From a virus (taxonomy: Duplodnaviria > Heunggongvirae > Uroviricota > Caudoviricetes): a stretch of 64,000 nt of DNA. The stretch lies in IMG/VR virus record IMGVR_UViG_3300017650_000009. One strand, written 5' to 3'. The notes beneath the pieces are model-generated. The model searched no databases. It saw only the letters and a list, made by a program, of their open reading frames with translations, and was not told where the DNA came from. A program made the position numbers and the translations under genes. This document shows positions 1-64,000 of the stretch, in pieces. The first letter of the stretch is position 1. Every line of letters begins with the position of its first letter.

Positions 1-6
1 TACACT

Positions 7-660
7 TTGGATAAGAACGCTTGGACAATCCAATCTGAGAAGCTCGACGGTCGACATTACTTGTCTCAGTATAAAACGATTGCTGAACGCTTTGAGCGTC
101 GCTATGGCCGTGAATTGACTCCAAAGTATCGTGGTGAGGAAGCTTTCCTCGATGAGTTGCGTTTGCTTTGGAAAGATAAGTTCAAAACGGATATTGCAGA
201 ACAATACTCGACCTTTGTCGAAACCGAAATTGGTAAGCAATTGAAGATGAAGGACATTTGTGTCAACGTGGATAAAAAATTGACATCCACATGGGACGTT
301 GTTACATATGCTTTGCTTATGAATCATAATGTTCAGGTTCATCTTGAGGCTGTTTTTGAATCGCAGGATCTATATGATAAGGCGGACAGAAATCGTGTTC
401 CTAATGAGATGCTTGAACTAAAAGAAATTATTGAAGAAATTTTAGATCCCGCTACTAAGGACCCACAAAGTTTAATTGATACAAATCGTAAGCTTCTGAA
501 TTGCTTGGCCGGTGAAAAAACCGAAGCAGGCATTCCGGTAACCGCTGTTATTAATGACGTTCCTGTTAAGGAAAAGAATGCAGCTTATGACCGTTATGCG
601 GATTTCAAGAAGTCGGTTAAATCGACAGAACCAACTATAATTGGCGGAATCTTCTCCTAA
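7..660 (+). CDS. hypothetical protein; 5' end may extend upstream of the window (TTG at 7, frame open to position 1)
   Basis: ORF track; no recognisable motifs. Confidence 0.3.
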   Translation: MDKNAWTIQSEKLDGRHYLSQYKTIAERFERRYGRELTPKYRGEEAFLDELRLLWKDKFKTDIAEQYSTFVETEIGKQLKMKDICVNVDKKLTSTWDVVTYALLMNHNVQVHLEAVFESQDLYDKADRNRVPNEMLELKEIIEEILDPATKDPQSLIDTNRKLLNCLAGEKTEAGIPVTAVINDVPVKEKNAAYDRYADFKKSVKSTEPTIIGGIFS

Positions 661-671
661 GGATTAAACAG

Positions 672-1712
672 ATGGCGAACATTGTATATGACTCACTGGT
701 ACAAAGTTTATCCGGTTTGAAAAGACGTGGACCTAATAGCTGGTCCAACTTCAACGCCATCTGTTGCATTCACAATGGAGAAACACGCCCTGATAATCGT
801 AACCGAGGTGGACTTATGTTGACCTCGGACGAAACTTGCGTGTACCATTGCTTCAATTGCAAATACAAGGCTTCCTGGAAGCCGGGTGCGCAGCTTTCTC
901 GACGTATGGAGAATCTATTGGAGTGGACATTTATGCCACTTGAGGATCTCAAACGTTTAAAATTTAAAGTATGGCAGCATTGGGCTTCTGCTCGTGAAGG
1001 TATCAAATATGAAGATACCCGAGTAATCAATACTAATTTTTCGTTCAAAGAGGTCCCGTTACCAGAAGGGGCTAAACCATTTTCACATTGGTTGAAACCT
1101 GAAAATTTTGTTGCCGAGTTTACAGATGTGGCTGCATATGTGTTGGATCGTGGTGAGGAAATATTTTCAGATTATGAATACTATTGGTCGCCTTCAAAGG
1201 AATTTTCGATTAATAAGCGTGTAATAATTCCATTCAAATGGGATAATAAAATTGTTGGTTATACTGCTCGTGATATTACAGGCACTTTGAAGAACCGCTA
1301 TTATGGAACAGTTCAACCCAATTTTATATTCAATACTGAATCGATTGATTATGACAACGAATATATATTTGTCACAGAAGGGCCATTTGACGCCATAGCA
1401 ATCAACGGTGTTGCTATGCTCGGTGATAAAATCACTCCAGAACAAGCAGAATGGCTTAACCAAACTGGAAAGAAAATCGTAATTGTTCCGGATCGAGAGA
1501 AGATGGGCGGTAAGCTCGTTGACACCGCGATTCAACAGGGATGGTACGTAAGCTTTCCACGTTGGGGTGATGATATAACTTGGGTTAAGGATCCAGCCGA
1601 GGCGGTCAAAAAACTTGGAAAAATATATACTATGTTGAGCATCATAGATGTTATGTTTAAGGATGCGTTAACAATCAATGTAAGAAGAAGACTCACTTTA
1701 AGGGTACGATAA
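672..1712 (+). CDS. DNA primase, DnaG / T4 gp61-like (Zn-ribbon + TOPRIM)
   Basis: CxxH...CxxC zinc ribbon (CCIHNGE...CFNCKYK); TOPRIM-like FVTEGPFDAIAIN ... IVIVPDREKMGG; lies immediately upstream of the helicase. Confidence 0.65.
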   Translation: MANIVYDSLVQSLSGLKRRGPNSWSNFNAICCIHNGETRPDNRNRGGLMLTSDETCVYHCFNCKYKASWKPGAQLSRRMENLLEWTFMPLEDLKRLKFKVWQHWASAREGIKYEDTRVINTNFSFKEVPLPEGAKPFSHWLKPENFVAEFTDVAAYVLDRGEEIFSDYEYYWSPSKEFSINKRVIIPFKWDNKIVGYTARDITGTLKNRYYGTVQPNFIFNTESIDYDNEYIFVTEGPFDAIAINGVAMLGDKITPEQAEWLNQTGKKIVIVPDREKMGGKLVDTAIQQGWYVSFPRWGDDITWVKDPAEAVKKLGKIYTMLSIIDVMFKDALTINVRRRLTLRVR

Positions 1713-1716
1713 AAAT

Positions 1717-3195
1717 ATGTCCGAGAATACCGAAGTAAAGACCTATAATGAAGACGTCCAGCGCCTATTATTGCAATTTATGATTTCTGACCCCGCAGCA
1801 TTTGCGCGTTCACAGAATATCATTAATCCCAAGTATTGGAACGATAAGCTTCGTAGTTCTTGCCGTTTTATTATGGAGTATTCTGACAAATACAACGTGT
1901 TGCCATCGCCGGAACAGGTAAAAGCAGAAACAGGTCAGGACATTGCATTACTTCCGGATGGTGAAGCTGTCCGTCATAGCGAATGGTATCTCCAAACAGT
2001 TGAAGAATTTTGTCGTCACAAAGCGATGGAACAACTCGTCCTAGATGGTGCAGGACTTGTTGATAAGGGTTTATATTCGGAACTCGAAAGACGTTCCAAA
2101 GAGAATATGCTGATTTCCTTGCAGAAGGATATGGGCACTGATTATTTTGAAAATCCTCTTGAGCGTTTGCATAGGATGCGCGACCGAACTGGTATGACCA
2201 GCACAGGTTGGAAAGACATGGATGCAAAACTTTACGGCGGGATGAACCGAGGCGAACTTACGTTCTTCGCGGGTGGTCCGGGTACGGGTAAGAGTCTGTT
2301 CTTACAGAATCTTGCACTCAATTGGATTCAAATGGGCCTGAATGTCGTATATTTCTCTTTGGAATTGTCGGAAGAACTCGTTGGTTTGCGCTTTGATGCG
2401 ATGATTGCAGAAACTGCAACCAAACAGATTTTCAAGCATATGGATGACACTGCGATGCGAGTCGCAATGGCTTATAAATCCCACAAGTGGGGCAAGCTAC
2501 AAATCAAAAAACTTCCAGAAGCTGGTACAAAGGCTAACGATCTACGTGCGTATTTGAAGGAATATGAAATCCATCACGGATTCAAACCCGATGGTATCCT
2601 AATCGATTATTTGGATCTATTACATCCGAATAGTGGTAAGGTAAGTCCTTCGGATTTGTTCATCAAGGATAAGTACACATCGGAAGAATTACGTGCATTA
2701 GCTAACGAATATAATGTTCTAGCTGCAACGGCTTCCCAGTTGAATCGTGCAAGTATTCAGGAACAAGACTTCGATAACTCTCACATTGCTGGTGGTATTA
2801 GTAAGATCAATACTGCGGATAACGTGATGGGTATTTTTATGAGTCCACAGATGAAGGAGCTAGGTGAGTATCAGATTCAGTTCCTCAAGACACGTTCAAG
2901 TAGTGGGGTTGGTTCTCGAATCAAGCTCAAGTTTAATCTAGAGACACTTAGAATTGTTGATCATGAAGATGGTGACGCGCCAGTAAGTACGAGCCCGCTA
3001 TCCAGTATTCAGAGAGAATTGTCAGCAAGTAAACCATCGATGACTGTCAAGTCAGGTCCCAATACTCCACCGGATAATCCAACTGGTGCACCAGTATCAC
3101 TTGGAACTACTGTTGCAGGTACACAAAAGACAACTCCCGAAGTAGGTTCTCTTAAGGACCGAATGAACATGATGAAAAAGTTCTCAGGCAAGTAA
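1717..3195 (+). CDS. replicative DnaB-family helicase (T4 gp41-like)
   Basis: Walker A GGPGTGKS; Walker B GILIDYLDLL; RecA-like core; N-terminal primase-interaction-like region. Confidence 0.8.
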   Translation: MSENTEVKTYNEDVQRLLLQFMISDPAAFARSQNIINPKYWNDKLRSSCRFIMEYSDKYNVLPSPEQVKAETGQDIALLPDGEAVRHSEWYLQTVEEFCRHKAMEQLVLDGAGLVDKGLYSELERRSKENMLISLQKDMGTDYFENPLERLHRMRDRTGMTSTGWKDMDAKLYGGMNRGELTFFAGGPGTGKSLFLQNLALNWIQMGLNVVYFSLELSEELVGLRFDAMIAETATKQIFKHMDDTAMRVAMAYKSHKWGKLQIKKLPEAGTKANDLRAYLKEYEIHHGFKPDGILIDYLDLLHPNSGKVSPSDLFIKDKYTSEELRALANEYNVLAATASQLNRASIQEQDFDNSHIAGGISKINTADNVMGIFMSPQMKELGEYQIQFLKTRSSSGVGSRIKLKFNLETLRIVDHEDGDAPVSTSPLSSIQRELSASKPSMTVKSGPNTPPDNPTGAPVSLGTTVAGTQKTTPEVGSLKDRMNMMKKFSGK

Positions 3196-3238
3196 TAATC
3201 CCGGTAAACATAAATAGTACAAAATCCGGGAGACCAGC

Positions 3239-3520
3239 ATGGCAGACTACTTGCAAGAACTTAGAGCTTATATAAATCTTACTGATACTCGCTATCAGCA
3301 AGATGAAGCACCTGAGGATCCTTTTGTTGCTGAAAACCATGCAATTGATATTGCTTCCGATGATGATTCTATTATTGAGAGCTTGGAGCTTCTTCGATTT
3401 AAACTTTTGAATGTTCGTTTAACTGAAGGCACTTCCGACTATGCGTTGGGGTACGAAGAAGCTTGTATAAAGGTTGTAGAAATGATCGATGGGATCCTGC
3501 ATTCCCATCGATCACCATAA
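3239..3520 (+). CDS. hypothetical protein
   Basis: ORF track; acidic small protein. Confidence 0.3.
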   Translation: MADYLQELRAYINLTDTRYQQDEAPEDPFVAENHAIDIASDDDSIIESLELLRFKLLNVRLTEGTSDYALGYEEACIKVVEMIDGILHSHRSP

Positions 3521-3535
3521 CAGGCAGTAACTTAA

Positions 3536-3802
3536 ATGAAAAACATGCGTAGCATTATTTCGGAACTGGATCGTTTAGTCCCTGAGCGTGACAAACATCA
3601 AATTATTGAAGCCAGAGCCACTAACGTGATCGCCAGTTGCATTAATGTCATGCAGCTGATAAATGAAACTTTCTCAGATGCGGAAGCCGAAGAGTTAAAC
3701 AAACGTTTACTCGGAGCAATAAAAAATAAAGATGCTTCGAAGTTTAACCGCAAAATTACTGAGATGAAGAAACTTTCAAAGAACGCAAAGCATGACAAAT
3801 AA
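3536..3802 (+). CDS. hypothetical protein
   Basis: ORF track. Confidence 0.3.
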   Translation: MKNMRSIISELDRLVPERDKHQIIEARATNVIASCINVMQLINETFSDAEAEELNKRLLGAIKNKDASKFNRKITEMKKLSKNAKHDK

Positions 3803-4511
3803 CCTGCACAAACACCTAGAGATAATGAGAGAAGCTTCACTCCGCGACATTGCTGCGGCAGCTGGAGACGCTGTGGGTGCTATGGCGGGTAATGATAAGT
3901 CCAAGGGCCGTCAAGATGCCCGTAAACTTAAATCATACTTGACAAAGCAATATAATAAATGGCTTGGTCAAACAGGTAATGAAATTGACGAAGAGTCTCT
4001 AATGACTTTTCTTTCAGCAAAGATTGGATTCACACCCGCAAATATTCGAAAGATTTTCGATAAAGCAAAAGTCAGTGATCCAACACAAATGGAATCCCTA
4101 CAAGAAGATATTAATAAAACAGACGTCGATCGTGTAATGCAGATCGCCGCTGAATTTGCCTTTGCTCATAATTTGGTTAAGCCAACAAATCCGGAGGAAA
4201 CTCCAATGGCTAGCCGAGAAGAACCTCGCCGTGATGGTCGCCGAAGAAATCGCGATGAGGGTTCACCAGATGATATTATCAATAGCTTGCGTAACCGAGT
4301 AGAGAGTAACAAGAATGCCTACAACGTTGACAAGACAGAGCTTGTTGATGCACTGAAACAAACGGGTCTAACCCGAGAATACCTTGGCGACCTCACCGAT
4401 ATAATGGCCAAGGTAAAAGATTACAAAGACATCCAAAAAATGCCCGATCGCAACGAGATTATGAATCAGCTTGCTAAGGTTGGATTTGCTTTCTTCAAGT
4501 CAACACGTTAA
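3792..4511 (+). CDS. hypothetical protein
   Basis: ORF track; ATGA-type overlap with upstream ORF. Confidence 0.4.
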   Translation: MTNNLHKHLEIMREASLRDIAAAAGDAVGAMAGNDKSKGRQDARKLKSYLTKQYNKWLGQTGNEIDEESLMTFLSAKIGFTPANIRKIFDKAKVSDPTQMESLQEDINKTDVDRVMQIAAEFAFAHNLVKPTNPEETPMASREEPRRDGRRRNRDEGSPDDIINSLRNRVESNKNAYNVDKTELVDALKQTGLTREYLGDLTDIMAKVKDYKDIQKMPDRNEIMNQLAKVGFAFFKSTR

Positions 4512-4519
4512 TTGACTTT

Positions 4520-5776
4520 GTGCTCATATCCTGCTTAATTGGGGATATGAGCATCAAACATTTTCACGACCTACCAATCAAAACAATTCGCGCAGCTTTT
4601 GCTGAGTCTTCTACTTGGCTAATTAATGAGAAATATGATGGTAGCTATATTCGTGCAGGTTTGGATGCACTGGGACAGTTTTATACCGCACGTAAAGGGT
4701 TGAAGCCAGTTTACTCATATAGGGACTGGGATCCAAAACCATGGGCCGATGCATTTAGATCCGCACATATTGCGTTAGAGTCGTTTGTTGATCGACTCGA
4801 CAGTATGGGGGTAATCAAACCGGGCGACCATATGGATTTTGAGATTATATATGGTAGGCTTCCCAATACTATTGCGTATCCGCATTATTTGGCAAACACT
4901 CTCATCATGTTTGCCACAAATAATAATGAAATCAAAAACCACACCACAACGCTCATGCATAATGATTTGTTTCTACTTGAACATCCGGGGCTATCCTCGG
5001 AAGGTTCAGTTAAAGTCATGTATGATGAATGGACTACTCATCACGGTAGAAGAAAAACTCGTATAAGAACCAATCGAACATGGACTTTTCTTTTTGCGTA
5101 TGATGTGAAATTCAAACATGATATGATTACCGATGAAGCCATGATTAGTATTCCGGCGTTTTTAGATCGTCATATCAAGTTCATGGGTCAGACCCTAACA
5201 ATCGAACAATTACTTGAGACTAAACTCACAAAGAAGCCAGAATGGCTCATTATTAGTGATAGTGGTTGGAAAACACACAAGCCATACTTGCTTGAACAGA
5301 TTAAGCTTGAACGCTCCAAATATCGTGCTGAATTTGCAATGCTTTGTAACCTCAACACAAGAGTTCTAAAACAGTATTGGGCTAGTTTGCATTCGTGGCG
5401 GCAACGCAAATCATCCGAAATTGAAGGAATTGTTGTCCACTTCAAAGTTGATGGTAACCCCATTATAGCCAAGTTCGTAGACACCGAAACATTCGGGCCA
5501 GCCAATAATTTCTCACATATCGTTCGTTATTGGTTACAGGGTGGGCGCCGTCCAGAACGCCCAAGCTTCCTTTCGCGGACAAAAGATTGGCCAGTTGAAA
5601 AACGTTTGGAACGTTTGGAAGTCCTACGTACCCGTTTTATTGATAATCGTCTAAAACTCACAAAAACGTTTCGTGAAACCGAAGTATCATATTATAATAA
5701 TCAGTTGTTCGAGCGCACTGCTTTGTTATTTGCCGAAATAAAGGAAAAGTTGGAAAATGGGTGGACTGGCGTTTAA
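4520..5776 (+). CDS. ATP-dependent nucleic-acid ligase (covalent nucleotidyltransferase superfamily; motif I resembles T4 Rnl1)
   Basis: Motif I EKYDGS (KxDG; T4 Rnl1 has KEDGS); motif IV-like EGIVVHFK; size 418 aa. Confidence 0.55.
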   Translation: MLISCLIGDMSIKHFHDLPIKTIRAAFAESSTWLINEKYDGSYIRAGLDALGQFYTARKGLKPVYSYRDWDPKPWADAFRSAHIALESFVDRLDSMGVIKPGDHMDFEIIYGRLPNTIAYPHYLANTLIMFATNNNEIKNHTTTLMHNDLFLLEHPGLSSEGSVKVMYDEWTTHHGRRKTRIRTNRTWTFLFAYDVKFKHDMITDEAMISIPAFLDRHIKFMGQTLTIEQLLETKLTKKPEWLIISDSGWKTHKPYLLEQIKLERSKYRAEFAMLCNLNTRVLKQYWASLHSWRQRKSSEIEGIVVHFKVDGNPIIAKFVDTETFGPANNFSHIVRYWLQGGRRPERPSFLSRTKDWPVEKRLERLEVLRTRFIDNRLKLTKTFRETEVSYYNNQLFERTALLFAEIKEKLENGWTGV

Positions 5777-6620
5777 AGATAAAACACGTCGTATTCTACG
5801 TGCGGAAGTGGAGCCAACCATCCGTTGGTTATCCAAAATAACCAATATTGATTATGACTATCTTAGTGAGAATCTTCTGGGGTCGGGAGGGCTTGCCGAA
5901 ACCAGCGGTGACTTGGATATCAATATGTGTCAGGACACGTTTAGCGAAAAGGACAAATTCGCTGATTTACTCGTCGATAGGCTTGGTGCGGATAACGTTA
6001 AAAAGCGCCTATACGTGAATCAAATTTTCACTTGCGTTCCAATCAAGGGCGATTCCAATAACGGGTTCGTTCAAGTTGATTTCATGTTTGGTAATGCAAA
6101 ATGGCAACATTTTTCATATTTTTCTCCTGGAGAGAAATCTGCATATAAGGGATTGTTTCGGACGGAACTTATCAAAGCGGCTGTTGCATTCCAATCTGAT
6201 TGGACTCTTTGGGAAGATGGTGAATTGGTTGCGCGTGTGGGTCCAACGTTCTTCCATGATCGTGGCATTGTTTGGCGGTACAGGCATCGTGCTCCACGAA
6301 AAGATGGAAATGGTCGAGTTCAGACTTTCACTCAACTTACTATGGAAGAATTCTGCAAATTATATCCGAAAGCTCCAAAGGTCTCACGGGAAAACATTGA
6401 TTCCCAAATTGGAACATCAATGTTAATATTCAATACGGTTGAACAGACTGGTGCGTTTTTCAGTTATGAGACATTGAGCCGGGCTCTGAGTAATCATTAT
6501 AATACTACTAACTTTGGTATTATAATGACCATGTTCGAAGAAAGATTAAATAGTCTAAAGGTTGACATACCCGAGGACATTAAGAATGAAATTCTTACAG
6601 CAACTGAGCCCGCATATTGA
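5757..6620 (+). CDS. Pol-beta-fold nucleotidyltransferase-like protein
   Basis: GSGGLAETSGDLDI matches the minimal NTase hG[GS]x9-13DhD motif; start overlaps ligase stop (translationally coupled). Confidence 0.35.
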   Translation: MGGLAFKDKTRRILRAEVEPTIRWLSKITNIDYDYLSENLLGSGGLAETSGDLDINMCQDTFSEKDKFADLLVDRLGADNVKKRLYVNQIFTCVPIKGDSNNGFVQVDFMFGNAKWQHFSYFSPGEKSAYKGLFRTELIKAAVAFQSDWTLWEDGELVARVGPTFFHDRGIVWRYRHRAPRKDGNGRVQTFTQLTMEEFCKLYPKAPKVSRENIDSQIGTSMLIFNTVEQTGAFFSYETLSRALSNHYNTTNFGIIMTMFEERLNSLKVDIPEDIKNEILTATEPAY

Positions 6621-7266
6621 AATACATGATGTAGCTCAAAAAGAACAAATAGACGAATCAAGCGTTATCCGCACCATCGATCAGTTGGGCAAATACACTG
6701 CTCGCGATATTGCGGATTTCGCTTTTCTTCATTTCCTAATCCTCCATTTACTTCAAAATGATTTTGAGAGTGCGCTAGTTGTAAAGGGTCATGCGACTCG
6801 TACCCTACAGATGGGCGGACACTTCAAACGTTTCACATTAATCGGTACGGACTTGTATATGTACCTACATGTGTTACTCGGAGGTACACGCGATCGTTTA
6901 AAGAAGAATCCAGCCAATGAGTTGTTTTGGCGTCAACTAGTCCTATCCGAACGCGAAATAAAAGATTCTCTGCAGAATATGTCCAATGGTCGACGTTTGG
7001 ATTCTACTCAATTTCGATTCCTACAAAAGTTAGAAAAAGACTTACGTGTGGATAATTCCAATTATCGTAGCTGTCGTAGACTGATTTCTGATTGGAATGA
7101 TATAACTACAAATGACCAGAGACTTGTCGTTACACGTTTGCTAATGGCTCTCCGTAGTCGTTGCCCACAAAGTGATTTGCTTGTGCCGCTACAGGATTAT
7201 GCACGTCGTAAACATATGGAACTAAAGTCTGCGAAAAACCCGGAGATTCAAAATGAGAGCAAGTGA
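6562..7266 (+). CDS. hypothetical protein
   Basis: ORF track. Confidence 0.35.
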   Translation: MTYPRTLRMKFLQQLSPHIEIHDVAQKEQIDESSVIRTIDQLGKYTARDIADFAFLHFLILHLLQNDFESALVVKGHATRTLQMGGHFKRFTLIGTDLYMYLHVLLGGTRDRLKKNPANELFWRQLVLSEREIKDSLQNMSNGRRLDSTQFRFLQKLEKDLRVDNSNYRSCRRLISDWNDITTNDQRLVVTRLLMALRSRCPQSDLLVPLQDYARRKHMELKSAKNPEIQNESK

Positions 7267-8149
7267 GCTATATGAGTTATTTGATACAAATTCTGATGTT
7301 GAATGGACTATCGATGACGACGACATGAAGGCTGGTTATTTTGAGTTAAACGGTCAAAAATTCAAAATAGAAATATATGTGAAGGATCCCGAGTTGAATA
7401 CTTGGGGAGTAATATACGGATTCATTGAAAACGGCAATGTTCGTTTGAGTCCATCTGGAGATTCTCCTCGTGATGCGTCAAAAGTCCTCGGAACCGTCAC
7501 TAATGAACTAGCCAAATTCATCAATGAACGTAAACCATCTGCATTGGTATTCAGTGGCGCGAAAGGCTACGGCTTGCATAAGCTCTACACGCTCATGCTT
7601 AGAAATTTGGAAAAGAAAATTCAAACTATTGGTTATCATGTTGAATCAAACGTGGATGGTGAAACATCAAACTTTGCAATCGTAAGCAATAAATTTGATT
7701 CCTACGATGATATTAGTTCTGATCTCCATGAGGCTTTTGATACTGAAGCGCATGTTGATTGGATTGAGCAAGAAGCAGATGGGCAAATTGGTGAATTTGA
7801 AGTAAACGGCGTCAAGTTCCAAATCTCATTTGATTCAGCAAAACCTGGAATATGGAAAGTCTACTACGGTGACATCGATGATGGCCCAGATACTAATTTT
7901 AATCCGAATGGTCGATCTGGTAATTCAGCCGTGAAAGTATTGTCTGTAGTTGTGAATATTATTTTGGATTTCATAATCCAACGTAAACCTCAAATGCTTC
8001 GTTTTTCGGGCAGTAAAGGCGTTGGTCTTGGTGCCCTATATAGTAGAATGGCAAGACATTTGGAACCACAACTAGAAAAACGTGGATACTATATCGAAAA
8101 ACAAGAAACAGGTCGCGATGACTATTTTGCGATTGTTAAGAAGGTGTGA
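7253..8149 (+). CDS. hypothetical protein with internal tandem duplication of a ~140-aa domain
   Basis: Two homologous halves: NGQKFKIEIY...RKPSALVFSGAKGYGLHKLY...GYHVE and NGVKFQISFD...RKPQMLRFSGSKGVGLGALY...GYYIE. Confidence 0.5.
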   Translation: MRASELYELFDTNSDVEWTIDDDDMKAGYFELNGQKFKIEIYVKDPELNTWGVIYGFIENGNVRLSPSGDSPRDASKVLGTVTNELAKFINERKPSALVFSGAKGYGLHKLYTLMLRNLEKKIQTIGYHVESNVDGETSNFAIVSNKFDSYDDISSDLHEAFDTEAHVDWIEQEADGQIGEFEVNGVKFQISFDSAKPGIWKVYYGDIDDGPDTNFNPNGRSGNSAVKVLSVVVNIILDFIIQRKPQMLRFSGSKGVGLGALYSRMARHLEPQLEKRGYYIEKQETGRDDYFAIVKKV

Positions 8150-8150
8150 T

Positions 8151-8339
8151 ATGAGAGCAATTGATATATTAAGTGAATCAGCTCATAAAGAAATTTTCGA
8201 ACATGCAAGCGGTGGAGCTACAGGTGCGGGCAATGTTGCTACCGCAGTGGGCGGTTTAGGAGCAGGATTCGATCCAGAAGGTGATCATGGAATCTATGAA
8301 AAGCCTAAGAAAACAAAAGTTACATTGCTAAGACGATGA
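8151..8339 (+). CDS. small Gly-rich hypothetical protein
   Basis: SD aaggtg + ATG at 8151; the longer track ORF (8082) overlaps the upstream gene. Confidence 0.3.
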   Translation: MRAIDILSESAHKEIFEHASGGATGAGNVATAVGGLGAGFDPEGDHGIYEKPKKTKVTLLRR

Positions 8340-8791
8340 GAGCGTACGAATTAAAAGAGGATTGGCCAGGTCACGAACGTAGTAGGAATATTCCTTTTAC
8401 GGAAAAAGAACTTGAGCAAATCCATCGAATGATAAAGGCATTGGAAGACCGAGGCAGGAACTCACTAAGTGCGAAGGAAATTGGGTTCAAAGGTGAAATG
8501 GATTATGCCGGATTTATGCAGCACGTTGGTTATGAAAAACGTAATGCGGGGTATAAGAAACAAACTCTCCAATTGAATCAAATATATGCCCAAGATCAAG
8601 ATGGTGTTGGAATACGAAATCTAAAAATGGTTCTAGACCATTGGGATACCGCACCTCTACCACAAGTGGTCCTAATGGACAATGGATATTATTGGCTTAT
8701 GGAGGGGCATCATAGACTTGCTTTACAACGTTTAGCTGGAAGAACTGAAATGTTAGTTCTCGTTGATTATAAGAAAAAACGTTCAAAGTAA
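8336..8791 (+). CDS. ParB-like nuclease-domain protein
   Basis: MEGHHRLALQRLAG resembles the ParB/Srx-fold catalytic motif; ATGA overlap with upstream ORF. Confidence 0.45.
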   Translation: MRAYELKEDWPGHERSRNIPFTEKELEQIHRMIKALEDRGRNSLSAKEIGFKGEMDYAGFMQHVGYEKRNAGYKKQTLQLNQIYAQDQDGVGIRNLKMVLDHWDTAPLPQVVLMDNGYYWLMEGHHRLALQRLAGRTEMLVLVDYKKKRSK

Positions 8792-8823
8792 CAGGTTTAT
8801 TATGTCGCTAAATTACTCAAAGG

Positions 8824-8831
8824 TATAAATA
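8824..8831 (+). promoter_or_regulatory. T4-type late promoter core TATAAATA
   Basis: Exact TATAAATA about 34 nt upstream of ATG 8865 with SD taggag. Confidence 0.5.
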
Positions 8832-8864
8832 GTTTTAACACAAACTCTCATAGGAGTATTTAAA

Positions 8865-9281
8865 ATGACTGAAAAAGTTAACGGTGCATCTTTCGCTGGC
8901 CAGGCTCTAACTGGTGGTCTTAATTTCTACAAGATTGTTACCAATCTTGACATCCAGGCAACTGGCGTTCTCAGCGATGAGTCCCAGAAGCGTTTGGACA
9001 AGCTAGTAGAAACTATTTCTCTCCGCGCACAGCCAATCATCATGTCTAAGGTTGCAGTTTCTGTTGCAACTGCTGACGACGTTGCTATTCTTCCAGGTGC
9101 AGCAGTAGGTGACGACATCTACACACTTCGTTTCGCAATCGAGCACAACAAGGCTTGGGAACTAACGAACTCTCCTGATCCTAGCCTTGCTGAATGCCTA
9201 GACGGTATCGAAGGTTTTGTTTATGATATTGCTACCACAGCAGGCAACAACGTTGCTGTTGAGCTAGTAGAAACTCTGTAA
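8865..9281 (+). CDS. abundant late (probably virion) protein, function unknown
   Basis: Late promoter + strong SD + strong intrinsic terminator; 138 aa. Confidence 0.55.
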   Translation: MTEKVNGASFAGQALTGGLNFYKIVTNLDIQATGVLSDESQKRLDKLVETISLRAQPIIMSKVAVSVATADDVAILPGAAVGDDIYTLRFAIEHNKAWELTNSPDPSLAECLDGIEGFVYDIATTAGNNVAVELVETL

Positions 9282-9300
9282 TCCTTCCTCGGAATTACAG

Positions 9301-9331
9301 CAATAAGGGACCCGGAGGATTATAGCAATTC
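9301..9331 (+). terminator. rho-independent terminator
   Basis: cccggag-(13 nt)-ctccggg followed by tttt. Confidence 0.6.
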
Positions 9332-9367
9332 TCCGGGTTTTACTTTGACTGAATTAGGGATAAAAAT

Positions 9368-11017
9368 TTAGGATTTAGATTTACGAACGTAATCTGTTAC
9401 ATCGCGTCCAATACTTTGAACTTCAACGAATTCACCCTGCTCATCATAAATTGCACGATCAATCCAATCAAGCCAACGAGTCTCACCATTGCGGGAAACC
9501 CTATATAAGATACGTTTTACATTTTGTGAGGAATTAATATCATCCAGATGTTGGAATAAACGATTATGATCACGGATATCAACAATATCCGTAAGTGTCA
9601 TTCCGGAATCAATCTTTTCTGCAAAATAATCATAGAATGTTTGGTTCATAAAATTAAGAACCAAATTTTTACCATAACAACAAACAACATCAAAAGTATT
9701 ATCAGTCATTGTTTTATATCGTTCGCGAGACAAATGTAAAAGTTGTTCCACATCCTTAAGATGCGTGATATCACGAATTACTTTAATGCGAACCTTTTCA
9801 TTCTTCCAATCAATCTCACGTTCATTTATGGCAACCTCAACTGGATTCCCACCTTTAGTCCAGAACAACGTCGTGTATGCTTGGTTCGGCGAGTTCTCCA
9901 TGTTAATGAAACGATGACGCTCTAATGGATGAATAAATGCTTCGGCTGACATCTTGCTTATCTCACTATATGAGAATCCTGTCATCTCACCTAAACGTGG
10001 ATTCCAATCCAAAAGACGCTCACCATTATGAATCATCATTGCTTCATTACTGGCTTGACCAAAGACTCTAAAATGTTCTTCAGACTCCAATAGCTCCTCA
10101 CGAGTAATGACAACATCAGTTTCATCTCTTAGAATAACAAGAATGTCTTTACCTTTTTGGATTGCACGTACTTCAAAATACGTAATCGATCCGTTGTTAT
10201 TTTCAACCTTAAGTGACCATGTTTCCAATGGATTATTCGGTGATAAACCCGCACAACCAATCTTGAATGAATCCAACTGAACAGATGTTAAGAATTCTGA
10301 TAAGTTTTTACCAATATGGGATTCCTGGATAATGGTATCAAATGCAGATGGATTGGACACATCCAAAATATTCAATTGTGTATCAATGGTAACCAAAATA
10401 TCCGGAAGAACTTGAATCATTGCATTTTGGTTCTCAAATACTTCAAGGAAACGTTGTTCGTGTTTCACGTTATCCGTAATGTCTTGAACCAAAAGCATAA
10501 CACGTGAAGTACCATCCGAATGGAGAAACTCACTTATTTTGATATTTGGGTAGAATTTTGTGCCATCAGCACGAATACCTCTGATTTCTAAGTTTCCTTG
10601 TTGGACTAACTCAAATGAAGTCAAGTTGTTCTTGTAAACACTTTTGAACTTGTCAATGGAAATCACACCACAATCGGATTCAAATAGATCTGAAAGTTTC
10701 TGGTTAAGTAAGTTAGTCTTGGAATAGCCAAAAATCTTTTCGGCTGAACCATTTGCATTTTCAAGTTTATTGTTGGGTCCAAGCAAGATTAATGCGTCTG
10801 GAATAACAAGACTTGTTGCTTCAATTTGCCTAGTGTAATCGTCGATACGATCACGCAAACTAGTCGTGACAGATTGTGCCATGCTGAGTGTACCAGCAGC
10901 GGCTTCCATAAAATCGCTATAGCTTTGTTTAGCTTTCTCGGTCTGCTCAGTTTCCTTAAGCAGTTTGTGACTTGCTTTTTTGTCCGTTTGCAGGATCTTA
11001 TTTACGAAAGACTTCAT
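9368..11017 (-). CDS. multi-PAS-domain sensor-like protein (N-terminal coiled coil, at least 3 PAS folds, no obvious output domain)
   Basis: Repeated PAS signatures, e.g. GETRWLDWIDRAIYDEQGEFVEVQSIGRDVTD and ...VRIKVIRDITHLKDVEQ. Confidence 0.6.
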   Translation of the reverse strand: MKSFVNKILQTDKKASHKLLKETEQTEKAKQSYSDFMEAAAGTLSMAQSVTTSLRDRIDDYTRQIEATSLVIPDALILLGPNNKLENANGSAEKIFGYSKTNLLNQKLSDLFESDCGVISIDKFKSVYKNNLTSFELVQQGNLEIRGIRADGTKFYPNIKISEFLHSDGTSRVMLLVQDITDNVKHEQRFLEVFENQNAMIQVLPDILVTIDTQLNILDVSNPSAFDTIIQESHIGKNLSEFLTSVQLDSFKIGCAGLSPNNPLETWSLKVENNNGSITYFEVRAIQKGKDILVILRDETDVVITREELLESEEHFRVFGQASNEAMMIHNGERLLDWNPRLGEMTGFSYSEISKMSAEAFIHPLERHRFINMENSPNQAYTTLFWTKGGNPVEVAINEREIDWKNEKVRIKVIRDITHLKDVEQLLHLSRERYKTMTDNTFDVVCCYGKNLVLNFMNQTFYDYFAEKIDSGMTLTDIVDIRDHNRLFQHLDDINSSQNVKRILYRVSRNGETRWLDWIDRAIYDEQGEFVEVQSIGRDVTDYVRKSKS

Positions 11018-11262
11018 TAGAGCTTGCCCTTAATCTCTGCTAGAACGATCTTCAAACTGTTTAGGGCTTCGGTAATCGTAATGTTACCCTTATAATAGTC
11101 CTCAAGAATCTTATCTAGTTTTGCGTCCTTCTTTTCATTTTCCTGCTTTAAGCCGCGACGTTCCCAAATCAACCATCCGATCATAGCCAAAAGAAGAGCA
11201 ATGATTGCTCCTGGACCGCCTTCAATGACAGTCGTGAGCATAATTTTAAAAATTTCTTCCAT
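11017..11262 (-). CDS. small membrane protein; start chosen at MEEIF to avoid the divergent promoter region
   Basis: TM helix GGPGAIIALLLAMIGWLIW; ATGA overlap with the downstream PAS gene. Confidence 0.4.
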   Translation of the reverse strand: MEEIFKIMLTTVIEGGPGAIIALLLAMIGWLIWERRGLKQENEKKDAKLDKILEDYYKGNITITEALNSLKIVLAEIKGKL

Positions 11263-11320
11263 TGGTTCAACCCCGGTTATACGATGCGTACTGAAATATT
11301 TATTGTATATCTGGTACCCA

Positions 11321-11328
11321 TATAAATA
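11321..11328 (+). promoter_or_regulatory. T4-type late promoter core TATAAATA
   Basis: Exact TATAAATA 26 nt upstream of ATG 11354 (SD ggagaag). Confidence 0.5.
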
Positions 11329-11353
11329 GCTTAATAGAGTGGAGAAGTGACAA

Positions 11354-12862
11354 ATGGCCTCATCAGATGAAATTAATGTTGTGGAAATACTTGCTGGGCT
11401 CGGTATTCCTGCTGAACAAGCAAAGCAACTTTCCAATAAAATGAACGGCATTGATTATCTGAATTTGGTAAATGCCTTAGACGACGATTCGAGCGCTGGC
11501 GCATATCAGGCCCAAGTAATTCTCAAAAAGTATGGAATCAATTTGAAGGTACCACAAATGGAAAATAATCGATTGGATACAATCTTTGCTGGCATCCGTG
11601 GTGGTGCAAAGTTTGAAGATGCCGAAGCACAACTAACAACTCATGTTCGCCCAATCAGCGAAATGGATTCTCCAATCGCCGGTCTTCTAGAGGCTAGCGG
11701 ATTCAAGCAATTCGTTAAGATGGCAAATGATGCCGATGCAGAAAAGCTTCGTGATTGGCTAGAAGAACATGATATTGATTACCAAAATAATGACAAATAC
11801 ACCTTTCTTGTGCGACCATCGGATCGTGAACAGACATATCGTTTGAACAAATTTGTAGCGAACTGTCATGGCAAAACGTCCGTAATGGATGATTTAGATC
11901 AGGATAGCACGTTGGCCAATAATGTTCTTAAAAGCCCATTCAAAGGAGAATTTGGGGAAATAATTGCTACTAAGAGTGGTCAGCTACGTATCATTGATGC
12001 CGAACAGGTTACAAATTCTGTGGGTTCACCTGATTGGGTTATGATTGCAAAAAATAGTAAAGGTAAAACTTACAAAGTCCCTTATGACACAGCGAATGCA
12101 GGTCTTTATCGTGGCGGTAAGTTTCAGTTTGATGAACCTGTTGTAGAAGAAAAGAATAAAATGGCAAAAGATCTTCCAAAGAGCCGTAACCCAATTGCAG
12201 CGGGTATGGTTAAGAAAACCGGTGGCGGCGCCCATAATAGTAAAGATCCAGATCGTAAGGATCCATTCTCTCGTAAAGCCAAGCATAAGAATTCCTTTAG
12301 AGAGGAAGTAGAAATCAACGAGGACGATTCCGATCGTATTGATGAAGGAGTATTGGGTATGACAAGAGTCGATCCTATTGACATGAACCGTTTGCGTCAG
12401 CTTGCAGGTATGAAGGCACTCCCTGCGGATGCTGGTATTTCCGAAGCAATCGTAGAAGCTGATCCACTAGAACCAGAAATCGAAGTCGCTGACGATTTCG
12501 ATGATGCAGATTTGGACATGGGTAGTGACTTGGATGCTCCAGTAGATGCCGACGCATTTGGCTCAGACGATGATCTCGGTTTGGATATGGGCGATGATTT
12601 GGGCATGGATGCAGATCCAATGGATATCGGCGGAGTTCCTGGTGATCTTCCACCAGTTGACGACATGATGGGTGGCCTAGACGTTGTACCAACAAATTCC
12701 ATCGCATATGATGAAATTCTAAATAACCTCAATGCAGTACAGGCAACACTGGGTGATGTGAAGCTATCCGAGTATAAGAGTATTTTGGCAAAGCTTGATA
12801 TTCTAGCGGATCAGATCCGTTCCATGGGTCGTGATTATCTCGGTGAAAGACGCCGCAAATGA
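11354..12862 (+). CDS. late protein with highly acidic Asp/Gly-rich low-complexity C-terminal half
   Basis: DLDMGSDLDAPVDADAFGSDDDLGLDMGDDLGMDADPMDIGG. Confidence 0.5.
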   Translation: MASSDEINVVEILAGLGIPAEQAKQLSNKMNGIDYLNLVNALDDDSSAGAYQAQVILKKYGINLKVPQMENNRLDTIFAGIRGGAKFEDAEAQLTTHVRPISEMDSPIAGLLEASGFKQFVKMANDADAEKLRDWLEEHDIDYQNNDKYTFLVRPSDREQTYRLNKFVANCHGKTSVMDDLDQDSTLANNVLKSPFKGEFGEIIATKSGQLRIIDAEQVTNSVGSPDWVMIAKNSKGKTYKVPYDTANAGLYRGGKFQFDEPVVEEKNKMAKDLPKSRNPIAAGMVKKTGGGAHNSKDPDRKDPFSRKAKHKNSFREEVEINEDDSDRIDEGVLGMTRVDPIDMNRLRQLAGMKALPADAGISEAIVEADPLEPEIEVADDFDDADLDMGSDLDAPVDADAFGSDDDLGLDMGDDLGMDADPMDIGGVPGDLPPVDDMMGGLDVVPTNSIAYDEILNNLNAVQATLGDVKLSEYKSILAKLDILADQIRSMGRDYLGERRRK

Positions 12863-13089
12863 GATTTTATGAGATAAAGAGCGGGATTCAAATCCCGCTC
12901 TCTAACGAAGAACTAATACTTGTGGACTATCTTGAGGAAAACCCATCTTTAAGTTCCGATGAACTGGATGAGCGTGGCCTTGAGCTTGCCCGTTTGCTCG
13001 TTTCTCGTGGTGTCTTAAATAGAATAGAAATTGACGACAACAAAGTTGAATTTACTTTAAACCGATTAGAAGACATTTGGAGAGACTAA
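12859..13089 (+). CDS. hypothetical protein
   Basis: ORF track; ATGA overlap. Confidence 0.35.
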   Translation: MRFYEIKSGIQIPLSNEELILVDYLEENPSLSSDELDERGLELARLLVSRGVLNRIEIDDNKVEFTLNRLEDIWRD

Positions 13090-13748
13090 TGAATCATTAT
13101 CCCACAGGCCCCTCAAGTCAAGACGTGAGCGATATGCAACGTCTTATTGACGTGATGAACGGCAAGTCAGATGATGTTCCTATGCATCATCCAGTAGCCG
13201 CTCCCGCAACAACTCATGTACCAGCTACCGACACCCACGCAATGAAAAAGATCCTGGAATCCTTTTACGGTGCTGCCGGGGATGCAATCACTGAAATGGT
13301 TGATAGCTCGGCTTATGATCCACGTTTGAATGAAGCGCTGAACACAAAGCGCACAGATGAAGGTGCAATCATTGGTTCGTGGGAAGTAAGAGTTCATCTT
13401 GTGGAGTCCAGTGGTTCCACTCGTAAAGTATATGATGTATTGCATCCGGGAAGCAAATCGGTTTTGTTTAATAAATTGGTTATCTTCGAAGCAGCACATG
13501 CCATTGTACGATACTTGAATAAGGGTTTGGCTCCCGATCATGTTAAGATCGTTGAGATTGCCGACCTTGAGGAAATGTATCGTCGTAACCGTCAAGATGC
13601 TGTTATTTTTAAAAAGCGTTTTGAACGTTGTTTGGAGCTCAAAGAAGAAGCTGCCGCAGAAGTATTTGAAGCACGCCATCAAAAGGCTCGTGCTCAAGCA
13701 ATTGCGGCAAATGACTCCATTAAGACAATCCTAGACAATATTCGATAA
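13077..13748 (+). CDS. hypothetical protein
   Basis: ORF track. Confidence 0.4.
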   Translation: MERLMNHYPTGPSSQDVSDMQRLIDVMNGKSDDVPMHHPVAAPATTHVPATDTHAMKKILESFYGAAGDAITEMVDSSAYDPRLNEALNTKRTDEGAIIGSWEVRVHLVESSGSTRKVYDVLHPGSKSVLFNKLVIFEAAHAIVRYLNKGLAPDHVKIVEIADLEEMYRRNRQDAVIFKKRFERCLELKEEAAAEVFEARHQKARAQAIAANDSIKTILDNIR

Positions 13749-13785
13749 TAGAGTAATCTGTTGTGTCAGAATAAATAGTTATTAA

Positions 13786-14127
13786 TTGAGGCAACTTCCC
13801 GTAATTGGAAGGAAAACAATGGTTATCAACGAACTAGAAACTAGCGCAGCTTTTAGACTAGCTAAAGTCCTTGATGCTCTTTTCGAGCAACACCAGGTAG
13901 TCTTAGATTTCCTCGCATCTGACTTCGATCAGTTAATGAGAATTTCCGAAGAATGTGCTAGTGTAAAATCTCGTATCGTCGAATCTACTTCCCATAATAC
14001 ATACCACAAAAATGCTGGTTATCAGGAAGCTAGTCTGATACAAGAAGCAATCCAAATCTTTTTAAGCGAGGTTGCTCCTATGCGACTCAACCGTCGCAAG
14101 AAATCAAACACGTCCTCTGGAGCTTAA
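13786..14127 (+). CDS. hypothetical protein
   Basis: ORF track. Confidence 0.35.
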   Translation: MRQLPVIGRKTMVINELETSAAFRLAKVLDALFEQHQVVLDFLASDFDQLMRISEECASVKSRIVESTSHNTYHKNAGYQEASLIQEAIQIFLSEVAPMRLNRRKKSNTSSGA

Positions 14128-14129
14128 CA

Positions 14130-15944
14130 ATGGATAAGAAAGAAAAATTAGAAAAGCTAAAGGCTCTTAAGGAGTCTTACGTAGCCAAGCAGAAGCAATT
14201 GGTTGCAGCTAAGAAACTAGAAGAGTCTCTAAGTGCAACCAACATTGGTGTTCTTCTTGAAGCTGAACTAGAACAAGCCGAAGTTTTGCTTGCTGCAAAG
14301 GATTTCCTTGCGCAGCTCCAGAAGATGGCCGAAGACATTGCAAAAATGCAGGCCGACTCCATCCCACTTAGCGATTCCATGAAGGAAACTTTTGGTCCAG
14401 AAGCTGCTCAGGATTTTGATCAGTCAGTAACTGAGGCTCTTCAGGATGCACTTGCTACGATTCGTGGCGCAAAGGATACAATTTCCAACAGCATTTTGCG
14501 TGCTGAAGGCAAAGAAACAATCGATGCTCCAATTGATAATGACATGGGTGCAGACGATTTTGCTTCTGACGAACTAGACCTTGATGATGCCGAAGATACA
14601 CTTGCTACTGATGATGTAGATGATGTTTTCGGGGGTGCTGATGCATCTGCTGGACCAGTTGATGAACCTTTGGGTCGTGGTTTTAAGGAATCATACAAGA
14701 GCATCGGTAAGAAGCTTTTGGTTAATGAATCCCTCGATTCCCTTGTTAACTGGTTATTTGAAGATGTTGCCGCTACAATGGCTCCTGCACAATTCACGAA
14801 GTTTGCTGGCCAGGTTGCATCTAAGGGTGCACAGGATGCTGAACGTCTAGCTGGTTGGATTGGTTCCCGTAAGTATGGTGCTGGTCTCGGCGCACAGCTT
14901 TCTTCCCCAATGGCTAATCTAGATGACGACATTCTAGATGAATCTGCAATTAAAGAAGGCAAATCCTATCGTCATGATGACGAAGATGAATCCGATATCA
15001 AGAGCAAGAAAAAGGCCGACAACAACAAGCGTGATACAGCAAAGGCAAAGCGCGAAGTCGAAATGACAGAAGGTAAGTCTTACCGTTTCGACGCCGATGA
15101 TGACTATGATATCGAAGATAAGAAAAAGTCAGACAAAGCTCGTCGTGATGCAGCAAAGACAAAGCGTGAAGTTGAAGTCGAAGAAGACGACGATGAAGTT
15201 GAAGCAGTAGCCGAAGGCAAGTCCTATAAGGCGAATGACGAAGACGGCGACTCCAAGGGTCGCAAGAAATCCGATAAGTCTCGCCGTGAAGCTGGTAAAG
15301 CAAAGCGTACGATTGAAGAAGCTGTTCGTTTGATCATCGAGCGTAACATCGCAAAGGGCGGCAAGGGTTTTGCTGCAAAGGCAATTGCTGAGGCTCAGGG
15401 TATGTTCCCAATGGTTGAATCTGATGGTGCATCAATTGCCGAAGCTTTTGAAGCAGCATATGGTATGACACCACAGGCTTACTCAATTAAGAAAGCCCGC
15501 GCAGTAGCTGAAGCAACTAGTTTGAATCAGACTGATCAGAAGAATGCAGCGACTATTATGGCTAATGTTGCTAGTGATTCCGAACGTGATAAGAACTTCT
15601 CCGAGAAGGGTGTTCAGCAGGCTCTCAATAAGATGAAGCCGCAGGAACGCGCTACCGCACAGAAGGTCATCAACAATGCGAAGTCACTGGGTCATCAGGT
15701 TAATAAAGTTGGCGATCTAGTTAATGCAACTCAGAGCGAAATTGATGGCACGATGAAGCCAGCAGGACAGAAGCCTGCAGGCCAGAAAGTTCAAGAGGAT
15801 GTTGATTCTCCAAGTTCCAAGCCTTATTGGTCAACAGCGGATCAGAAGCCAAGCAAGAAGCCTGAACTAGCAAAGCCAGCTGTAAGTAGTGCAAGCGAAA
15901 AGCCACTCTCTGCGGAGAAGGGCAAAGCTAAGATCAAGAAATAA
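14130..15944 (+). CDS. highly charged repeat protein (three tandem ~42-aa EGKSY...KREVE repeats), possibly structural or internal
   Basis: EGKSYRHDDEDESDIKSKKKADNNKRDTAKAKREVE / EGKSYRFDADDDYDIEDKKKSDKARRDAAKTKREVE / EGKSYKANDEDGDSKGRKKSDKSRREAGKAKRTIE. Confidence 0.55.
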   Translation: MDKKEKLEKLKALKESYVAKQKQLVAAKKLEESLSATNIGVLLEAELEQAEVLLAAKDFLAQLQKMAEDIAKMQADSIPLSDSMKETFGPEAAQDFDQSVTEALQDALATIRGAKDTISNSILRAEGKETIDAPIDNDMGADDFASDELDLDDAEDTLATDDVDDVFGGADASAGPVDEPLGRGFKESYKSIGKKLLVNESLDSLVNWLFEDVAATMAPAQFTKFAGQVASKGAQDAERLAGWIGSRKYGAGLGAQLSSPMANLDDDILDESAIKEGKSYRHDDEDESDIKSKKKADNNKRDTAKAKREVEMTEGKSYRFDADDDYDIEDKKKSDKARRDAAKTKREVEVEEDDDEVEAVAEGKSYKANDEDGDSKGRKKSDKSRREAGKAKRTIEEAVRLIIERNIAKGGKGFAAKAIAEAQGMFPMVESDGASIAEAFEAAYGMTPQAYSIKKARAVAEATSLNQTDQKNAATIMANVASDSERDKNFSEKGVQQALNKMKPQERATAQKVINNAKSLGHQVNKVGDLVNATQSEIDGTMKPAGQKPAGQKVQEDVDSPSSKPYWSTADQKPSKKPELAKPAVSSASEKPLSAEKGKAKIKK

Positions 15945-15953
15945 GGTCTAAAG

Positions 15954-16352
15954 ATGAGATTGTCAGAGATAATCGGTAAAGGAGGGGCCAATGGCTCCTC
16001 TTCTATCCTAGAGGGTCAAACGGATAATGCCGTACAAGCGGTTATTAAGAGTGTTTTGATACCGCTAAAATCGCAGAAGGTTGAGAAGATCACAGTCGAT
16101 CAATTGCTCGATAATATCAAAATGGCTCCTCAGCTCAAGGGTATTGATTTTGATCAAAAATACCTGATTGATATACTCGGAAAATCCAGAGTGGTAAGTA
16201 AAGTACAAGCTGATCCTGAAAATGGTGGCGCAATGACCGTGTATATGGATTTTCCAGTAGGTGATCGTCAGATAGATCAAAAACAAGCTGAGCGCGAGAA
16301 AGAAGATATTCGCAAAGCTGCGGTAAAACAGGTTAAGGATAAACTCAAATGA
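15954..16352 (+). CDS. hypothetical protein
   Basis: ORF track. Confidence 0.4.
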   Translation: MRLSEIIGKGGANGSSSILEGQTDNAVQAVIKSVLIPLKSQKVEKITVDQLLDNIKMAPQLKGIDFDQKYLIDILGKSRVVSKVQADPENGGAMTVYMDFPVGDRQIDQKQAEREKEDIRKAAVKQVKDKLK

Positions 16353-17728
16353 GTAGAAGATTGCTTGAAGGTAGAGGCATTGTAGATCACATAGATTTAG
16401 ATGGTCTTGATATTTCCATCGAAGTTGAAGCTGGCGGAACCCGTACAGGAACCAATCATAAGGGTGAACGTTGGGAAAACAAAGTTTCTGCGGCTTACGG
16501 ATATATCAAGGGAACAAATTCTCCTGATGGCGAAGCTCTTGATGTATGGGTTAAAAAGAATCCCAAAGAAGGCAAGCAAGTCTATGTTGTGCATCAGCTT
16601 ACACCAGATGGTTCCAAGTTCGATGAAGACAAAGTAATGCTTGGTTATTCTAGCCGCGATGAAGCAATCAAAGCATTTAAGGCTCACGCATTCAAGCCAA
16701 CAGAAATGTTCGGCGGTTGTTCTGAATTTCAAATGGAACACTTTAAGGTGATTGCGTATGCAGCGCGTAAGAGTTCCGTAATGATTGCATCACAGAAAAT
16801 GTATGATGATTTTGTTGAGCGTAAACTGTTACCACGTGGCATTAAAAGCCCAATTCAGCTTGCGCAAGTTGTTAAGGAAGGTGCAGATATGAATGCATTG
16901 AGAATCACCTATAAGAATCCAATCGTTGTAGAATCGGCATTTGATCTAGCCCTTCGCAACGACATTAACGTTCTTCGTACAAACTTGGAATTAGTATTTG
17001 AGAAGGTAAATGATCTCAGGGAATTCATTAGAGTTATTGATGAAACCCAAGAAGATCGTGCACATTTGGGCGACCTTCATTCGTGTTTACCTGAAAGCAT
17101 GAGTGAAATCACAGAAGCAAATGAAGCAGAAGCTCATTTGATGAGTGAGCCTGATTGCACAGTTGAAGAACCAAAAGAAGATCCAACAAATACGGATAGC
17201 CCATTCACACATACACCAATCGATGGAATTGATGAAATTCTTATTCGTGCGGGCGTGAAACGCGCGGTAGTTGAATCAACTTGGACCCCATTGGTTCATA
17301 AGACACGCGAAGTTGTTAGTGGTATCAACGAATCAACAAACCAAGCTATCGCCCAGTATATGGTTAATTACGCCGTGAAGAAGCAAAGAGCACTCATGGA
17401 GTCCGTTACTGCTTTGGATATTGAGTCGGCTACAAGACGTTTCACAAACACACTGTTGAAGTATCCAAATACACCAGCGAGTAAGATTCTCGAGGCTGTT
17501 GCGGTTCAATTAATGGGCGGAGATATCGCAGCTTTGCGTGAGCATATTGGTGCGCTTACTGGTCTATCAATTGATGAATACGCGAATGCGCTAGTAGTTC
17601 GTGAATGGGCCGGTAACAAGATCTCCAAAGAAATGTTCTCCCGTCTAATCGAATCCACTGATGCAAATTGGAATATCAATTGCCCCGATCGCGGCGAAGC
17701 TTTCAAACGCGCCGTACATTTGGTTTAA
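16349..17728 (+). CDS. protein with N-terminal inorganic-pyrophosphatase-like domain
   Basis: AAYGYIKGTNSPDGEALDVWV versus family I PPase NYGYI..T...DGDPLDVLV. Confidence 0.4.
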   Translation: MSRRLLEGRGIVDHIDLDGLDISIEVEAGGTRTGTNHKGERWENKVSAAYGYIKGTNSPDGEALDVWVKKNPKEGKQVYVVHQLTPDGSKFDEDKVMLGYSSRDEAIKAFKAHAFKPTEMFGGCSEFQMEHFKVIAYAARKSSVMIASQKMYDDFVERKLLPRGIKSPIQLAQVVKEGADMNALRITYKNPIVVESAFDLALRNDINVLRTNLELVFEKVNDLREFIRVIDETQEDRAHLGDLHSCLPESMSEITEANEAEAHLMSEPDCTVEEPKEDPTNTDSPFTHTPIDGIDEILIRAGVKRAVVESTWTPLVHKTREVVSGINESTNQAIAQYMVNYAVKKQRALMESVTALDIESATRRFTNTLLKYPNTPASKILEAVAVQLMGGDIAALREHIGALTGLSIDEYANALVVREWAGNKISKEMFSRLIESTDANWNINCPDRGEAFKRAVHLV

Positions 17729-17736
17729 TATTAATA

Positions 17737-17768
17737 GGAAGAAACATATTTGCGTTTCTTCCTATTTC
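17737..17768 (+). terminator. rho-independent terminator
   Basis: ggaagaaac-atatttgc-gtttcttcc + tattt. Confidence 0.6.
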
Positions 17769-17820
17769 CATATATAATAGCTAAAGTTTTAATTTTATTG
17801 ATTTTTTAAGAATTGAGTTC

Positions 17821-18498
17821 ATGATTATAGATAAAAAATACACCTATGCGCCGCTTGAAAGAGTCACGCATGAAAGTGGTAATCGTTATTATGTTTGCCC
17901 CGAAGGGAATCATTTGAGTTCGGTTACTACAATTCTTAGTGCAACCTCGTATAGTCCGGAACTAGAAGCTTGGCAGAAACGAGTAGGGCTGCAAGAGGCG
18001 GAACGCATTCGTGTAGAAGCTACTGGTCTTGGTTCACTCATGCACACACACTTGGAAAATTACGTGATGGGTGAAGAACGTCCAGGCGGTAATAACATGG
18101 TGCGTGTGATGGCCCGAAACATGGCAGATCAAGTCATCGAAAAAGGTTTGCCGAATGTTGATGAAGTATGGGGCATGGAAGAAATTCTATATATGCCAAA
18201 GAAATACGCAGGCACAACCGATCTAGTAGGCGTTCACCAGGGTAAGCAAGCCATTATGGATTATAAGACTTGTAGGAAGATGAAAAAGAAATCAACCATT
18301 GTTGATTATTCCCTACAGGGTGCCGCGTATGCATTGGCTCATGACGAGCTTCATGGTACAAATATCGAGCGAGTGGTGGTGTTTATGGTCAGTAGAGATT
18401 TGGATTTCCAAGAATATATTTGGGAAGGTGATGAACTAGCCGAGGCCAAAGAACTTTGGAAAACACGTCTCGAAGTATTCTTAAATCTACAGAAATAA
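17821..18498 (+). CDS. RecB-family PD-(D/E)XK nuclease (Cas4/exonuclease-like)
   Basis: D...D-x-K core (TTDLVG ... IMDYKT) and QxxxY motif (LQGAAYALA). Confidence 0.6.
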   Translation: MIIDKKYTYAPLERVTHESGNRYYVCPEGNHLSSVTTILSATSYSPELEAWQKRVGLQEAERIRVEATGLGSLMHTHLENYVMGEERPGGNNMVRVMARNMADQVIEKGLPNVDEVWGMEEILYMPKKYAGTTDLVGVHQGKQAIMDYKTCRKMKKKSTIVDYSLQGAAYALAHDELHGTNIERVVVFMVSRDLDFQEYIWEGDELAEAKELWKTRLEVFLNLQK

Positions 18499-18499
18499 A

Positions 18500-18524
18500 A
18501 AGAGGGGCAATTGCCCCTTTTTTC
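18500..18524. terminator. bidirectional intrinsic terminator
   Basis: aggggcaattgcccct palindrome flanked by A- and T-tracts. Confidence 0.6.
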
Positions 18525-18696
18525 AATCCAGAAATACCGATACGTATGAACATTCCGTTGAGTAACGGACATTCAGAACCTTTCGAGTAAGCCATCGATG
18601 AAACACTTCTTCACCAATGCGAGGGATGGCGGGTAGTTCGACCATATCGCCGCCCTTCTGATCTTGGCCATCGTACCAAATACAAACCTTAACCAT
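18523..18696 (-). CDS. small hypothetical protein (57 aa), translationally coupled
   Basis: Start overlaps upstream stop (TAATG); ends right at the terminator; below the 60-aa track cutoff. Confidence 0.35.
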   Translation of the reverse strand: MVKVCIWYDGQDQKGGDMVELPAIPRIGEEVFHRWLTRKVLNVRYSTECSYVSVFLD

Positions 18697-18911
18697 TATT
18701 CTGCTCCCTCAACTGAAGCTTCCACACCATCGACATCGATATAGCAGAAGCCGCGATCGCCAGACAATGCTGTCTTAATTTCTTCGGCAATCTGATTTGC
18801 ATATGTTTCAGAGCCAATGATAACACGCTCGACGCGCATTTCACTGCCGTAATGAGCATTGATATCATCACCGAACCAGTAAGACTTTACAACGTAAGTT
18901 TCTGTAGCCAT
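18696..18911 (-). CDS. hypothetical protein (start at MATETYV with SD aaggag)
   Basis: ORF track with start adjusted. Confidence 0.4.
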   Translation of the reverse strand: MATETYVVKSYWFGDDINAHYGSEMRVERVIIGSETYANQIAEEIKTALSGDRGFCYIDVDGVEASVEGAE

Positions 18912-18978
18912 GTTCGATCTCCTTTGTTTTGTTATTCCCAATTTAACATGGGAATAGGAGATGTCAACCGGCTAATTC

Positions 18979-19260
18979 CTATTCTGAGTAAGTTTCTTCC
19001 TCAAGTAGGTTCGTAATCCCACGACGGACACGATTGCCACCAACTACAATACCATAATGAATTGCCTGGCGTGTAATCTGAACCATGAAACGATCCGGAT
19101 GAGTTGCACTCAGATCAACACAGAAAGTTGGTTCATCCATCGTGTTATGGGTTAGGCCCAGGGGCCATACACGAGTTCCATCCCAGTGGAATCCATTTGC
19201 ATCAGCGAACTCTTCAATTCGCTTGATATGCTCAACAAGCTTGTCTATCTTCATGTTCAC
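18979..19260 (-). CDS. hypothetical protein
   Basis: ORF track. Confidence 0.4.
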   Translation of the reverse strand: MNMKIDKLVEHIKRIEEFADANGFHWDGTRVWPLGLTHNTMDEPTFCVDLSATHPDRFMVQITRQAIHYGIVVGGNRVRRGITNLLEEETYSE

Positions 19261-19263
19261 TCC

Positions 19264-19515
19264 TTAATCAAAGACAACAGCTTTGAATGGTTCACGGAAC
19301 TGATCTTTATGGGTCTTCCAAGTCGGATCATTAACCCGCCCATAATATGATGGATCATTTTTCGACTGCATAAGTTCCTCATATCGCAGCCAATATCCTG
19401 CGGTGTTCAAGTTAACGGGTTCATAATCACCCGCCGATCCACGACGATGAACTGGAAGATTGGGATCCACAGTCCGTAGAATTTCGATCAAATCCTTAAC
19501 ACGCATATTGGCCAT
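19264..19515 (-). CDS. hypothetical protein
   Basis: ORF track. Confidence 0.4.
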   Translation of the reverse strand: MANMRVKDLIEILRTVDPNLPVHRRGSAGDYEPVNLNTAGYWLRYEELMQSKNDPSYYGRVNDPTWKTHKDQFREPFKAVVFD

Positions 19516-19975
19516 AACTTCCTCCTATGGTTTCGGCCTTTAATTTGAGTTGGGCTTCTGCAACATGTTTACAACGGCGACCACGCTCGCCTGCCACACA
19601 ATTGCATGTCCAATTGAATTTGGATTTCACCACCAAATAAGTGTTACCTTTGGAGCCCGTGATTTCAAATGTGCGATCATCGGCTTTTTCCTCACGCATT
19701 GTTGCGCGGAATGCACCTTCAGTTTGCGCATGAACATCCACTGCCTTGAGAGTTTCCATCGAAACAACTCGAGACAGTTCGATCGTCTTGATTCGCATTT
19801 TCGAATCAGTTGTAAGCAAAGCAAATGAATCCTCGCGTTCCCAATCCTGCGATTCCATTACTTTGCCCACATAGGTGTGGGTGTCGGTTGGCCTTGTGCG
19901 CGCAAACGTGCGGCGATAATCGGCAAAGCTTGTGGTTACACGAACCCATGATCCCACACGAGGCTTTTTCATCAC
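19496..19975 (-). CDS. SWIM zinc-finger protein
   Basis: CNCVAGERGRRCKHV (CxC-x9-CxH). Confidence 0.5.
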   Translation of the reverse strand: MMKKPRVGSWVRVTTSFADYRRTFARTRPTDTHTYVGKVMESQDWEREDSFALLTTDSKMRIKTIELSRVVSMETLKAVDVHAQTEGAFRATMREEKADDRTFEITGSKGNTYLVVKSKFNWTCNCVAGERGRRCKHVAEAQLKLKAETIGGSYGQYAC

Positions 19976-20229
19976 TTTGCTCCCTTGTTTGCGGCTTTCA
20001 ACCGAAGTTGGATCATGCGCTCAGTAGCACGGTTCCATTCGTCGCGATGTGCTTCATCACGGAACAAATATTTGGAACTTTGAGATGCTTTTTCTGCCTG
20101 ATGTTGCTTTAATAATTCCTGGTGCATCTGTTCATGCTTGAGGAAAAATTCCTTTTCTTCCGCGGTCATGTTGTTGAGCAGTCCAGCAATATGCATTTTC
20201 GATCTCCTTGCGCAAGCTTGATCTTGCAT
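19972..20229 (-). CDS. hypothetical protein
   Basis: ORF track. Confidence 0.4.
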   Translation of the reverse strand: MQDQACARRSKMHIAGLLNNMTAEEKEFFLKHEQMHQELLKQHQAEKASQSSKYLFRDEAHRDEWNRATERMIQLRLKAANKGAK

Positions 20230-20273
20230 TCATAGTCCAAATATAGCACCGTTTGGAATCCAGTCAAGCAGAA

Positions 20274-20305
20274 ATAGGAAGAAAAGTTGCCTTTTCTTCC
20301 TATTT
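20274..20305. terminator. bidirectional intrinsic terminator
   Basis: aggaagaaaag-ttgcc-ttttcttcct + ttttatt. Confidence 0.55.
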
Positions 20306-20308
20306 TAT

Positions 20309-20725
20309 TCAAACACCGAAAAACTTACGAACCTCTCTCCAGCTATCAAAAACATGTTCCACACGTCCTTTGGTGAAATCAGTAATCATAGCTTTGCCCG
20401 AATGAAAGTTCTTGAATCCAGAGGATGGACAAATCCAATATTGAACATCGCCCGTTTTAAGATCACAAATGCTGAACGAGTCATACAGATGACCATCAAC
20501 GGGGCAGTTATTTTTGAAGAACACATAACTTTGTTCCGAATCAATAAGCTTTGACTCCGATAGCTGAACCACCTTACGGCCTAAGAATCGTGTCTTGTTG
20601 CGCAGCGAGGTATCACGGCAGAACCAGTCGTACCATCCTGCATCACATTGGACACTCCGGCTTGGATCTTCGAACTCCCCTGCTTCGAATCGCTTAACGA
20701 ATTCGTTGATAGAAATGTTACCCAT
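20309..20725 (-). CDS. hypothetical protein (C-terminus RKFFGV, possibly a distant FKLxFG-family member)
   Basis: ORF track; C-terminal motif. Confidence 0.4.
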   Translation of the reverse strand: MGNISINEFVKRFEAGEFEDPSRSVQCDAGWYDWFCRDTSLRNKTRFLGRKVVQLSESKLIDSEQSYVFFKNNCPVDGHLYDSFSICDLKTGDVQYWICPSSGFKNFHSGKAMITDFTKGRVEHVFDSWREVRKFFGV

Positions 20726-20737
20726 GTTCGATCCTCC

Positions 20738-21171
20738 TTAGATTAGATCACCGAGTTCAGCGTAAGCCTTTGCCTTGTAATGGCTTGCGAGATTCGCGGT
20801 CTGCATGGTGGAGAAGCTCGAGCAGCTAACTTCACGCGCAATGGCTTTCGCATTGGCTTCTTCGAAATTCTCAATGAAGTTGATCAACTTGACGTTAGCC
20901 TCAAGGCTGCTCGATTCAGGGCCAGTGTTTGCGATGAACGAATTCAACACATTCAAGTAATACCGAGCAACATCGTATTTTGCTGCCTGCTCGAAAGTCT
21001 TTTCAGACCAATAGAACACGTCAAGTTTGTTTGGAGATTCTTCGAGTTTCTTGGAGAAACCTGCAAGTTCTGCCTCGGCACGTTCCTTCATGCTTGTGAG
21101 CCGACGGAGGAAGAAATTAAGCTTCTTTGTGGTTTCTTCCGACATACCTGCAATTGCTACGTTTTCCATTT
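20738..21171 (-). CDS. hypothetical protein (start MENVAIAG with SD aggaga)
   Basis: ORF track with start adjusted. Confidence 0.4.
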
Positions 21172-21231
21172 TCGATCTCCTGTTGTGTGTTGTTACAATT
21201 AAATTAGCACAAACAGGAATCCAGTCAACCG

Positions 21232-21654
21232 TTATTTTTCCCATTCAGGAAGAGGAAAAATCAAATCATATGCCCAATTGAAAACCAACGCATATACTAG
21301 GAAAAACATAGAAAAGGAAATATCCATTAGAAATGCTTCAACTAATGTGATTCCCAAATACAAACAAAACATAGGAAGCAAGAAACCCAAAAGGGAAATC
21401 TCATAAGAGATAGCATGTGCTAGACGAAGCTTGGGACTTTTGAGTGTTGTGTTGTATTTCCATTGCATAAGATGGTCGAATCCCCAGTTATACAGGTAAT
21501 TCCAAGTCGTAGCAATGGTTGCACCCATTAATCCGAGTATCCCCATATCAAAGATGGATTGATTAAATGCCCATGCACCAATCGGTGTAACAATGGATAA
21601 CGCAATTATTTCAAAAAGAAATGTATGACGCAGACGATCTGCAACCGAACGCAT
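21232..21654 (-). CDS. polytopic membrane protein
   Basis: Four hydrophobic helices. Confidence 0.4.
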   Translation of the reverse strand: MRSVADRLRHTFLFEIIALSIVTPIGAWAFNQSIFDMGILGLMGATIATTWNYLYNWGFDHLMQWKYNTTLKSPKLRLAHAISYEISLLGFLLPMFCLYLGITLVEAFLMDISFSMFFLVYALVFNWAYDLIFPLPEWEK

Positions 21655-21687
21655 TAGAACCTCACGTGGAAATGGGTTAGGATAATC

Positions 21688-22068
21688 CTAACCCATTGAT
21701 AATTTAATAATCATTACGATTTGTTCGTCATTGAGTACCGAAGTATCCAAATGTTCAAACTCCGTAACAATTCGTTCAAACTTTGCGAAATCAATTCCAT
21801 AGGGAGTTGCCCTATTGCTGATATAATGACGCATTGCAGCCAGTGATATTTCTTCAGGATCCCACTGATCTTCCAAGCCGTAGCATGAACAATGTGAGCC
21901 CCGAAACAAATAGAACCGACCATCCCGAATGAAAATCCCACCAGCAGTGCCTTCATAGGATTCACATTCATATTGCGCATAAAGGAAATGAACTCCCTTT
22001 TGTTCCTCGAGAGGAACGTTGAAGTTTTCAAATACTTCATTTGCATTTGTGAATAAGCCGTAGAACAT
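21688..22068 (-). CDS. hypothetical protein (C-terminus IIKLSMG, FKLxFG-like)
   Basis: ORF track. Confidence 0.4.
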   Translation of the reverse strand: MFYGLFTNANEVFENFNVPLEEQKGVHFLYAQYECESYEGTAGGIFIRDGRFYLFRGSHCSCYGLEDQWDPEEISLAAMRHYISNRATPYGIDFAKFERIVTEFEHLDTSVLNDEQIVMIIKLSMG

Positions 22069-22240
22069 ATTTTTCCTTTTTTATTCAACAGTTTCCACTA
22101 GCTTTGGCCCCACCCGACCGAAGGTGTCGTTGTATCCATTGCACGTTATCCGATACGAAACATCAGTTTGTAATCTAACAAAAACAGGAATATTGTCAAC
22201 CATTGATTTCAAATAAATACTCAGAACATAGGAGTTACCC

Positions 22241-23146
22241 ATGGCTGTTACCCAGATCTCGAGAATCCAAATTCGTAGAGGACCCAAAGATAATCTTCCT
22301 GAGCAATTAGCCGAGGGAGAATTTGGTCTGACTACTGATACGGGCGAATTGTTTGTTGGCGCACCAAATCTTCCATCTTTGGATTATCGTGCCGGTACTG
22401 TATTTCCGTACAAAAATATTAAAATTCTAACTGAGTTTGATGTAGTCCATACGATGCACGATCATATCGTAACTACGGGTCCACTATTGCGAGTGACACA
22501 TCCAGCGCGTGGTCCGAATACAGTTAACACATATACGTTCAAATATACTGGTCCGGTTTTGCCATTGGATAGTTTCGGAAATGCAGTTCAACGAATTGTT
22601 TCTTTAACTGCTAGTGATCCAAATACAGGTGATTTGCGTGGTCGCGTTATCAGCAAGATTACATTCATTCGTGCTTCTGATAACGCACATGTTGTGGTAT
22701 CGAATGACTCGGTAACCATTCGTCATACTCCTGGTGCTTTGACTCCAAATTCAAATGCAATTTTTGGTCTTGATGATGCAAACGTAAAAACTATCACAAA
22801 CGCAGATTCCGTTGAAGTTGAGTTTCTTAATCTTAGTACGATGGTTGAGTTCAACTACACGGATAGTGATTCATTCGTCATGGACTACTCCATGCTATCA
22901 GACGAAGAAGTTAATGGTGTTCGCATTAAGCGTGTTGGTACACTCAAGATCGTAGCTGATGAATATAGCGTTGGAATTCTCGATGAAGGCGTGGATATTA
23001 ATCAGGATCCTGGTACCAACTATATGCGTTTGGTTTTCTCCGGTCACATTAAGAACGGCATCATCACAATCAGTTGTACCAATCTATCTCATTACCCAGT
23101 AAGTGTCACATTCTGTGGTGCACGTTGGAAACACCTTGAGGAATAA
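22241..23146 (+). CDS. tail fiber / baseplate-associated structural protein
   Basis: Immediately upstream of, and coupled to, the tail-collar fiber gene; beta-rich. Confidence 0.45.
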   Translation: MAVTQISRIQIRRGPKDNLPEQLAEGEFGLTTDTGELFVGAPNLPSLDYRAGTVFPYKNIKILTEFDVVHTMHDHIVTTGPLLRVTHPARGPNTVNTYTFKYTGPVLPLDSFGNAVQRIVSLTASDPNTGDLRGRVISKITFIRASDNAHVVVSNDSVTIRHTPGALTPNSNAIFGLDDANVKTITNADSVEVEFLNLSTMVEFNYTDSDSFVMDYSMLSDEEVNGVRIKRVGTLKIVADEYSVGILDEGVDINQDPGTNYMRLVFSGHIKNGIITISCTNLSHYPVSVTFCGARWKHLEE

Positions 23147-23149
23147 AAC

Positions 23150-24424
23150 ATGAGCAAATCAACAGATCTATCAAGTCTGAATAAACAAGTTTCTCAAATT
23201 CACGGTAATGGAGCGGTTGGCATTCCAGCTGGTACCACAAGCCAAAGACCTACTGATACCAACGATGGCTTAATGCGTTGGAACAAAACTACAAAGCTGA
23301 TCGAATATTTTGGTAATGCTCGTTGGAATTCCATATTGGGTGAAACCGAACTAAAAGATGCATTTGTGGAACAAAATAATCCAATCATCCTTGAGGACTT
23401 GAATGCATCGGGTAAAAAACTTACCAATGTCGGTAATCCAACGGATCAGCAAGATGCCGTAACAATCAATTATTTGGAACAAAGATTTGCTGCAGGGACT
23501 GGTATTAATGCGGAAAAGCTTGGTGGCTTCCCTGCATCTTGGTATGCAAGCCAATTCGACCTCGACGACATTAAAGTCATAGTAGATGGTGTTAAGGAAG
23601 ATCTTGATGATCACTTACAAGATCATGATAATCCACACCAAGTCACTAAGGATCAAGTTGGTCTAGATCAAGCCGATAACACATCGGACGTAGACAAACC
23701 ATTGTCCAAAGATATGCTTGCTGCGCTTTATGGTGTACCAAATACAGGCGTTGAACCACTAGCTACGGCAAAGGGTAAAGTTAACCGTTCTGGTGATAAT
23801 ATGGACGGCAATCTCAACATGAATGATAATCATATCCTTGCTGTTGGTAACTTCATTGGTTCCGTGTGGTGGTTTGCATTACCAAATGCACCAGCTGGCT
23901 TCCTAAAAGCGAATGGCGCGGCTGTTAGTCGTACGACATATGCTCGTTTGTTCGCACGTATTGGAACAACCTTTGGCGCAGGAGATGGTTCCACAACATT
24001 CAATCTTCCCGACTTGCGCGGTATGTTCGTTCGAGGTCTAGATGAAGGTCGTGGTATTGACGCACAAGGAGGTCGTGCATTGGGTTCGGTTCAAGCACAT
24101 ACCCTTGCGAGTCACAATCATACGGGTATTGCTGCGGCCAATGGTGGTCATACACATAACGGCACAACATCGAATAGTGGGGCACACTCACACCAAGTAC
24201 CACTAAACGGTTATTCAGATTCTGACCACGCAAACAATCCAACTTTGGGTGCTAATAAAACAACTCGTAATTACATGGCAAGTACAGATGTTTCAGGTGC
24301 ACACCAGCACGCTTTCACTACTGATCTTGCTGGAGCACATACACATGACATAACTCTGAATCCATCTGGTGGGGCTGAAACACGTCCTATAAATATGGCA
24401 TTAGTGCCATGCATTATGTACTAA
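23150..24424 (+). CDS. tail fiber protein with phage tail-collar domain and His-rich HxH distal region
   Basis: FNLPDLRGMFVRG tail-collar signature; HNHTG...HTHNG...HSHQ...HQHAF...HTHD repeats as in T4 gp12/gp37. Confidence 0.75.
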   Translation: MSKSTDLSSLNKQVSQIHGNGAVGIPAGTTSQRPTDTNDGLMRWNKTTKLIEYFGNARWNSILGETELKDAFVEQNNPIILEDLNASGKKLTNVGNPTDQQDAVTINYLEQRFAAGTGINAEKLGGFPASWYASQFDLDDIKVIVDGVKEDLDDHLQDHDNPHQVTKDQVGLDQADNTSDVDKPLSKDMLAALYGVPNTGVEPLATAKGKVNRSGDNMDGNLNMNDNHILAVGNFIGSVWWFALPNAPAGFLKANGAAVSRTTYARLFARIGTTFGAGDGSTTFNLPDLRGMFVRGLDEGRGIDAQGGRALGSVQAHTLASHNHTGIAAANGGHTHNGTTSNSGAHSHQVPLNGYSDSDHANNPTLGANKTTRNYMASTDVSGAHQHAFTTDLAGAHTHDITLNPSGGAETRPINMALVPCIMY

Positions 24425-24457
24425 TGAACACAGGTTAAAACAGAGAATGGTATTACA

Positions 24458-24904
24458 ATGAACCCATTTATGCTTCCCGAGAAAGAACGTATGCTTTCAT
24501 GGAGAGAACTTCGTAACCAAATCCAGGCAGCAAACGATTTAGACACAAAGCTTAACTTACTCCTACAGTGGTGGTCTAAAGCCCCAATATGCCGTTATAG
24601 TATTGATGCTTTTGATTCTAGTGAATGGCCAACACCTTGGGAACTACTTAACGAGAATATGTTTTGTACCAGTGCTATCTCCTATATGATGGCGCAAACA
24701 CTTGCGCTAACCGGATTTGAACCTAGTCGCTTAAAATTGTCATTTATTAAGGGACAAGATGATGAACGTCTAGTACTCGTAGTAGATGAGGAGATCACAC
24801 TAAACTATTCATTCGGAGAGGTTTTTGCGTGGTCTGAAATCCTTAAGGAAGTCAGAGTGAAACATACATTCATGCTAATGGGTGAAAAATACCAAATAAT
24901 TTAA
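24458..24904 (+). CDS. hypothetical protein (possible fiber assembly factor)
   Basis: Position only. Confidence 0.3.
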   Translation: MNPFMLPEKERMLSWRELRNQIQAANDLDTKLNLLLQWWSKAPICRYSIDAFDSSEWPTPWELLNENMFCTSAISYMMAQTLALTGFEPSRLKLSFIKGQDDERLVLVVDEEITLNYSFGEVFAWSEILKEVRVKHTFMLMGEKYQII

Positions 24905-24907
24905 TAG

Positions 24908-24932
24908 AAGCCGCTCGAAAGGGCGGCTTTTT
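24908..24932. terminator. bidirectional intrinsic terminator
   Basis: aagccgctc-gaaa-gggcggctt + ttt. Confidence 0.6.
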
Positions 24933-25152
24933 AACCAAAGACAAGTTTGAAATGTAAAGCAACTTGGGGATCTTTAAACCAGAAATTTTTCCCCACCAAC
25001 GTCCAATTCGGCTCCAATATATCCAACTCGGATATACACCAACGCATTGCCTCTTCTTTCTTTTTCGATCTGACACTCACACAGGGCCATTCATCAAGTA
25101 TTTCATCAACTAATTCCCCAGGTGCTTTATCCAACTGAACGCGAGCCATCAA
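24931..25152 (-). CDS. FKLxFG-family small protein (tandem array member 1)
   Basis: C-terminus VALHFKLVFG. Confidence 0.5.
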   Translation of the reverse strand: MMARVQLDKAPGELVDEILDEWPCVSVRSKKKEEAMRWCISELDILEPNWTLVGKNFWFKDPQVALHFKLVFG

Positions 25153-25367
25153 CCAAACCTCAGTTTGAATTCAAAGGCAATCCTAGCATCTTCGATGAAG
25201 ACAACATCATCAAGTTTGACCCAGCGGAAGTCATTGGCCTTACACTCAGCTATTGCCCAATTCAAACCATCAACAGACTTACGAACAGTCGGGATATGAA
25301 TCTTATGCCATCGAACATATTCTTGTGTTTCTTCATAAGTCATCAAATACGATAATAACCTTGGCAT
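25149..25367 (-). CDS. FKLxFG-family small protein (array member 2)
   Basis: C-terminus IAFEFKLRFG. Confidence 0.5.
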   Translation of the reverse strand: MPRLLSYLMTYEETQEYVRWHKIHIPTVRKSVDGLNWAIAECKANDFRWVKLDDVVFIEDARIAFEFKLRFG

Positions 25368-25600
25368 TAAGCAAACCTCAATTTGAATTCAACAGCAATA
25401 ATGGGATCTTCAATCCAATATGTTCCAAAGAATACTGCCCAATTATAATGTTCGCCACGTTCGTTAAACCAATCAAGAGCTTCACGTGGGTCATGAACTA
25501 GTAGATCAGTCGAAACTATATACCAACTGCTAATGACTTCCATCGGCCGTTCATCAGAACCAATAGTGTTAGTTCTATATGATAATTGAACTTGGGGCAT
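25367..25600 (-). CDS. FKLxFG-family small protein (array member 3)
   Basis: C-terminus IAVEFKLRFA. Confidence 0.5.
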   Translation of the reverse strand: MPQVQLSYRTNTIGSDERPMEVISSWYIVSTDLLVHDPREALDWFNERGEHYNWAVFFGTYWIEDPIIAVEFKLRFA

Positions 25601-25603
25601 ATC

Positions 25604-25816
25604 TCATCCAAATAACATTTTGAACATTATTGCGGCCTGCATCTCTTCAAAGAAAAACTCAACTACATGTGAGTGTCTGACATGATAACGACAATCGAAT
25701 TGCTTTAAAAATGCTGAATATTCCTTCACAGTTATTTCATGCGAATTCAAAACAACGGATGGCCAAATCAACTCATACTCTTTGTCGTAGAATTCCGTTA
25801 TATCCACGCGAATCAT
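25604..25816 (-). CDS. FKLxFG-family small protein (array member 4)
   Basis: C-terminus AAIMFKMLFG. Confidence 0.5.
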   Translation of the reverse strand: MIRVDITEFYDKEYELIWPSVVLNSHEITVKEYSAFLKQFDCRYHVRHSHVVEFFFEEMQAAIMFKMLFG

Positions 25817-26034
25817 GTGAACATCATTTTGAATTGAACTGCGATATCCTTTCGCTCAAAGTAATATGCAGGTTGTGAACCACGGGAAATGAAAAACTTA
25901 CCTATATCACGATTGAAAAAATCGTAGTAGGATTGATCAATTGGCATTCCACTTTGAACATCAATTTTGTGCCAAGACGTTCCGTAGTTGGCCGCTTTAA
26001 AATCATCCCAAAGAACTTGATCCGATTTCATCAT
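25813..26034 (-). CDS. FKLxFG-family small protein (array member 5)
   Basis: C-terminus IAVQFKMMFT. Confidence 0.5.
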   Translation of the reverse strand: MMKSDQVLWDDFKAANYGTSWHKIDVQSGMPIDQSYYDFFNRDIGKFFISRGSQPAYYFERKDIAVQFKMMFT

Positions 26035-26417
26035 TAACCCCCAAATGATAACCTATACGTGAGTGCATCACGTTTGCGCTCGAATGCCAAGAAGGTTCCA
26101 TAGATAGTGAACATGAATCGTCCCTCACATGATTGAAAGAACTCATATAGCTCTGCTATTTTTTGACTTGAGCTATCAGCCACATACGGAACACGAAACA
26201 CAGTCCAACGCAAATACAATTTCTTGTCAGCATATTCGGTTCTCGGTACATGAGTCGGCAAAGCCTCGATTGCACGAACAATTCGATCCCATTCATCGAC
26301 CGTCATCGTGTAATCCGAAACTTCCGGTTGCATGAAAGCCAATCCATTAATGTGCGAATACGCATTTGTCAAAAACATGGTCATGCCACACGTTAACAGG
26401 TTTTGGTACAAAGTCAA
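26034..26417 (-). CDS. FKLxFG-family protein (array member 6; TTG start or internal ATG)
   Basis: C-terminus ALTYRLSFGG. Confidence 0.4.
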   Translation of the reverse strand: MTLYQNLLTCGMTMFLTNAYSHINGLAFMQPEVSDYTMTVDEWDRIVRAIEALPTHVPRTEYADKKLYLRWTVFRVPYVADSSSQKIAELYEFFQSCEGRFMFTIYGTFLAFERKRDALTYRLSFGG

Positions 26418-26420
26418 ACA

Positions 26421-26448
26421 AAAACCCGACCTAAGCCGGGTTTAAGGG
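26421..26448 (-). terminator. intrinsic terminator of the tmRNA transcript
   Basis: Minus strand: aaacccggcttaggtcgggttttt. Confidence 0.6.
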
Positions 26449-26850
26449 ACGTTCTGTTTCCAAGTGTATCGCCCAAAACTCATCTGAGATTAAGCAGCGA
26501 GTGCCATCTCAGCAGAAACATTATCGTTTGCTGCATTTATAAAATCGAACATATATTAGTGTTTTGATTTCTAGCCTATCTCACCGAGGTAATCAAGGCG
26601 TCTGATTGGCTTTCCAGTTACCCAGTCCACACTCAAAACATTAATCGGTCGTATCTTACCGGTAACCTACTCGTACCTTTCGCTGCATAGTCGAAGCCTA
26701 TATCGCCCCCATCATAAACACAAAGCACTCTCCAAAAGCCGATCACTCGTCAATCTTCACAGATTGTCACCTTGTGTTTATGGTGGAGGCGCGGGGAACT
26801 GCCCCCCGGTCCTACACAACTATTGAGTTTGTATCAACAGTTACATGGGT
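26421..26850 (-). ncRNA. ssrA: circularly permuted (two-piece) tmRNA gene. In transcript order: acceptor piece (about 26843-26781, ending with T-arm + CGCCUCC-ACCA); intervening segment (26780-26711); coding piece (26710 to about 26449) with 5' GGGGGCG and tag ORF 26534-26490
   Basis: 5' GGGGGCGAUAUAGGCUUCGACUAUGCAGCGAAAGG (compare E. coli GGGGCUGAUUCUGGAUUCGACGGGAUUUGCGAAACC); acceptor stem GGGGGCG/CGCCUCC with G3.U70; T-arm CGGGG-GGCAGUU-CCCCG then ACCA; ...UAUAAAU GCA GCA AAC GAU AAU GUU UCU GCU GAG AUG GCA CUC GCU GCU UAA, peptide AANDNVSAEMALAA. Confidence 0.75.
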
Positions 26851-26880
26851 ATTTAAGCAGGATCGTCTGTTTTTGTCAAC
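26850..26880 (-). promoter_or_regulatory. sigma70-like promoter for tmRNA (TTGACA-17-TTAAAT)
   Basis: Minus strand: gTTGACAaaaacagacgatcctgcTTAAATAcc. Confidence 0.4.
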
Positions 26881-27042
26881 CACTTATCTCGAATATACTG
26901 GACAAATGTGCAGGAGGCTGAACCCCCATATAGGCAAACGATTGCGACTTGTAAATCCCACCAAAGGATCGCAGACATTCCGACGCCGAAACACACATAC
27001 CCGGCTACCTCTAGACAACGGAGAGCTTTTTCAAAAATTACT

Positions 27043-27492
27043 TTAATCACAACTGGAACTACCTGAATCACTCGAGCTATCAGATGAACTATAACTGGAA
27101 CCGGAATCGTATTGGTTATACGAGCCATAGTTTCCAAACGAATCACCAAAAGATTCGCCGTACGGCTGTGGTGTTTCTTGTACCGTGTTGACGCTGTTAA
27201 GCAAATCCACAGCAAGCCAGTTAGATTGTGTAGCCGAATAGTTTGTATCGTAAGTTGCAGTCATTGAGCGTCTACGGGCTTCTCTGATAGCAGTCCGCTT
27301 TCGATTTCCTCGTTCGGTTTCTTCGTCTTGGAGTCTTGCTTGTCGTTGCAATATAAAAGCACAAAGCACAAATAAAGCACCACCAAACATCAAACTGATA
27401 TTAAAGGTTTGAGCTCCGACTTCGGTAAAATTAGCCACACCATATGCTGACGTGAATACACCAACAAATAACATTAAAAGTCTGAATATCAT
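27043..27492 (-). CDS. membrane protein with Ser/Asp-rich low-complexity C-terminus
   Basis: Two TM helices; YGSYNQYDSGSSYSSSDSSSDSGSSS. Confidence 0.4.
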   Translation of the reverse strand: MIFRLLMLFVGVFTSAYGVANFTEVGAQTFNISLMFGGALFVLCAFILQRQARLQDEETERGNRKRTAIREARRRSMTATYDTNYSATQSNWLAVDLLNSVNTVQETPQPYGESFGDSFGNYGSYNQYDSGSSYSSSDSSSDSGSSSCD

Positions 27493-27541
27493 AGATATGC
27501 CTCCATTGTTTTCTTAGCCATAAACAAATGGAGGCATATTG

Positions 27542-28369
27542 TCAATCATCCTGTTCCGATAGCAATGAGCTGATATCACCAATTGGGAGATCGGGATCAG
27601 CAATATTTTGAGCCGGCGTAGTTACGATTTCACGCATGAATGATTTCAAGCATGGATCTTGAAACTTACGCTTTAGTAGAGCAGCAAGGTTCATTTTCTT
27701 CTGGCGTAACATTGACTTAGCAATGCGATCGGTTTCCTCTTGAATCTTAGTCATAGCTTTGGCAATTTCCGCCATAAGCTTGGCAGTTGCCTGCTCAATA
27801 AGATCCAATACGGGTTGCAAATTATTCTTCATATCAGCGAGTGCTGCCATGATCTCTGCAATTATGTCCTGACCTGCTTGAAGTATTGAACCCATGATAT
27901 CACCGAAAGCCGCGCACGGGTTACTTCCCTGCAACTCACTTACGTTCATGCTAATTTCTTCTTTTACAATATCACTGATTGTTGGGAAATTCGCAAGTAA
28001 GCGATCAGTATGTTCTTTATATTCTTCCATGACCTCTTTTGCTTTTTCGAGATCAGCAATAACGTTGGGAATACTAGTCTGCCATTCATCAACTTCTGAT
28101 GGTGGGCGACTTCGTATTACTTCCTCAAGTAAATCTTGGATCGATCCTGTTACTTCATCAATGTCTGTGCCAACTTGATCCGTCTCACAAGCACGTGGAT
28201 TGATCATCACACCCGAATATGGATTTTGTGTGGGCATTGCACGAACCTGAGCACGAAACTCATCAAGTAGTGCCTCGGATGGTTCACCTTGATCCATAAG
28301 AGAAAAAAGGTCCATCACGTCGGGTGAACGTGATGGATTATATTCGTCACTGGAAAGTATTTCTTTCAT
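27542..28369 (-). CDS. hypothetical acidic protein
   Basis: ORF track. Confidence 0.4.
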   Translation of the reverse strand: MKEILSSDEYNPSRSPDVMDLFSLMDQGEPSEALLDEFRAQVRAMPTQNPYSGVMINPRACETDQVGTDIDEVTGSIQDLLEEVIRSRPPSEVDEWQTSIPNVIADLEKAKEVMEEYKEHTDRLLANFPTISDIVKEEISMNVSELQGSNPCAAFGDIMGSILQAGQDIIAEIMAALADMKNNLQPVLDLIEQATAKLMAEIAKAMTKIQEETDRIAKSMLRQKKMNLAALLKRKFQDPCLKSFMREIVTTPAQNIADPDLPIGDISSLLSEQDD

Positions 28370-28386
28370 GTTAGCTCCCTTGGGAA

Positions 28387-28749
28387 TTAACGACCGCGAC
28401 CTCCACGGCGTCCTACTCCCGATGAAATCTCTGTAGTCTTTGCCATTACTGTTTCTTCACCAACCGCGCTCGCATATTGCGAAGCTGCATCAGAACGTGC
28501 CTTTGTCAGTAATAGGACATTTTTCAAATCAATAGCAAGTGGAACATTTTCCTCTGCACCGAGAACCCATGGCGCAAATGCTACCATACCCTGGTTTCCA
28601 CTATCATCTGGAACCATAACCATCGCAAGAGGATTCTTAATCGTAATGGTTGCGCCCAAATGAGTTACGACACGAGCAAGTATCTCTTCGCCGGTAATAA
28701 GCTTCATTGTTACTACTGAATCGGTATAGTTGGTAGTTTCTACTAGCAT
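28387..28749 (-). CDS. hypothetical protein with RGG-rich tail (possible Sm-like / RNA-binding)
   Basis: C-terminus GVGRRGGRGR; beta-rich core. Confidence 0.35.
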   Translation of the reverse strand: MLVETTNYTDSVVTMKLITGEEILARVVTHLGATITIKNPLAMVMVPDDSGNQGMVAFAPWVLGAEENVPLAIDLKNVLLLTKARSDAASQYASAVGEETVMAKTTEISSGVGRRGGRGR

Positions 28750-28772
28750 GTTTTCCTCTAATATTTAATCCG

Positions 28773-29264
28773 TTATAATCTACGCTGTTTATCCTGAGCA
28801 ACGTATTCAATAAACTCTCGGTCAGTCATCATACCGATAATATCCGAGCTATTCATAATTTCGCCTATTATAGCATGGTCTGGTTTCAAAACTGAATAAT
28901 CAATTTTTATTTCACCACTAGCGGTATCAACAAGAACAAGTTCACCCGGCTCAAGATCATAACTCATTCCCTTTGCTTGTTTGATCAATATGGTTTCTTT
29001 TGTCCAACGATAAACAGGAAAGGTTGGAATCATATTTTGTTTATGGTTCTCTTGCATTTGATCTGCAATGGCTGTAGCTGTAACACTAGCGGTTTTGCCT
29101 CCGCGCTTGGCTAGCTCATGTAGAGCTTTGCGCACCCAAAGAGGCTGACCGCAATTATCTATATCTTCTGGGGACAATTCCGTTATACGATCCAATAGGT
29201 CTTGCTGCGCGGGTTTGCGATTGCAACGCATGAAGAATTCCACGGGTGACATTCCTGATCTCAT
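28773..29264 (-). CDS. hypothetical protein
   Basis: ORF track. Confidence 0.4.
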   Translation of the reverse strand: MRSGMSPVEFFMRCNRKPAQQDLLDRITELSPEDIDNCGQPLWVRKALHELAKRGGKTASVTATAIADQMQENHKQNMIPTFPVYRWTKETILIKQAKGMSYDLEPGELVLVDTASGEIKIDYSVLKPDHAIIGEIMNSSDIIGMMTDREFIEYVAQDKQRRL

Positions 29265-29363
29265 ATTAACCTCCGTTATAAACTAATTTATGCGGGTTAA
29301 ATTTTAATTTTGATTTCCGCATAAGTATGAGTACATAATGAGTAAACCAAATAAGAGGCAATT

Positions 29364-29624
29364 ATGTCACACGATTATATTAATTTGAAATTTTCCATTC
29401 TTCAGTTGGCTGCAACGCATCTGGAACATCATACAGATGTGGAAAAACTTCTAAAGATTGCAAAACAGCTTGAAGATCATATATTTGCAGGTACTGATCT
29501 ATCGGATAAGGTAGACTCCGAAGCTGCAAAACGTGCCGCTTTCCTCGCTTCACTTGATACCACAAGCCATTGCGGTAAAGGTAAAGAAGGTTGCGATGGT
29601 TCTGAAGGAACTTGCACATGCTAA
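29364..29624 (+). CDS. small Cys-rich hypothetical protein
   Basis: C-terminus HCGKGKEGCDGSEGTCTC. Confidence 0.35.
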   Translation: MSHDYINLKFSILQLAATHLEHHTDVEKLLKIAKQLEDHIFAGTDLSDKVDSEAAKRAAFLASLDTTSHCGKGKEGCDGSEGTCTC

Positions 29625-29910
29625 AGCTTATGCCAATGCTTGCTGATTTTTCTGAAATATCTCTCAATACGCATCACACTATTGCTGCGATAGAGGAAGA
29701 AGATACCATTCTGTTTTATAGAGAACAGAGGGACTTCAACAATGATACGCAAGTAGTTTTGGGACCATTCCTAACACTAGAACAAGCAATGTTTGGTATA
29801 AATCCAATTTAAAAGAACAAACACTGGCTCCAAAGGCTGGTGTTTTACTTTGCACTTGCAAATGTTGTTACAGCGTGTAATAGCTTTTGTATTAACCAAC
29901 GGGGGCTACC

Positions 29911-30426
29911 GTGTCGATGTTATTTCACTATGAAACCGCAAATCAAATCAAACGCGAAATGCAAGGGCGTGATGTGTTTGTGCGAATTATCAGGGGAAAG
30001 TTTACTGGTACAATTGCAAAAATCGTAAACATCAATACACCTAGTTTCCGTAAAGTCGAATATGTCATTGATATCGGACAAGCTAAGCCAGTCAAAATCT
30101 GTGGCACACTACTGGAACTGTCTGAGGAAACCAAGATCAATCGTATTTTCGATGCTGATCACATTTATGAGTTTTATGATTTTTGTGGTAGGCAGATCTT
30201 TGTTGGGCAAAATGTCATGGTATCTCTAGTTGGAGAAGCTGGTGGATCAGACATGGTTCTCGGTAAAGTAATCGAGTTACATATCGGGCATGTGCTAGTT
30301 GAACCGATTGGTGTAAATGGTAATTTTGGTAAATCAAAAAACCGTAAAGTGACAGCATCAAACCACTTGATGATTCTTGATGATCAAACATTGAAAAATG
30401 TTATGCTCGCAAAACTTAGCTCATAA
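29911..30426 (+). CDS. hypothetical protein
   Basis: ORF track. Confidence 0.4.
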   Translation: MSMLFHYETANQIKREMQGRDVFVRIIRGKFTGTIAKIVNINTPSFRKVEYVIDIGQAKPVKICGTLLELSEETKINRIFDADHIYEFYDFCGRQIFVGQNVMVSLVGEAGGSDMVLGKVIELHIGHVLVEPIGVNGNFGKSKNRKVTASNHLMILDDQTLKNVMLAKLSS

Positions 30427-30485
30427 TAATTATTGACATTCACGGTAAGCCAAGTTAAGGCTCGAATAAACTTAAGGAGTTTACC

Positions 30486-31115
30486 GTGTTTGCATTTCTT
30501 ATCGCTGACGAATATCTCGTCTTCAGTTGCGCACTAGCCGTGTCTTTGGCTTTTATCGCGCTCGAGTTAGCTGGAACATTTATCGGCTTCTCATTTTTCT
30601 CAGATACCCATGCGGATCATGATTTCGACCTATCCGGTGATAGCTTCTTCGCCAGCATTAGTGCGGGTATGCGTTGGATGGGATTTGGTAAAGTGCCACT
30701 CCTTGCACATTTAATCTTGCTTGCGGGATTGTTTGGTCTTATAGGGATGGTTCTACTCCATATTATCTATGGAGCAACTGGATTATATTTGAGTAACTGG
30801 GCTGCGGTGCCAATTGCTCTTATTGGAACAGTTTTTCTTTCAAATCGTTTTACCGCACTTGTGGTTAAAATCATCCCCACGGATGAAACCAACGCAATCA
30901 GTGTATCGGAACTAGTTGGTTATGAAGCAACTATTAGTGTGGGTAAGGCAACCCATACGATGCCGGCTCCTGCCAACACCGTTGACAAATACGGTACACA
31001 ACATAATTTCATGGTCTGCGCACTTGATGCAGGCACTGAACTAAACGAACGCACAAAGGTACGCCTTGTCAGTCTTACTGATAATGGTTATTTTTATGCA
31101 ACACCTTTGAATTAA
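30486..31115 (+). CDS. NfeD-like membrane protein (partner of SPFH proteins)
   Basis: N-terminal TM helices + C-terminal OB-like beta domain; immediately upstream of flotillin; GTG start after SD aaggag. Confidence 0.5.
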   Translation: MFAFLIADEYLVFSCALAVSLAFIALELAGTFIGFSFFSDTHADHDFDLSGDSFFASISAGMRWMGFGKVPLLAHLILLAGLFGLIGMVLLHIIYGATGLYLSNWAAVPIALIGTVFLSNRFTALVVKIIPTDETNAISVSELVGYEATISVGKATHTMPAPANTVDKYGTQHNFMVCALDAGTELNERTKVRLVSLTDNGYFYATPLN

Positions 31116-31133
31116 CAGAAGGATCTGCCTTTA

Positions 31134-32888
31134 ATGGAAAATATCATCTTTATGGCAATTGTTGCTCTAGTAGCAATTCTAGTCGTTGGCGTTTTTGGTT
31201 TTATCGTTGCTCGGCTTTATAAGCGCGCTTCGAAGGAAACAGCTTTTGTACGTACTGGTGCTGGTGGTCAGAAAGTCGTCAAGGACGGCGGTGCCCTCAT
31301 TATTCCGGTTCTGCATGATACACTTGATATCAATATGCAGACACTCAAGCTGGAAGTTTCTCGTACTGGCCAAGACGCACTTATTACGCATGATCGTATG
31401 CGTACGGATGTTACCGCAACATTCTTCGTTCGTGTCAAGCCGGATAATGATGCAATTGCACAGGCCGCACAGACCCTTGGTCGCCGGACTCAGAACCCAG
31501 ACCTTCTCAAGGCTGTTATTGAAGATAAGTTCATCGATGCTTTGCGTTCGGTTGCTTCTTCGATGGAACTGAAGGACTTGCATGAAAAGCGTTCGGACTT
31601 CGTGCAGAAGGTTAAGACCACTGTTGAAGAAGATCTGAAGACTAATGGTCTCGAACTTGAATCGGTCTCTTTGACTCGTTTGGATCAGACGGATCAGAAG
31701 TTCTTGAATCCAAACAATGCGTTCGATGCTGAAGGTCTCACCAATCTTGCAAAGATCACGCAGGAAAAGGCTCGCGAACGTAACGAAATCGAGCAGACCG
31801 CTCGCGTTGCTATTGAGAAGCGCAACTTCGAAGCGAACCAGGAATCGCTCGCGATCCGCCAGTCTGATGAGTTCGCCCGTCTTGATCAGGAACGTCAGGT
31901 TGAAACTCGCAAGGCCGAGCAGGAAGCTCAGCTTGCCCAGCAGCGCGCCGATCGCAAGCGTGAAGCCGATGTTGCGGCAATCGAAGCTGAAAAGCAAACT
32001 GAACTTGCTCGTACAACGTCAAACCAGGAAACTGCATTGGCTCGCACCGAAGCAAATAAGCGTCAGAAGGAAGCTGAAATTACCGCAAACCAGCAGCTTC
32101 GTATTGCTGAGCAGAACCAACAGATTGCTTTGAACGCTAAGTCTGAGGAAGAATCCAAGTCTCGTGCTATCGCGGATACTGAACGTGCAAATGCTGTTGC
32201 GGCTGCAGAATCGGTTAAGACTGCAGAAGCTGTCGCAACGGCGGAACGTTTGAAGCGCGTTGCGATCATCGAAGCCGAACAGGAAGCTGGCCGCAAGGCT
32301 ACCGAAATTACGGTTCAGGCAAAGGCTGAATTCGAAGCTTCGGATCTTCGTACAAAGGCACGTCTCAAGGACGCCGAAGCACGTGAGCGTGAGCTTACTG
32401 TTGAAGCTGAAGGTAAGCTCAAGATCAACGAAGCTGAAAACTCCTTGAGCCCTGAACAGATTGCACTTCGTCTTCGTACAACTGTTGTGCAGGCACTTCC
32501 TGGTATTCTCGAGCAGATGGTTGCTCCAATGAAGGCAGTCAAGGACGCACGTATCGTTACGATCAACGGTACGGGTGTTGGTGGTGCGGTCGCAGGTGGC
32601 ACTACTGGTTCGAATACTACTTCGGTTCCAGAGCAGCTTACCAATTCGTTGCTCAACTACCGTTCACAGGCCCCACTTGCTGATGCTCTTGGTAAGCTTG
32701 TTGGTATGAACCTCAATGGTTCGCTCAACGATATCATCCCTGATGATCTTCTAAGCGGTGAAGATGGTTTGCTTGCTCCGGTAGCGGCTGTGGCTCAGGT
32801 TGCTGACACAAAGACCAATACCGTACAGAAGGAAGACCAGGAACTGAAGAATATTCAGCACTTGGCTGGTATCGACACTAAGAAGTAA
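31134..32888 (+). CDS. flotillin-like SPFH/band-7 protein (FloT/YqiK-like)
   Basis: N-terminal TM, SPFH core (YKRASKETAFVRTGAGGQKVV...), long Ala/Glu-rich coiled coil with EA repeats. Confidence 0.75.
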   Translation: MENIIFMAIVALVAILVVGVFGFIVARLYKRASKETAFVRTGAGGQKVVKDGGALIIPVLHDTLDINMQTLKLEVSRTGQDALITHDRMRTDVTATFFVRVKPDNDAIAQAAQTLGRRTQNPDLLKAVIEDKFIDALRSVASSMELKDLHEKRSDFVQKVKTTVEEDLKTNGLELESVSLTRLDQTDQKFLNPNNAFDAEGLTNLAKITQEKARERNEIEQTARVAIEKRNFEANQESLAIRQSDEFARLDQERQVETRKAEQEAQLAQQRADRKREADVAAIEAEKQTELARTTSNQETALARTEANKRQKEAEITANQQLRIAEQNQQIALNAKSEEESKSRAIADTERANAVAAAESVKTAEAVATAERLKRVAIIEAEQEAGRKATEITVQAKAEFEASDLRTKARLKDAEARERELTVEAEGKLKINEAENSLSPEQIALRLRTTVVQALPGILEQMVAPMKAVKDARIVTINGTGVGGAVAGGTTGSNTTSVPEQLTNSLLNYRSQAPLADALGKLVGMNLNGSLNDIIPDDLLSGEDGLLAPVAAVAQVADTKTNTVQKEDQELKNIQHLAGIDTKK

Positions 32889-32903
32889 TTCTTAGTTTTA
32901 CGG

Positions 32904-32930
32904 AAAAGGGGACTTCGGTCCCCTTTTTGT
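32904..32930 (+). terminator. rho-independent terminator
   Basis: aaggggac-ttcg-gtcccctt + tttg. Confidence 0.6.
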
Positions 32931-32961
32931 TTGACTTTTTACCAAAACAAAGCTAAAAGGG

Positions 32962-33690
32962 ATGAAATCGAAGGAGATACCTGTGGGTTATATTAAGCAA
33001 AAAGGATTAAAAATGAACCAAGCCATGAACATCATTTATAGCTTGGTTGCCGGCTTTAGTGTCGGGGTATCAATCTTCTTCGGTGTGTTTCTTACATTCG
33101 GTGTGGGCATTGGCCCCTTTATGATTGCAGCTATGGGCGGTGCAATCGGTATGATTCTCACCACTGCTTATGTTTGTGATAAACTCCATAACTTGCAATG
33201 GAATAAAGAACGTAAAGAAAAAGATCTCGCACTAACGTACCAGGAGTTCAATGGACTCGAAGGTCTTTCGGGTGTGGATGTGGAAGCATTCCGAAACACG
33301 ATTCTAGAAGCTCGCAAAAAGCAATCAAAAATCCAATCCATGTATGTGCATTTGCATTTGCAAAAGGATGCCAAAATCATTCTAGCAGCATCAGCTATTG
33401 CAATTTTCATGGGAGAAATTCTAGCGTATGTGAAGAAAGAACCACAGAACTATCGTGCTGTTCACAAATGGCTTGATGTATATGCGGATCAAACAATTAA
33501 CATTTTGGAACAATATGCGGATATTCACGTAGATGCGCGTGATAAGGTTCGTGACAAATTCACCGATACCATTGTGCTGGTTAAAGATAACTTGCAATCG
33601 ACTATGGAATCGCTTACAGATAACACGATTGACAATTTACAAATTGATCTGGAACTTCTTCAGGATCAAATGAAACAGTACACGCGATAA
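32962..33690 (+). CDS. membrane protein (2 TM) with cytoplasmic helical domain
   Basis: Hydrophobic segments near residues 20-70. Confidence 0.4.
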   Translation: MKSKEIPVGYIKQKGLKMNQAMNIIYSLVAGFSVGVSIFFGVFLTFGVGIGPFMIAAMGGAIGMILTTAYVCDKLHNLQWNKERKEKDLALTYQEFNGLEGLSGVDVEAFRNTILEARKKQSKIQSMYVHLHLQKDAKIILAASAIAIFMGEILAYVKKEPQNYRAVHKWLDVYADQTINILEQYADIHVDARDKVRDKFTDTIVLVKDNLQSTMESLTDNTIDNLQIDLELLQDQMKQYTR

Positions 33691-33700
33691 GGAGCACGAA

Positions 33701-34789
33701 ATGAAAGTAACCAAAATCAAAGACACTGAGCTGGATTTGCTACCGATCACAAGTGATCCCAATGGTATCGATTTATCGAAGGTTCCAGCAATCCGTGATG
33801 GTCTTGATATTACGAAAACCAACGATATTATTGGTTTTGGTTCCGGTGCTCAGAAGAAGGTTACCGACATCAGCCGCAAAATGCTTGAAGGCGTGAAGTC
33901 CAAGGATACTGGCGTTGTCGGTGGGCTGCTCGTCGATATGGTTACATCTATGCGTGGCCTTGATTTCGACAAAGTCAAGCCTGGATCAAAGGTTGGATTC
34001 CTCGGCAAGCTTTTGGGTCGTTTGACTCCAGTGGCCAAGTTTATTCAGCAGTACGAGGGTATCTCTTCACACATTTCAGTTGTGGTTGCTGATCTTGAAA
34101 CCAACAAAGTCGCCCTTATGCGCGACGTGAAGGTTCTTGATCGTCTTTATGCGACGACACTTACGTATTTCCATGAACTTGCCGCCTACATTGAAGCGGG
34201 GACACAAAAGCTTGAACAGCTTGATAAAACGGAAATCCCAGCCCTGAAAGCTATAGCTGAAAAGTCCGGGGATATGCTGGATGCACAGAAAGTTCAGGAC
34301 CTTGTTCATGCACGTGATATGCTTGACCGAAAGGTGCACGACCTAAAGCTAACACGCCAAGTCGTCATGCAAAGCCTACCAAGTATTCGCATGGTTCAGC
34401 AGAACGATACTGATTTGATTGAAAAGATCAATTCACAAATCACCAACACCATTCCGGCATGGGAACAGCAATTGGCCCTTGCTGTTGCTATGTGGCGTTC
34501 AGCTGATGCGACAAAAACAACTCGTGCGGTTTCGGATTATTCCAATGAATTGATCAAGCAAAATGCAAAAATGCTGCGCCAGTCAAATGCGGAAGCACGT
34601 ACGGAAATCGAACGTGGCATCTATGATGTTGAAGCAATCAAGGCAGCAAATGAAGAATTGATTGCAGCCATTGGTGAATCCATTGCTATCGCTAATGCAG
34701 GCAAAGAAAAGCGCTTGCAAGCATCAGCAGAACTCATCGAGTGTGAGAATAAGCTTCGTGATGTCTTAGCGAGCGCTTCTACTAATTAA
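33701..34789 (+). CDS. TelA/KlaB-like toxic-anion-resistance family protein (tentative)
   Basis: 362 aa, helical; conserved-looking N-terminal region GFGSGAQKKV...; size and context (with SPFH/NfeD) like Bacillus YceH. Confidence 0.45.
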   Translation: MKVTKIKDTELDLLPITSDPNGIDLSKVPAIRDGLDITKTNDIIGFGSGAQKKVTDISRKMLEGVKSKDTGVVGGLLVDMVTSMRGLDFDKVKPGSKVGFLGKLLGRLTPVAKFIQQYEGISSHISVVVADLETNKVALMRDVKVLDRLYATTLTYFHELAAYIEAGTQKLEQLDKTEIPALKAIAEKSGDMLDAQKVQDLVHARDMLDRKVHDLKLTRQVVMQSLPSIRMVQQNDTDLIEKINSQITNTIPAWEQQLALAVAMWRSADATKTTRAVSDYSNELIKQNAKMLRQSNAEARTEIERGIYDVEAIKAANEELIAAIGESIAIANAGKEKRLQASAELIECENKLRDVLASASTN

Positions 34790-34796
34790 GTTAGTT

Positions 34797-34826
34797 CCTA
34801 AGCCGTGGGATTACCACGGCTTAGGA
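34797..34826. terminator. bidirectional hairpin between convergent genes
   Basis: cctaagccgtgg-gatta-ccacggcttagg. Confidence 0.5.
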
Positions 34827-37800
34827 GTTTTAGGTGGTTCATTCGGATCCGGTGTTGATGGAGGAAGAATAGTACATTCACCAATCGTACGAGCATCCTT
34901 ATATACACAAATCATTGTACCACCACGAGGAGGCAAGAAGCTCTTTCCAACACTAGATAGTGCATCAGTAGTTTTACTTTTAGCTCCCTCAGGCGATTTT
35001 CCAGTTTCAGTATAATGAATCTTAAACGTGCGGATTTTTTCCTCACCCGTATAGATATCGTATGCTCGAGCCTGGAACGTAATAGTTGTTGGGCCCTCAG
35101 GTGGAGTTGTATTGATAGTTCCACCATTACGTTTTTCACGAGCATTGTTAACCATGTCCGGAGACAAGAACGTCAACTCACCCTGGAACCAAGCGTCCGC
35201 AGCTTTTGATATTGGTTGCATATTTTCGTCTTTCTCTCCAGTTTGGAAGAAGAATTTCCATTCATCCATATGCTTGCGAATATCTAGCACACCATATTGT
35301 GCACCCGCCATTGGAACCACCGTGCTATCACGCAGTGGGTTTCTCACTCGACGATCCACATTACCCGATACATATCCAACTGAATCATATTCATCCCAAA
35401 TTTTGGTACTTTTTGGTTTACGAATTTTATCGTTATTGAATAGTTCCCAATTCATATATTCCGGTGTTAGCTTTGGTCTCGAAGCCGCAGCAAATGCACC
35501 ATAATAATCTGTTCCCGGGAATTGAACAATATAATTTCCTAATTGATATGGATCAGTTGATGTTGGTTTAAAATATTGATTTGTAAACATTGCATCTTCA
35601 ACGTTATCCATAGGAGATGTTAGGAACAAATTACCACGCCCACAATTGGCATCTGCATTCATTGCTTTTAGAATACTTGTAGTATAGGTTGTTCCATTCG
35701 GATCACGCTGAGAAATCAAACATTTCGGAGCCGTTAATAGCCAACTAGTACGCTCCTTGCCGGGGGAAACAAATGGATCAAATCTACTATACACTTTTGT
35801 ACCAATGGTATTCATAATGTCAATACGAACATAAAGACGATTGGTATAAAATTTGATAGTGAATTTTTGTTTGAATGGCATCCAAAATTCATTTGGCCCA
35901 ATCCAAGTGAAAGGATCGACATTATAAGCTTCTGTATGTGGGTTTGGTTGTGGAATATATGTTTCGTCAGGCTGTTTAACCCAAACATTATTGGATTCCT
36001 TATCAAAAACCACACGCGGTGGCGGCCAAGGCCATTCCTCTCTTGTATTTTCGATAGCAGGAAGGAAATCATATTCCTTGATAATTGGATCCAATTTACC
36101 ATCCCATGTGCCCTTTTCAGGTGCGAGTTGACCTGCGGCATCACTAATGAAAGTTCCATTAGGTGTTCGATAACAAGTACGTGGATCTCCAGTTGGAGGA
36201 GGAGCATCCCAACCCACAGTTGGCTTACCAACACGAACGCTATAATTATTTGCTACAATCTCACCATAGCTTGCTGGTTGATTAATCTTTGTGTTCTTAT
36301 CATTGTAATAGATGAAATCTTTAAGTTGAGATCCGTTGACTTCAATCGAATCAACACGGATGAAACGACGACTTGCACCCTTCACTTTATAGTTTGTCTG
36401 GACAATACCAATTGTAGTATTTGGACCCAAAGTACCCTCATATGTGAAGATGAATTGCTTTGAACCAACTTGATCAGCTTTAAGTCCATCGAACGATTTC
36501 TTTTCCAATCGTTTATTATCAACAATAAGGGCAAACTCAGGAACTCCGTCATATTCCCAACCAGTAATTTTTGCATAGATTACATTTACATTGGTTTTGA
36601 TATTCGGGACACTAGTTACCACTTGACATGTACCCTCAGGTGGCATGTCGATAATGAATGGAAGGATTTCCCATGTCAACACACCGTCACGCTTTACTGC
36701 CACTACAGTTACTGGTTGCTCAGCATTCGGGACGTGTATGATTTCGCCTTCTTCTTCAGGTTCAGGCAAAGTACGACCTTCAATTTCAGCGAATAGCCCG
36801 CACTTGCCCTTGAGCTGCCATTGACCATCAAACCCCATGACATACGAACATCCAGTAAGCGGGATAACATTATAATTATCATCAACTGGTGGGTGTTCAA
36901 TTGGCTTCAAGTGAACACGAACAATAAGATCACCCAACACACATTTGTTCTTTTGCGTACATACGTCGAACATAACGTGTTCCCAAATCGGAGTCTTATC
37001 TTCCTCACAATGATGAACTAACTTTACACGGCCTGCATTGACATCGGCTTGCGTAAACTGTGGCGGGACAACTTCAATGTGAGGATTGCCGTTTGTAAAC
37101 TCGAGTGTTTTTTCTATATTCCAAGTATATGTAATTTGATCCGGATTTGAACCAAACTCAACGGTATGTTTGAGGTTATCCTCAGTAAGAGTTATCTCCT
37201 CACATTCATTCATCGACGCTGTATTATTAACGACTTCGGGATAAGGCCATTCACGAACCTTAACATCGAAACGACCCCAAGTACATTTGTTGACATTTGC
37301 ACATGCATTGAAGAAAAAGCTAACTAGCTCATCAGGACCTATAAATTGCCCTTCAATGCAAACTTTTCCCTCATCAAGATCTGAATGCGTAAATGTATCT
37401 CCTTCTTTCATTGGTGCGCCATTTAGCTTATAAATGGCTCTGGCTGGAAATTTCTCTGAACCTTTATCAACATGTTCAATAGTGTATGTAATTGGAAAAC
37501 GTTCAAACAATGGATCGGCACGGGGATCAGTAGGTTCTTCACCCTCTGGTGGCAATACCTTAAAATTCAAATTTGTTAAACGAGCATTATTCTGAGATAG
37601 TGCACCAAAACCATATTGAGATTGACCTGCGAACGGTCCACTCAAAGTATAAGTTAGAAGGGTTGAATCATCAAGCTCTGTGCTTCCAAATTGACTACAA
37701 CGCGCTGTAAGGGTATTTCCCTTACGTATGATTTCAACAGCCGTTTCTCCTAAAGATGGCCAAGATTCATTCTTTGTATTGTTATGGTGATTTGGCGCAC

Positions 37801-38689
37801 GGGACGAACCATCAACGACTGTAGACCAAGTTGAACCATTATAGTTGAAAATAAACCAACTTGGATTTCCTAGGTTACCACCATTTGAATTCAAACCACC
37901 AGAACGACCAACACCAATAAAATTTGGTTTTCCGTCGATTTCCACATAAGCGGCGATCATGAAAATCATGTCATCGTCTTTGGCTGTGGAACTCATTACG
38001 CTAGAGAAGCTAAAACGATCCGCGGTAAGCCAACCAACCGCACCAGTCATTTCCTCACTATTGCGAGTCAACAACATTCCTCTGTTGCCCAATTCGGGAT
38101 CATGCATCCAGTAATATGCGGGATCACTTTGTGGTATAGTCTGTCCTAGATCATAAACACGATCACCAGCAAAACGTTTCCAATAAGCAAAATTTTGATT
38201 CTCTGGTGATGGAGCATAGATCGCAGGATCCTGATCAAATCGTTTGATTTCTTCGGAGTCCGAGCTATAAAACAGGTGAGCACGGGAGAAACAAAGTGTT
38301 TCATCTTCCATGATCGTTATTTTTTTGTTGATAATTTCCTTCGGGAAAGGAATACAAAGGATCGTAATACCAAATGTGAAGACACCGTCCTCTGGAATGT
38401 TTGCGGGTGGCAAACAGGTCGAACGAGGGGTTTCAGCAGTTAGGATTTCTGTTTCAGAAATAGGCACAACATACTTGAAACTATCCGACATAATCTCGGC
38501 TTTCAAGTCAACTTTTGTATTTTGGTATTGAAAACGTCCAGCGCCCACATCTTCATGTGTGAAACGTTGGCCTACTTTCATGATTTCGCCATTTAGAAGC
38601 AAATTACCTTTTGTGGGCAATGTTCGCAACTGATATAAACCACGTTCTGCGTAAGCTTCGACGATAATATGTTCGTTCAACAAACTCAT
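34811..38689 (-). CDS. giant structural protein (1292 aa) with CSPG/cadherin-like repeats; probable fiber/baseplate/adhesin
   Basis: Repeats FTHEDVGAGRFQYQN, FTHSDLDEGKVCIEG, FTQADVNAGRVKLVHH. Confidence 0.55.
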   Translation of the reverse strand: MSLLNEHIIVEAYAERGLYQLRTLPTKGNLLLNGEIMKVGQRFTHEDVGAGRFQYQNTKVDLKAEIMSDSFKYVVPISETEILTAETPRSTCLPPANIPEDGVFTFGITILCIPFPKEIINKKITIMEDETLCFSRAHLFYSSDSEEIKRFDQDPAIYAPSPENQNFAYWKRFAGDRVYDLGQTIPQSDPAYYWMHDPELGNRGMLLTRNSEEMTGAVGWLTADRFSFSSVMSSTAKDDDMIFMIAAYVEIDGKPNFIGVGRSGGLNSNGGNLGNPSWFIFNYNGSTWSTVVDGSSRAPNHHNNTKNESWPSLGETAVEIIRKGNTLTARCSQFGSTELDDSTLLTYTLSGPFAGQSQYGFGALSQNNARLTNLNFKVLPPEGEEPTDPRADPLFERFPITYTIEHVDKGSEKFPARAIYKLNGAPMKEGDTFTHSDLDEGKVCIEGQFIGPDELVSFFFNACANVNKCTWGRFDVKVREWPYPEVVNNTASMNECEEITLTEDNLKHTVEFGSNPDQITYTWNIEKTLEFTNGNPHIEVVPPQFTQADVNAGRVKLVHHCEEDKTPIWEHVMFDVCTQKNKCVLGDLIVRVHLKPIEHPPVDDNYNVIPLTGCSYVMGFDGQWQLKGKCGLFAEIEGRTLPEPEEEGEIIHVPNAEQPVTVVAVKRDGVLTWEILPFIIDMPPEGTCQVVTSVPNIKTNVNVIYAKITGWEYDGVPEFALIVDNKRLEKKSFDGLKADQVGSKQFIFTYEGTLGPNTTIGIVQTNYKVKGASRRFIRVDSIEVNGSQLKDFIYYNDKNTKINQPASYGEIVANNYSVRVGKPTVGWDAPPPTGDPRTCYRTPNGTFISDAAGQLAPEKGTWDGKLDPIIKEYDFLPAIENTREEWPWPPPRVVFDKESNNVWVKQPDETYIPQPNPHTEAYNVDPFTWIGPNEFWMPFKQKFTIKFYTNRLYVRIDIMNTIGTKVYSRFDPFVSPGKERTSWLLTAPKCLISQRDPNGTTYTTSILKAMNADANCGRGNLFLTSPMDNVEDAMFTNQYFKPTSTDPYQLGNYIVQFPGTDYYGAFAAASRPKLTPEYMNWELFNNDKIRKPKSTKIWDEYDSVGYVSGNVDRRVRNPLRDSTVVPMAGAQYGVLDIRKHMDEWKFFFQTGEKDENMQPISKAADAWFQGELTFLSPDMVNNAREKRNGGTINTTPPEGPTTITFQARAYDIYTGEEKIRTFKIHYTETGKSPEGAKSKTTDALSSVGKSFLPPRGGTMICVYKDARTIGECTILPPSTPDPNEPPKTPKPW

Positions 38690-39852
38690 AGGATTTGAGT
38701 CTCCGATTGTAAGCCAGCACTATTGGTCCCCGTTTGTGTTGTAATCAAAGCGTATCTACGTGTAGCGCTAAGACCGGTTACCGGATCAATGGCTGTGACC
38801 GTGAACAAATAGCGTCCCGGCTCTATTGGAAGCTTCCATGGTTGTGTACCAGCTTGTGATAACGGAATACGATATTGCGTACCCACATATCCTATGCTAG
38901 AAACAGCAACACCAGTAGGCAACCCGCCATCCCAATAAAACTGCTCGTGCAAATTCTTATACTGTATTAATTTATCAAATCCCAAACCACGTTCCGGATC
39001 ATCCAGCGGCGCACCATCAGCAATCGCATAGTTGGACCAATCAATAATGCCAGTACTCGGCGTGCTTGCGTTTCGTGGTGATATATCGGATCCACCTCTA
39101 AGAGACCACAATGCATTTGGTTTGTTTGTTTGGAATGTCCAAGTGAATACTGAATCGATGCGTGCATAGATTACGTTATCACCAATTTGTTTGAAATCCG
39201 CATGAATCTCAACATCAATAACTGTAGGTCCAACACATTGATTTGTTTTTGTGCAAACCATCAAACTAATTGTATCCCATGCAGGGGCCATTCCAGTAGC
39301 AACATAACGAATTGAGTTAGAGTTTACATCTGCTTGGGTGAACATAGTAGTCTTCTTACCACGTAGGCTCAAATAACCATTCGTGAGTGGGGTATTCAAT
39401 TTATAGATAAGATCGTTTGGACTAACACCATCTAGTTCCGCATGTATTACAGTATTATCCAAAACCGTAGACTTCTCCTCAACCACATTGATTTTGTTCT
39501 CAATTAGTGTGATCGTAGGAGGTGTCATTTTATTAATGCGGATCGAAAACTCAAATATTCCATCCTCAGGAACTTCAATATCACGATCAGGCAAGCATGT
39601 ATTATAGGAATCAGCCGTTATATTTCCAAGTCCATACTTGTATAGGTTATATTTGAAGGAATCCTCTAGAAACTCAACATTGTCGGGTACTTTGGTCGTA
39701 CTTACGAATTTGATTTGCTCATCGAAAATATCCTGTTGTGAAAATTTAGATCCCACTTGTAGTCGGGTTTTACCCTTAACAAGATAACCATATTGGGGCA
39801 ACGTGAGGAGCTTAAAAAGCCCCTCCGTCGGAATCATAGGATTAACAACCAT
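38686..39852 (-). CDS. structural protein (388 aa) with CSPG/cadherin-like repeats
   Basis: FSQQDIFDEQIKFVST, FTQADVNSNSIRYVATG; ATGA overlap with neighbours. Confidence 0.5.
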   Translation of the reverse strand: MVVNPMIPTEGLFKLLTLPQYGYLVKGKTRLQVGSKFSQQDIFDEQIKFVSTTKVPDNVEFLEDSFKYNLYKYGLGNITADSYNTCLPDRDIEVPEDGIFEFSIRINKMTPPTITLIENKINVVEEKSTVLDNTVIHAELDGVSPNDLIYKLNTPLTNGYLSLRGKKTTMFTQADVNSNSIRYVATGMAPAWDTISLMVCTKTNQCVGPTVIDVEIHADFKQIGDNVIYARIDSVFTWTFQTNKPNALWSLRGGSDISPRNASTPSTGIIDWSNYAIADGAPLDDPERGLGFDKLIQYKNLHEQFYWDGGLPTGVAVSSIGYVGTQYRIPLSQAGTQPWKLPIEPGRYLFTVTAIDPVTGLSATRRYALITTQTGTNSAGLQSETQIL

Positions 39853-39853
39853 A

Positions 39854-42800
39854 TTAACCCTCCTTTGTGCGGAAGTCTACGTTCCATACAGCCGGAGTAG
39901 GACCTACAGCACAATTCTCAGTTACTAGGATGTTAACGTATTGGCTTGTTAGTCCAGTATTGAATGTATATTCTAGTTCACCCGCAGTATTTGAACGGCA
40001 ACCCGAATTTACATGCACTGTACGATTTTGATCCTGAACAAAGATACTAGCATAACCAATATCAACTTTGAACTTGAGAACCATAGTCGAACCTGGCTTC
40101 TTCAAGAAAATAGTCTTCGATGCTTTGTTTGTAACTGGATCAGTATCACTTGGGCTGATAACTTCGCCTTCTTCCCAGTTGTCTGTTTCACCTGGAGTTT
40201 CGGCATCGTCTGGGTTAGGATCATCGACGTTTGCGTAATCCATATCAACATCACACATCTGCAAGTAATCATATGTAATTGCACGAGTTTCTAGCTCAAA
40301 TAGTACAAGCTGAGTCTGGAAACAAATCCAAGGTGGGTTGTTCACTTGTGTGAATTTAATATCGAATGTGCCTGAACCTGAGAAAGGTATTGAGTTAACC
40401 TCAAAATCAAAAGAATCAGGATCCGTACGATACGTGATACTAGTGTATGTGATTACGTTCGCATAGATGTCAGCAAGGGTAAATGTATCACCTTCATTGA
40501 GCACTACGCCGTTACGCTCGAGTACACCACGAGAAACACCACGAGTAATTGTGAAAATCATATCTTCACGATTAAAACTCGTACGCAAGTTCAACACGTT
40601 GAGTGACACACCTGTGATTGCTCGTTTGGTACAAGGCGGAACAACTAGACCCTTGTTGACCAACTCTGGCGGTGGTGGTGGAATAATACGAATTGGGAAT
40701 GTTTCCAAAGGCAACACATTTCCACCTGCATCTGTGAGCGAGAAGTCAAAGGAGTCCAAAAGTGCTCCTTCTTCTGTTTCACAATACGATAGGAAACCAA
40801 ATCTAATATCCTGATACGTGAATACATCGCCTTCCTTCAGTGGCACATCCTTTAGAGAAAGTGTACCATAAAGAGGAAGTTTGAGTATCTGTAACTTCAA
40901 TTGATCATCTGTGGATTCACGATCATTGATATAGATATTTGAGCCAGTAATTTGCTTACAAGTTAGCTCGCCTAGCACCAATTCGTTCATTACCAATTCA
41001 GGCGGACGATCCGTCATGATAAGTTCAATAAGGAAGTTATCCGTAATCTTTTCAATTCCATCAGTAACTTCAAAAGTAAAGAAATCAGTGCTCTGAACCA
41101 TTTGGTCCGGATCAGGAACATATGTTAGGCGTCCACTATTGATATCTTCTTGTGTTAGCTTTGTGCCAATTTCAATCTCAACAGTTCCCAACATAAGCTT
41201 ACCAACTTTTGGTAAAGAACGGATTGTATAAACCAGTTCAGCGTCGGTAGTAACGGAACCACTTGTAGCCAACAACAATGAGTTATCGATGGTTCCAGTT
41301 TCAGATTGCTCAACGACTAGTTTTTCGTTTTTCAATTCGAGTCCAGGAAGGAAAAACACATGGAATTCAATTTCTCTAGCACAGAATCCATTTGTCACCG
41401 ATAGCTCAAATACATCCTCTTCTGGAGTGTCACGTTCGTGTTGGTATGAGAGTAACATCAACAGGATATCATTACTTGTGAATGTTTCATCACGGCCAAT
41501 ACGTTTGCCATCGACTTTGAGATATCCAAAATTAGGAGTTTTGGTTACCGTAAACACGAACTCACTAGGATCAACACCTTCATTGTATGCGAGCAAATTA
41601 AGCTCAGTGATAGCCTTTTCCTTGGTGAAACTCATTGTGATTGGATTATAAATGATTTCAGGGCAAAGCAATGGTGGTGGTGGAAAAATAAACAACATCG
41701 CACCAGCAATACGGGACGAAAATTCATCATACATTACAAAGTGGACATAATCATTTACTACGTTTCGGTCGGTGACTTCGGCCACATAACGGAACGTATT
41801 GAGCTGCCAATCAGGTTGGTTGAATTTCTGCCCAACAAACGCCGGCTCACCATTGATATAGAATGTACCATATAGTGGTAGCTCGGTAATTTCCAACCAT
41901 GCATCCTCAAGTGGACCATCATCATCTGTAAAATTTACGTCTTCGACATCGAAGTTTACTTCACCATTTCGTGGTGGAGAATGTGGTTTATTAACTGTCA
42001 AATACGGAGGTTTATTATTCTCGTTCGTAATAACAATACCAGCGCCTTTACGTACTTCATTCATTTCGTCTCGAACAATGAATTCAAAACCATCAGTCCA
42101 AGGTGTGTGAACAGTACAATCATGTGTATATGTGAGTTTTGAGTCCAATACATCCTGATATGTAAACTTGTCACCGATTTTAACCGGTTTGCCATCCAAT
42201 AATAGTTCACCATGTGTGGGCAATACTGTAACTTCAATTTCGAGTTTATCTGGCTTCAAACCCTCTGGGTCACGAATGTAAATGTTTTCTTCAGTGAACA
42301 CACCGGATTCGCAACGTTCAACTTCCAAAATAACAGTATCAACAATTGGAGGTTCATTTGGAACTAGTTCCAATATGTATTTGAAGTCAGTTACGGTAGA
42401 AGTTTCACGAGTGTGATACGCATCCATAATAATTTCATCGAATGGTGTCTTTGAGCAATCATGTGTGAAACTTAGGCGACCAGCAGTAATATCAGCTAGA
42501 ACCCATGTATCTCCGACTTTCATTGGAGAATTATTCTTCTTTAAGATACCATGCAATGGAAGTTTCTTCAGAACAAAAGTAATTGGTTCATCTGGATCAT
42601 CTTCATCAACGGCCCATAGCGAATCCTGAGAGAATATTAATTCCTCACACTGCTTGATTTTACGTGGAGAGCCCTGGATCTGAATCAGTTTATCAACAAG
42701 ACGAATACGAATTTCAAGTGTATAAACGGGTGCCTTATCCTCCGGTTCACCAACTACAACACCAGACCAGTTATTCTTCGCATCACGTACTTTGAATACC

Positions 42801-43432
42801 AAATAGTCGAGTTCTTCCTCACGACTACCATTATGTCGGTATTCTAATCGACCTTTATCAATATCATCTTGTGTGAATTCGGTGCCAGGACCAATGCGCT
42901 TGCCCTTCAAGTAGATATCACCGAATTGTGGCCATGCTTGCACTCGCATAAAGATCGCACTTGGAGGGTCCTTAATATCGGTGAAGTGGATATTAACGTT
43001 TCCAATAACTTTATTTTCACTAATACCAACGTAAAGCGGAAGTGTACCACCTTCTGGTGCTCGATCGGGAAAGTTATATCGAATAGTGAGAGTAACGTTT
43101 ACTGGGCGGCTACTCGGATCATTTAGATCCTGAATTACTAGGTTTACCTTAATATACTCTTTAGTGACGTTAGACGGATCAGCAACGTAACGAATAACAC
43201 CGGAATTGATTTCAGCTTGTGTGAAAACAACTGGCTGTAATGTCGTAGTATTTCGTACAAAATGTCCAATGTCTGGATCCAAACTTCTCATCGTATATTG
43301 GATTTTATTGGGTGCACCATTACCACCAGTCGGCAACGTAGATACCGCATTCAAGTTTATTTGTGTTATAGGAGTGTTTGTTGCGGGGTTAATACCCAGC
43401 TCTTTAACCGTCACATTTGAGTTAATTGCCAT
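39854..43432 (-). CDS. giant structural protein (1192 aa) with about 9 CSPG/cadherin-like repeats
   Basis: Periodic x-GD-x-F-T-x-x-D-[IL]-x-x-G-x-[LI]-x-Y-x-H motifs about 100 aa apart. Confidence 0.55.
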   Translation of the reverse strand: MAINSNVTVKELGINPATNTPITQINLNAVSTLPTGGNGAPNKIQYTMRSLDPDIGHFVRNTTTLQPVVFTQAEINSGVIRYVADPSNVTKEYIKVNLVIQDLNDPSSRPVNVTLTIRYNFPDRAPEGGTLPLYVGISENKVIGNVNIHFTDIKDPPSAIFMRVQAWPQFGDIYLKGKRIGPGTEFTQDDIDKGRLEYRHNGSREEELDYLVFKVRDAKNNWSGVVVGEPEDKAPVYTLEIRIRLVDKLIQIQGSPRKIKQCEELIFSQDSLWAVDEDDPDEPITFVLKKLPLHGILKKNNSPMKVGDTWVLADITAGRLSFTHDCSKTPFDEIIMDAYHTRETSTVTDFKYILELVPNEPPIVDTVILEVERCESGVFTEENIYIRDPEGLKPDKLEIEVTVLPTHGELLLDGKPVKIGDKFTYQDVLDSKLTYTHDCTVHTPWTDGFEFIVRDEMNEVRKGAGIVITNENNKPPYLTVNKPHSPPRNGEVNFDVEDVNFTDDDGPLEDAWLEITELPLYGTFYINGEPAFVGQKFNQPDWQLNTFRYVAEVTDRNVVNDYVHFVMYDEFSSRIAGAMLFIFPPPPLLCPEIIYNPITMSFTKEKAITELNLLAYNEGVDPSEFVFTVTKTPNFGYLKVDGKRIGRDETFTSNDILLMLLSYQHERDTPEEDVFELSVTNGFCAREIEFHVFFLPGLELKNEKLVVEQSETGTIDNSLLLATSGSVTTDAELVYTIRSLPKVGKLMLGTVEIEIGTKLTQEDINSGRLTYVPDPDQMVQSTDFFTFEVTDGIEKITDNFLIELIMTDRPPELVMNELVLGELTCKQITGSNIYINDRESTDDQLKLQILKLPLYGTLSLKDVPLKEGDVFTYQDIRFGFLSYCETEEGALLDSFDFSLTDAGGNVLPLETFPIRIIPPPPPELVNKGLVVPPCTKRAITGVSLNVLNLRTSFNREDMIFTITRGVSRGVLERNGVVLNEGDTFTLADIYANVITYTSITYRTDPDSFDFEVNSIPFSGSGTFDIKFTQVNNPPWICFQTQLVLFELETRAITYDYLQMCDVDMDYANVDDPNPDDAETPGETDNWEEGEVISPSDTDPVTNKASKTIFLKKPGSTMVLKFKVDIGYASIFVQDQNRTVHVNSGCRSNTAGELEYTFNTGLTSQYVNILVTENCAVGPTPAVWNVDFRTKEG

Positions 43433-43539
43433 GTTTTTTGATTACTCCAAGGAAGCGCTTTTTCTTCCTATTTATGTTGTTTTGGACTTGACATTTTTTG
43501 CTTTCCTGTTACGTTTGTAGAAACAATGGAGAAGATCGT

Positions 43540-45132
43540 ATGTGGACAACAGACCTTAAACAGATTCACAAATTGTTCGACGATGCAGGATTTGAGATCC
43601 GGATCGTTGGTGGTGCTGTCCGCGATCATCTTTTGGGTCTTGAGCCCAACGACATCGATCTTTGCACTGATGCAACTCCAGATGAAATGATTACACTGGC
43701 CGAAACAAACAGTATCAAAGTTATCCCAACTGGTCTACAGCATGGTACGGTTACATTTGTAATCAATGGCGAACCCTATGAGATCACAACTTTGCGAATC
43801 GACGTTGAAACAGATGGTCGTCACGCAGAAGTTGCGTTCACTCGTAGCTTTGAAGAAGATGCTTTGCGCCGGGATTTCACGTTCAACGCTATGAGTTATG
43901 ATATTCATGGTGTTGTGCATGATTACTTCGATGGTCAAGTCGATCTGAAACGCAATGTTGTTCGATTCGTCGGAGATGCCGAAGCACGTATCCGTGAGGA
44001 TTACCTACGTGTATTGAGGTGGTTCCGGTTTTACTCGCGTATGGGTTCGAGTGAACGAACTATGGAAGACGTTGATCTTCTTCGTTTGTTTGGTGAAGAT
44101 TGGATTCAATCGGGTATGGATAAACTCAGTGGTGAGCGCATATGGTCCGAACTGAAAAAGATTTTATCAACCACAAACATGCGACAGGCCGCAATCGATT
44201 TGATTCAAACAGGAATGCTCGAAACAGTCCTGGGTCTTAGTATGACTCAATCCGAACGTGATATGTTCGTTACGCCGTCTTACGAATCATACTCGGTGAT
44301 TTGGAGTATAGAGGAGATTCTGAAATCCGATTTTGGTCATTTCCCACAATTTGTGGAACTTGCTCCAATTACAGTCATTGCACGATTTCTTGCTTCGTTC
44401 ACACCCGAAGAAGCAAACGCGGTAATTGATCGTTTGCGTATGTCTGCATCGGAAGCCAAAGCAATGCGCGAAATGCGCGATTACATGTTGATTGAACTTA
44501 CCGCGGGAAGTGAAACTGCTCGTCTCGATCTCATTTCCGGATTGACACGTACTTCACTTACATATTGGGTTCACTACGCGAGCTCCAAAGGCGTTGATAT
44601 GCATTTGGCTTTGTTTGCTGCGCTAACTTCACCAAATATGTTTCAGCCACGCGATGTTAGTGAAATGATCCGCTCAGTGTTTAAGCCAAACGGCGAAGTC
44701 GAGATGTCGGAAATTGAACCATTTACAATAACGGGCAAGGATCTGATTGAGCTCGGTTTGAAACCTGGTCCAATGTTCTCCAAGATCATTGAGATGGCAC
44801 GATGGAAATGGTACTCAAGCTCATGTAGTATGGACCGTGGACGGCAGCGTACTTGGGTTTCCAAACTGATCGCGGATGCACCCGAGCCGCATGTGTTGGT
44901 CAAACACCTCTATAGTTGTTTCCAAAGTGAACTCGATTTCAATAAGGGAATGGATCATTATGATATCCAACTTCATACCATCGAATGGGCAACTAAGCTA
45001 CCAAAGGGGTTTCATGCAGTTATCGAGGATCGCAAATCCCGTGATGATTGTCGCATGTTTGTATTGTGTCCGACTAAAGCTGCGGCGGTTACGCTCAAAC
45101 TAGAGGACGAATATATGCATGACGCAAAGTAA
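43540..45132 (+). CDS. cca: CCA-adding tRNA nucleotidyltransferase (class II Pol-beta NTase) with C-terminal extension
   Basis: RIVGGAVRDHLLGLEPNDIDLCTDATP head motif; SD ggagaag + ATG 43540 (track ORF starts earlier at 43498). Confidence 0.75.
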   Translation: MWTTDLKQIHKLFDDAGFEIRIVGGAVRDHLLGLEPNDIDLCTDATPDEMITLAETNSIKVIPTGLQHGTVTFVINGEPYEITTLRIDVETDGRHAEVAFTRSFEEDALRRDFTFNAMSYDIHGVVHDYFDGQVDLKRNVVRFVGDAEARIREDYLRVLRWFRFYSRMGSSERTMEDVDLLRLFGEDWIQSGMDKLSGERIWSELKKILSTTNMRQAAIDLIQTGMLETVLGLSMTQSERDMFVTPSYESYSVIWSIEEILKSDFGHFPQFVELAPITVIARFLASFTPEEANAVIDRLRMSASEAKAMREMRDYMLIELTAGSETARLDLISGLTRTSLTYWVHYASSKGVDMHLALFAALTSPNMFQPRDVSEMIRSVFKPNGEVEMSEIEPFTITGKDLIELGLKPGPMFSKIIEMARWKWYSSSCSMDRGRQRTWVSKLIADAPEPHVLVKHLYSCFQSELDFNKGMDHYDIQLHTIEWATKLPKGFHAVIEDRKSRDDCRMFVLCPTKAAAVTLKLEDEYMHDAK

Positions 45133-45135
45133 TTT

Positions 45136-45170
45136 TACAGCGGTCGCCGATCTTCGGCGGTCGCAGCTTT
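45136..45170 (+). terminator. GC-rich hairpin terminator after cca gene
   Basis: cggtcgccga-tct-tcggcggtcg then gcagcttt. Confidence 0.45.
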
Positions 45171-45323
45171 GTCATCAATATTTTGATTTTTCTAGTTGGT
45201 ATACCAATGAACCTAACGAGAAAAAGGTATCCAATACTTACGTGCTTGACATGGCATTGAAACGGTTTCTTGCTGATTTTACGAAATATGACTTTGACAC
45301 CAAAACGGGTGTATTATTAGTTT

Positions 45324-45749
45324 TTGATAAGTTACTTGCAATTGCTTTACGACTGGAATTTGGAGATGAAATTCGTTTCACAAGGACCGTATAATAGCGT
45401 CCATTTTTCTGCAGAACGATCACCGCAATATTATGATGCAAAAAATTTGCATATAGTGGTGTCTTGTTTCGAAGAAGAAGAAAATAAACAACCTAATTTG
45501 AATCGAGACAAGTGTTTCACCTATCTTGCTCGTAGTATCAATGATATGCAGGAAGAATTGCTTTCAAGCGATTTGAGAGATGTTCTAGATCATAAACATG
45601 GTAAATCCATACCGCATCCATACTCGATCGAGCATGAAGCTTATCGAAATAGGGATATATATTTGGCTAAAACCGTTTTGAGCATTGTTACTCGAATCAT
45701 CATTCATGATCCTCTTTTAATGGTACATCTTAAACTCATATATGGTTGA
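45324..45749 (+). CDS. FKLxFG-family protein (exact start uncertain)
   Basis: C-terminus LMVHLKLIYG. Confidence 0.35.
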   Translation: MISYLQLLYDWNLEMKFVSQGPYNSVHFSAERSPQYYDAKNLHIVVSCFEEEENKQPNLNRDKCFTYLARSINDMQEELLSSDLRDVLDHKHGKSIPHPYSIEHEAYRNRDIYLAKTVLSIVTRIIIHDPLLMVHLKLIYG

Positions 45750-45779
45750 CATTTTGGTTGCCCATGCTATATCCGATAT

Positions 45780-46310
45780 ATGGAACAGACATCTTTTTAT
45801 CATCCGCGCTTGAACGCGCATAAAGCCATCGGCGTAGACATTGATTCTACACTGATCGAGGGTCCTTGCAGCTTTTACCTTCAGCGGTGGGTCCAACAAT
45901 ATCACAAAGATATTGAGTTGCACTTGGTCACATTCCGTGTTGAGGATGACTTCGACGCAATTGAGCGTGACATCGGTACATATGGGATGCAACTCGATAT
46001 GTTTCATGGCGTTCATGGCATTCCGCTTGATGTGGCTAATGATTTCTACAAGCTCACAGCTAAAGTCGGCATGAAGGGTCAGGTTAACGAAGCAAAGTGG
46101 AAACGCACACTTGCTTATCACAACACGAGTGAGGAGCAATATGAATCCACATCCACTATGGTCAAAAAGTGGAAAGGGCTCAAATGCCGAGAGCTTGGGC
46201 TTACTGCGCTCATCGATGATCTCGAAGATATGGTTGTTCCAGGTTGCCTCGAACACGGCATTGAATGGATTAATGCCCTAACCCTGACCAAGGACTATTA
46301 TGGAAAATAG
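45780..46310 (+). CDS. HAD-superfamily phosphatase-like protein
   Basis: Motif I DIDSTL (DxDxT) near N-terminus. Confidence 0.45.
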   Translation: MEQTSFYHPRLNAHKAIGVDIDSTLIEGPCSFYLQRWVQQYHKDIELHLVTFRVEDDFDAIERDIGTYGMQLDMFHGVHGIPLDVANDFYKLTAKVGMKGQVNEAKWKRTLAYHNTSEEQYESTSTMVKKWKGLKCRELGLTALIDDLEDMVVPGCLEHGIEWINALTLTKDYYGK

Positions 46311-46548
46311 AATTATCCCCGTAGATGAACTACCTGAGGATCTTGTAATCGAGGATTATGGCATCGTTGACATTCGGTGCTACGGGGGTTCACCTGTTGA
46401 GATAAACGGTCCCATTTATGAGTTGATTCCTGAAGTTACGGAATGGCTCAAAGAGAATTGCCCAAATAGCTTTTTTCATGAGGAAGAGTTTGAGCTGCGC
46501 TTGCATTCGGATCATGATGCTATGATGTTTAAGTTGAGGTGGCTATGA
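46300..46548 (+). CDS. FKLxFG-family small protein
   Basis: C-terminus AMMFKLRWL. Confidence 0.45.
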   Translation: MENRIIPVDELPEDLVIEDYGIVDIRCYGGSPVEINGPIYELIPEVTEWLKENCPNSFFHEEEFELRLHSDHDAMMFKLRWL

Positions 46549-46844
46549 GCCTAATTGATATTGATAACTCGGATATCCTAAACAAGTTGTTTGTGATTCC
46601 GTGGGACGAGTTTAGTTTCTTCGGAACACCAGATGATGTTCCATTTATTGATCATGTTATGGCTAGACTTGAACTTGTCGAGTATCAATCTGATTTTAAA
46701 CAATGGCTTGAAGAAAACAATATGGTAGGAATAAAGCGTAGGTTTTATCTTGAAGAAGTATCGCCAAACAATTTCATGATTCATGTGGAGTTTGCATCGG
46801 ATTCAGAAGCAAACTCCATGCTGTTTAAGTTAACTTGGCTCTAA
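46539..46844 (+). CDS. FKLxFG-family small protein
   Basis: C-terminus SMLFKLTWL. Confidence 0.45.
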   Translation: MAMSLIDIDNSDILNKLFVIPWDEFSFFGTPDDVPFIDHVMARLELVEYQSDFKQWLEENNMVGIKRRFYLEEVSPNNFMIHVEFASDSEANSMLFKLTWL

Positions 46845-47159
46845 TTACTTGGGGCGGTAATCCGTTGGGAACATATCATCGGGATCCGTCCTGCAAAGCC
46901 CACACATTCCATCATGCTCATCACGTTCGGCTTCATCAACGATTTGTATTAAATCATAAACAAATATTGTGAATGCTTGGTTGATCGAAGTAGCAACTTG
47001 TGACGCAATAGCTTGGTTCATCATACGCATGGCGTTATCGATATCGTAGTTTCCACTAGAATACCCACCATTCATATAAGAGCTTGAATATGATTTACCC
47101 GCCAACATTCGAAGTCTGTTACGCATGACATCGGCATCAATTACTTTTTTCTTAGCCAT
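46845..47159 (-). CDS. hypothetical protein
   Basis: ORF track. Confidence 0.4.
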   Translation of the reverse strand: MAKKKVIDADVMRNRLRMLAGKSYSSSYMNGGYSSGNYDIDNAMRMMNQAIASQVATSINQAFTIFVYDLIQIVDEAERDEHDGMCGLCRTDPDDMFPTDYRPK

Positions 47160-47533
47160 AAAATCCAGGCTCCACCTTCATTAAGTTTTTTAATTTTACG
47201 AATTTTCGGATGAAGCGTTGCCCATGTCTCAAACTCTTGAGATATTTGTCCGCTCTTACCCGTAATATGTGTGATCTTCTTATAACCCAAAAGATCAGCT
47301 TGTTCAATATGTTGGAGAATCTCTGCATGTGCTTGCTGAAGAGTCATGTGATGCAAGTCAAGCTTGGGAGAGAAACTAATGTCGCGAACAGGCAACCGAC
47401 GCACACGATGCACGGGTGGATTTAGGTTTGGTGTTGAGAAACACGATGTACTTGACATCGCCTCGTCCCAAAGTGTCTGTTCCTCTTTTGTAAGTTTTCT
47501 CATTTCAATTTTGACTCTTAACCCTATTATCAC
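47141..47533 (-). CDS. Smr-domain protein
   Basis: KLDLHHMTLQQA ... KITHITGKSG resembles Smr LDLHG...HGKG. Confidence 0.5.
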   Translation of the reverse strand: MIIGLRVKIEMRKLTKEEQTLWDEAMSSTSCFSTPNLNPPVHRVRRLPVRDISFSPKLDLHHMTLQQAHAEILQHIEQADLLGYKKITHITGKSGQISQEFETWATLHPKIRKIKKLNEGGAWILWLRKK

Positions 47534-47584
47534 GTATAACTACATGGACGGCTCATAATAGTCAATTTTTTAGGAGTATTTTTT

Positions 47585-48034
47585 ATGTATGTAAGCACCA
47601 AAACATATGGACACGAAATCGGTCTATCATGTGCTTTCCGTCAGTGGCGCGCTGATTCTCATTGCCGTTTTATTCACGGTTACGCGCTGAAGATTCATTT
47701 GGAATTCGAAGCTGATGAGCTCGATGCTCGTAATTGGGTTGTTGATTTTGGATCCCTTAAGAGTTTCAAGCAGATGCTTGAAGATACATTCGACCATAAG
47801 CTTCTAGTAGCGGAGGATGATCCGGAACTAGAAACCCTTAAGGCGCTTCAGGACAAGGGTCTTGCCGAGGTTGTTGTTTTGCCTAAGGCTGGTTGCGAAG
47901 CGTTTGCTGAGTATGTCTTTGGTGCTGCCGAGACATGGATTGCGTCGAATGGTTATGCACCACGTGTTCGTATGCGCCGTGTTGAAGTACATGAGCATGG
48001 TGCAAATAGCGCTGCTTACGTTCCTACCCGTTAA
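47585..48034 (+). CDS. queD: 6-carboxytetrahydropterin synthase / PTPS-family protein
   Basis: CRFIHGY (CxxxHGH-like) and DFGSLKSFK...DHKLL match QueD/PTPS. Confidence 0.65.
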   Translation: MYVSTKTYGHEIGLSCAFRQWRADSHCRFIHGYALKIHLEFEADELDARNWVVDFGSLKSFKQMLEDTFDHKLLVAEDDPELETLKALQDKGLAEVVVLPKAGCEAFAEYVFGAAETWIASNGYAPRVRMRRVEVHEHGANSAAYVPTR

Positions 48035-48663
48035 GAACGTTGCTCAACTTCTACAACTTGGTCCCCGAACATCAATTTGAGGACCAAGACTTCGTTTAGT
48101 TTATCAACATAAACGAATGTATCTCTGATAACACCTTCGGGACAAATCGGAGTAACACTGTTTGAGAACTTTCTACAAACAAGCTTATGATGTAGACCTA
48201 GCTCCAATAGCTGGTCTACATTTTCTTTTTCCGTACCCCAATCCCGTTGCTTCATCTTGATGCGAAACATAAACTCGTCAAAGAACTTCCCCTTGCGGTT
48301 AGTCTTCGGCATTGGCTTTGACCATGAATCCTTATGCGTTTGAATCACGCTGTTTACGTAAAAAGATGAATGATTCGTTAGGAACCAACGAATGATACTT
48401 GGTTCATTACCATATATGTGAAAATCATAAGTGCTTCGATTCGCAATGATGTTTGCGCCAAGTGAATCAAGCTTATCATGAAGCCGTTGCTTTAGATCAT
48501 CAAAACGAATCCATGAATCTGGTGTTGGACTTACTGAAATGCGAAATCCATATTTGTTGAAGAAACGTGGACGATGACGTACTTCACTAGCCGATGAGTC
48601 AAGGATATCACTATCAACTAGCGCCCGGATTGCTCGTTCCATACGTTGTTCATAAGTCCACAT
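48031..48663 (-). CDS. FKLxFG-family protein, longer member (start at MWTYEQ with SD gaaggag)
   Basis: C-terminal VLVLKLMFGDQ; start adjusted from the track to remove overlap with 48775 gene. Confidence 0.4.
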   Translation of the reverse strand: MWTYEQRMERAIRALVDSDILDSSASEVRHRPRFFNKYGFRISVSPTPDSWIRFDDLKQRLHDKLDSLGANIIANRSTYDFHIYGNEPSIIRWFLTNHSSFYVNSVIQTHKDSWSKPMPKTNRKGKFFDEFMFRIKMKQRDWGTEKENVDQLLELGLHHKLVCRKFSNSVTPICPEGVIRDTFVYVDKLNEVLVLKLMFGDQVVEVEQRS

Positions 48664-48774
48664 TTGATTCTCCTTCAGCTTCATATTTAACATGAATAGC
48701 AAATCCATACAAGGATAAAGGTTGACTTTGGATAGTGCTTTGTTAAAACATCTATAACCAATAAGGAGAGAATT

Positions 48775-49275
48775 GTGAATTGCATTCCGAAAGCTCGTAT
48801 TTCCGTTTATGATGATGCATCGCGCCGGGAAACCGAAACAATAGCATTTCGTAGTGCGAGCATTCAGTTTATCAAGGAATGCAAGGAGTATCATGGTCAG
48901 GAGAAAACTTCCAATCTTATTAACAAGTTGGGAGAAGTCTTGGGACGTGAATGGTCCGCACAAGTGATTTTCGATCTACTAACGGAAGAAGAAACTAACG
49001 TTGTAACTATTCGGTTTACCGCGTTTTCAACGGAAAATGCGATCCCCAAGATTAAAGCTCTCCGATCTGCTGCTGAAATATCCTTAAAGGAAGCAAAAGA
49101 TCTTATAGAGGATTTGCATGACAAGTTAGCCGCAATTATATTTGAATGCCAACGTAAAGGTGTGAGTTTACCTCGTGCACATTTCTTGCCATTCATCGAG
49201 TTGCGAGTTAAAATGGAAGATCGTAACGACGCCTTAGCGGCACTTAGGTATTGTAATGGACTTTTTATAATATGA
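48775..49275 (+). CDS. protein with ribosomal L7/L12 C-terminal-domain-like region
   Basis: VVTIRFTAFSTENAIPKIKALRSAAEISLKEAKDLIEDL versus L12 CTD [24 protein letters not shown]; GTG start with SD aaggagag. Confidence 0.45.
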   Translation: MNCIPKARISVYDDASRRETETIAFRSASIQFIKECKEYHGQEKTSNLINKLGEVLGREWSAQVIFDLLTEEETNVVTIRFTAFSTENAIPKIKALRSAAEISLKEAKDLIEDLHDKLAAIIFECQRKGVSLPRAHFLPFIELRVKMEDRNDALAALRYCNGLFII

Positions 49276-49502
49276 GTATTTTGAATGATGTACGAGCTCG
49301 AATCGCTGAGCTCGGTGGTAGTGAACTAGCCACGAAAGAGGATATGCCTGCACTCCAAGAACTTTGGGAGAAGATGCAGGAACTTCGTGTCGAAATGTAT
49401 GAAGTGAAAAAGAAAGCTGCCGAGGACGCGGCTGCACCATATATGGAAGCAATTGCTGAAATCGAGAAACGTTATGCGTTTCTCCTTAGGATGACTAGTT
49501 AA
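49272..49502 (+). CDS. hypothetical coiled-coil protein
   Basis: ORF track. Confidence 0.35.
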   Translation: MSILNDVRARIAELGGSELATKEDMPALQELWEKMQELRVEMYEVKKKAAEDAAAPYMEAIAEIEKRYAFLLRMTS

Positions 49503-50044
49503 TGACAACTCAACCCGCCAAAGCTCTTAGCACTATCATGCGTGGTTATGTTCGCTTGTTTAATCAAGTGACATACTATCGAAATAATGTCATATTGCCT
49601 TGGCGGGGCGATAACAAACAAATTGATTTGGCTGTGATTCATACATGGCCAATTAGTGAGAAAAATTATGAAAATTATTTGAGTTCAAATCCCAAAGAGA
49701 TCGATTGGAAACACTTTGTCAGCAAGACTCTTGTCACATATATGCAACAGAACCCCGATTGTACGCTGGGCTCATATATGATGGTATTGTTTCCACGAGC
49801 AATAAATTTTGCTATGCCATTTGAAAATGGAGAGACGTTTTATAATGTACGAGCGAAACTTGCCACAAAATTAGAAGTGGCTGGTATTCGTATCCCAAGC
49901 AATAAAGGGCCATTTGCTACTCCATCACACCGTTTAACGTTGTCCGATGAAGTACATCGATTGATCATCGATATGTTTCAAGACATTTCGGATGGTGCAA
50001 AGATAGAATCCGAACTAATTAACCTTCGCTTTAGACTTTCATAG
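49502..50044 (+). CDS. hypothetical protein (C-terminus LINLRFRLS, possible distant family member)
   Basis: ORF track. Confidence 0.4.
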   Translation: MTTQPAKALSTIMRGYVRLFNQVTYYRNNVILPWRGDNKQIDLAVIHTWPISEKNYENYLSSNPKEIDWKHFVSKTLVTYMQQNPDCTLGSYMMVLFPRAINFAMPFENGETFYNVRAKLATKLEVAGIRIPSNKGPFATPSHRLTLSDEVHRLIIDMFQDISDGAKIESELINLRFRLS

Positions 50045-50052
50045 GAGAACTT

Positions 50053-51372
50053 ATGTCTTATACTGAAAATAAAGCCATCAACATTCCAAAGTCACATTAT
50101 GTGGGATTCAAGAGTTCTGGTGGCACAGTTCCACTAGGATTCATGACACCGGATGGTACAGACAAAGCTGCGGCAAAGCGTAAATCCACAGTCGATAATT
50201 GGGCTCGTGGTTATTATTATGGTAATAGAGAACGCCCAAAGGAAATTCCTGCATCAGTGCTTGAGAATAAACCAATGGTTGGGTTCAAGTTGGGTCGCAA
50301 TATTTCGGGTGGCGGTTCGGGCTGGAATTCACGTCATGATAAGTGGCGTATCCAGGATCCACGTGGTTTCGAACTTGAAATCAATTCAGGCAACCTCGAA
50401 GAAATCATTCGTTTGAGCACTTTGGAGAATGGTGAAATTCTCGAACCATGCATTTGGGCTCGTTTGGGCGCTGAAAACATTTTGCTTCCAACAGCATCGG
50501 ATGCATACAAAAATGCAACAGCAAACACCGTTCGCAATAACACAACTGGGTCAGTTCGAGATCTAGTACCGGGCTGTAAAGCTACTTTGAAGAATGGTAC
50601 TGAAATTCGATTTATCGGTCGCGTGTATGTTTATGGTTTGAAGAAGTACGTGAAGACCGAGGATTATTCTCGTCAACTTGATTTGCAGACTATTTTCTAT
50701 CCCAAGACTACGTATTTTGCATTCTATGAGTTTGATAAGAATGGCAATCAATCAAAGACGATCAACTTGAAGAAGTCGATTGTTGTCTCGTATATCGACA
50801 CGGAAGAAACCACACCCATCGAAAAGATGTGTGAGATTGCGAACCGGTCGGTTGTTGCTGGTGATCATATCTATACCTCAGGTAATGATCTTGCCGATGT
50901 TCGTATTCTAGCGTTGCTTCCAACGTACGACGTTGATCCAGTTAGTATCGACCGCAAGCTTGTTAGCCGTGGTGGTGTACTTGAGAATCACGAGCGTATA
51001 GCTGCAAATAAAACCAACGACGCTCATCCCGAATATTATACGATCGTTCACGTAGGTGGCCAGGGTGTTTGGGCAAAGGCATATTCTCGTGCCGAACATA
51101 AAAGCCCTTCAACGGCAAAACTTTCGGAACTATTTGTGCCACACTATTCATACCAGGTAGACGAAGAAGAACTTACAAAGAACTTCCGTCCATGTTTGGT
51201 GTATAAGACGGTACAAACGAATTCGTGGTACTCTTCGAGGAATCATCGTCAAACAGTTACCATCGATTTCACTAATGGCTCGGGTAATGATCTTGAATTC
51301 TTTAGTCTGATCTACACGATTACGTTAAAGAATGGCGTTACGTACGATATCGATTTTTCCAGTTTATACTAG
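50053..51372 (+). CDS. hypothetical protein
   Basis: ORF track; SD aggaga. Confidence 0.45.
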   Translation: MSYTENKAINIPKSHYVGFKSSGGTVPLGFMTPDGTDKAAAKRKSTVDNWARGYYYGNRERPKEIPASVLENKPMVGFKLGRNISGGGSGWNSRHDKWRIQDPRGFELEINSGNLEEIIRLSTLENGEILEPCIWARLGAENILLPTASDAYKNATANTVRNNTTGSVRDLVPGCKATLKNGTEIRFIGRVYVYGLKKYVKTEDYSRQLDLQTIFYPKTTYFAFYEFDKNGNQSKTINLKKSIVVSYIDTEETTPIEKMCEIANRSVVAGDHIYTSGNDLADVRILALLPTYDVDPVSIDRKLVSRGGVLENHERIAANKTNDAHPEYYTIVHVGGQGVWAKAYSRAEHKSPSTAKLSELFVPHYSYQVDEEELTKNFRPCLVYKTVQTNSWYSSRNHRQTVTIDFTNGSGNDLEFFSLIYTITLKNGVTYDIDFSSLY

Positions 51373-51396
51373 AACGTCCAAATTACAGTCAAGGAA

Positions 51397-51425
51397 AAGC
51401 CCCAAGTTTTTGCTTGGGGCTTTTT
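51397..51425. terminator. bidirectional intrinsic terminator between convergent genes
   Basis: aaagccccaag-ttttt-gcttggggcttt + tt. Confidence 0.6.
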
Positions 51426-51431
51426 AGTATC

Positions 51432-52784
51432 TTAATCGAACTTTAGTTTCCCAAGCTCCACAACTTCTTTCCTGTATATGGATTTTAGCTTCTTAGGATC
51501 AGCCAACGTACTGGTGTATTCGGCAATATTATCCTCAAGACGCTTGATATTCTCCAACACACTAGCATAAGCATCCTGCGCCCAACGATACGAAGGCAAG
51601 CTTACAATGCGATCTAGCTGAGAAGCATCCAATAGAATACCACTAGTAATTGCCTTGACTGCATCAGTTATCTCAGCCTTGTTCGCCATAGTACTGAGTT
51701 TGCTTGGAAGCTTTTTATCGAAACAAATCTTAACAGCGCGCCAATAGTTGAGTGCGTATTCGTCCTCTGCTTTCATATATTCGTATCGTGTGGTGTACCA
51801 CTTAAGGCGCCAATCAACAAATGACTTTACAACATCCTCTGCGCAATCATATTGCTTGATCGTACTGTTATTCCAATCCACTACAACGATACGTTCTGAC
51901 TTCTTCTGACGTAACTTGAGGAAATCAATAGCCTTTGTTTCGTCCCATTTTGCAACAGAACCTCGCGCCATTTTAATCTTAATATCGATGGTCTTAGTCG
52001 AACTATCTGTGTAAGAGTTGATCTTTCCATCGTCCTCAAGTGAGTTTAGGCGTTCTTTAAACTTAGCTAGACTCAGATCAACAGGCAATTCAGTAACATG
52101 CAAGGTAGAGGAATCAATAACCGCAACACGTCCAGTAAACTCCCAGGAATTTTCCTCCAAATGCTTAACTTGCACTTGATAACGCGCATAATCGGGAACC
52201 AAACGCTTGATTTCTTTTCCATCAATTGCTGCGAGTGTTGCTTCAACTAGGCTATTGAAGTTACGACGTAGAATCTCCGTAGACCAACCAACCGCAATAC
52301 CCGATACACCATTGAGCAAAACAGTCGGAATCAATGGAAGGAAATGTACGGGTTCCTTTACCGAACCATCATAGTTGTCCTTTAGCGGGACAATATCAAG
52401 ATCAGTGAGCATGAGATTCTGCAGGACTGAGCCTCTACGAACATACGTATAACGAGGAGCACCAATACCCTCCACTGGGGCAGTTCGTGTACCAAAAGCA
52501 CCAATGCCATTGAGCAGCGGGATATTATTAACGAACGGAGCCGCAAGCATACTGACAGCGCCGGCCGCGCTTGCATCACCATGCAGGTACAAACCAGACT
52601 GAATCATTTCACCAGCAAGTGAAACGGTTTTAACCTTTTCTGATTTATTACGGATTAGCCAAAGAGCTTTACGTTGTGCGTCCTTGAGACCGTCATGAAC
52701 CTTTGGGATTGCTCGGTTCTCACAAACGTAAATGGAATATTCGCGTGAAGTATCTAGGATATAATCTGAACTATTTTGAGCCAT
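51432..52784 (-). CDS. type II DNA topoisomerase, GyrA-like cleavage subunit (T4 gp52-like)
   Basis: HDGLKDAQRKALWLI (GyrA DGLKPVHRR motif); RYTYV active-site Tyr region. Confidence 0.75.
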   Translation of the reverse strand: MAQNSSDYILDTSREYSIYVCENRAIPKVHDGLKDAQRKALWLIRNKSEKVKTVSLAGEMIQSGLYLHGDASAAGAVSMLAAPFVNNIPLLNGIGAFGTRTAPVEGIGAPRYTYVRRGSVLQNLMLTDLDIVPLKDNYDGSVKEPVHFLPLIPTVLLNGVSGIAVGWSTEILRRNFNSLVEATLAAIDGKEIKRLVPDYARYQVQVKHLEENSWEFTGRVAVIDSSTLHVTELPVDLSLAKFKERLNSLEDDGKINSYTDSSTKTIDIKIKMARGSVAKWDETKAIDFLKLRQKKSERIVVVDWNNSTIKQYDCAEDVVKSFVDWRLKWYTTRYEYMKAEDEYALNYWRAVKICFDKKLPSKLSTMANKAEITDAVKAITSGILLDASQLDRIVSLPSYRWAQDAYASVLENIKRLEDNIAEYTSTLADPKKLKSIYRKEVVELGKLKFD

Positions 52785-53011
52785 TATTGAGCCTTATTAT
52801 TTTTTATTTTTTAATTATGGGTTTTAACACCGAAACTATTTACAACATGAGCTTAAATCGGATAGCTTCTTGTTTTGTCTCAAATAACAAATAGAATCCA
52901 CCATCATCTATATACCAAGTAATTATTTTGGGCTCGATATTCAATTCAACACAAACTTCAAAAACTCTAGCTTCGTCATATTTGGTCAAATCCAAATAAA
53001 GCTTGTATCCT

Positions 53012-53263
53012 TTAGCCATTGAAGTTCAATCGGAACATCATTGCGTCTTGCTTCTTACTGAACCAACACTTGACCTCGTAATGCTTGAATGCACCGTATG
53101 AGTCTTCGAATTTGATAATCTCGTACCATACTGTACCGACGCAATACTGCTTGACCCAATCAACTAGTTCTTGTTCATCCCATGTTGAGTAATTCACACG
53201 ATTCACAAACTTGAATTTGGATTCCTTAGGAACTGATCCGCTAATACGAACTGCTTTACTCAT
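53012..53263 (-). CDS. FKLxFG-family small protein
   Basis: C-terminus AMMFRLNFNG. Confidence 0.45.
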   Translation of the reverse strand: MSKAVRISGSVPKESKFKFVNRVNYSTWDEQELVDWVKQYCVGTVWYEIIKFEDSYGAFKHYEVKCWFSKKQDAMMFRLNFNG

Positions 53264-53264
53264 G

Positions 53265-53738
53265 TTATTCCCTTATAAGTTTAACTCGAACGAGGTCTCT
53301 ATTCCCTTGATCCGTAATGAGAAAAATCGTGTTGTGCCTATATATGAACGCATATGATTCTGGTGCCAGATTCAAATCTTCAGTCACGATATTATAGATT
53401 TCGGCAAACTCATCTGTATTCAGAGCAAGATAAGACATACCAAATAGCTCAGGCACCATAAGATGAGCAAACTTTTTTACTATTGCCTCGTAATCGGATT
53501 TTTGATCGTCATACATGCATGACAAGCGTATATGAAGGGAATCCATCCCTTCAAGCTCTATATCATCGGGGTCATATATGGAATCAGATCCTCGTCCAGC
53601 AAACTCATATCCGACATTTTTTGAATCCATATATAAGGCAAACAAAAACAAATATGTATTTGGGGTCGTATTCTGATTCAAATCCTTATACGACCCCAAA
53701 AAGTTTGCATCCTTTAGATTCTGGCCTGATATTCTCAT
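53265..53738 (-). CDS. hypothetical protein
   Basis: ORF track; SD aaggagac. Confidence 0.4.
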   Translation of the reverse strand: MRISGQNLKDANFLGSYKDLNQNTTPNTYLFLFALYMDSKNVGYEFAGRGSDSIYDPDDIELEGMDSLHIRLSCMYDDQKSDYEAIVKKFAHLMVPELFGMSYLALNTDEFAEIYNIVTEDLNLAPESYAFIYRHNTIFLITDQGNRDLVRVKLIRE

Positions 53739-53749
53739 TTTGTCTCCTT

Positions 53750-53779
53750 AGGGGTATTTGACCCCTTGGGGTCAAATAC
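53750..53779. other. perfect 30-bp palindromic hairpin at intercistronic junction (no T-tract)
   Basis: ggggtatttgacccc-ttg-gggtcaaatacc; overlaps stop of topo subunit and precedes SD of next gene. Confidence 0.5.
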
Positions 53780-55652
53780 CAATCCAATCTTTTCTGTCGT
53801 CTGAACGACCATTGTTAAAGATCAAGTCCAAGGATTCCTTCATATTGCCATCATCGACGAATCCATAAAGTGCTGGATTATCCAACGAATATTGCCAGTC
53901 ATCCTCGGTAAGCGTTCCAAGACCCTTAGCACGAGTAATAGACCAACCGCTATATTCTTTTGGATCAAAATCCATATAGTTGTCAGAGTACCAGTATTTG
54001 CGTGTTTTGCCCTTCTCCGCAATGATGAATGGAGTCTTGAAAATATTAATAAACGCTGGTAGCTTTGGATCAAAAAGTTCTGGCCAATATGTGTGGAAGA
54101 AATTAATCAAAAGTGCGCCAATATTAAGACCATCCGGATCCATATCGTGCGCAATGTAAACGGAACCATAACGTAGCTCATCACGAACAGCTTTACGACC
54201 CAATACTAGACCCAAACTATTCATGATATCAGCGAGTGCTTTATTCGCAATAACAGTCTTCAGATCTTCACCATTGACGTTTAGAACCTTACCACGCAAC
54301 CCCAAGCCGCCATGGATTTTTGGATCACGAACTGACCCCATACCCGAGATAGCAGATTCACCTTCGGCCAAAAATAGTATGCACTTGGTACGATCGTTGC
54401 CGTTTGCATCCATTAGACCAGCCACTTTACTACGAGAAAGCTTCTTTGCTGCCTTTGCAATATCAGCAGCATCTTTCTTCATAGTGCGTTCGGAACAACG
54501 CTTATAGATTTCTTCAATCCATTCTTTGTTCTTTCGGATAACATCCTTGTATAGTTCAGGATCCTCAAGTGCCTTTGTAACGACCTTGGATACTTCTTCG
54601 TTAATCAAGCGAGTCTTTGACTGCGAATCGAAGTTGGGACCATGCATATTTGTGATGTTATAGATGAGAACACCCTCAGTGACATCACTACGGTTTGGAC
54701 TCAACTTACGACGCTTGCTTTCCTTCTCCAATGCATTCAATAGATTACGATAGAAATCACGTCGGAATGTTTCAATATGAACACCGCCGTTGAAAGCTGG
54801 AATATTATTGACTAGTGTATGGAAATGTTCACCATCATTGATAAAATTCGGAACTAGCCAGAAACGTGTACGGAAGTTGTCTTGTTTGATTTCCAAATTA
54901 ATCGGTTTGATCTTCTCAAACATGGTTTGTTCTGGACGCGGCTTTACTCGGATTTGTGTACCATTGAAATACACCTTAATCAACGAGTTAGCAATCGCAA
55001 TCTCTGTAATACGATCACGAACAAACTCAACTGGCAAAGTAGTATCCGAAAATACCTTCTTGCTTAGTTTGAATGTAACCTTGGTTCCAGTCTTTCCACT
55101 TGTAACATCGATGATCTTTGGTTCACTCGCAACTAGTTCCTCACCAAGTGCTTCATTACCCTCTGTGAAACTCTGGGTGAATTTCTTACCATTGCGATGA
55201 ATCACAAGCTTGAAATATTCGGAACAAAAGTTAACGCCGGCAGCACCAATACCATTCGTGCCAGCTACCTCACCACGTTCTTCGAAATTACGACCTGCAC
55301 GAGCATGAGACAAAGCCAATGTTGCAGCATGAACTTGATGATCATCGTCCCAATCGATTGGAATACCGCGACCATTGTCCTCAACTGACATTTCGCGAGT
55401 TTCAGGATCATATGTTACGTCAAGACGATTACCATGACCATGGCCGACTACTTCATCCAAGCTGTTATCGATGATTTCACGGAAGGCCGTATAAACTGCT
55501 GGAACCCATTTATAGGAGCGAGGTTCTGGTTTAGTTCCGTCATATGCGATGACTGTCTGTTCATGCAAGGCGCGTGAACCAAAATACATTTCAGTCTTTA
55601 ATCGAACGTGTGAATAATCGGTGAGTTTCTTAATTGATTTTTCAGATGCCAT
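53772..55652 (-). CDS. type II DNA topoisomerase, GyrB-like ATPase/TOPRIM subunit (T4 gp39+gp60-like)
   Basis: HVRLKTEMYFGS, EIIDNSLDE, DNGRGIP (GHKL ATPase); LAEGESA TOPRIM motif. Confidence 0.8.
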   Translation of the reverse strand: MASEKSIKKLTDYSHVRLKTEMYFGSRALHEQTVIAYDGTKPEPRSYKWVPAVYTAFREIIDNSLDEVVGHGHGNRLDVTYDPETREMSVEDNGRGIPIDWDDDHQVHAATLALSHARAGRNFEERGEVAGTNGIGAAGVNFCSEYFKLVIHRNGKKFTQSFTEGNEALGEELVASEPKIIDVTSGKTGTKVTFKLSKKVFSDTTLPVEFVRDRITEIAIANSLIKVYFNGTQIRVKPRPEQTMFEKIKPINLEIKQDNFRTRFWLVPNFINDGEHFHTLVNNIPAFNGGVHIETFRRDFYRNLLNALEKESKRRKLSPNRSDVTEGVLIYNITNMHGPNFDSQSKTRLINEEVSKVVTKALEDPELYKDVIRKNKEWIEEIYKRCSERTMKKDAADIAKAAKKLSRSKVAGLMDANGNDRTKCILFLAEGESAISGMGSVRDPKIHGGLGLRGKVLNVNGEDLKTVIANKALADIMNSLGLVLGRKAVRDELRYGSVYIAHDMDPDGLNIGALLINFFHTYWPELFDPKLPAFINIFKTPFIIAEKGKTRKYWYSDNYMDFDPKEYSGWSITRAKGLGTLTEDDWQYSLDNPALYGFVDDGNMKESLDLIFNNGRSDDRKDWIGI

Positions 55653-55764
55653 TTTGAATCCAATATTTTTTCTTAAATTTACTAAATTGTTGAGCCAATT
55701 GTCAATTTTCTAGGTGCCAAGAGAAACCCACTAATGAGTTCCACATAATAATTTATGCCTGTGT

Positions 55765-55793
55765 TGACAATCAATATATTTTCCGCTACATTG
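55765..55793 (+). promoter_or_regulatory. sigma70-like (early) promoter TTGACA-17-TACATT
   Basis: gtgTTGACAatcaatatattttccgcTACATTggg upstream of 55811. Confidence 0.4.
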
Positions 55794-55810
55794 GGCAAAA
55801 GGAGTAACCC

Positions 55811-56179
55811 ATGTCTTATATTGCATATGAGCTAGATGAAGTATCAAGAAACAAGCTTTTGGCGATCTTTCCACCAAAGTTTGCTGATTTCATTGGGCAC
55901 CATGTGACTTGGGCATTTGGTGTGGGCTCAGATGTTCCATTGCCGCCGGTTACTGACATTCGTGTTATCGGATATCTCAGCGACGATTCGCTTGAGTGTC
56001 TCGTGGTTGAGGTTGGAGGAACACATGTACGCGAAGATGGTCGAACATACCACATCACTTGGTCGCTTGATCGTGACAAAGGTCGAAAGCCTGCGGAATC
56101 AAATTTTCTTCTTGGTGCTTCTACTTTCTCTAGGATTTCACCTGTGGAGATTCATGCAATCCCCAAGCATTTTAAGTGA
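55811..56179 (+). CDS. 2H phosphoesterase superfamily protein (LigT/CPDase/Acb1-like)
   Basis: Two H-x-T-x motifs: HHVTWAF and YHITWSL. Confidence 0.55.
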   Translation: MSYIAYELDEVSRNKLLAIFPPKFADFIGHHVTWAFGVGSDVPLPPVTDIRVIGYLSDDSLECLVVEVGGTHVREDGRTYHITWSLDRDKGRKPAESNFLLGASTFSRISPVEIHAIPKHFK

Positions 56180-56604
56180 GACTAATGAATAACATTGATA
56201 TGACTGTGGTAACATACCCGGATTACCATTTGGAGCCGGGAGCCCACAATATTGTTGTAACTGGTGGGCATAAAGATCGGCAGCAAATACAAGATTTAAT
56301 TGGTGAGCTTTGGCCCTCCAAAGTCGCAGTTTATCATCTAGAGAATCCGAGTATTCCCAATGTGAATTCCAAAATTGCTCACGCATTCACGTATATGAGT
56401 TTGTCTCATACTCAGATTATTTTGATTGAGCAAACCTCTTCCCTTCTAACCAATATGCTTCCTATTTGCAAAAATGCGTTCATCATTATTGTTGACGATC
56501 AGGCGTTAGAATATGTGACCTGTTCTTTAAACTTGACATATCCGGGTCGCCTGTTTTTTAATATAGAAGACGCGGTTAAAGCTGCAATTTTGGCTACCAA
56601 ATAA
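56176..56604 (+). CDS. hypothetical protein
   Basis: ATGA overlap with upstream gene. Confidence 0.4.
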   Translation: MRLMNNIDMTVVTYPDYHLEPGAHNIVVTGGHKDRQQIQDLIGELWPSKVAVYHLENPSIPNVNSKIAHAFTYMSLSHTQIILIEQTSSLLTNMLPICKNAFIIIVDDQALEYVTCSLNLTYPGRLFFNIEDAVKAAILATK

Positions 56605-56637
56605 ATATCATAATAACATCAATAGGAAGCATCATAG

Positions 56638-57882
56638 ATGGCCAACAAAGAACTCACTTGCTCGTTTTGCGAAAAGAGCCAACATGAAGTTAAAAAACTG
56701 ATTGCTGGCCCAGACGTTTACATTTGCGATGGTTGCGCAATTCTCTGTTATGAGATTCTGGATGAAAAGCCAGGTGCAGAACTAAGTGTGTCGGATGATA
56801 CACCTACACCACGTAAGATTAAGGAATTCCTCGATCAATACGTTATTGGTCAAGATGACGCAAAAATGGTTTTTGCAGTTGCAGTTAATGCTCATTATAA
56901 GCGACTCGAAAATCCAATTGTTGATGGAGTTGAACTTGAGAAATCCAACATTTTGTTGCTCGGTCCAACAGGATCAGGTAAAACGCTTATTGCAAAGAGT
57001 ATTGCACGTATGCTTGATGTACCTTTCACGATTGCCGACGCGACGAGCCTGACGGAAGCCGGTTATGTCGGTGATGATGTTGAATCTATCATTAGCCGGT
57101 TGATAGCATCAGCAGAAGGTGATGTGAAGAAAGCCGAACGTGGAATCATCTACTTGGATGAAATCGACAAGAAAGCAAAGAAATCCGAAAATATGAGTAT
57201 TACTCGCGATGTTTCCGGTGAAGGTGTTCAGCAGGCTCTTTTGAAGATCATCGAAGGTTCCGAAGTTCGTGTTCCTGCACAAGGTGGACGTAAAAATCCT
57301 TCGCAGGAAATGCTAACAGTTGATACATCAAATATCCTGTTCATCGTCGGTGGCGCGTTTGTTGGCCTTGAGGCAATCATTGATAAGCGCGTGAATAACA
57401 ACGATAATAGCATTGGTTTCGGTGCAAAGCCAAAGAAGTCTGGAAAACTAGCATATGATGGTTCCCTACTAAAGCAAGTTGAACCAGAGGATCTTGCCAA
57501 ATACGGTATTATTCCGGAACTCATCGGTCGACTCAGTACAATTACGTATCTCGAGGAGCTTAACGCGGAACAGTTGATCCGCGTCCTCACTGAACCTAAG
57601 AACGCGATTACACGCCAATATGAAAAGCTATTTAAGCTGGAAAAGGTCGAACTTACGTTCGAACCAGAAGCTCTTCAATTTGTTGCGGAAACTGCAATTG
57701 CTCGTAAAGTGGGTGCTCGTGGTCTTCGTAGTGTTATCGAGCGTAAGTTGACAAAACTACAGTATGAGCTACCTGAACTAGCAGCGGATGGTGTAACAAA
57801 GATCTCTTTGAACCGTGAGTTCTTCGAGCTTGACACTGCGCCTACCCTAGTGTATGAATCAAAAAAGACCGGTTCTAATTGA
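56638..57882 (+). CDS. clpX: ClpX ATP-dependent protease ATPase subunit
   Basis: N-terminal zinc-binding [11 protein letters not shown]...[10 protein letters not shown]; Walker [12 protein letters not shown]; full-length 414 aa. Confidence 0.85.
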
Positions 57883-57917
57883 TCCGGTCGACCGCAAATA
57901 TAAAGGAGAATTTTTCG

Positions 57918-58439
57918 GTGAATCTCACACATGATGTGAACAATAAGATCCGTGCTAAAGAAGTGCGTGTAATCGATAACAACGGCGAACAGATTGGCGT
58001 GCTTGCGTTAGCTGATGCCCAGAAACTTGCTGATGAATGTGATCTTGATCTAGTAGTGATCAATCCAAAGTCAGCTCCACCAATTGCCCGTATTGTCGAT
58101 TATGGCAAGTTCAAGTACGAGCTTGTTCGTAGTGAGAAGGAACGCAAGAAAAAGTCTCGCGAAAACATCATCGATGTTAAGGAAGTTCAGCTTCGTCCAG
58201 TCACGGACACACACGATGTTGAGATCAAAGCCAAGCGCGCCAAGTCATTCCTCGAGGATGGTGACAAAGTGAAGGTGGTAGTCCGTTTCAAGGGTCGTGA
58301 GCTATCCCATCGCGAAATGGGTCAAAAGATCATCGATAGTTTTTGCGTCCTTGTGGGCGAAGAAAACTATAAAGTTGATTCTCCAGTACAGATGTCTGGT
58401 CGTCAGATGTCTATGATTCTTAGCCCTAACCGCAAGTAA
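57918..58439 (+). CDS. infC: translation initiation factor IF-3 (start GTG 57918 after SD aaggag; alternatively TTG 57879)
   Basis: INNKIRAKEVRVIDNNGEQIGV...DLDLVVINPKSAPPIARIVDYGKFKYE...KEVQLRP...VVRFKGRELSHREMGQKII matches IF3 N- and C-domains. Confidence 0.8.
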   Translation: MNLTHDVNNKIRAKEVRVIDNNGEQIGVLALADAQKLADECDLDLVVINPKSAPPIARIVDYGKFKYELVRSEKERKKKSRENIIDVKEVQLRPVTDTHDVEIKAKRAKSFLEDGDKVKVVVRFKGRELSHREMGQKIIDSFCVLVGEENYKVDSPVQMSGRQMSMILSPNRK

Positions 58440-58448
58440 GAGGGAATT

Positions 58449-58637
58449 ATGAAACAGTGTGATGTGACTGCAACTCAAACTGGGCGTACAGTTCGTGCAG
58501 ATATCATGAGTCAAACTGACAAATCAATTAAAGTTGCTCTTGTCGGTACAAACATCACACTGGTTCTTTCTCGAACAGACGTACGTCGTCCATATGTGGG
58601 AAATAAAAATGGACTTGAATTCACGACGAAAGGCTAA
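58449..58637 (+). CDS. small hypothetical protein
   Basis: ORF track. Confidence 0.3.
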   Translation: MKQCDVTATQTGRTVRADIMSQTDKSIKVALVGTNITLVLSRTDVRRPYVGNKNGLEFTTKG

Positions 58638-58970
58638 AGAAGCTTCCCGCACTTTAGCTATGTTCAAAAAAGAAAAACTGATAAAAATCAAAACTAATAT
58701 TTTTATGGGTCAGCCAGTGGCATGGCGCACAACATCTGCTAGAGTCAAAAACAGCCACAAGAAAAAAGTAAAAAAATATCGCCCACTTTCAACTATCGCA
58801 ACAGCGGAAGTAAAACGACTCCTGCATACGATGGGCAGAACGCCTAAACCCCCCAATAATCAAAAGCAATCAAATCTTATGAAATATGCAGTCAATAATT
58901 TGATTATCCATAATCTGGATTAATCTAGGTTGACATCATTCCTGTTTATGCTACAACGGTATAAACAGGA

Positions 58971-59564
58971 ATGGGATACGATATGAAAAAGTTTCAGGAA
59001 TTTTGCAAAATCGAAAACACCACAAGCTATAACGAATTCATTCGTGCTTGTGTTCGTGCAAAATGGCCTTCTGATGCACAAAAAGAATGGTGGTATACCA
59101 AACTCAGCAACAGTCGTCGCCTGAAATTGCTTCAAGTTTCTGAAGCACAAAATCATCATTGCTGCTACTGCGGGGTTAAAACCTGGCATCCCAGCTATAA
59201 TGAAATTGGATCGAGAAAGACACTCGCAACGCTCGAGCACGTTAAGTGCCGTGCACATGGTGGGACAGATTCAAATATGAATCTGGCAATGGCTTGCCAC
59301 AGTTGCAATAATCTGCGCGCCGATCATGACGCAGATTGGTTCTACGACATATCACAGATGCCCGGTTCAACCCACGCTAATATGCGGTTAGCATTGGGTA
59401 TGACTCCTATGGTTGAGCGTCAGCGGAGCGAAGAGAAGCTAGCCGCGTCGGCTGCTCGACATAACGCCATGGTGTTAACGTTAGGTTGGTATTTCCTTGT
59501 TGACAATCATGCTAGTGATAGTATAGATGATTTCCTGAATATGGAAATGTTGGAGGCGGCTTAA
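58971..59564 (+). CDS. HNH endonuclease
   Basis: HHCCYCGVKTW...LEHVKCRAHGGTDSNMNLAMACHSCNNLRAD. Confidence 0.7.
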   Translation: MGYDMKKFQEFCKIENTTSYNEFIRACVRAKWPSDAQKEWWYTKLSNSRRLKLLQVSEAQNHHCCYCGVKTWHPSYNEIGSRKTLATLEHVKCRAHGGTDSNMNLAMACHSCNNLRADHDADWFYDISQMPGSTHANMRLALGMTPMVERQRSEEKLAASAARHNAMVLTLGWYFLVDNHASDSIDDFLNMEMLEAA

Positions 59565-60658
59565 TGGCACTGGGTGAAGTTTTCAATATTGTTGGTTCAC
59601 TCTATCCGAAGCTGCTTTCGGATTTCGAAAGTCTGCAAGATTCACTTGTTGAGCACCTCGACATTAAACCATTTATGACTGTTGTTGGAAAACATCAAGG
59701 TGATCTTGATCTCAGAAAGAATGTTGAATTCTTCGAGGTGTTCGTAAGTATTCCTTCACTGGTTGTCAATGAGCAGAAGTTCATTGGAAAATCCATAGTT
59801 GGTCATTTCGGTAACCTTGTTTATACGTTTGCAGGCGAAGAATCACCACGCGAATTATACGAGGTCAAAGTTTGTCCCAAATGTAACTGCGAAAAAGAAC
59901 GATTCTTTGCGTTCGAAGATTCAAATGCATCAGTTAATATCCAATGCAACACTTGTATGCGTTGGGATAAAGGTTTAAGCCAAATTGTCGATGAAGCTTT
60001 GTTCTTCCCATCCAAACTTCGTTCGTTCAATGAAGTTCGTAACCCTCGTACAAAACGGGACGCAACCATGCTATGTATGGATCTTATGCGGTTCTCGGCA
60101 CGAATTATAGCACGGGATGGTTGGATTAGTCGTCAGGAATCTATACGAACTGGCAACGAACCAACTGCAGATACAATCCGTAATTTGATGTGGGGGGATC
60201 CGGAAAAATCGAAGAAATATCCGGAAACTCCCGAAACAATCAAACTGGCTCAAGACGCATTTGACTGGGCAAGATCAATGACTGGTAATTCAGATTGGAT
60301 CGCAAAGATTCATGAAATCACACAACGTGATATTGTTGAACCAAGTCTGAGTGGAATGATATCAAGTATCATCGGAGTTTATTCGATGAAGGCTAGACTT
60401 ACTGCGCCGGATAACGATACTCACTTTGGTACAGTCGGTGACCGTGTCGAACAAACCATGCTGTTGCAAGTTGAAAAAGCTTCTATGTATGGTTGGAAAT
60501 ATTTTTGCATGAATGATGATGGGCAGGCTGTCATTTTTTATACCCAGCATAAAATCAAATATAAGCCGGGCGATACCATTGTTGTTTCAGGAAAAATCAA
60601 AGCTCACATAGTTGAGCGCAATCATAACATAACAGTTCTAAACTACGTGAAAGTGTAA
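59564..60658 (+). CDS. hypothetical protein with CxxC...CxxC zinc-binding motif
   Basis: CPKCNC ... CNTC. Confidence 0.45.
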   Translation: MALGEVFNIVGSLYPKLLSDFESLQDSLVEHLDIKPFMTVVGKHQGDLDLRKNVEFFEVFVSIPSLVVNEQKFIGKSIVGHFGNLVYTFAGEESPRELYEVKVCPKCNCEKERFFAFEDSNASVNIQCNTCMRWDKGLSQIVDEALFFPSKLRSFNEVRNPRTKRDATMLCMDLMRFSARIIARDGWISRQESIRTGNEPTADTIRNLMWGDPEKSKKYPETPETIKLAQDAFDWARSMTGNSDWIAKIHEITQRDIVEPSLSGMISSIIGVYSMKARLTAPDNDTHFGTVGDRVEQTMLLQVEKASMYGWKYFCMNDDGQAVIFYTQHKIKYKPGDTIVVSGKIKAHIVERNHNITVLNYVKV

Positions 60659-60659
60659 A

Positions 60660-60959
60660 ATGAAACCACGCCATGTTGTGATTATCGGTTCCGAAGGTGA
60701 AACACTCGCGTTGATTCGTGCAATCGCTGCTCACCCTATGAGCCGTGATATTGATGTAAAAGTTATTGATTCTGATAATGCAGGACAATTTATTAACTTT
60801 CACGAGCATGAAAAACAATTCTACGATTTTGATCCAATCGGTTGGCTAATTACGGATGACGTATATCGGAAACAGCCGAAAGGTCCTGGTTCAGCTAAAA
60901 AGCCAGATTTCCTTGTGGAGAAGTATGCTCAAATTCGTAGCCCTAGAGGTCGAAGATAA
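60660..60959 (+). CDS. hypothetical protein
   Basis: ORF track. Confidence 0.4.
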   Translation: MKPRHVVIIGSEGETLALIRAIAAHPMSRDIDVKVIDSDNAGQFINFHEHEKQFYDFDPIGWLITDDVYRKQPKGPGSAKKPDFLVEKYAQIRSPRGRR

Positions 60960-61012
60960 CATTTGACAAACTTTGGATTCCTATTATAACGGGCACAACA
61001 AAGGAGATCGAT

Positions 61013-61363
61013 ATGGTTAAGAAAAAGAAACTCTCATTTGAAGATCGATTGCATCAGCTTGCTGTGGCTTTCGGCATTGAGAAGCCGCAGATTAATCCAC
61101 GTATGGTAACCGAGGTCGAAGTGGATTGGACAAAAGTCGACACACCATTCGTATATGCGCTAGTCACCGATACTTTGCTGGAACTGGGCAAGGAATTCAA
61201 ACAATACGGCAAGCCAAATGTCCTGATCGATCGCAAAGTGGAAGTTGCGCTGAATAACTTCCGTTTGTATTCGGAGGAATTTGCAATTCTGTTTGCACGG
61301 CAGCTTTCGTTTTTTGGAATAGAAATAAAAAATCCAACAATAGTGTATTATTACTTGGATTAA
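61013..61363 (+). CDS. hypothetical protein
   Basis: SD aaggagatcgat + ATG. Confidence 0.4.
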   Translation: MVKKKKLSFEDRLHQLAVAFGIEKPQINPRMVTEVEVDWTKVDTPFVYALVTDTLLELGKEFKQYGKPNVLIDRKVEVALNNFRLYSEEFAILFARQLSFFGIEIKNPTIVYYYLD

Positions 61364-61383
61364 TAAAGGGAGCAATGCTCCCT

Positions 61384-63222
61384 TTAAATTGGTTTATATG
61401 TAAGCATTATCTTTATTTCACCTGTGGTGCTACCCACGGTGAAGAATGTTTTAGAAACCATGTTAGCAATTGCTATTTTTCGCAATGAAGTCAAGCTATC
61501 AAAAGCTGCAAACCCTTTTGTTTGGTTTCCAATCCAATAGCTAGACATCGTTGTGTTTCCAGAAGTACCGTTTTCGACATAATACATATACGTACAATCA
61601 ATATATTCAACTGGACGGGTTAAATTAATCAGTAGCGTTTTTGGGGAACCCGCTGGTATCGTTGGTTGGAATGTAGAAAGTGTCGCGATTGTTGGTGAAT
61701 TGTTAGCTGATTCAATTGAATATGTTGTCATTGGTCCATTAACAAAATTCACTTTAATCCATAAAATTTGAACTTCATTAGTATTATATGAACCAAACGA
61801 TAAACCATTGCCTGCTGGATTTACGACAATTGCACGACCTGATTGCCCGGAATAAGTTGCTGGGGTGTCAGTTAATTTCAAAAAAGTATCCGCTCCCGGC
61901 GTAGCAGCCTTGAATTCCAAAGCAGTACCAGAAGCATTTACACCAACAATTTTATTGCCTTGCCCCAAAAGCGTTGAAGGTGCATCAATTAGATCGGTAA
62001 ATTTGGCAATGTTAGTCGGATTCCCCCATTTAAAATCATAATCTGCATTGGAATTCTTCACCAAGATCTGATTTGTTGTACCAGCTTTCGGTAAACCTAT
62101 ACCAGGGTCACCTTTTTCTCCATCTTGACCATTAATGCCGTTTGATCCATTGATACCAGGGTCACCTTTTTCACCTCGTTCACCACGGTCTCCCTGGTCA
62201 CCCTTTAGCCCTTGGATGCCTTGAAGCCCTTGTTCGCCTCGATCACCCTTTTCGCCCTTTTCACCGCGCGGACCAACATTGCCTTCTGGACCCTCCGGTC
62301 CAGAAACACCGACGATGGGACCCAAATCGCGCCAAATACCTCCTGGTTCATAACGTACAAGATGACCACCCATATCGCCATTAAGAGCCGCAGGCAATGA
62401 TTGATCAGCTCTATCATCACCTTCTGCAATTACTAGGTAATTCCATTCCACATCTGCGGCTTCAATACGAGCAATTGTAGCTTCATCAAAAATTCCATAT
62501 TCATCAGGGATAATGGTAGCGCCTAACTCACCTCGTAACCCACGAGGTCCTGTTGCACCATCTAATCCGTTTGTTCCGTCTTTGCCATCGATGCCGTCGC
62601 GTCCATCTGTTCCCGGATCTCCTTTATCACCTTTTTCGCCTTTGTCACCTGTAGATCCAGCTTCACCTTTAATCGAGTAAAGCCAATCCTGTTCTGTTCC
62701 GATGAATCCATTATCCAAAGCAATTTCATATGCTGATTTGCCAGTAAATGCCAATTTACTCACATATAAGCCATCATCCACTATAGTAATCGCATTATCT
62801 GGATCAGCTGACAATAAAACATTAGCTGTTAATGGACTATCTAGAATACCTGAACCAGATAGCTGTATAGTTGAACTTGAATTAGTCCGCAAAACCGATG
62901 AACCGTTATATGCAATTTCGATTGTTTCTGCATTTTGTATCAGGGTGATATTCTCACCGCCAATTAATGTTTTAAAATAAAAATTATTTTCCCTACGGCT
63001 ATTATAAACTGGTAAGCCTGTTCCTATATTAATAAGATTTATACCAACGGGTAGGGGCGATACATCCGTCGGACTTGCAGGCATTGGGGTATCTGTTCCA
63101 GGAGTTCCAGGATTTCTACGTTTGGAGATATCATTTGGATCACTAATCCCGCCTTGAGTTCCTGGAAGTGGAAATAACTCTCCAGTTCCATATTGGATCC
63201 CATACTTGTCAAAAGAACTCAT
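61384..63222 (-). CDS. collagen-like-repeat tail fiber protein
   Basis: Two G-x-y triple-helix blocks (GDKGEKGDKGDPGTDGRDGIDGKDG...; GPEGPEGNVGPRGEKGEKGDRGEQGLQGIQGLKGDQGDRGERGEKGDPG...). Confidence 0.7.
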   Translation of the reverse strand: MSSFDKYGIQYGTGELFPLPGTQGGISDPNDISKRRNPGTPGTDTPMPASPTDVSPLPVGINLINIGTGLPVYNSRRENNFYFKTLIGGENITLIQNAETIEIAYNGSSVLRTNSSSTIQLSGSGILDSPLTANVLLSADPDNAITIVDDGLYVSKLAFTGKSAYEIALDNGFIGTEQDWLYSIKGEAGSTGDKGEKGDKGDPGTDGRDGIDGKDGTNGLDGATGPRGLRGELGATIIPDEYGIFDEATIARIEAADVEWNYLVIAEGDDRADQSLPAALNGDMGGHLVRYEPGGIWRDLGPIVGVSGPEGPEGNVGPRGEKGEKGDRGEQGLQGIQGLKGDQGDRGERGEKGDPGINGSNGINGQDGEKGDPGIGLPKAGTTNQILVKNSNADYDFKWGNPTNIAKFTDLIDAPSTLLGQGNKIVGVNASGTALEFKAATPGADTFLKLTDTPATYSGQSGRAIVVNPAGNGLSFGSYNTNEVQILWIKVNFVNGPMTTYSIESANNSPTIATLSTFQPTIPAGSPKTLLINLTRPVEYIDCTYMYYVENGTSGNTTMSSYWIGNQTKGFAAFDSLTSLRKIAIANMVSKTFFTVGSTTGEIKIMLTYKPI

Positions 63223-63299
63223 TTTAAGACTCCATTATTTTTCAGTTATTTAGCTGTTAAAAATTTATTACCGTTAACATATACTATTTGACAACTCTG

Positions 63300-63680
63300 G
63301 TTCCGATAAAGTATTGTATGAGGAATCAGAGTGTGTCATCACGAACAGCGAACTCGGACTAAGACGGGCGCGATGAGCCGGTGCACTCCCGGCGAAAGGA
63401 ACGAAGTCATACCCGGCCCCATGCAAAAGGACTCCCGGGATATGTGGACCGCCTAAAAGAGTCGCCCCACTGATGGTGGTGAGAGAATGATCAGTGATAT
63501 CCTTATGATGTTTAGGAACACTGGAGCACAACATGGTAGTCTCGTGAGGCTTTGTTGTGTAGAGCGCGTCCGGCAGGATAGCGCAACCGTATGTGGCGAA
63601 AGCCAGGATGACCGGGAGTTGTAGGTAAATGCATACCGCCTATTTGATATCCCGTTATCGAGAACGTGAGCACTCGTAGA
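63300..63680. other. ORF-poor, locally GC-rich, stem-loop-dense region; candidate structured RNA of unknown class
   Basis: No credible ORF; hairpins gccgg-tgcactc-ccggc, tggc-GAAA-gcca (GNRA), gcgc-(13)-gcgc; candidate promoter TTGACA-18-TATTGT at 63286. Confidence 0.3.
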
Positions 63681-63687
63681 ATGCTTT

Positions 63688-63762
63688 AGTATCATCCCCC
63701 TATTTGTTTATAACAGCGCAAGCATTTTTGCTTTGTACTTTATTCTGTTATGAACAAATGGG
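63688..63762. repeat. 22-bp imperfect inverted repeat around a 30-nt AT-rich loop
   Basis: atccccctatttgtttataacag ... ctgttatgaacaaatgggggga. Confidence 0.5.
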
Positions 63763-64000
63763 GGGATAAAGAACATCGCATCTGTAGAATACCTAATAAA
63801 TCTTAACATATTTCTACTCGATCTACCAATCAAATCACCCACACAATCTCTCCTACCAAATAACCCATAGAGATCTGACACACAGCTCTGAACATACCTT
63901 GACATATATGTGGGAATCTTGATATGGAAAAGCCCCAGTATGACTACCAGGGCTATGACTTTACCAATACCAATGTATCAGACACTCGCGTATTCGATTC

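Follow-up and report, generated by a model that had tools for sequence, protein, structure and literature searches.

Background

Huge phages are known to carry genes for IF3, S21, L7/L12, and tmRNA (Al-Shayeb et al. 2020, PMC7162821), and a set of translation and proteolysis functions is not unusual for them. The commonest neighbours of phage bS21 genes include those for Hsp20 and Clp proteases (Chen et al. 2022, PMC9723584). In phage AP-J-162 the adjacency of clpX and IF-3 has already been noted (PMC11242549), and this one sentence is all that was found on a conserved clpX-infC pair in the literature outside subscription journals. For the ClpX of such phages, a role in replication has been proposed from the proximity of topoisomerase genes in the Atu_ph07 and AP-J-162 papers (PMC6102473, PMC11242549), and it has also been suggested that ClpX aids virion assembly (Iyer et al., PMC7824862). 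The lineage has its own ClpP, which is encoded elsewhere in the Phosso and Atu_ph07 genomes (see also PMC6102473). Published work connects ClpXP with the assembly of ribosomes and with the products of stalled translation (PMC10743472, PMC9368063).

The sequence investigated here, referred to as the window, is a stretch of 64,000 nucleotides of IMG/VR virus record IMGVR_UViG_3300017650_000009. It is part of a metagenomic jumbo phage of about 435 kb, belonging to the lineage of Atu_ph07, Phosso, and AP-J-162, the host of which is probably an alphaproteobacterium. A search of the phage collection with the region from 55 to 60 kb returned no match at the nucleotide level. The proteins are 74% (ClpX) and 68% (IF3) identical to Phosso 520/521, and 61% and 51% identical to gp2 (ClpX) and gp1 (IF3) of Atu_ph07. 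Both genes are already annotated in this lineage, to which this locus adds one more phage that has them.

Organization of the locus

In the window, clpX and infC lie in tandem on the same strand, as the initial annotation had described, within a run of genes that continues past orf62 to about position 61363 (Table 1). Promoter-like sequences are present both 5' of this run and in front of the divergent topoisomerase gene. Intergenic sequence makes up only about 8% of the window but contains six of its eight TTGACA-N16-18-TAnnnT sites. From the arrangement of the genes, clpX and infC are almost certainly co-transcribed. The first gene, orf122, has a conserved counterpart at the equivalent place in Phosso, L003, and Atu_ph07. 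On its motifs alone it resembles a 2H phosphoesterase, with no match in Pfam or PDB to identify it as such or as Acb1-like.

Table 1. Positions of the genes and sequence elements in the window.
Feature	Position	Strand	Description
tmRNA	26399-26917	-	Permuted (two-piece), alphaproteobacterial-type; ARAGORN 26399-26873, Rfam 26443-26917
L7/L12-like ORF	48775-49275	+	166 aa; faint L7/L12 C-terminal-domain resemblance at residues ~79-115
Divergent promoter-like site	55705-55676	-	TTGACA-18-TAAATT, before topoisomerase gene
Sigma-70-like promoter	55764-55792	+	TTGACA-17-TACATT, upstream of orf122-orf142-clpX-infC
orf122	55811-56179	+	First gene of run; H-x-T-W motifs HVTW and HITW; phrog_36523
orf142	56176-56604	+	139 aa in public gene calls; kept upstream of clpX in Phosso and L003
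clpX	56638-57882	+	ATG start, 414 aa; AAA+ unfoldase with N-terminal C4 zinc-binding domain
Junction hairpin	57868-57890	+	(G)ACCGG-N11-CCGGT(C), spans clpX stop codon
infC long frame	57879-58439	+	Alternative TTG start at 57879, overlapping clpX TGA as TTGA
infC	57918-58439	+	IF3, 173 aa; preferred GTG start, AAGGAG Shine-Dalgarno at 57903-57908
orf62	58449-58637	+	Small gene directly after infC; homologues in Phosso and L003

ClpX and IF3

Both proteins are full length and phage-encoded, with profile scores above the equivalog cut-offs and with both IF3 domains complete. Truncation of either gene, or inactivating substitutions in the ClpX Walker A and B motifs or the IF3 C-domain, would have spoken against the initial annotation; none was found and the motifs are intact. 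With the NCBIfam ClpX equivalog NF003745 the window ClpX reaches 581.6 bits (cut-off 359), and with TIGR00382 551.7 bits (cut-off 370.75). It carries the Pfam domains zf-C4_ClpX (PF06689, E = 7.8e-18), AAA_2, and ClpB_D2-small, and can be aligned over its whole length to E. coli ClpX, with 58% identity. In this alignment Walker A (GPTGSGKT), Walker B (IYLDEID), the pore-1 loop (GYVG), the Arg finger, and sensor-2 (GARGLR) are all present, and the zinc ligands C8, C11, C30, and C33 are invariant across the alignment of homologues (A1). The IGF loop, through which ClpP is docked, is found in the window ClpX and in 77 of 81 viral homologues. The RKH loop, which in E. coli aids recognition of the ssrA tag, is RKN in the phage protein, retaining the Arg and Lys with His replaced by Asn.

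With TIGR00168 (cut-off 60), the window IF3 gives 199 bits. IF3_N (PF05198) is covered over positions 1-69 of 70 and IF3_C (PF00707) over 1-86 of 86, and the two are joined by a basic, lysine-rich linker (SEKERKKKSRE). Based on residue roles taken from PMC9723500 and general knowledge, the residues contacting the 30S subunit and the tRNA elbow are kept (R25, Q33, R66, Y75, R99, D106, K110, R129, R133, and E134), and the C-domain differs from that of E. coli at four positions, Y107V, R112K, R116S, and R131K. It had been speculated that the phage rewires initiation fidelity, but the residues checked are mostly canonical and there is no sign in them of altered fidelity.

The start of infC and the clpX-infC junction

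Both of the infC starts put forward previously, TTG 57879 and GTG 57918, are present in the sequence. The GTG is the preferred candidate, with AAGGAG 9 nt upstream of it, and the public gene calls likewise give a protein of 173 aa. A GTG behind AAGGAG is found in four of four group A relatives. Phosso, L003, and Atu_ph07 all retain this GTG and its Shine-Dalgarno sequence, and an overlapping start is ruled out in them by in-frame stops. The TTG is thus less likely to be the main start, although it stays a candidate because overlaps of the form TTGA, ATGA, and GTGA are usual in groups B and C, in which infC begins with ATG, GTG, or TTG.

In the E. coli paradigm, infC is part of the thrS-infC-rpmI-rplT operon and is autoregulated through its AUU start codon. 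The phage infC does not have an atypical start of the AUU type, the candidates being GTG or TTG, and no leader element for infC was found in the Rfam search. Start-codon autoregulation of the phage gene is therefore unlikely, given the canonical start, the absence of genes for L35 and L20 after it, and the lack of an Rfam leader.

The hairpin reported at the junction exists as GACCGG-N11-CCGGTC, but its stability is no better than would be expected by chance in a 53 nt fold (z = -1.08, 26 of 200 shuffles equally stable), and on this basis it was rejected as a functional element in the window; the value for an 86 nt fold is z = -2.5. A hairpin at the same site is much stronger in Phosso and L003 and is absent in Atu_ph07. 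The spacer between the two genes is 35-65 nt in the group to which the window belongs. Relatives carry a promoter-like TTGACA element (TTGACA-N17-TAnnnN) in this spacer, and an internal sigma-70 promoter is plausible there; for the window none is claimed, since the spacing is 14 nt. The length of the spacer and the promoter-like element in relatives would suggest that strict co-expression is possibly relaxed in this group.

Distribution of the clpX-infC pair

The window ClpX carries the viral signature DEIDKKAK. In a first IMG/VR sample, which was conditioned on this motif, infC is directly downstream of clpX in 69 of the 78 untruncated loci. A second, less biased sample was drawn with conserved ClpX patterns, and here infC is directly downstream in 40 of 80 loci. 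The two genes are adjacent in 37 of the 46 loci carrying DE[IV]DKK, whereas the 31 loci with the bacterial-type motif include no such case (p = 9e-14). By comparison, none of 80 bacterial clpX loci has infC directly downstream, and clpP is upstream in 77 of them. Among the loci sampled, only viral contigs have infC following clpX.

The two proteins have diverged together, with a Mantel r of 0.92 (0 of 999 permutations as high) and congruent neighbour-joining trees. Of 57 distinct junctions, 51 have the start of infC overlapping or directly abutting the stop of clpX, consistent with translational coupling. The two genes stay together even where ClpX identity has fallen to 41%, among groups A, B, and C, the neighbouring genes of which are wholly different; groups B and C are regarded as viral from IMG/VR classification and local gene content alone, and no cultured phage was found for either. 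In some relatives there is a larger cassette, ClpX-IF3-S21-HSP20-ClpS, with S21 after IF3 in 58 loci. In the lineage of the window, S21, HSP20, and ClpS are no longer beside the pair and the overlap of start and stop is missing.

The tmRNA and the L7/L12-like ORF

It had been proposed that clpX and infC, together with an L7/L12-like protein and a tmRNA, make up a set for the takeover of translation and proteolysis. The intact tandem genes and the tmRNA of this set stand, but the L7/L12 match is sub-threshold and the four items do not form a linked unit, the tmRNA being encoded on the other strand at a distance of 30 kb and the L12-like ORF lying 7.4 kb away. The divergent topoisomerase genes are between this ORF and the clpX run, and the ORF does not belong to the operon. 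ClpP, SspB, SmpB, ClpS, and S21 are absent from the window in searches with E. coli queries and with HMMs from viral clusters, as is HSP20 in searches with the latter.

The tmRNA is recognized both by ARAGORN, as a permuted tmRNA with the tag AANDNVSAEMALAA, and by Rfam, as alpha_tmRNA and tmRNA_permuted (RF01849, 73.2 bits, threshold 50; RF04321, 90.4 bits, threshold 47). The tag ends in ALAA, which is the classical ClpX degron, and this ending is kept within the lineage, the homologous Phosso tmRNA having the tag ANDNVSTKVALAA. A relation between the tmRNA and the unlinked clpX may be inferred from this degron.

The ORF with the reported L7/L12 segment does have a faint resemblance to the C-terminal domain, but at 21.8 bits it scores below the Pfam cut-off of 25.9 for Ribosomal_L12 (PF00542), matching positions 5-38 of the 67 in the profile. 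Matches to bL12 in PDB are weak (E = 0.035-0.2), the only protein recovered in a homologue search was the query, and a single-sequence AF2 model (pLDDT 42) was too poor for a structure search. Residues 1-78 match nothing in bL12, including its N-terminal domain for dimerisation and L10 binding.

Origin and role of the pair

Probably, clpX and infC are a co-expressed auxiliary pair, inherited as a unit, of an Atu_ph07-like jumbo phage. The phage ClpX would form a hexamer that docks onto ClpP through its conserved IGF loops. This ClpP could come from the host, or from the phage itself if, as in Phosso and Atu_ph07, the gene lies in another part of the genome. Such a complex would unfold and degrade substrates, among them peptides with the phage or host tmRNA tag ending in ALAA. 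The phage IF3 would act as a canonical initiation factor, binding the 30S subunits of the host. Having a GTG start behind a strong Shine-Dalgarno sequence rather than an AUU-type codon, it may escape autoregulation. Total IF3 activity could then rise, which might in turn repress the host infC. The pairing would provide for joint expression of initiation capacity and protein quality control under heavy phage protein synthesis, and in this lineage it appears to be a remnant of the larger cassette of related phages.

That the genes were instead recently captured from a host, or are bacterial contamination, might be thought from the closeness of both proteins to their bacterial orthologues in sequence and length, but the likelihood of this is very small and it is effectively refuted. 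Identity to bacterial ClpX is 53-58% and alike for all phyla, so that none stands out, with alphaproteobacteria at only 55-57%, while it is 59-75% to 119 metagenomic homologues; the closest homologues come from phages or metagenomes, many of them on contigs of 430-576 kb. For IF3, identity to named bacterial proteins does not exceed 51%. The gene order is absent from all 80 bacterial loci, the GC content of clpX-infC matches that of the rest of the window, and the genes on either side resemble those of phages and show synteny with Phosso and Atu_ph07. The comparison with host genes called for earlier, to separate recent acquisition from an old phage lineage, thus places both genes in the latter, and the two have been inherited as a unit within this old viral lineage. 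Another explanation for the adjacency is that it is an inherited accident, with two independent auxiliary genes held in a poorly recombining early region beside the topoisomerase genes and with ClpX serving replication or virion assembly, as has been suggested for Atu_ph07 and AP-J-162. Those roles have been proposed in the literature (PMC6102473, PMC11242549; PMC7824862), and the topoisomerase neighbourhood is kept in the group of the window and in RaK2. The linkage to topoisomerase genes is, however, missing in groups B and C, and the fact that the pair is kept at such low ClpX identity, usually overlapping, amid wholly different neighbours makes selection for linkage hard to avoid. An accident of inheritance is therefore considered unlikely.

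It is quite unlikely that ClpX, with or without ClpP, strips or destroys host factors bound to the 30S subunit, for example the host IF3 or hibernation or assembly factors, which are replaced by the phage IF3 and, where encoded, S21. The deep conservation of the pairing, its absence from the bacterial sample, and the usual overlap or abutment of start and stop would all fit with this, as would the S21 genes that follow IF3, the direct adjoining of IF3 and a ClpS-domain protein in the RaK2-like and Asteriusvirus phages, and the published ties of ClpXP to ribosome assembly and stalled products. Against it, the mitochondrial link between ClpXP and ERAL1 is disputed within the cited source itself, shared timing alone can yield conserved adjacency, and the lineage of the window has neither the neighbouring S21, HSP20, and ClpS nor overlapping clpX and infC. 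A low probability is likewise given to the broader proposal that an ancient pair marked by DE[IV]DKK is the core of the cassette in many large phages and has persisted through a direct functional link in takeover of the 30S subunit. If true, the clearing of 30S subunits by a phage unfoldase with replacement of IF3 would be a mechanism of ribosome takeover undescribed so far.

Little changes for this locus, which is one more Atu_ph07-like jumbo phage with annotated clpX and infC. The physical linkage of an initiation factor to a Clp unfoldase, seen in viral contigs but in none of the bacterial genomes sampled, spans lineages that share as little as 41% ClpX identity. This suggests that initiation capacity and proteolysis are managed by large phages as a unit. 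The pair is a testable gene set, and as Atu_ph07 and Phosso are cultured they could be used to investigate the function of the phage IF3 and ClpX.

Comparison with known systems

When compared with the bacterial clpP-clpX-lon operon, the phage ClpX is a clear orthologue with the catalytic and ClpP-docking motifs all kept, but its gene has neither clpP upstream nor lon downstream, infC being there instead. The bacterial proteins have RKH where the phage has RKN, and the bacterial motif DE[IV]DK[IV][STA]R is replaced by DEIDKKAK. With regard to thrS-infC-rpmI-rplT, the two-domain IF3, the lysine-rich linker, and the 30S-binding and tRNA-elbow residues are shared. Here the phage gene differs in its canonical start (GTG or TTG) with a strong Shine-Dalgarno sequence and in being followed by orf62 and genes of unknown function rather than those for L35 and L20.

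The surveys of huge phages (PMC7162821) and of bS21 phages (PMC9723584) do not mention IF3 beside ClpX or an overlap of their genes, and the window differs from the huge-phage repertoire in being without S21, HSP20, and ClpS. In the RaK2-like (Alcyoneusvirus) and Asteriusvirus phages, IF3 adjoins the ClpS-domain protein and is a few genes from topoisomerase II, a similar arrangement, but there is no ClpX at the IF3 locus and the IF3 is about 40% identical over 83% of its length.

The closest systems are the cultured phages of the same lineage. The window differs from these in having a spacer of 35 nt between clpX and infC, as against 55-65 nt, and in its weak hairpin, its wrongly spaced promoter-like element, and the open frame that extends back to the TTG overlapping clpX. 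GC content is about 42% in the window, 47% in AP-J-162, and 37% in Atu_ph07, and a tmRNA is encoded by the window, Phosso, and AP-J-162, with none annotated in Atu_ph07. In Atu_ph07, Phosso, and AP-J-162 (clpX / gp547), as in the window, topoisomerase on the minus strand is followed by an orf122-like gene, clpX, and infC on the plus strand, infC having a GTG start with an AAGGAG Shine-Dalgarno sequence, and the order orf122, orf142, clpX, infC, orf62 beside the divergent topoisomerase gene is common to the cultured relatives.

The clpX-infC pair

In the window, clpX and infC are both intact and belong to a run of genes on one strand that is preceded by a promoter-like sequence, and their pairing is conserved and co-inherited. 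The tandem of full-length ClpX and IF3 recorded in the initial annotation is confirmed, while its interpretation as part of a translation and proteolysis takeover set is supported in part.

Every sequence test identifies the first ORF as ClpX. Its match to the NCBIfam equivalog NF003745 reaches 581.6 bits, for a cut-off of 359; it contains the Pfam domains zf-C4_ClpX, AAA_2, and ClpB_D2-small, and its alignment with E. coli ClpX extends over the full length. All four zinc cysteines are kept, together with Walker A (GPTGSGKT), pore-1 (GYVG), Walker B (IYLDEID), the IGF loop for docking on ClpP, the Arg finger, and sensor-2 (GARGLR), the sole notable change being RKN at the RKH loop. The second ORF is likewise identified as IF3, scoring 199 bits against TIGR00168 (cut-off 60) with both domains complete. 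In an alignment with IF3 proteins of known structure, that of E. coli included (E. coli numbering), it retains R25, Q33, R66, Y75, R99, D106, K110, R129, and R133, with Y107V, R112K, R116S, and R131K relative to E. coli. Neither gene was found by alignment to be truncated or obviously inactivated.

Many viral ClpX sequences (loci L006-L082 and L173-L252) retain their ATPase motifs and IGF loop but have no RKH loop at all (about 45 of 81) and read GYAG, not GYVG, at pore-1 (43 of 81); these changes hint at altered substrate choice. A conserved membrane and coiled-coil protein of about 500 aa is encoded immediately 5' of clpX in 71 loci.

The infC start and the gene run

Both start codons proposed for infC exist in frame: TTG at 57879, which overlaps the clpX TGA as TTGA, and GTG at 57918, which has AAGGAG 9 nt upstream. 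AAGGAG followed by GTG at 9–10 nt is common to the jumbo phages Phosso and Atu_ph07 and to L003, an IMG/VR contig of the window's group; in all three a start overlapping clpX is ruled out by in-frame stops, and independent public gene calls for the window sequence give a 173 aa product. For these reasons GTG is preferred with considerable confidence, with TTG a possible secondary start. Either codon is canonical, and the atypical AUU-class start through which IF3 normally autoregulates is absent. As no leader element was found with Rfam either, autoregulation through the start codon is unlikely.

The hairpin noted at the junction is present, although its stability is no better than that of shuffled sequence (z = -1.08; longer stretch z = -2.5). 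At the same junction there are hairpins of 16 bp in Phosso (z = -3.7) and 13 bp in L003 (z = -2.3), and none at the matching place in Atu_ph07. In relatives within the window's group, a TTGACA-N17-TAnnnN element starts either on the clpX stop codon or directly behind it (loci L001 7251-7300, L003 7248-7290, L002 7234-7262, L167, L169, L171, and L005). A perfect, phage-specific inverted repeat of 13–16 bp often overlaps this element, and the two may act as promoter and operator for infC inside the run. The window sequence at this point, TTGATC with a 14-nt spacer, is not credible as an internal promoter, the correct spacing having been lost.

Between 55811 and about 61363, closely spaced genes, among them orf122, orf142, clpX, infC, and orf62, are without exception on the + strand. 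Divergent sigma-70-like promoters lie between the topoisomerase large-subunit gene and orf122 (55705-55676, -; 55764-55792, +), and of the window's eight promoter-like sites with a perfect TTGACA, six are intergenic, such sequence making up about 8% of bases. We infer that the run would be co-transcribed. The position of orf122 upstream of clpX is conserved in Phosso, L003, and Atu_ph07. Its product has no Pfam or PDB matches and matches phrog_36523, a family of unknown function; with its two H-x-T-W motifs about 60 residues apart, it would resemble the small 2H phosphoesterases, whose fold is also that of Acb1, an anti-CBASS protein. Downstream of infC, where the window carries the HNH-endonuclease-like ORF and no tRNA, Phosso encodes an HNH endonuclease together with a tRNA-Ile(TAT).

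Features of the window, in order of position
Feature	Position	Strand	Remarks
549-aa PAS protein	9368-11017	-	Several PAS domains, no recognised output domain
tmRNA	26399-26917	-	Permuted two-piece alphaproteobacterial type
Flotillin/SPFH protein	31134-32888	+	
TelA	33701-34789	+	Full-length; toxic anion resistance; E = 1e-101
Three consecutive cadherin-like-repeat proteins	34811-43432	-	1292, 388, 1192 aa
PolyA_pol / CCA-adding tRNA nucleotidyltransferase family protein	43498-45132	+	Another translation-related gene
L7/L12-like ORF	48775-49275	+	166 aa; residues ~79-115 resemble bL12 C-terminal-domain factor-binding helices
Topoisomerase large-subunit gene	53772-55652	-	
orf122	55811-56179	+	First gene of clpX-infC run
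clpX	56638-57882	+	ATG-initiated, 414 aa
infC frame	57879-58439	+	Open from 57879, directly after clpX
HNH-endonuclease-like ORF	58971-59564	+	Weak Pfam match

The pairing in viral and bacterial sequences

The pairing is widespread in viral contigs, the viral status of uncultured groups being taken from IMG/VR, and is absent from a bacterial sample of 80. A first scan of IMG/VR gave 80 ClpX loci (41–73% identity), with infC directly downstream in 69 of the 78 in which sequence continues downstream; this sample is selected for DEIDKKAK, a peptide immediately behind Walker B that occurs in 80/80 of these loci and 0/80 bacterial ClpX. Universally conserved ClpX patterns gave 80 further loci in a second scan, and IF3 is no more than 400 nt downstream of clpX in 40 of them. 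Here adjacency is seen in 37 of 46 loci with DE[IV]DKK, versus none of 31 with bacterial-type DK[IVL] (Fisher p = 9e-14). Seven bacterial-type loci look like host-derived fragments, because their order is clpP-clpX-lon. In the control loci from 80 bacterial genomes, IF3 is never within 5 kb of clpX; clpP is upstream in 77 and lon downstream in 55.

Across 71 viral loci, the pairwise distances of ClpX and IF3 are correlated (Mantel r = 0.92; 0/999 permutations as high), which means that the two genes have been inherited together. The infC start overlaps the clpX stop in 39 of 57 distinct junctions and abuts it within 3 nt in 12, an arrangement that is a classic sign of translational coupling. 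Spacing exceeds 20 nt in four only, all relatives in the window's own group.

Age of the lineage

A 434,884-bp JGI metagenome contig encodes a protein 100% identical to the ClpX of the window and an IF3 that differs from the window's solely in how its first codon is translated. The closest cultured relatives are the Sinorhizobium phage Phosso (ClpX 74%, IF3 68%) and the Agrobacterium phage Atu_ph07 (61%, 51%), and the local synteny is common to both.

Whether the genes are a recent acquisition or belong to an old phage lineage had been raised as a check, and identity, GC content, and trees all bear on it. The 80 most similar bacterial ClpX, the best of the first 600 hits from a pattern search over 185,579 species genomes, are 53–58% identical to that of the window regardless of phylum, Alphaproteobacteria being at 55–57%; 119 metagenomic homologues, many on 430–576 kb contigs, are 59–75% identical. 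For IF3, about 45 metagenomic relatives (49–72%) rank before the first named bacterial proteins, which are mostly from Clostridia (45–51%), with an alphaproteobacterial MAG at 48%. The GC content near clpX-infC is that of the rest of the window. In neighbour-joining trees, which are distance trees with short internal branches and indicative only, bacterial sequences form one pure group with the viral sequences outside, and the ClpX and IF3 trees are grouped alike. The evidence points to an old lineage, not a recent capture.

Two relatives are on very large contigs, L169 (ena:ERZ27245855:k141_178484; 869,618 bp) and that encoding the homologue P0197 (958,096 bp), the latter almost exactly twice the 480,938-bp contig bearing the same protein. 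In both contigs (870 and 958 kb) a circular genome has probably been assembled twice over as a concatemer, and they would not represent phages near 1 Mb.

The proposed set and its function

The tmRNA assigned to the takeover set is real, although it is 30 kb from clpX and on the other strand, and its type suggests an alphaproteobacterial host. A homologue in Phosso (L172 1468-2157; Phosso 349553-350242) lies in a gap unannotated in the GenBank record; it has 108–113 bits with Rfam and was missed by ARAGORN. The tags (window AANDNVSAEMALAA, Phosso ANDNVSTKVALAA) share an ANDNVS start and an ALAA end. Since ALAA is the canonical ClpX degron, as in E. coli ssrA, recognition by the RKN-loop ClpX is plausible. 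No SmpB was found in the window.

The resemblance of the L7/L12-like segment is limited to residues ~79-115 and lies below the Pfam threshold. The protein has almost no detectable homologues (Phosso only, 31% identity) and lacks the L12 N-terminal domain, so that, judged from its sequence, it would be unable to enter the ribosomal stalk by the normal route. IF3, S21, L7/L12, and tmRNA are already known from huge phages (PMC7162821); the set proposed for the window is therefore typical of them and not a linked unit.

The gene content is of jumbo-phage type, with a DnaB-like helicase and tail-collar and Mtd_N proteins also encoded; ARAGORN found no tRNA genes across the 64 kb. The flotillin/SPFH and TelA genes near each other are unusual phage cargo. 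The cadherin-like proteins, the largest with seven Cadherin_3 repeats, are probably surface or fibre proteins.

ClpX hexamers would dock through their IGF loops onto ClpP, the phage's or the host's, and degrade tagged or otherwise selected proteins. No ClpP of this phage was seen, but a phage-encoded partner is likely, since Phosso and Atu_ph07 each encode a ClpP (each 64% identical to that of E. coli, and far from clpX). The phage IF3 would work on the 30S subunits of the host in the canonical manner and, free of the AUU-start limit, could increase total IF3 activity; host infC would in turn be repressed by autoregulation in the host, for which E. coli is the paradigm. The pairing would serve to have initiation capacity expressed together with protein quality control. 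The most interesting reading, though an unlikely one, is a direct functional link, in which ClpX would remove host factors from the 30S subunit and so make way for phage IF3 and S21.

Comparison with known systems

In the Sinorhizobium phage AP-J-162, clpX directly adjoins IF-3 and topoisomerase, and the gene list includes L7/L12, S21, and tmRNA (PMC11242549). Atu_ph07 has seven Clp-family genes, including ClpX gp2, ClpP gp676, and ClpS gp708 (PMC6102473), and its ClpX and IF3 are both mentioned by Iyer et al. (PMC7824862). The window locus is a further case of an arrangement already described in relatives. A clade of viral ClpX that bears DE[IV]DKK and is tied to IF3, mostly through overlapping stop and start codons, is apparently undescribed in the non-subscription literature searched; this is an incremental addition, and Atu_ph07 and Phosso, both in culture, make the tie testable. 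In phage G, clpP-clpX is arranged in bacterial style and ClpX is not linked to IF3, and in one uncultured huge phage clpX and the IF3 gene are 130 kb apart.

Clustering of flanking ORFs identified a recurring same-strand block of ClpX, IF3, ribosomal protein S21, a small ORF, an HSP20-type small heat-shock protein, and ClpS, often with ClpP 3–4 kb upstream, of which the window keeps ClpX and IF3 only. In contigs nearer the window (ClpX 59–64%; 481–870 kb), S21 is two to six genes 3' of IF3, and HSP20 and ClpS are also present in one. Hsp20 and Clp proteases are among the commonest neighbours of phage bS21 described by Chen et al., with no mention of IF3 (PMC9723584). In RaK2-like phages (L165 4983-6047, RaK2) and Asteriusvirus (L166 4983-6045, Escherichia phage ph0011), IF3 is instead followed directly by a ClpS-domain protein of about 180 aa, with topoisomerase II a few genes beyond, and this adjacency is a second kind of IF3-Clp linkage.
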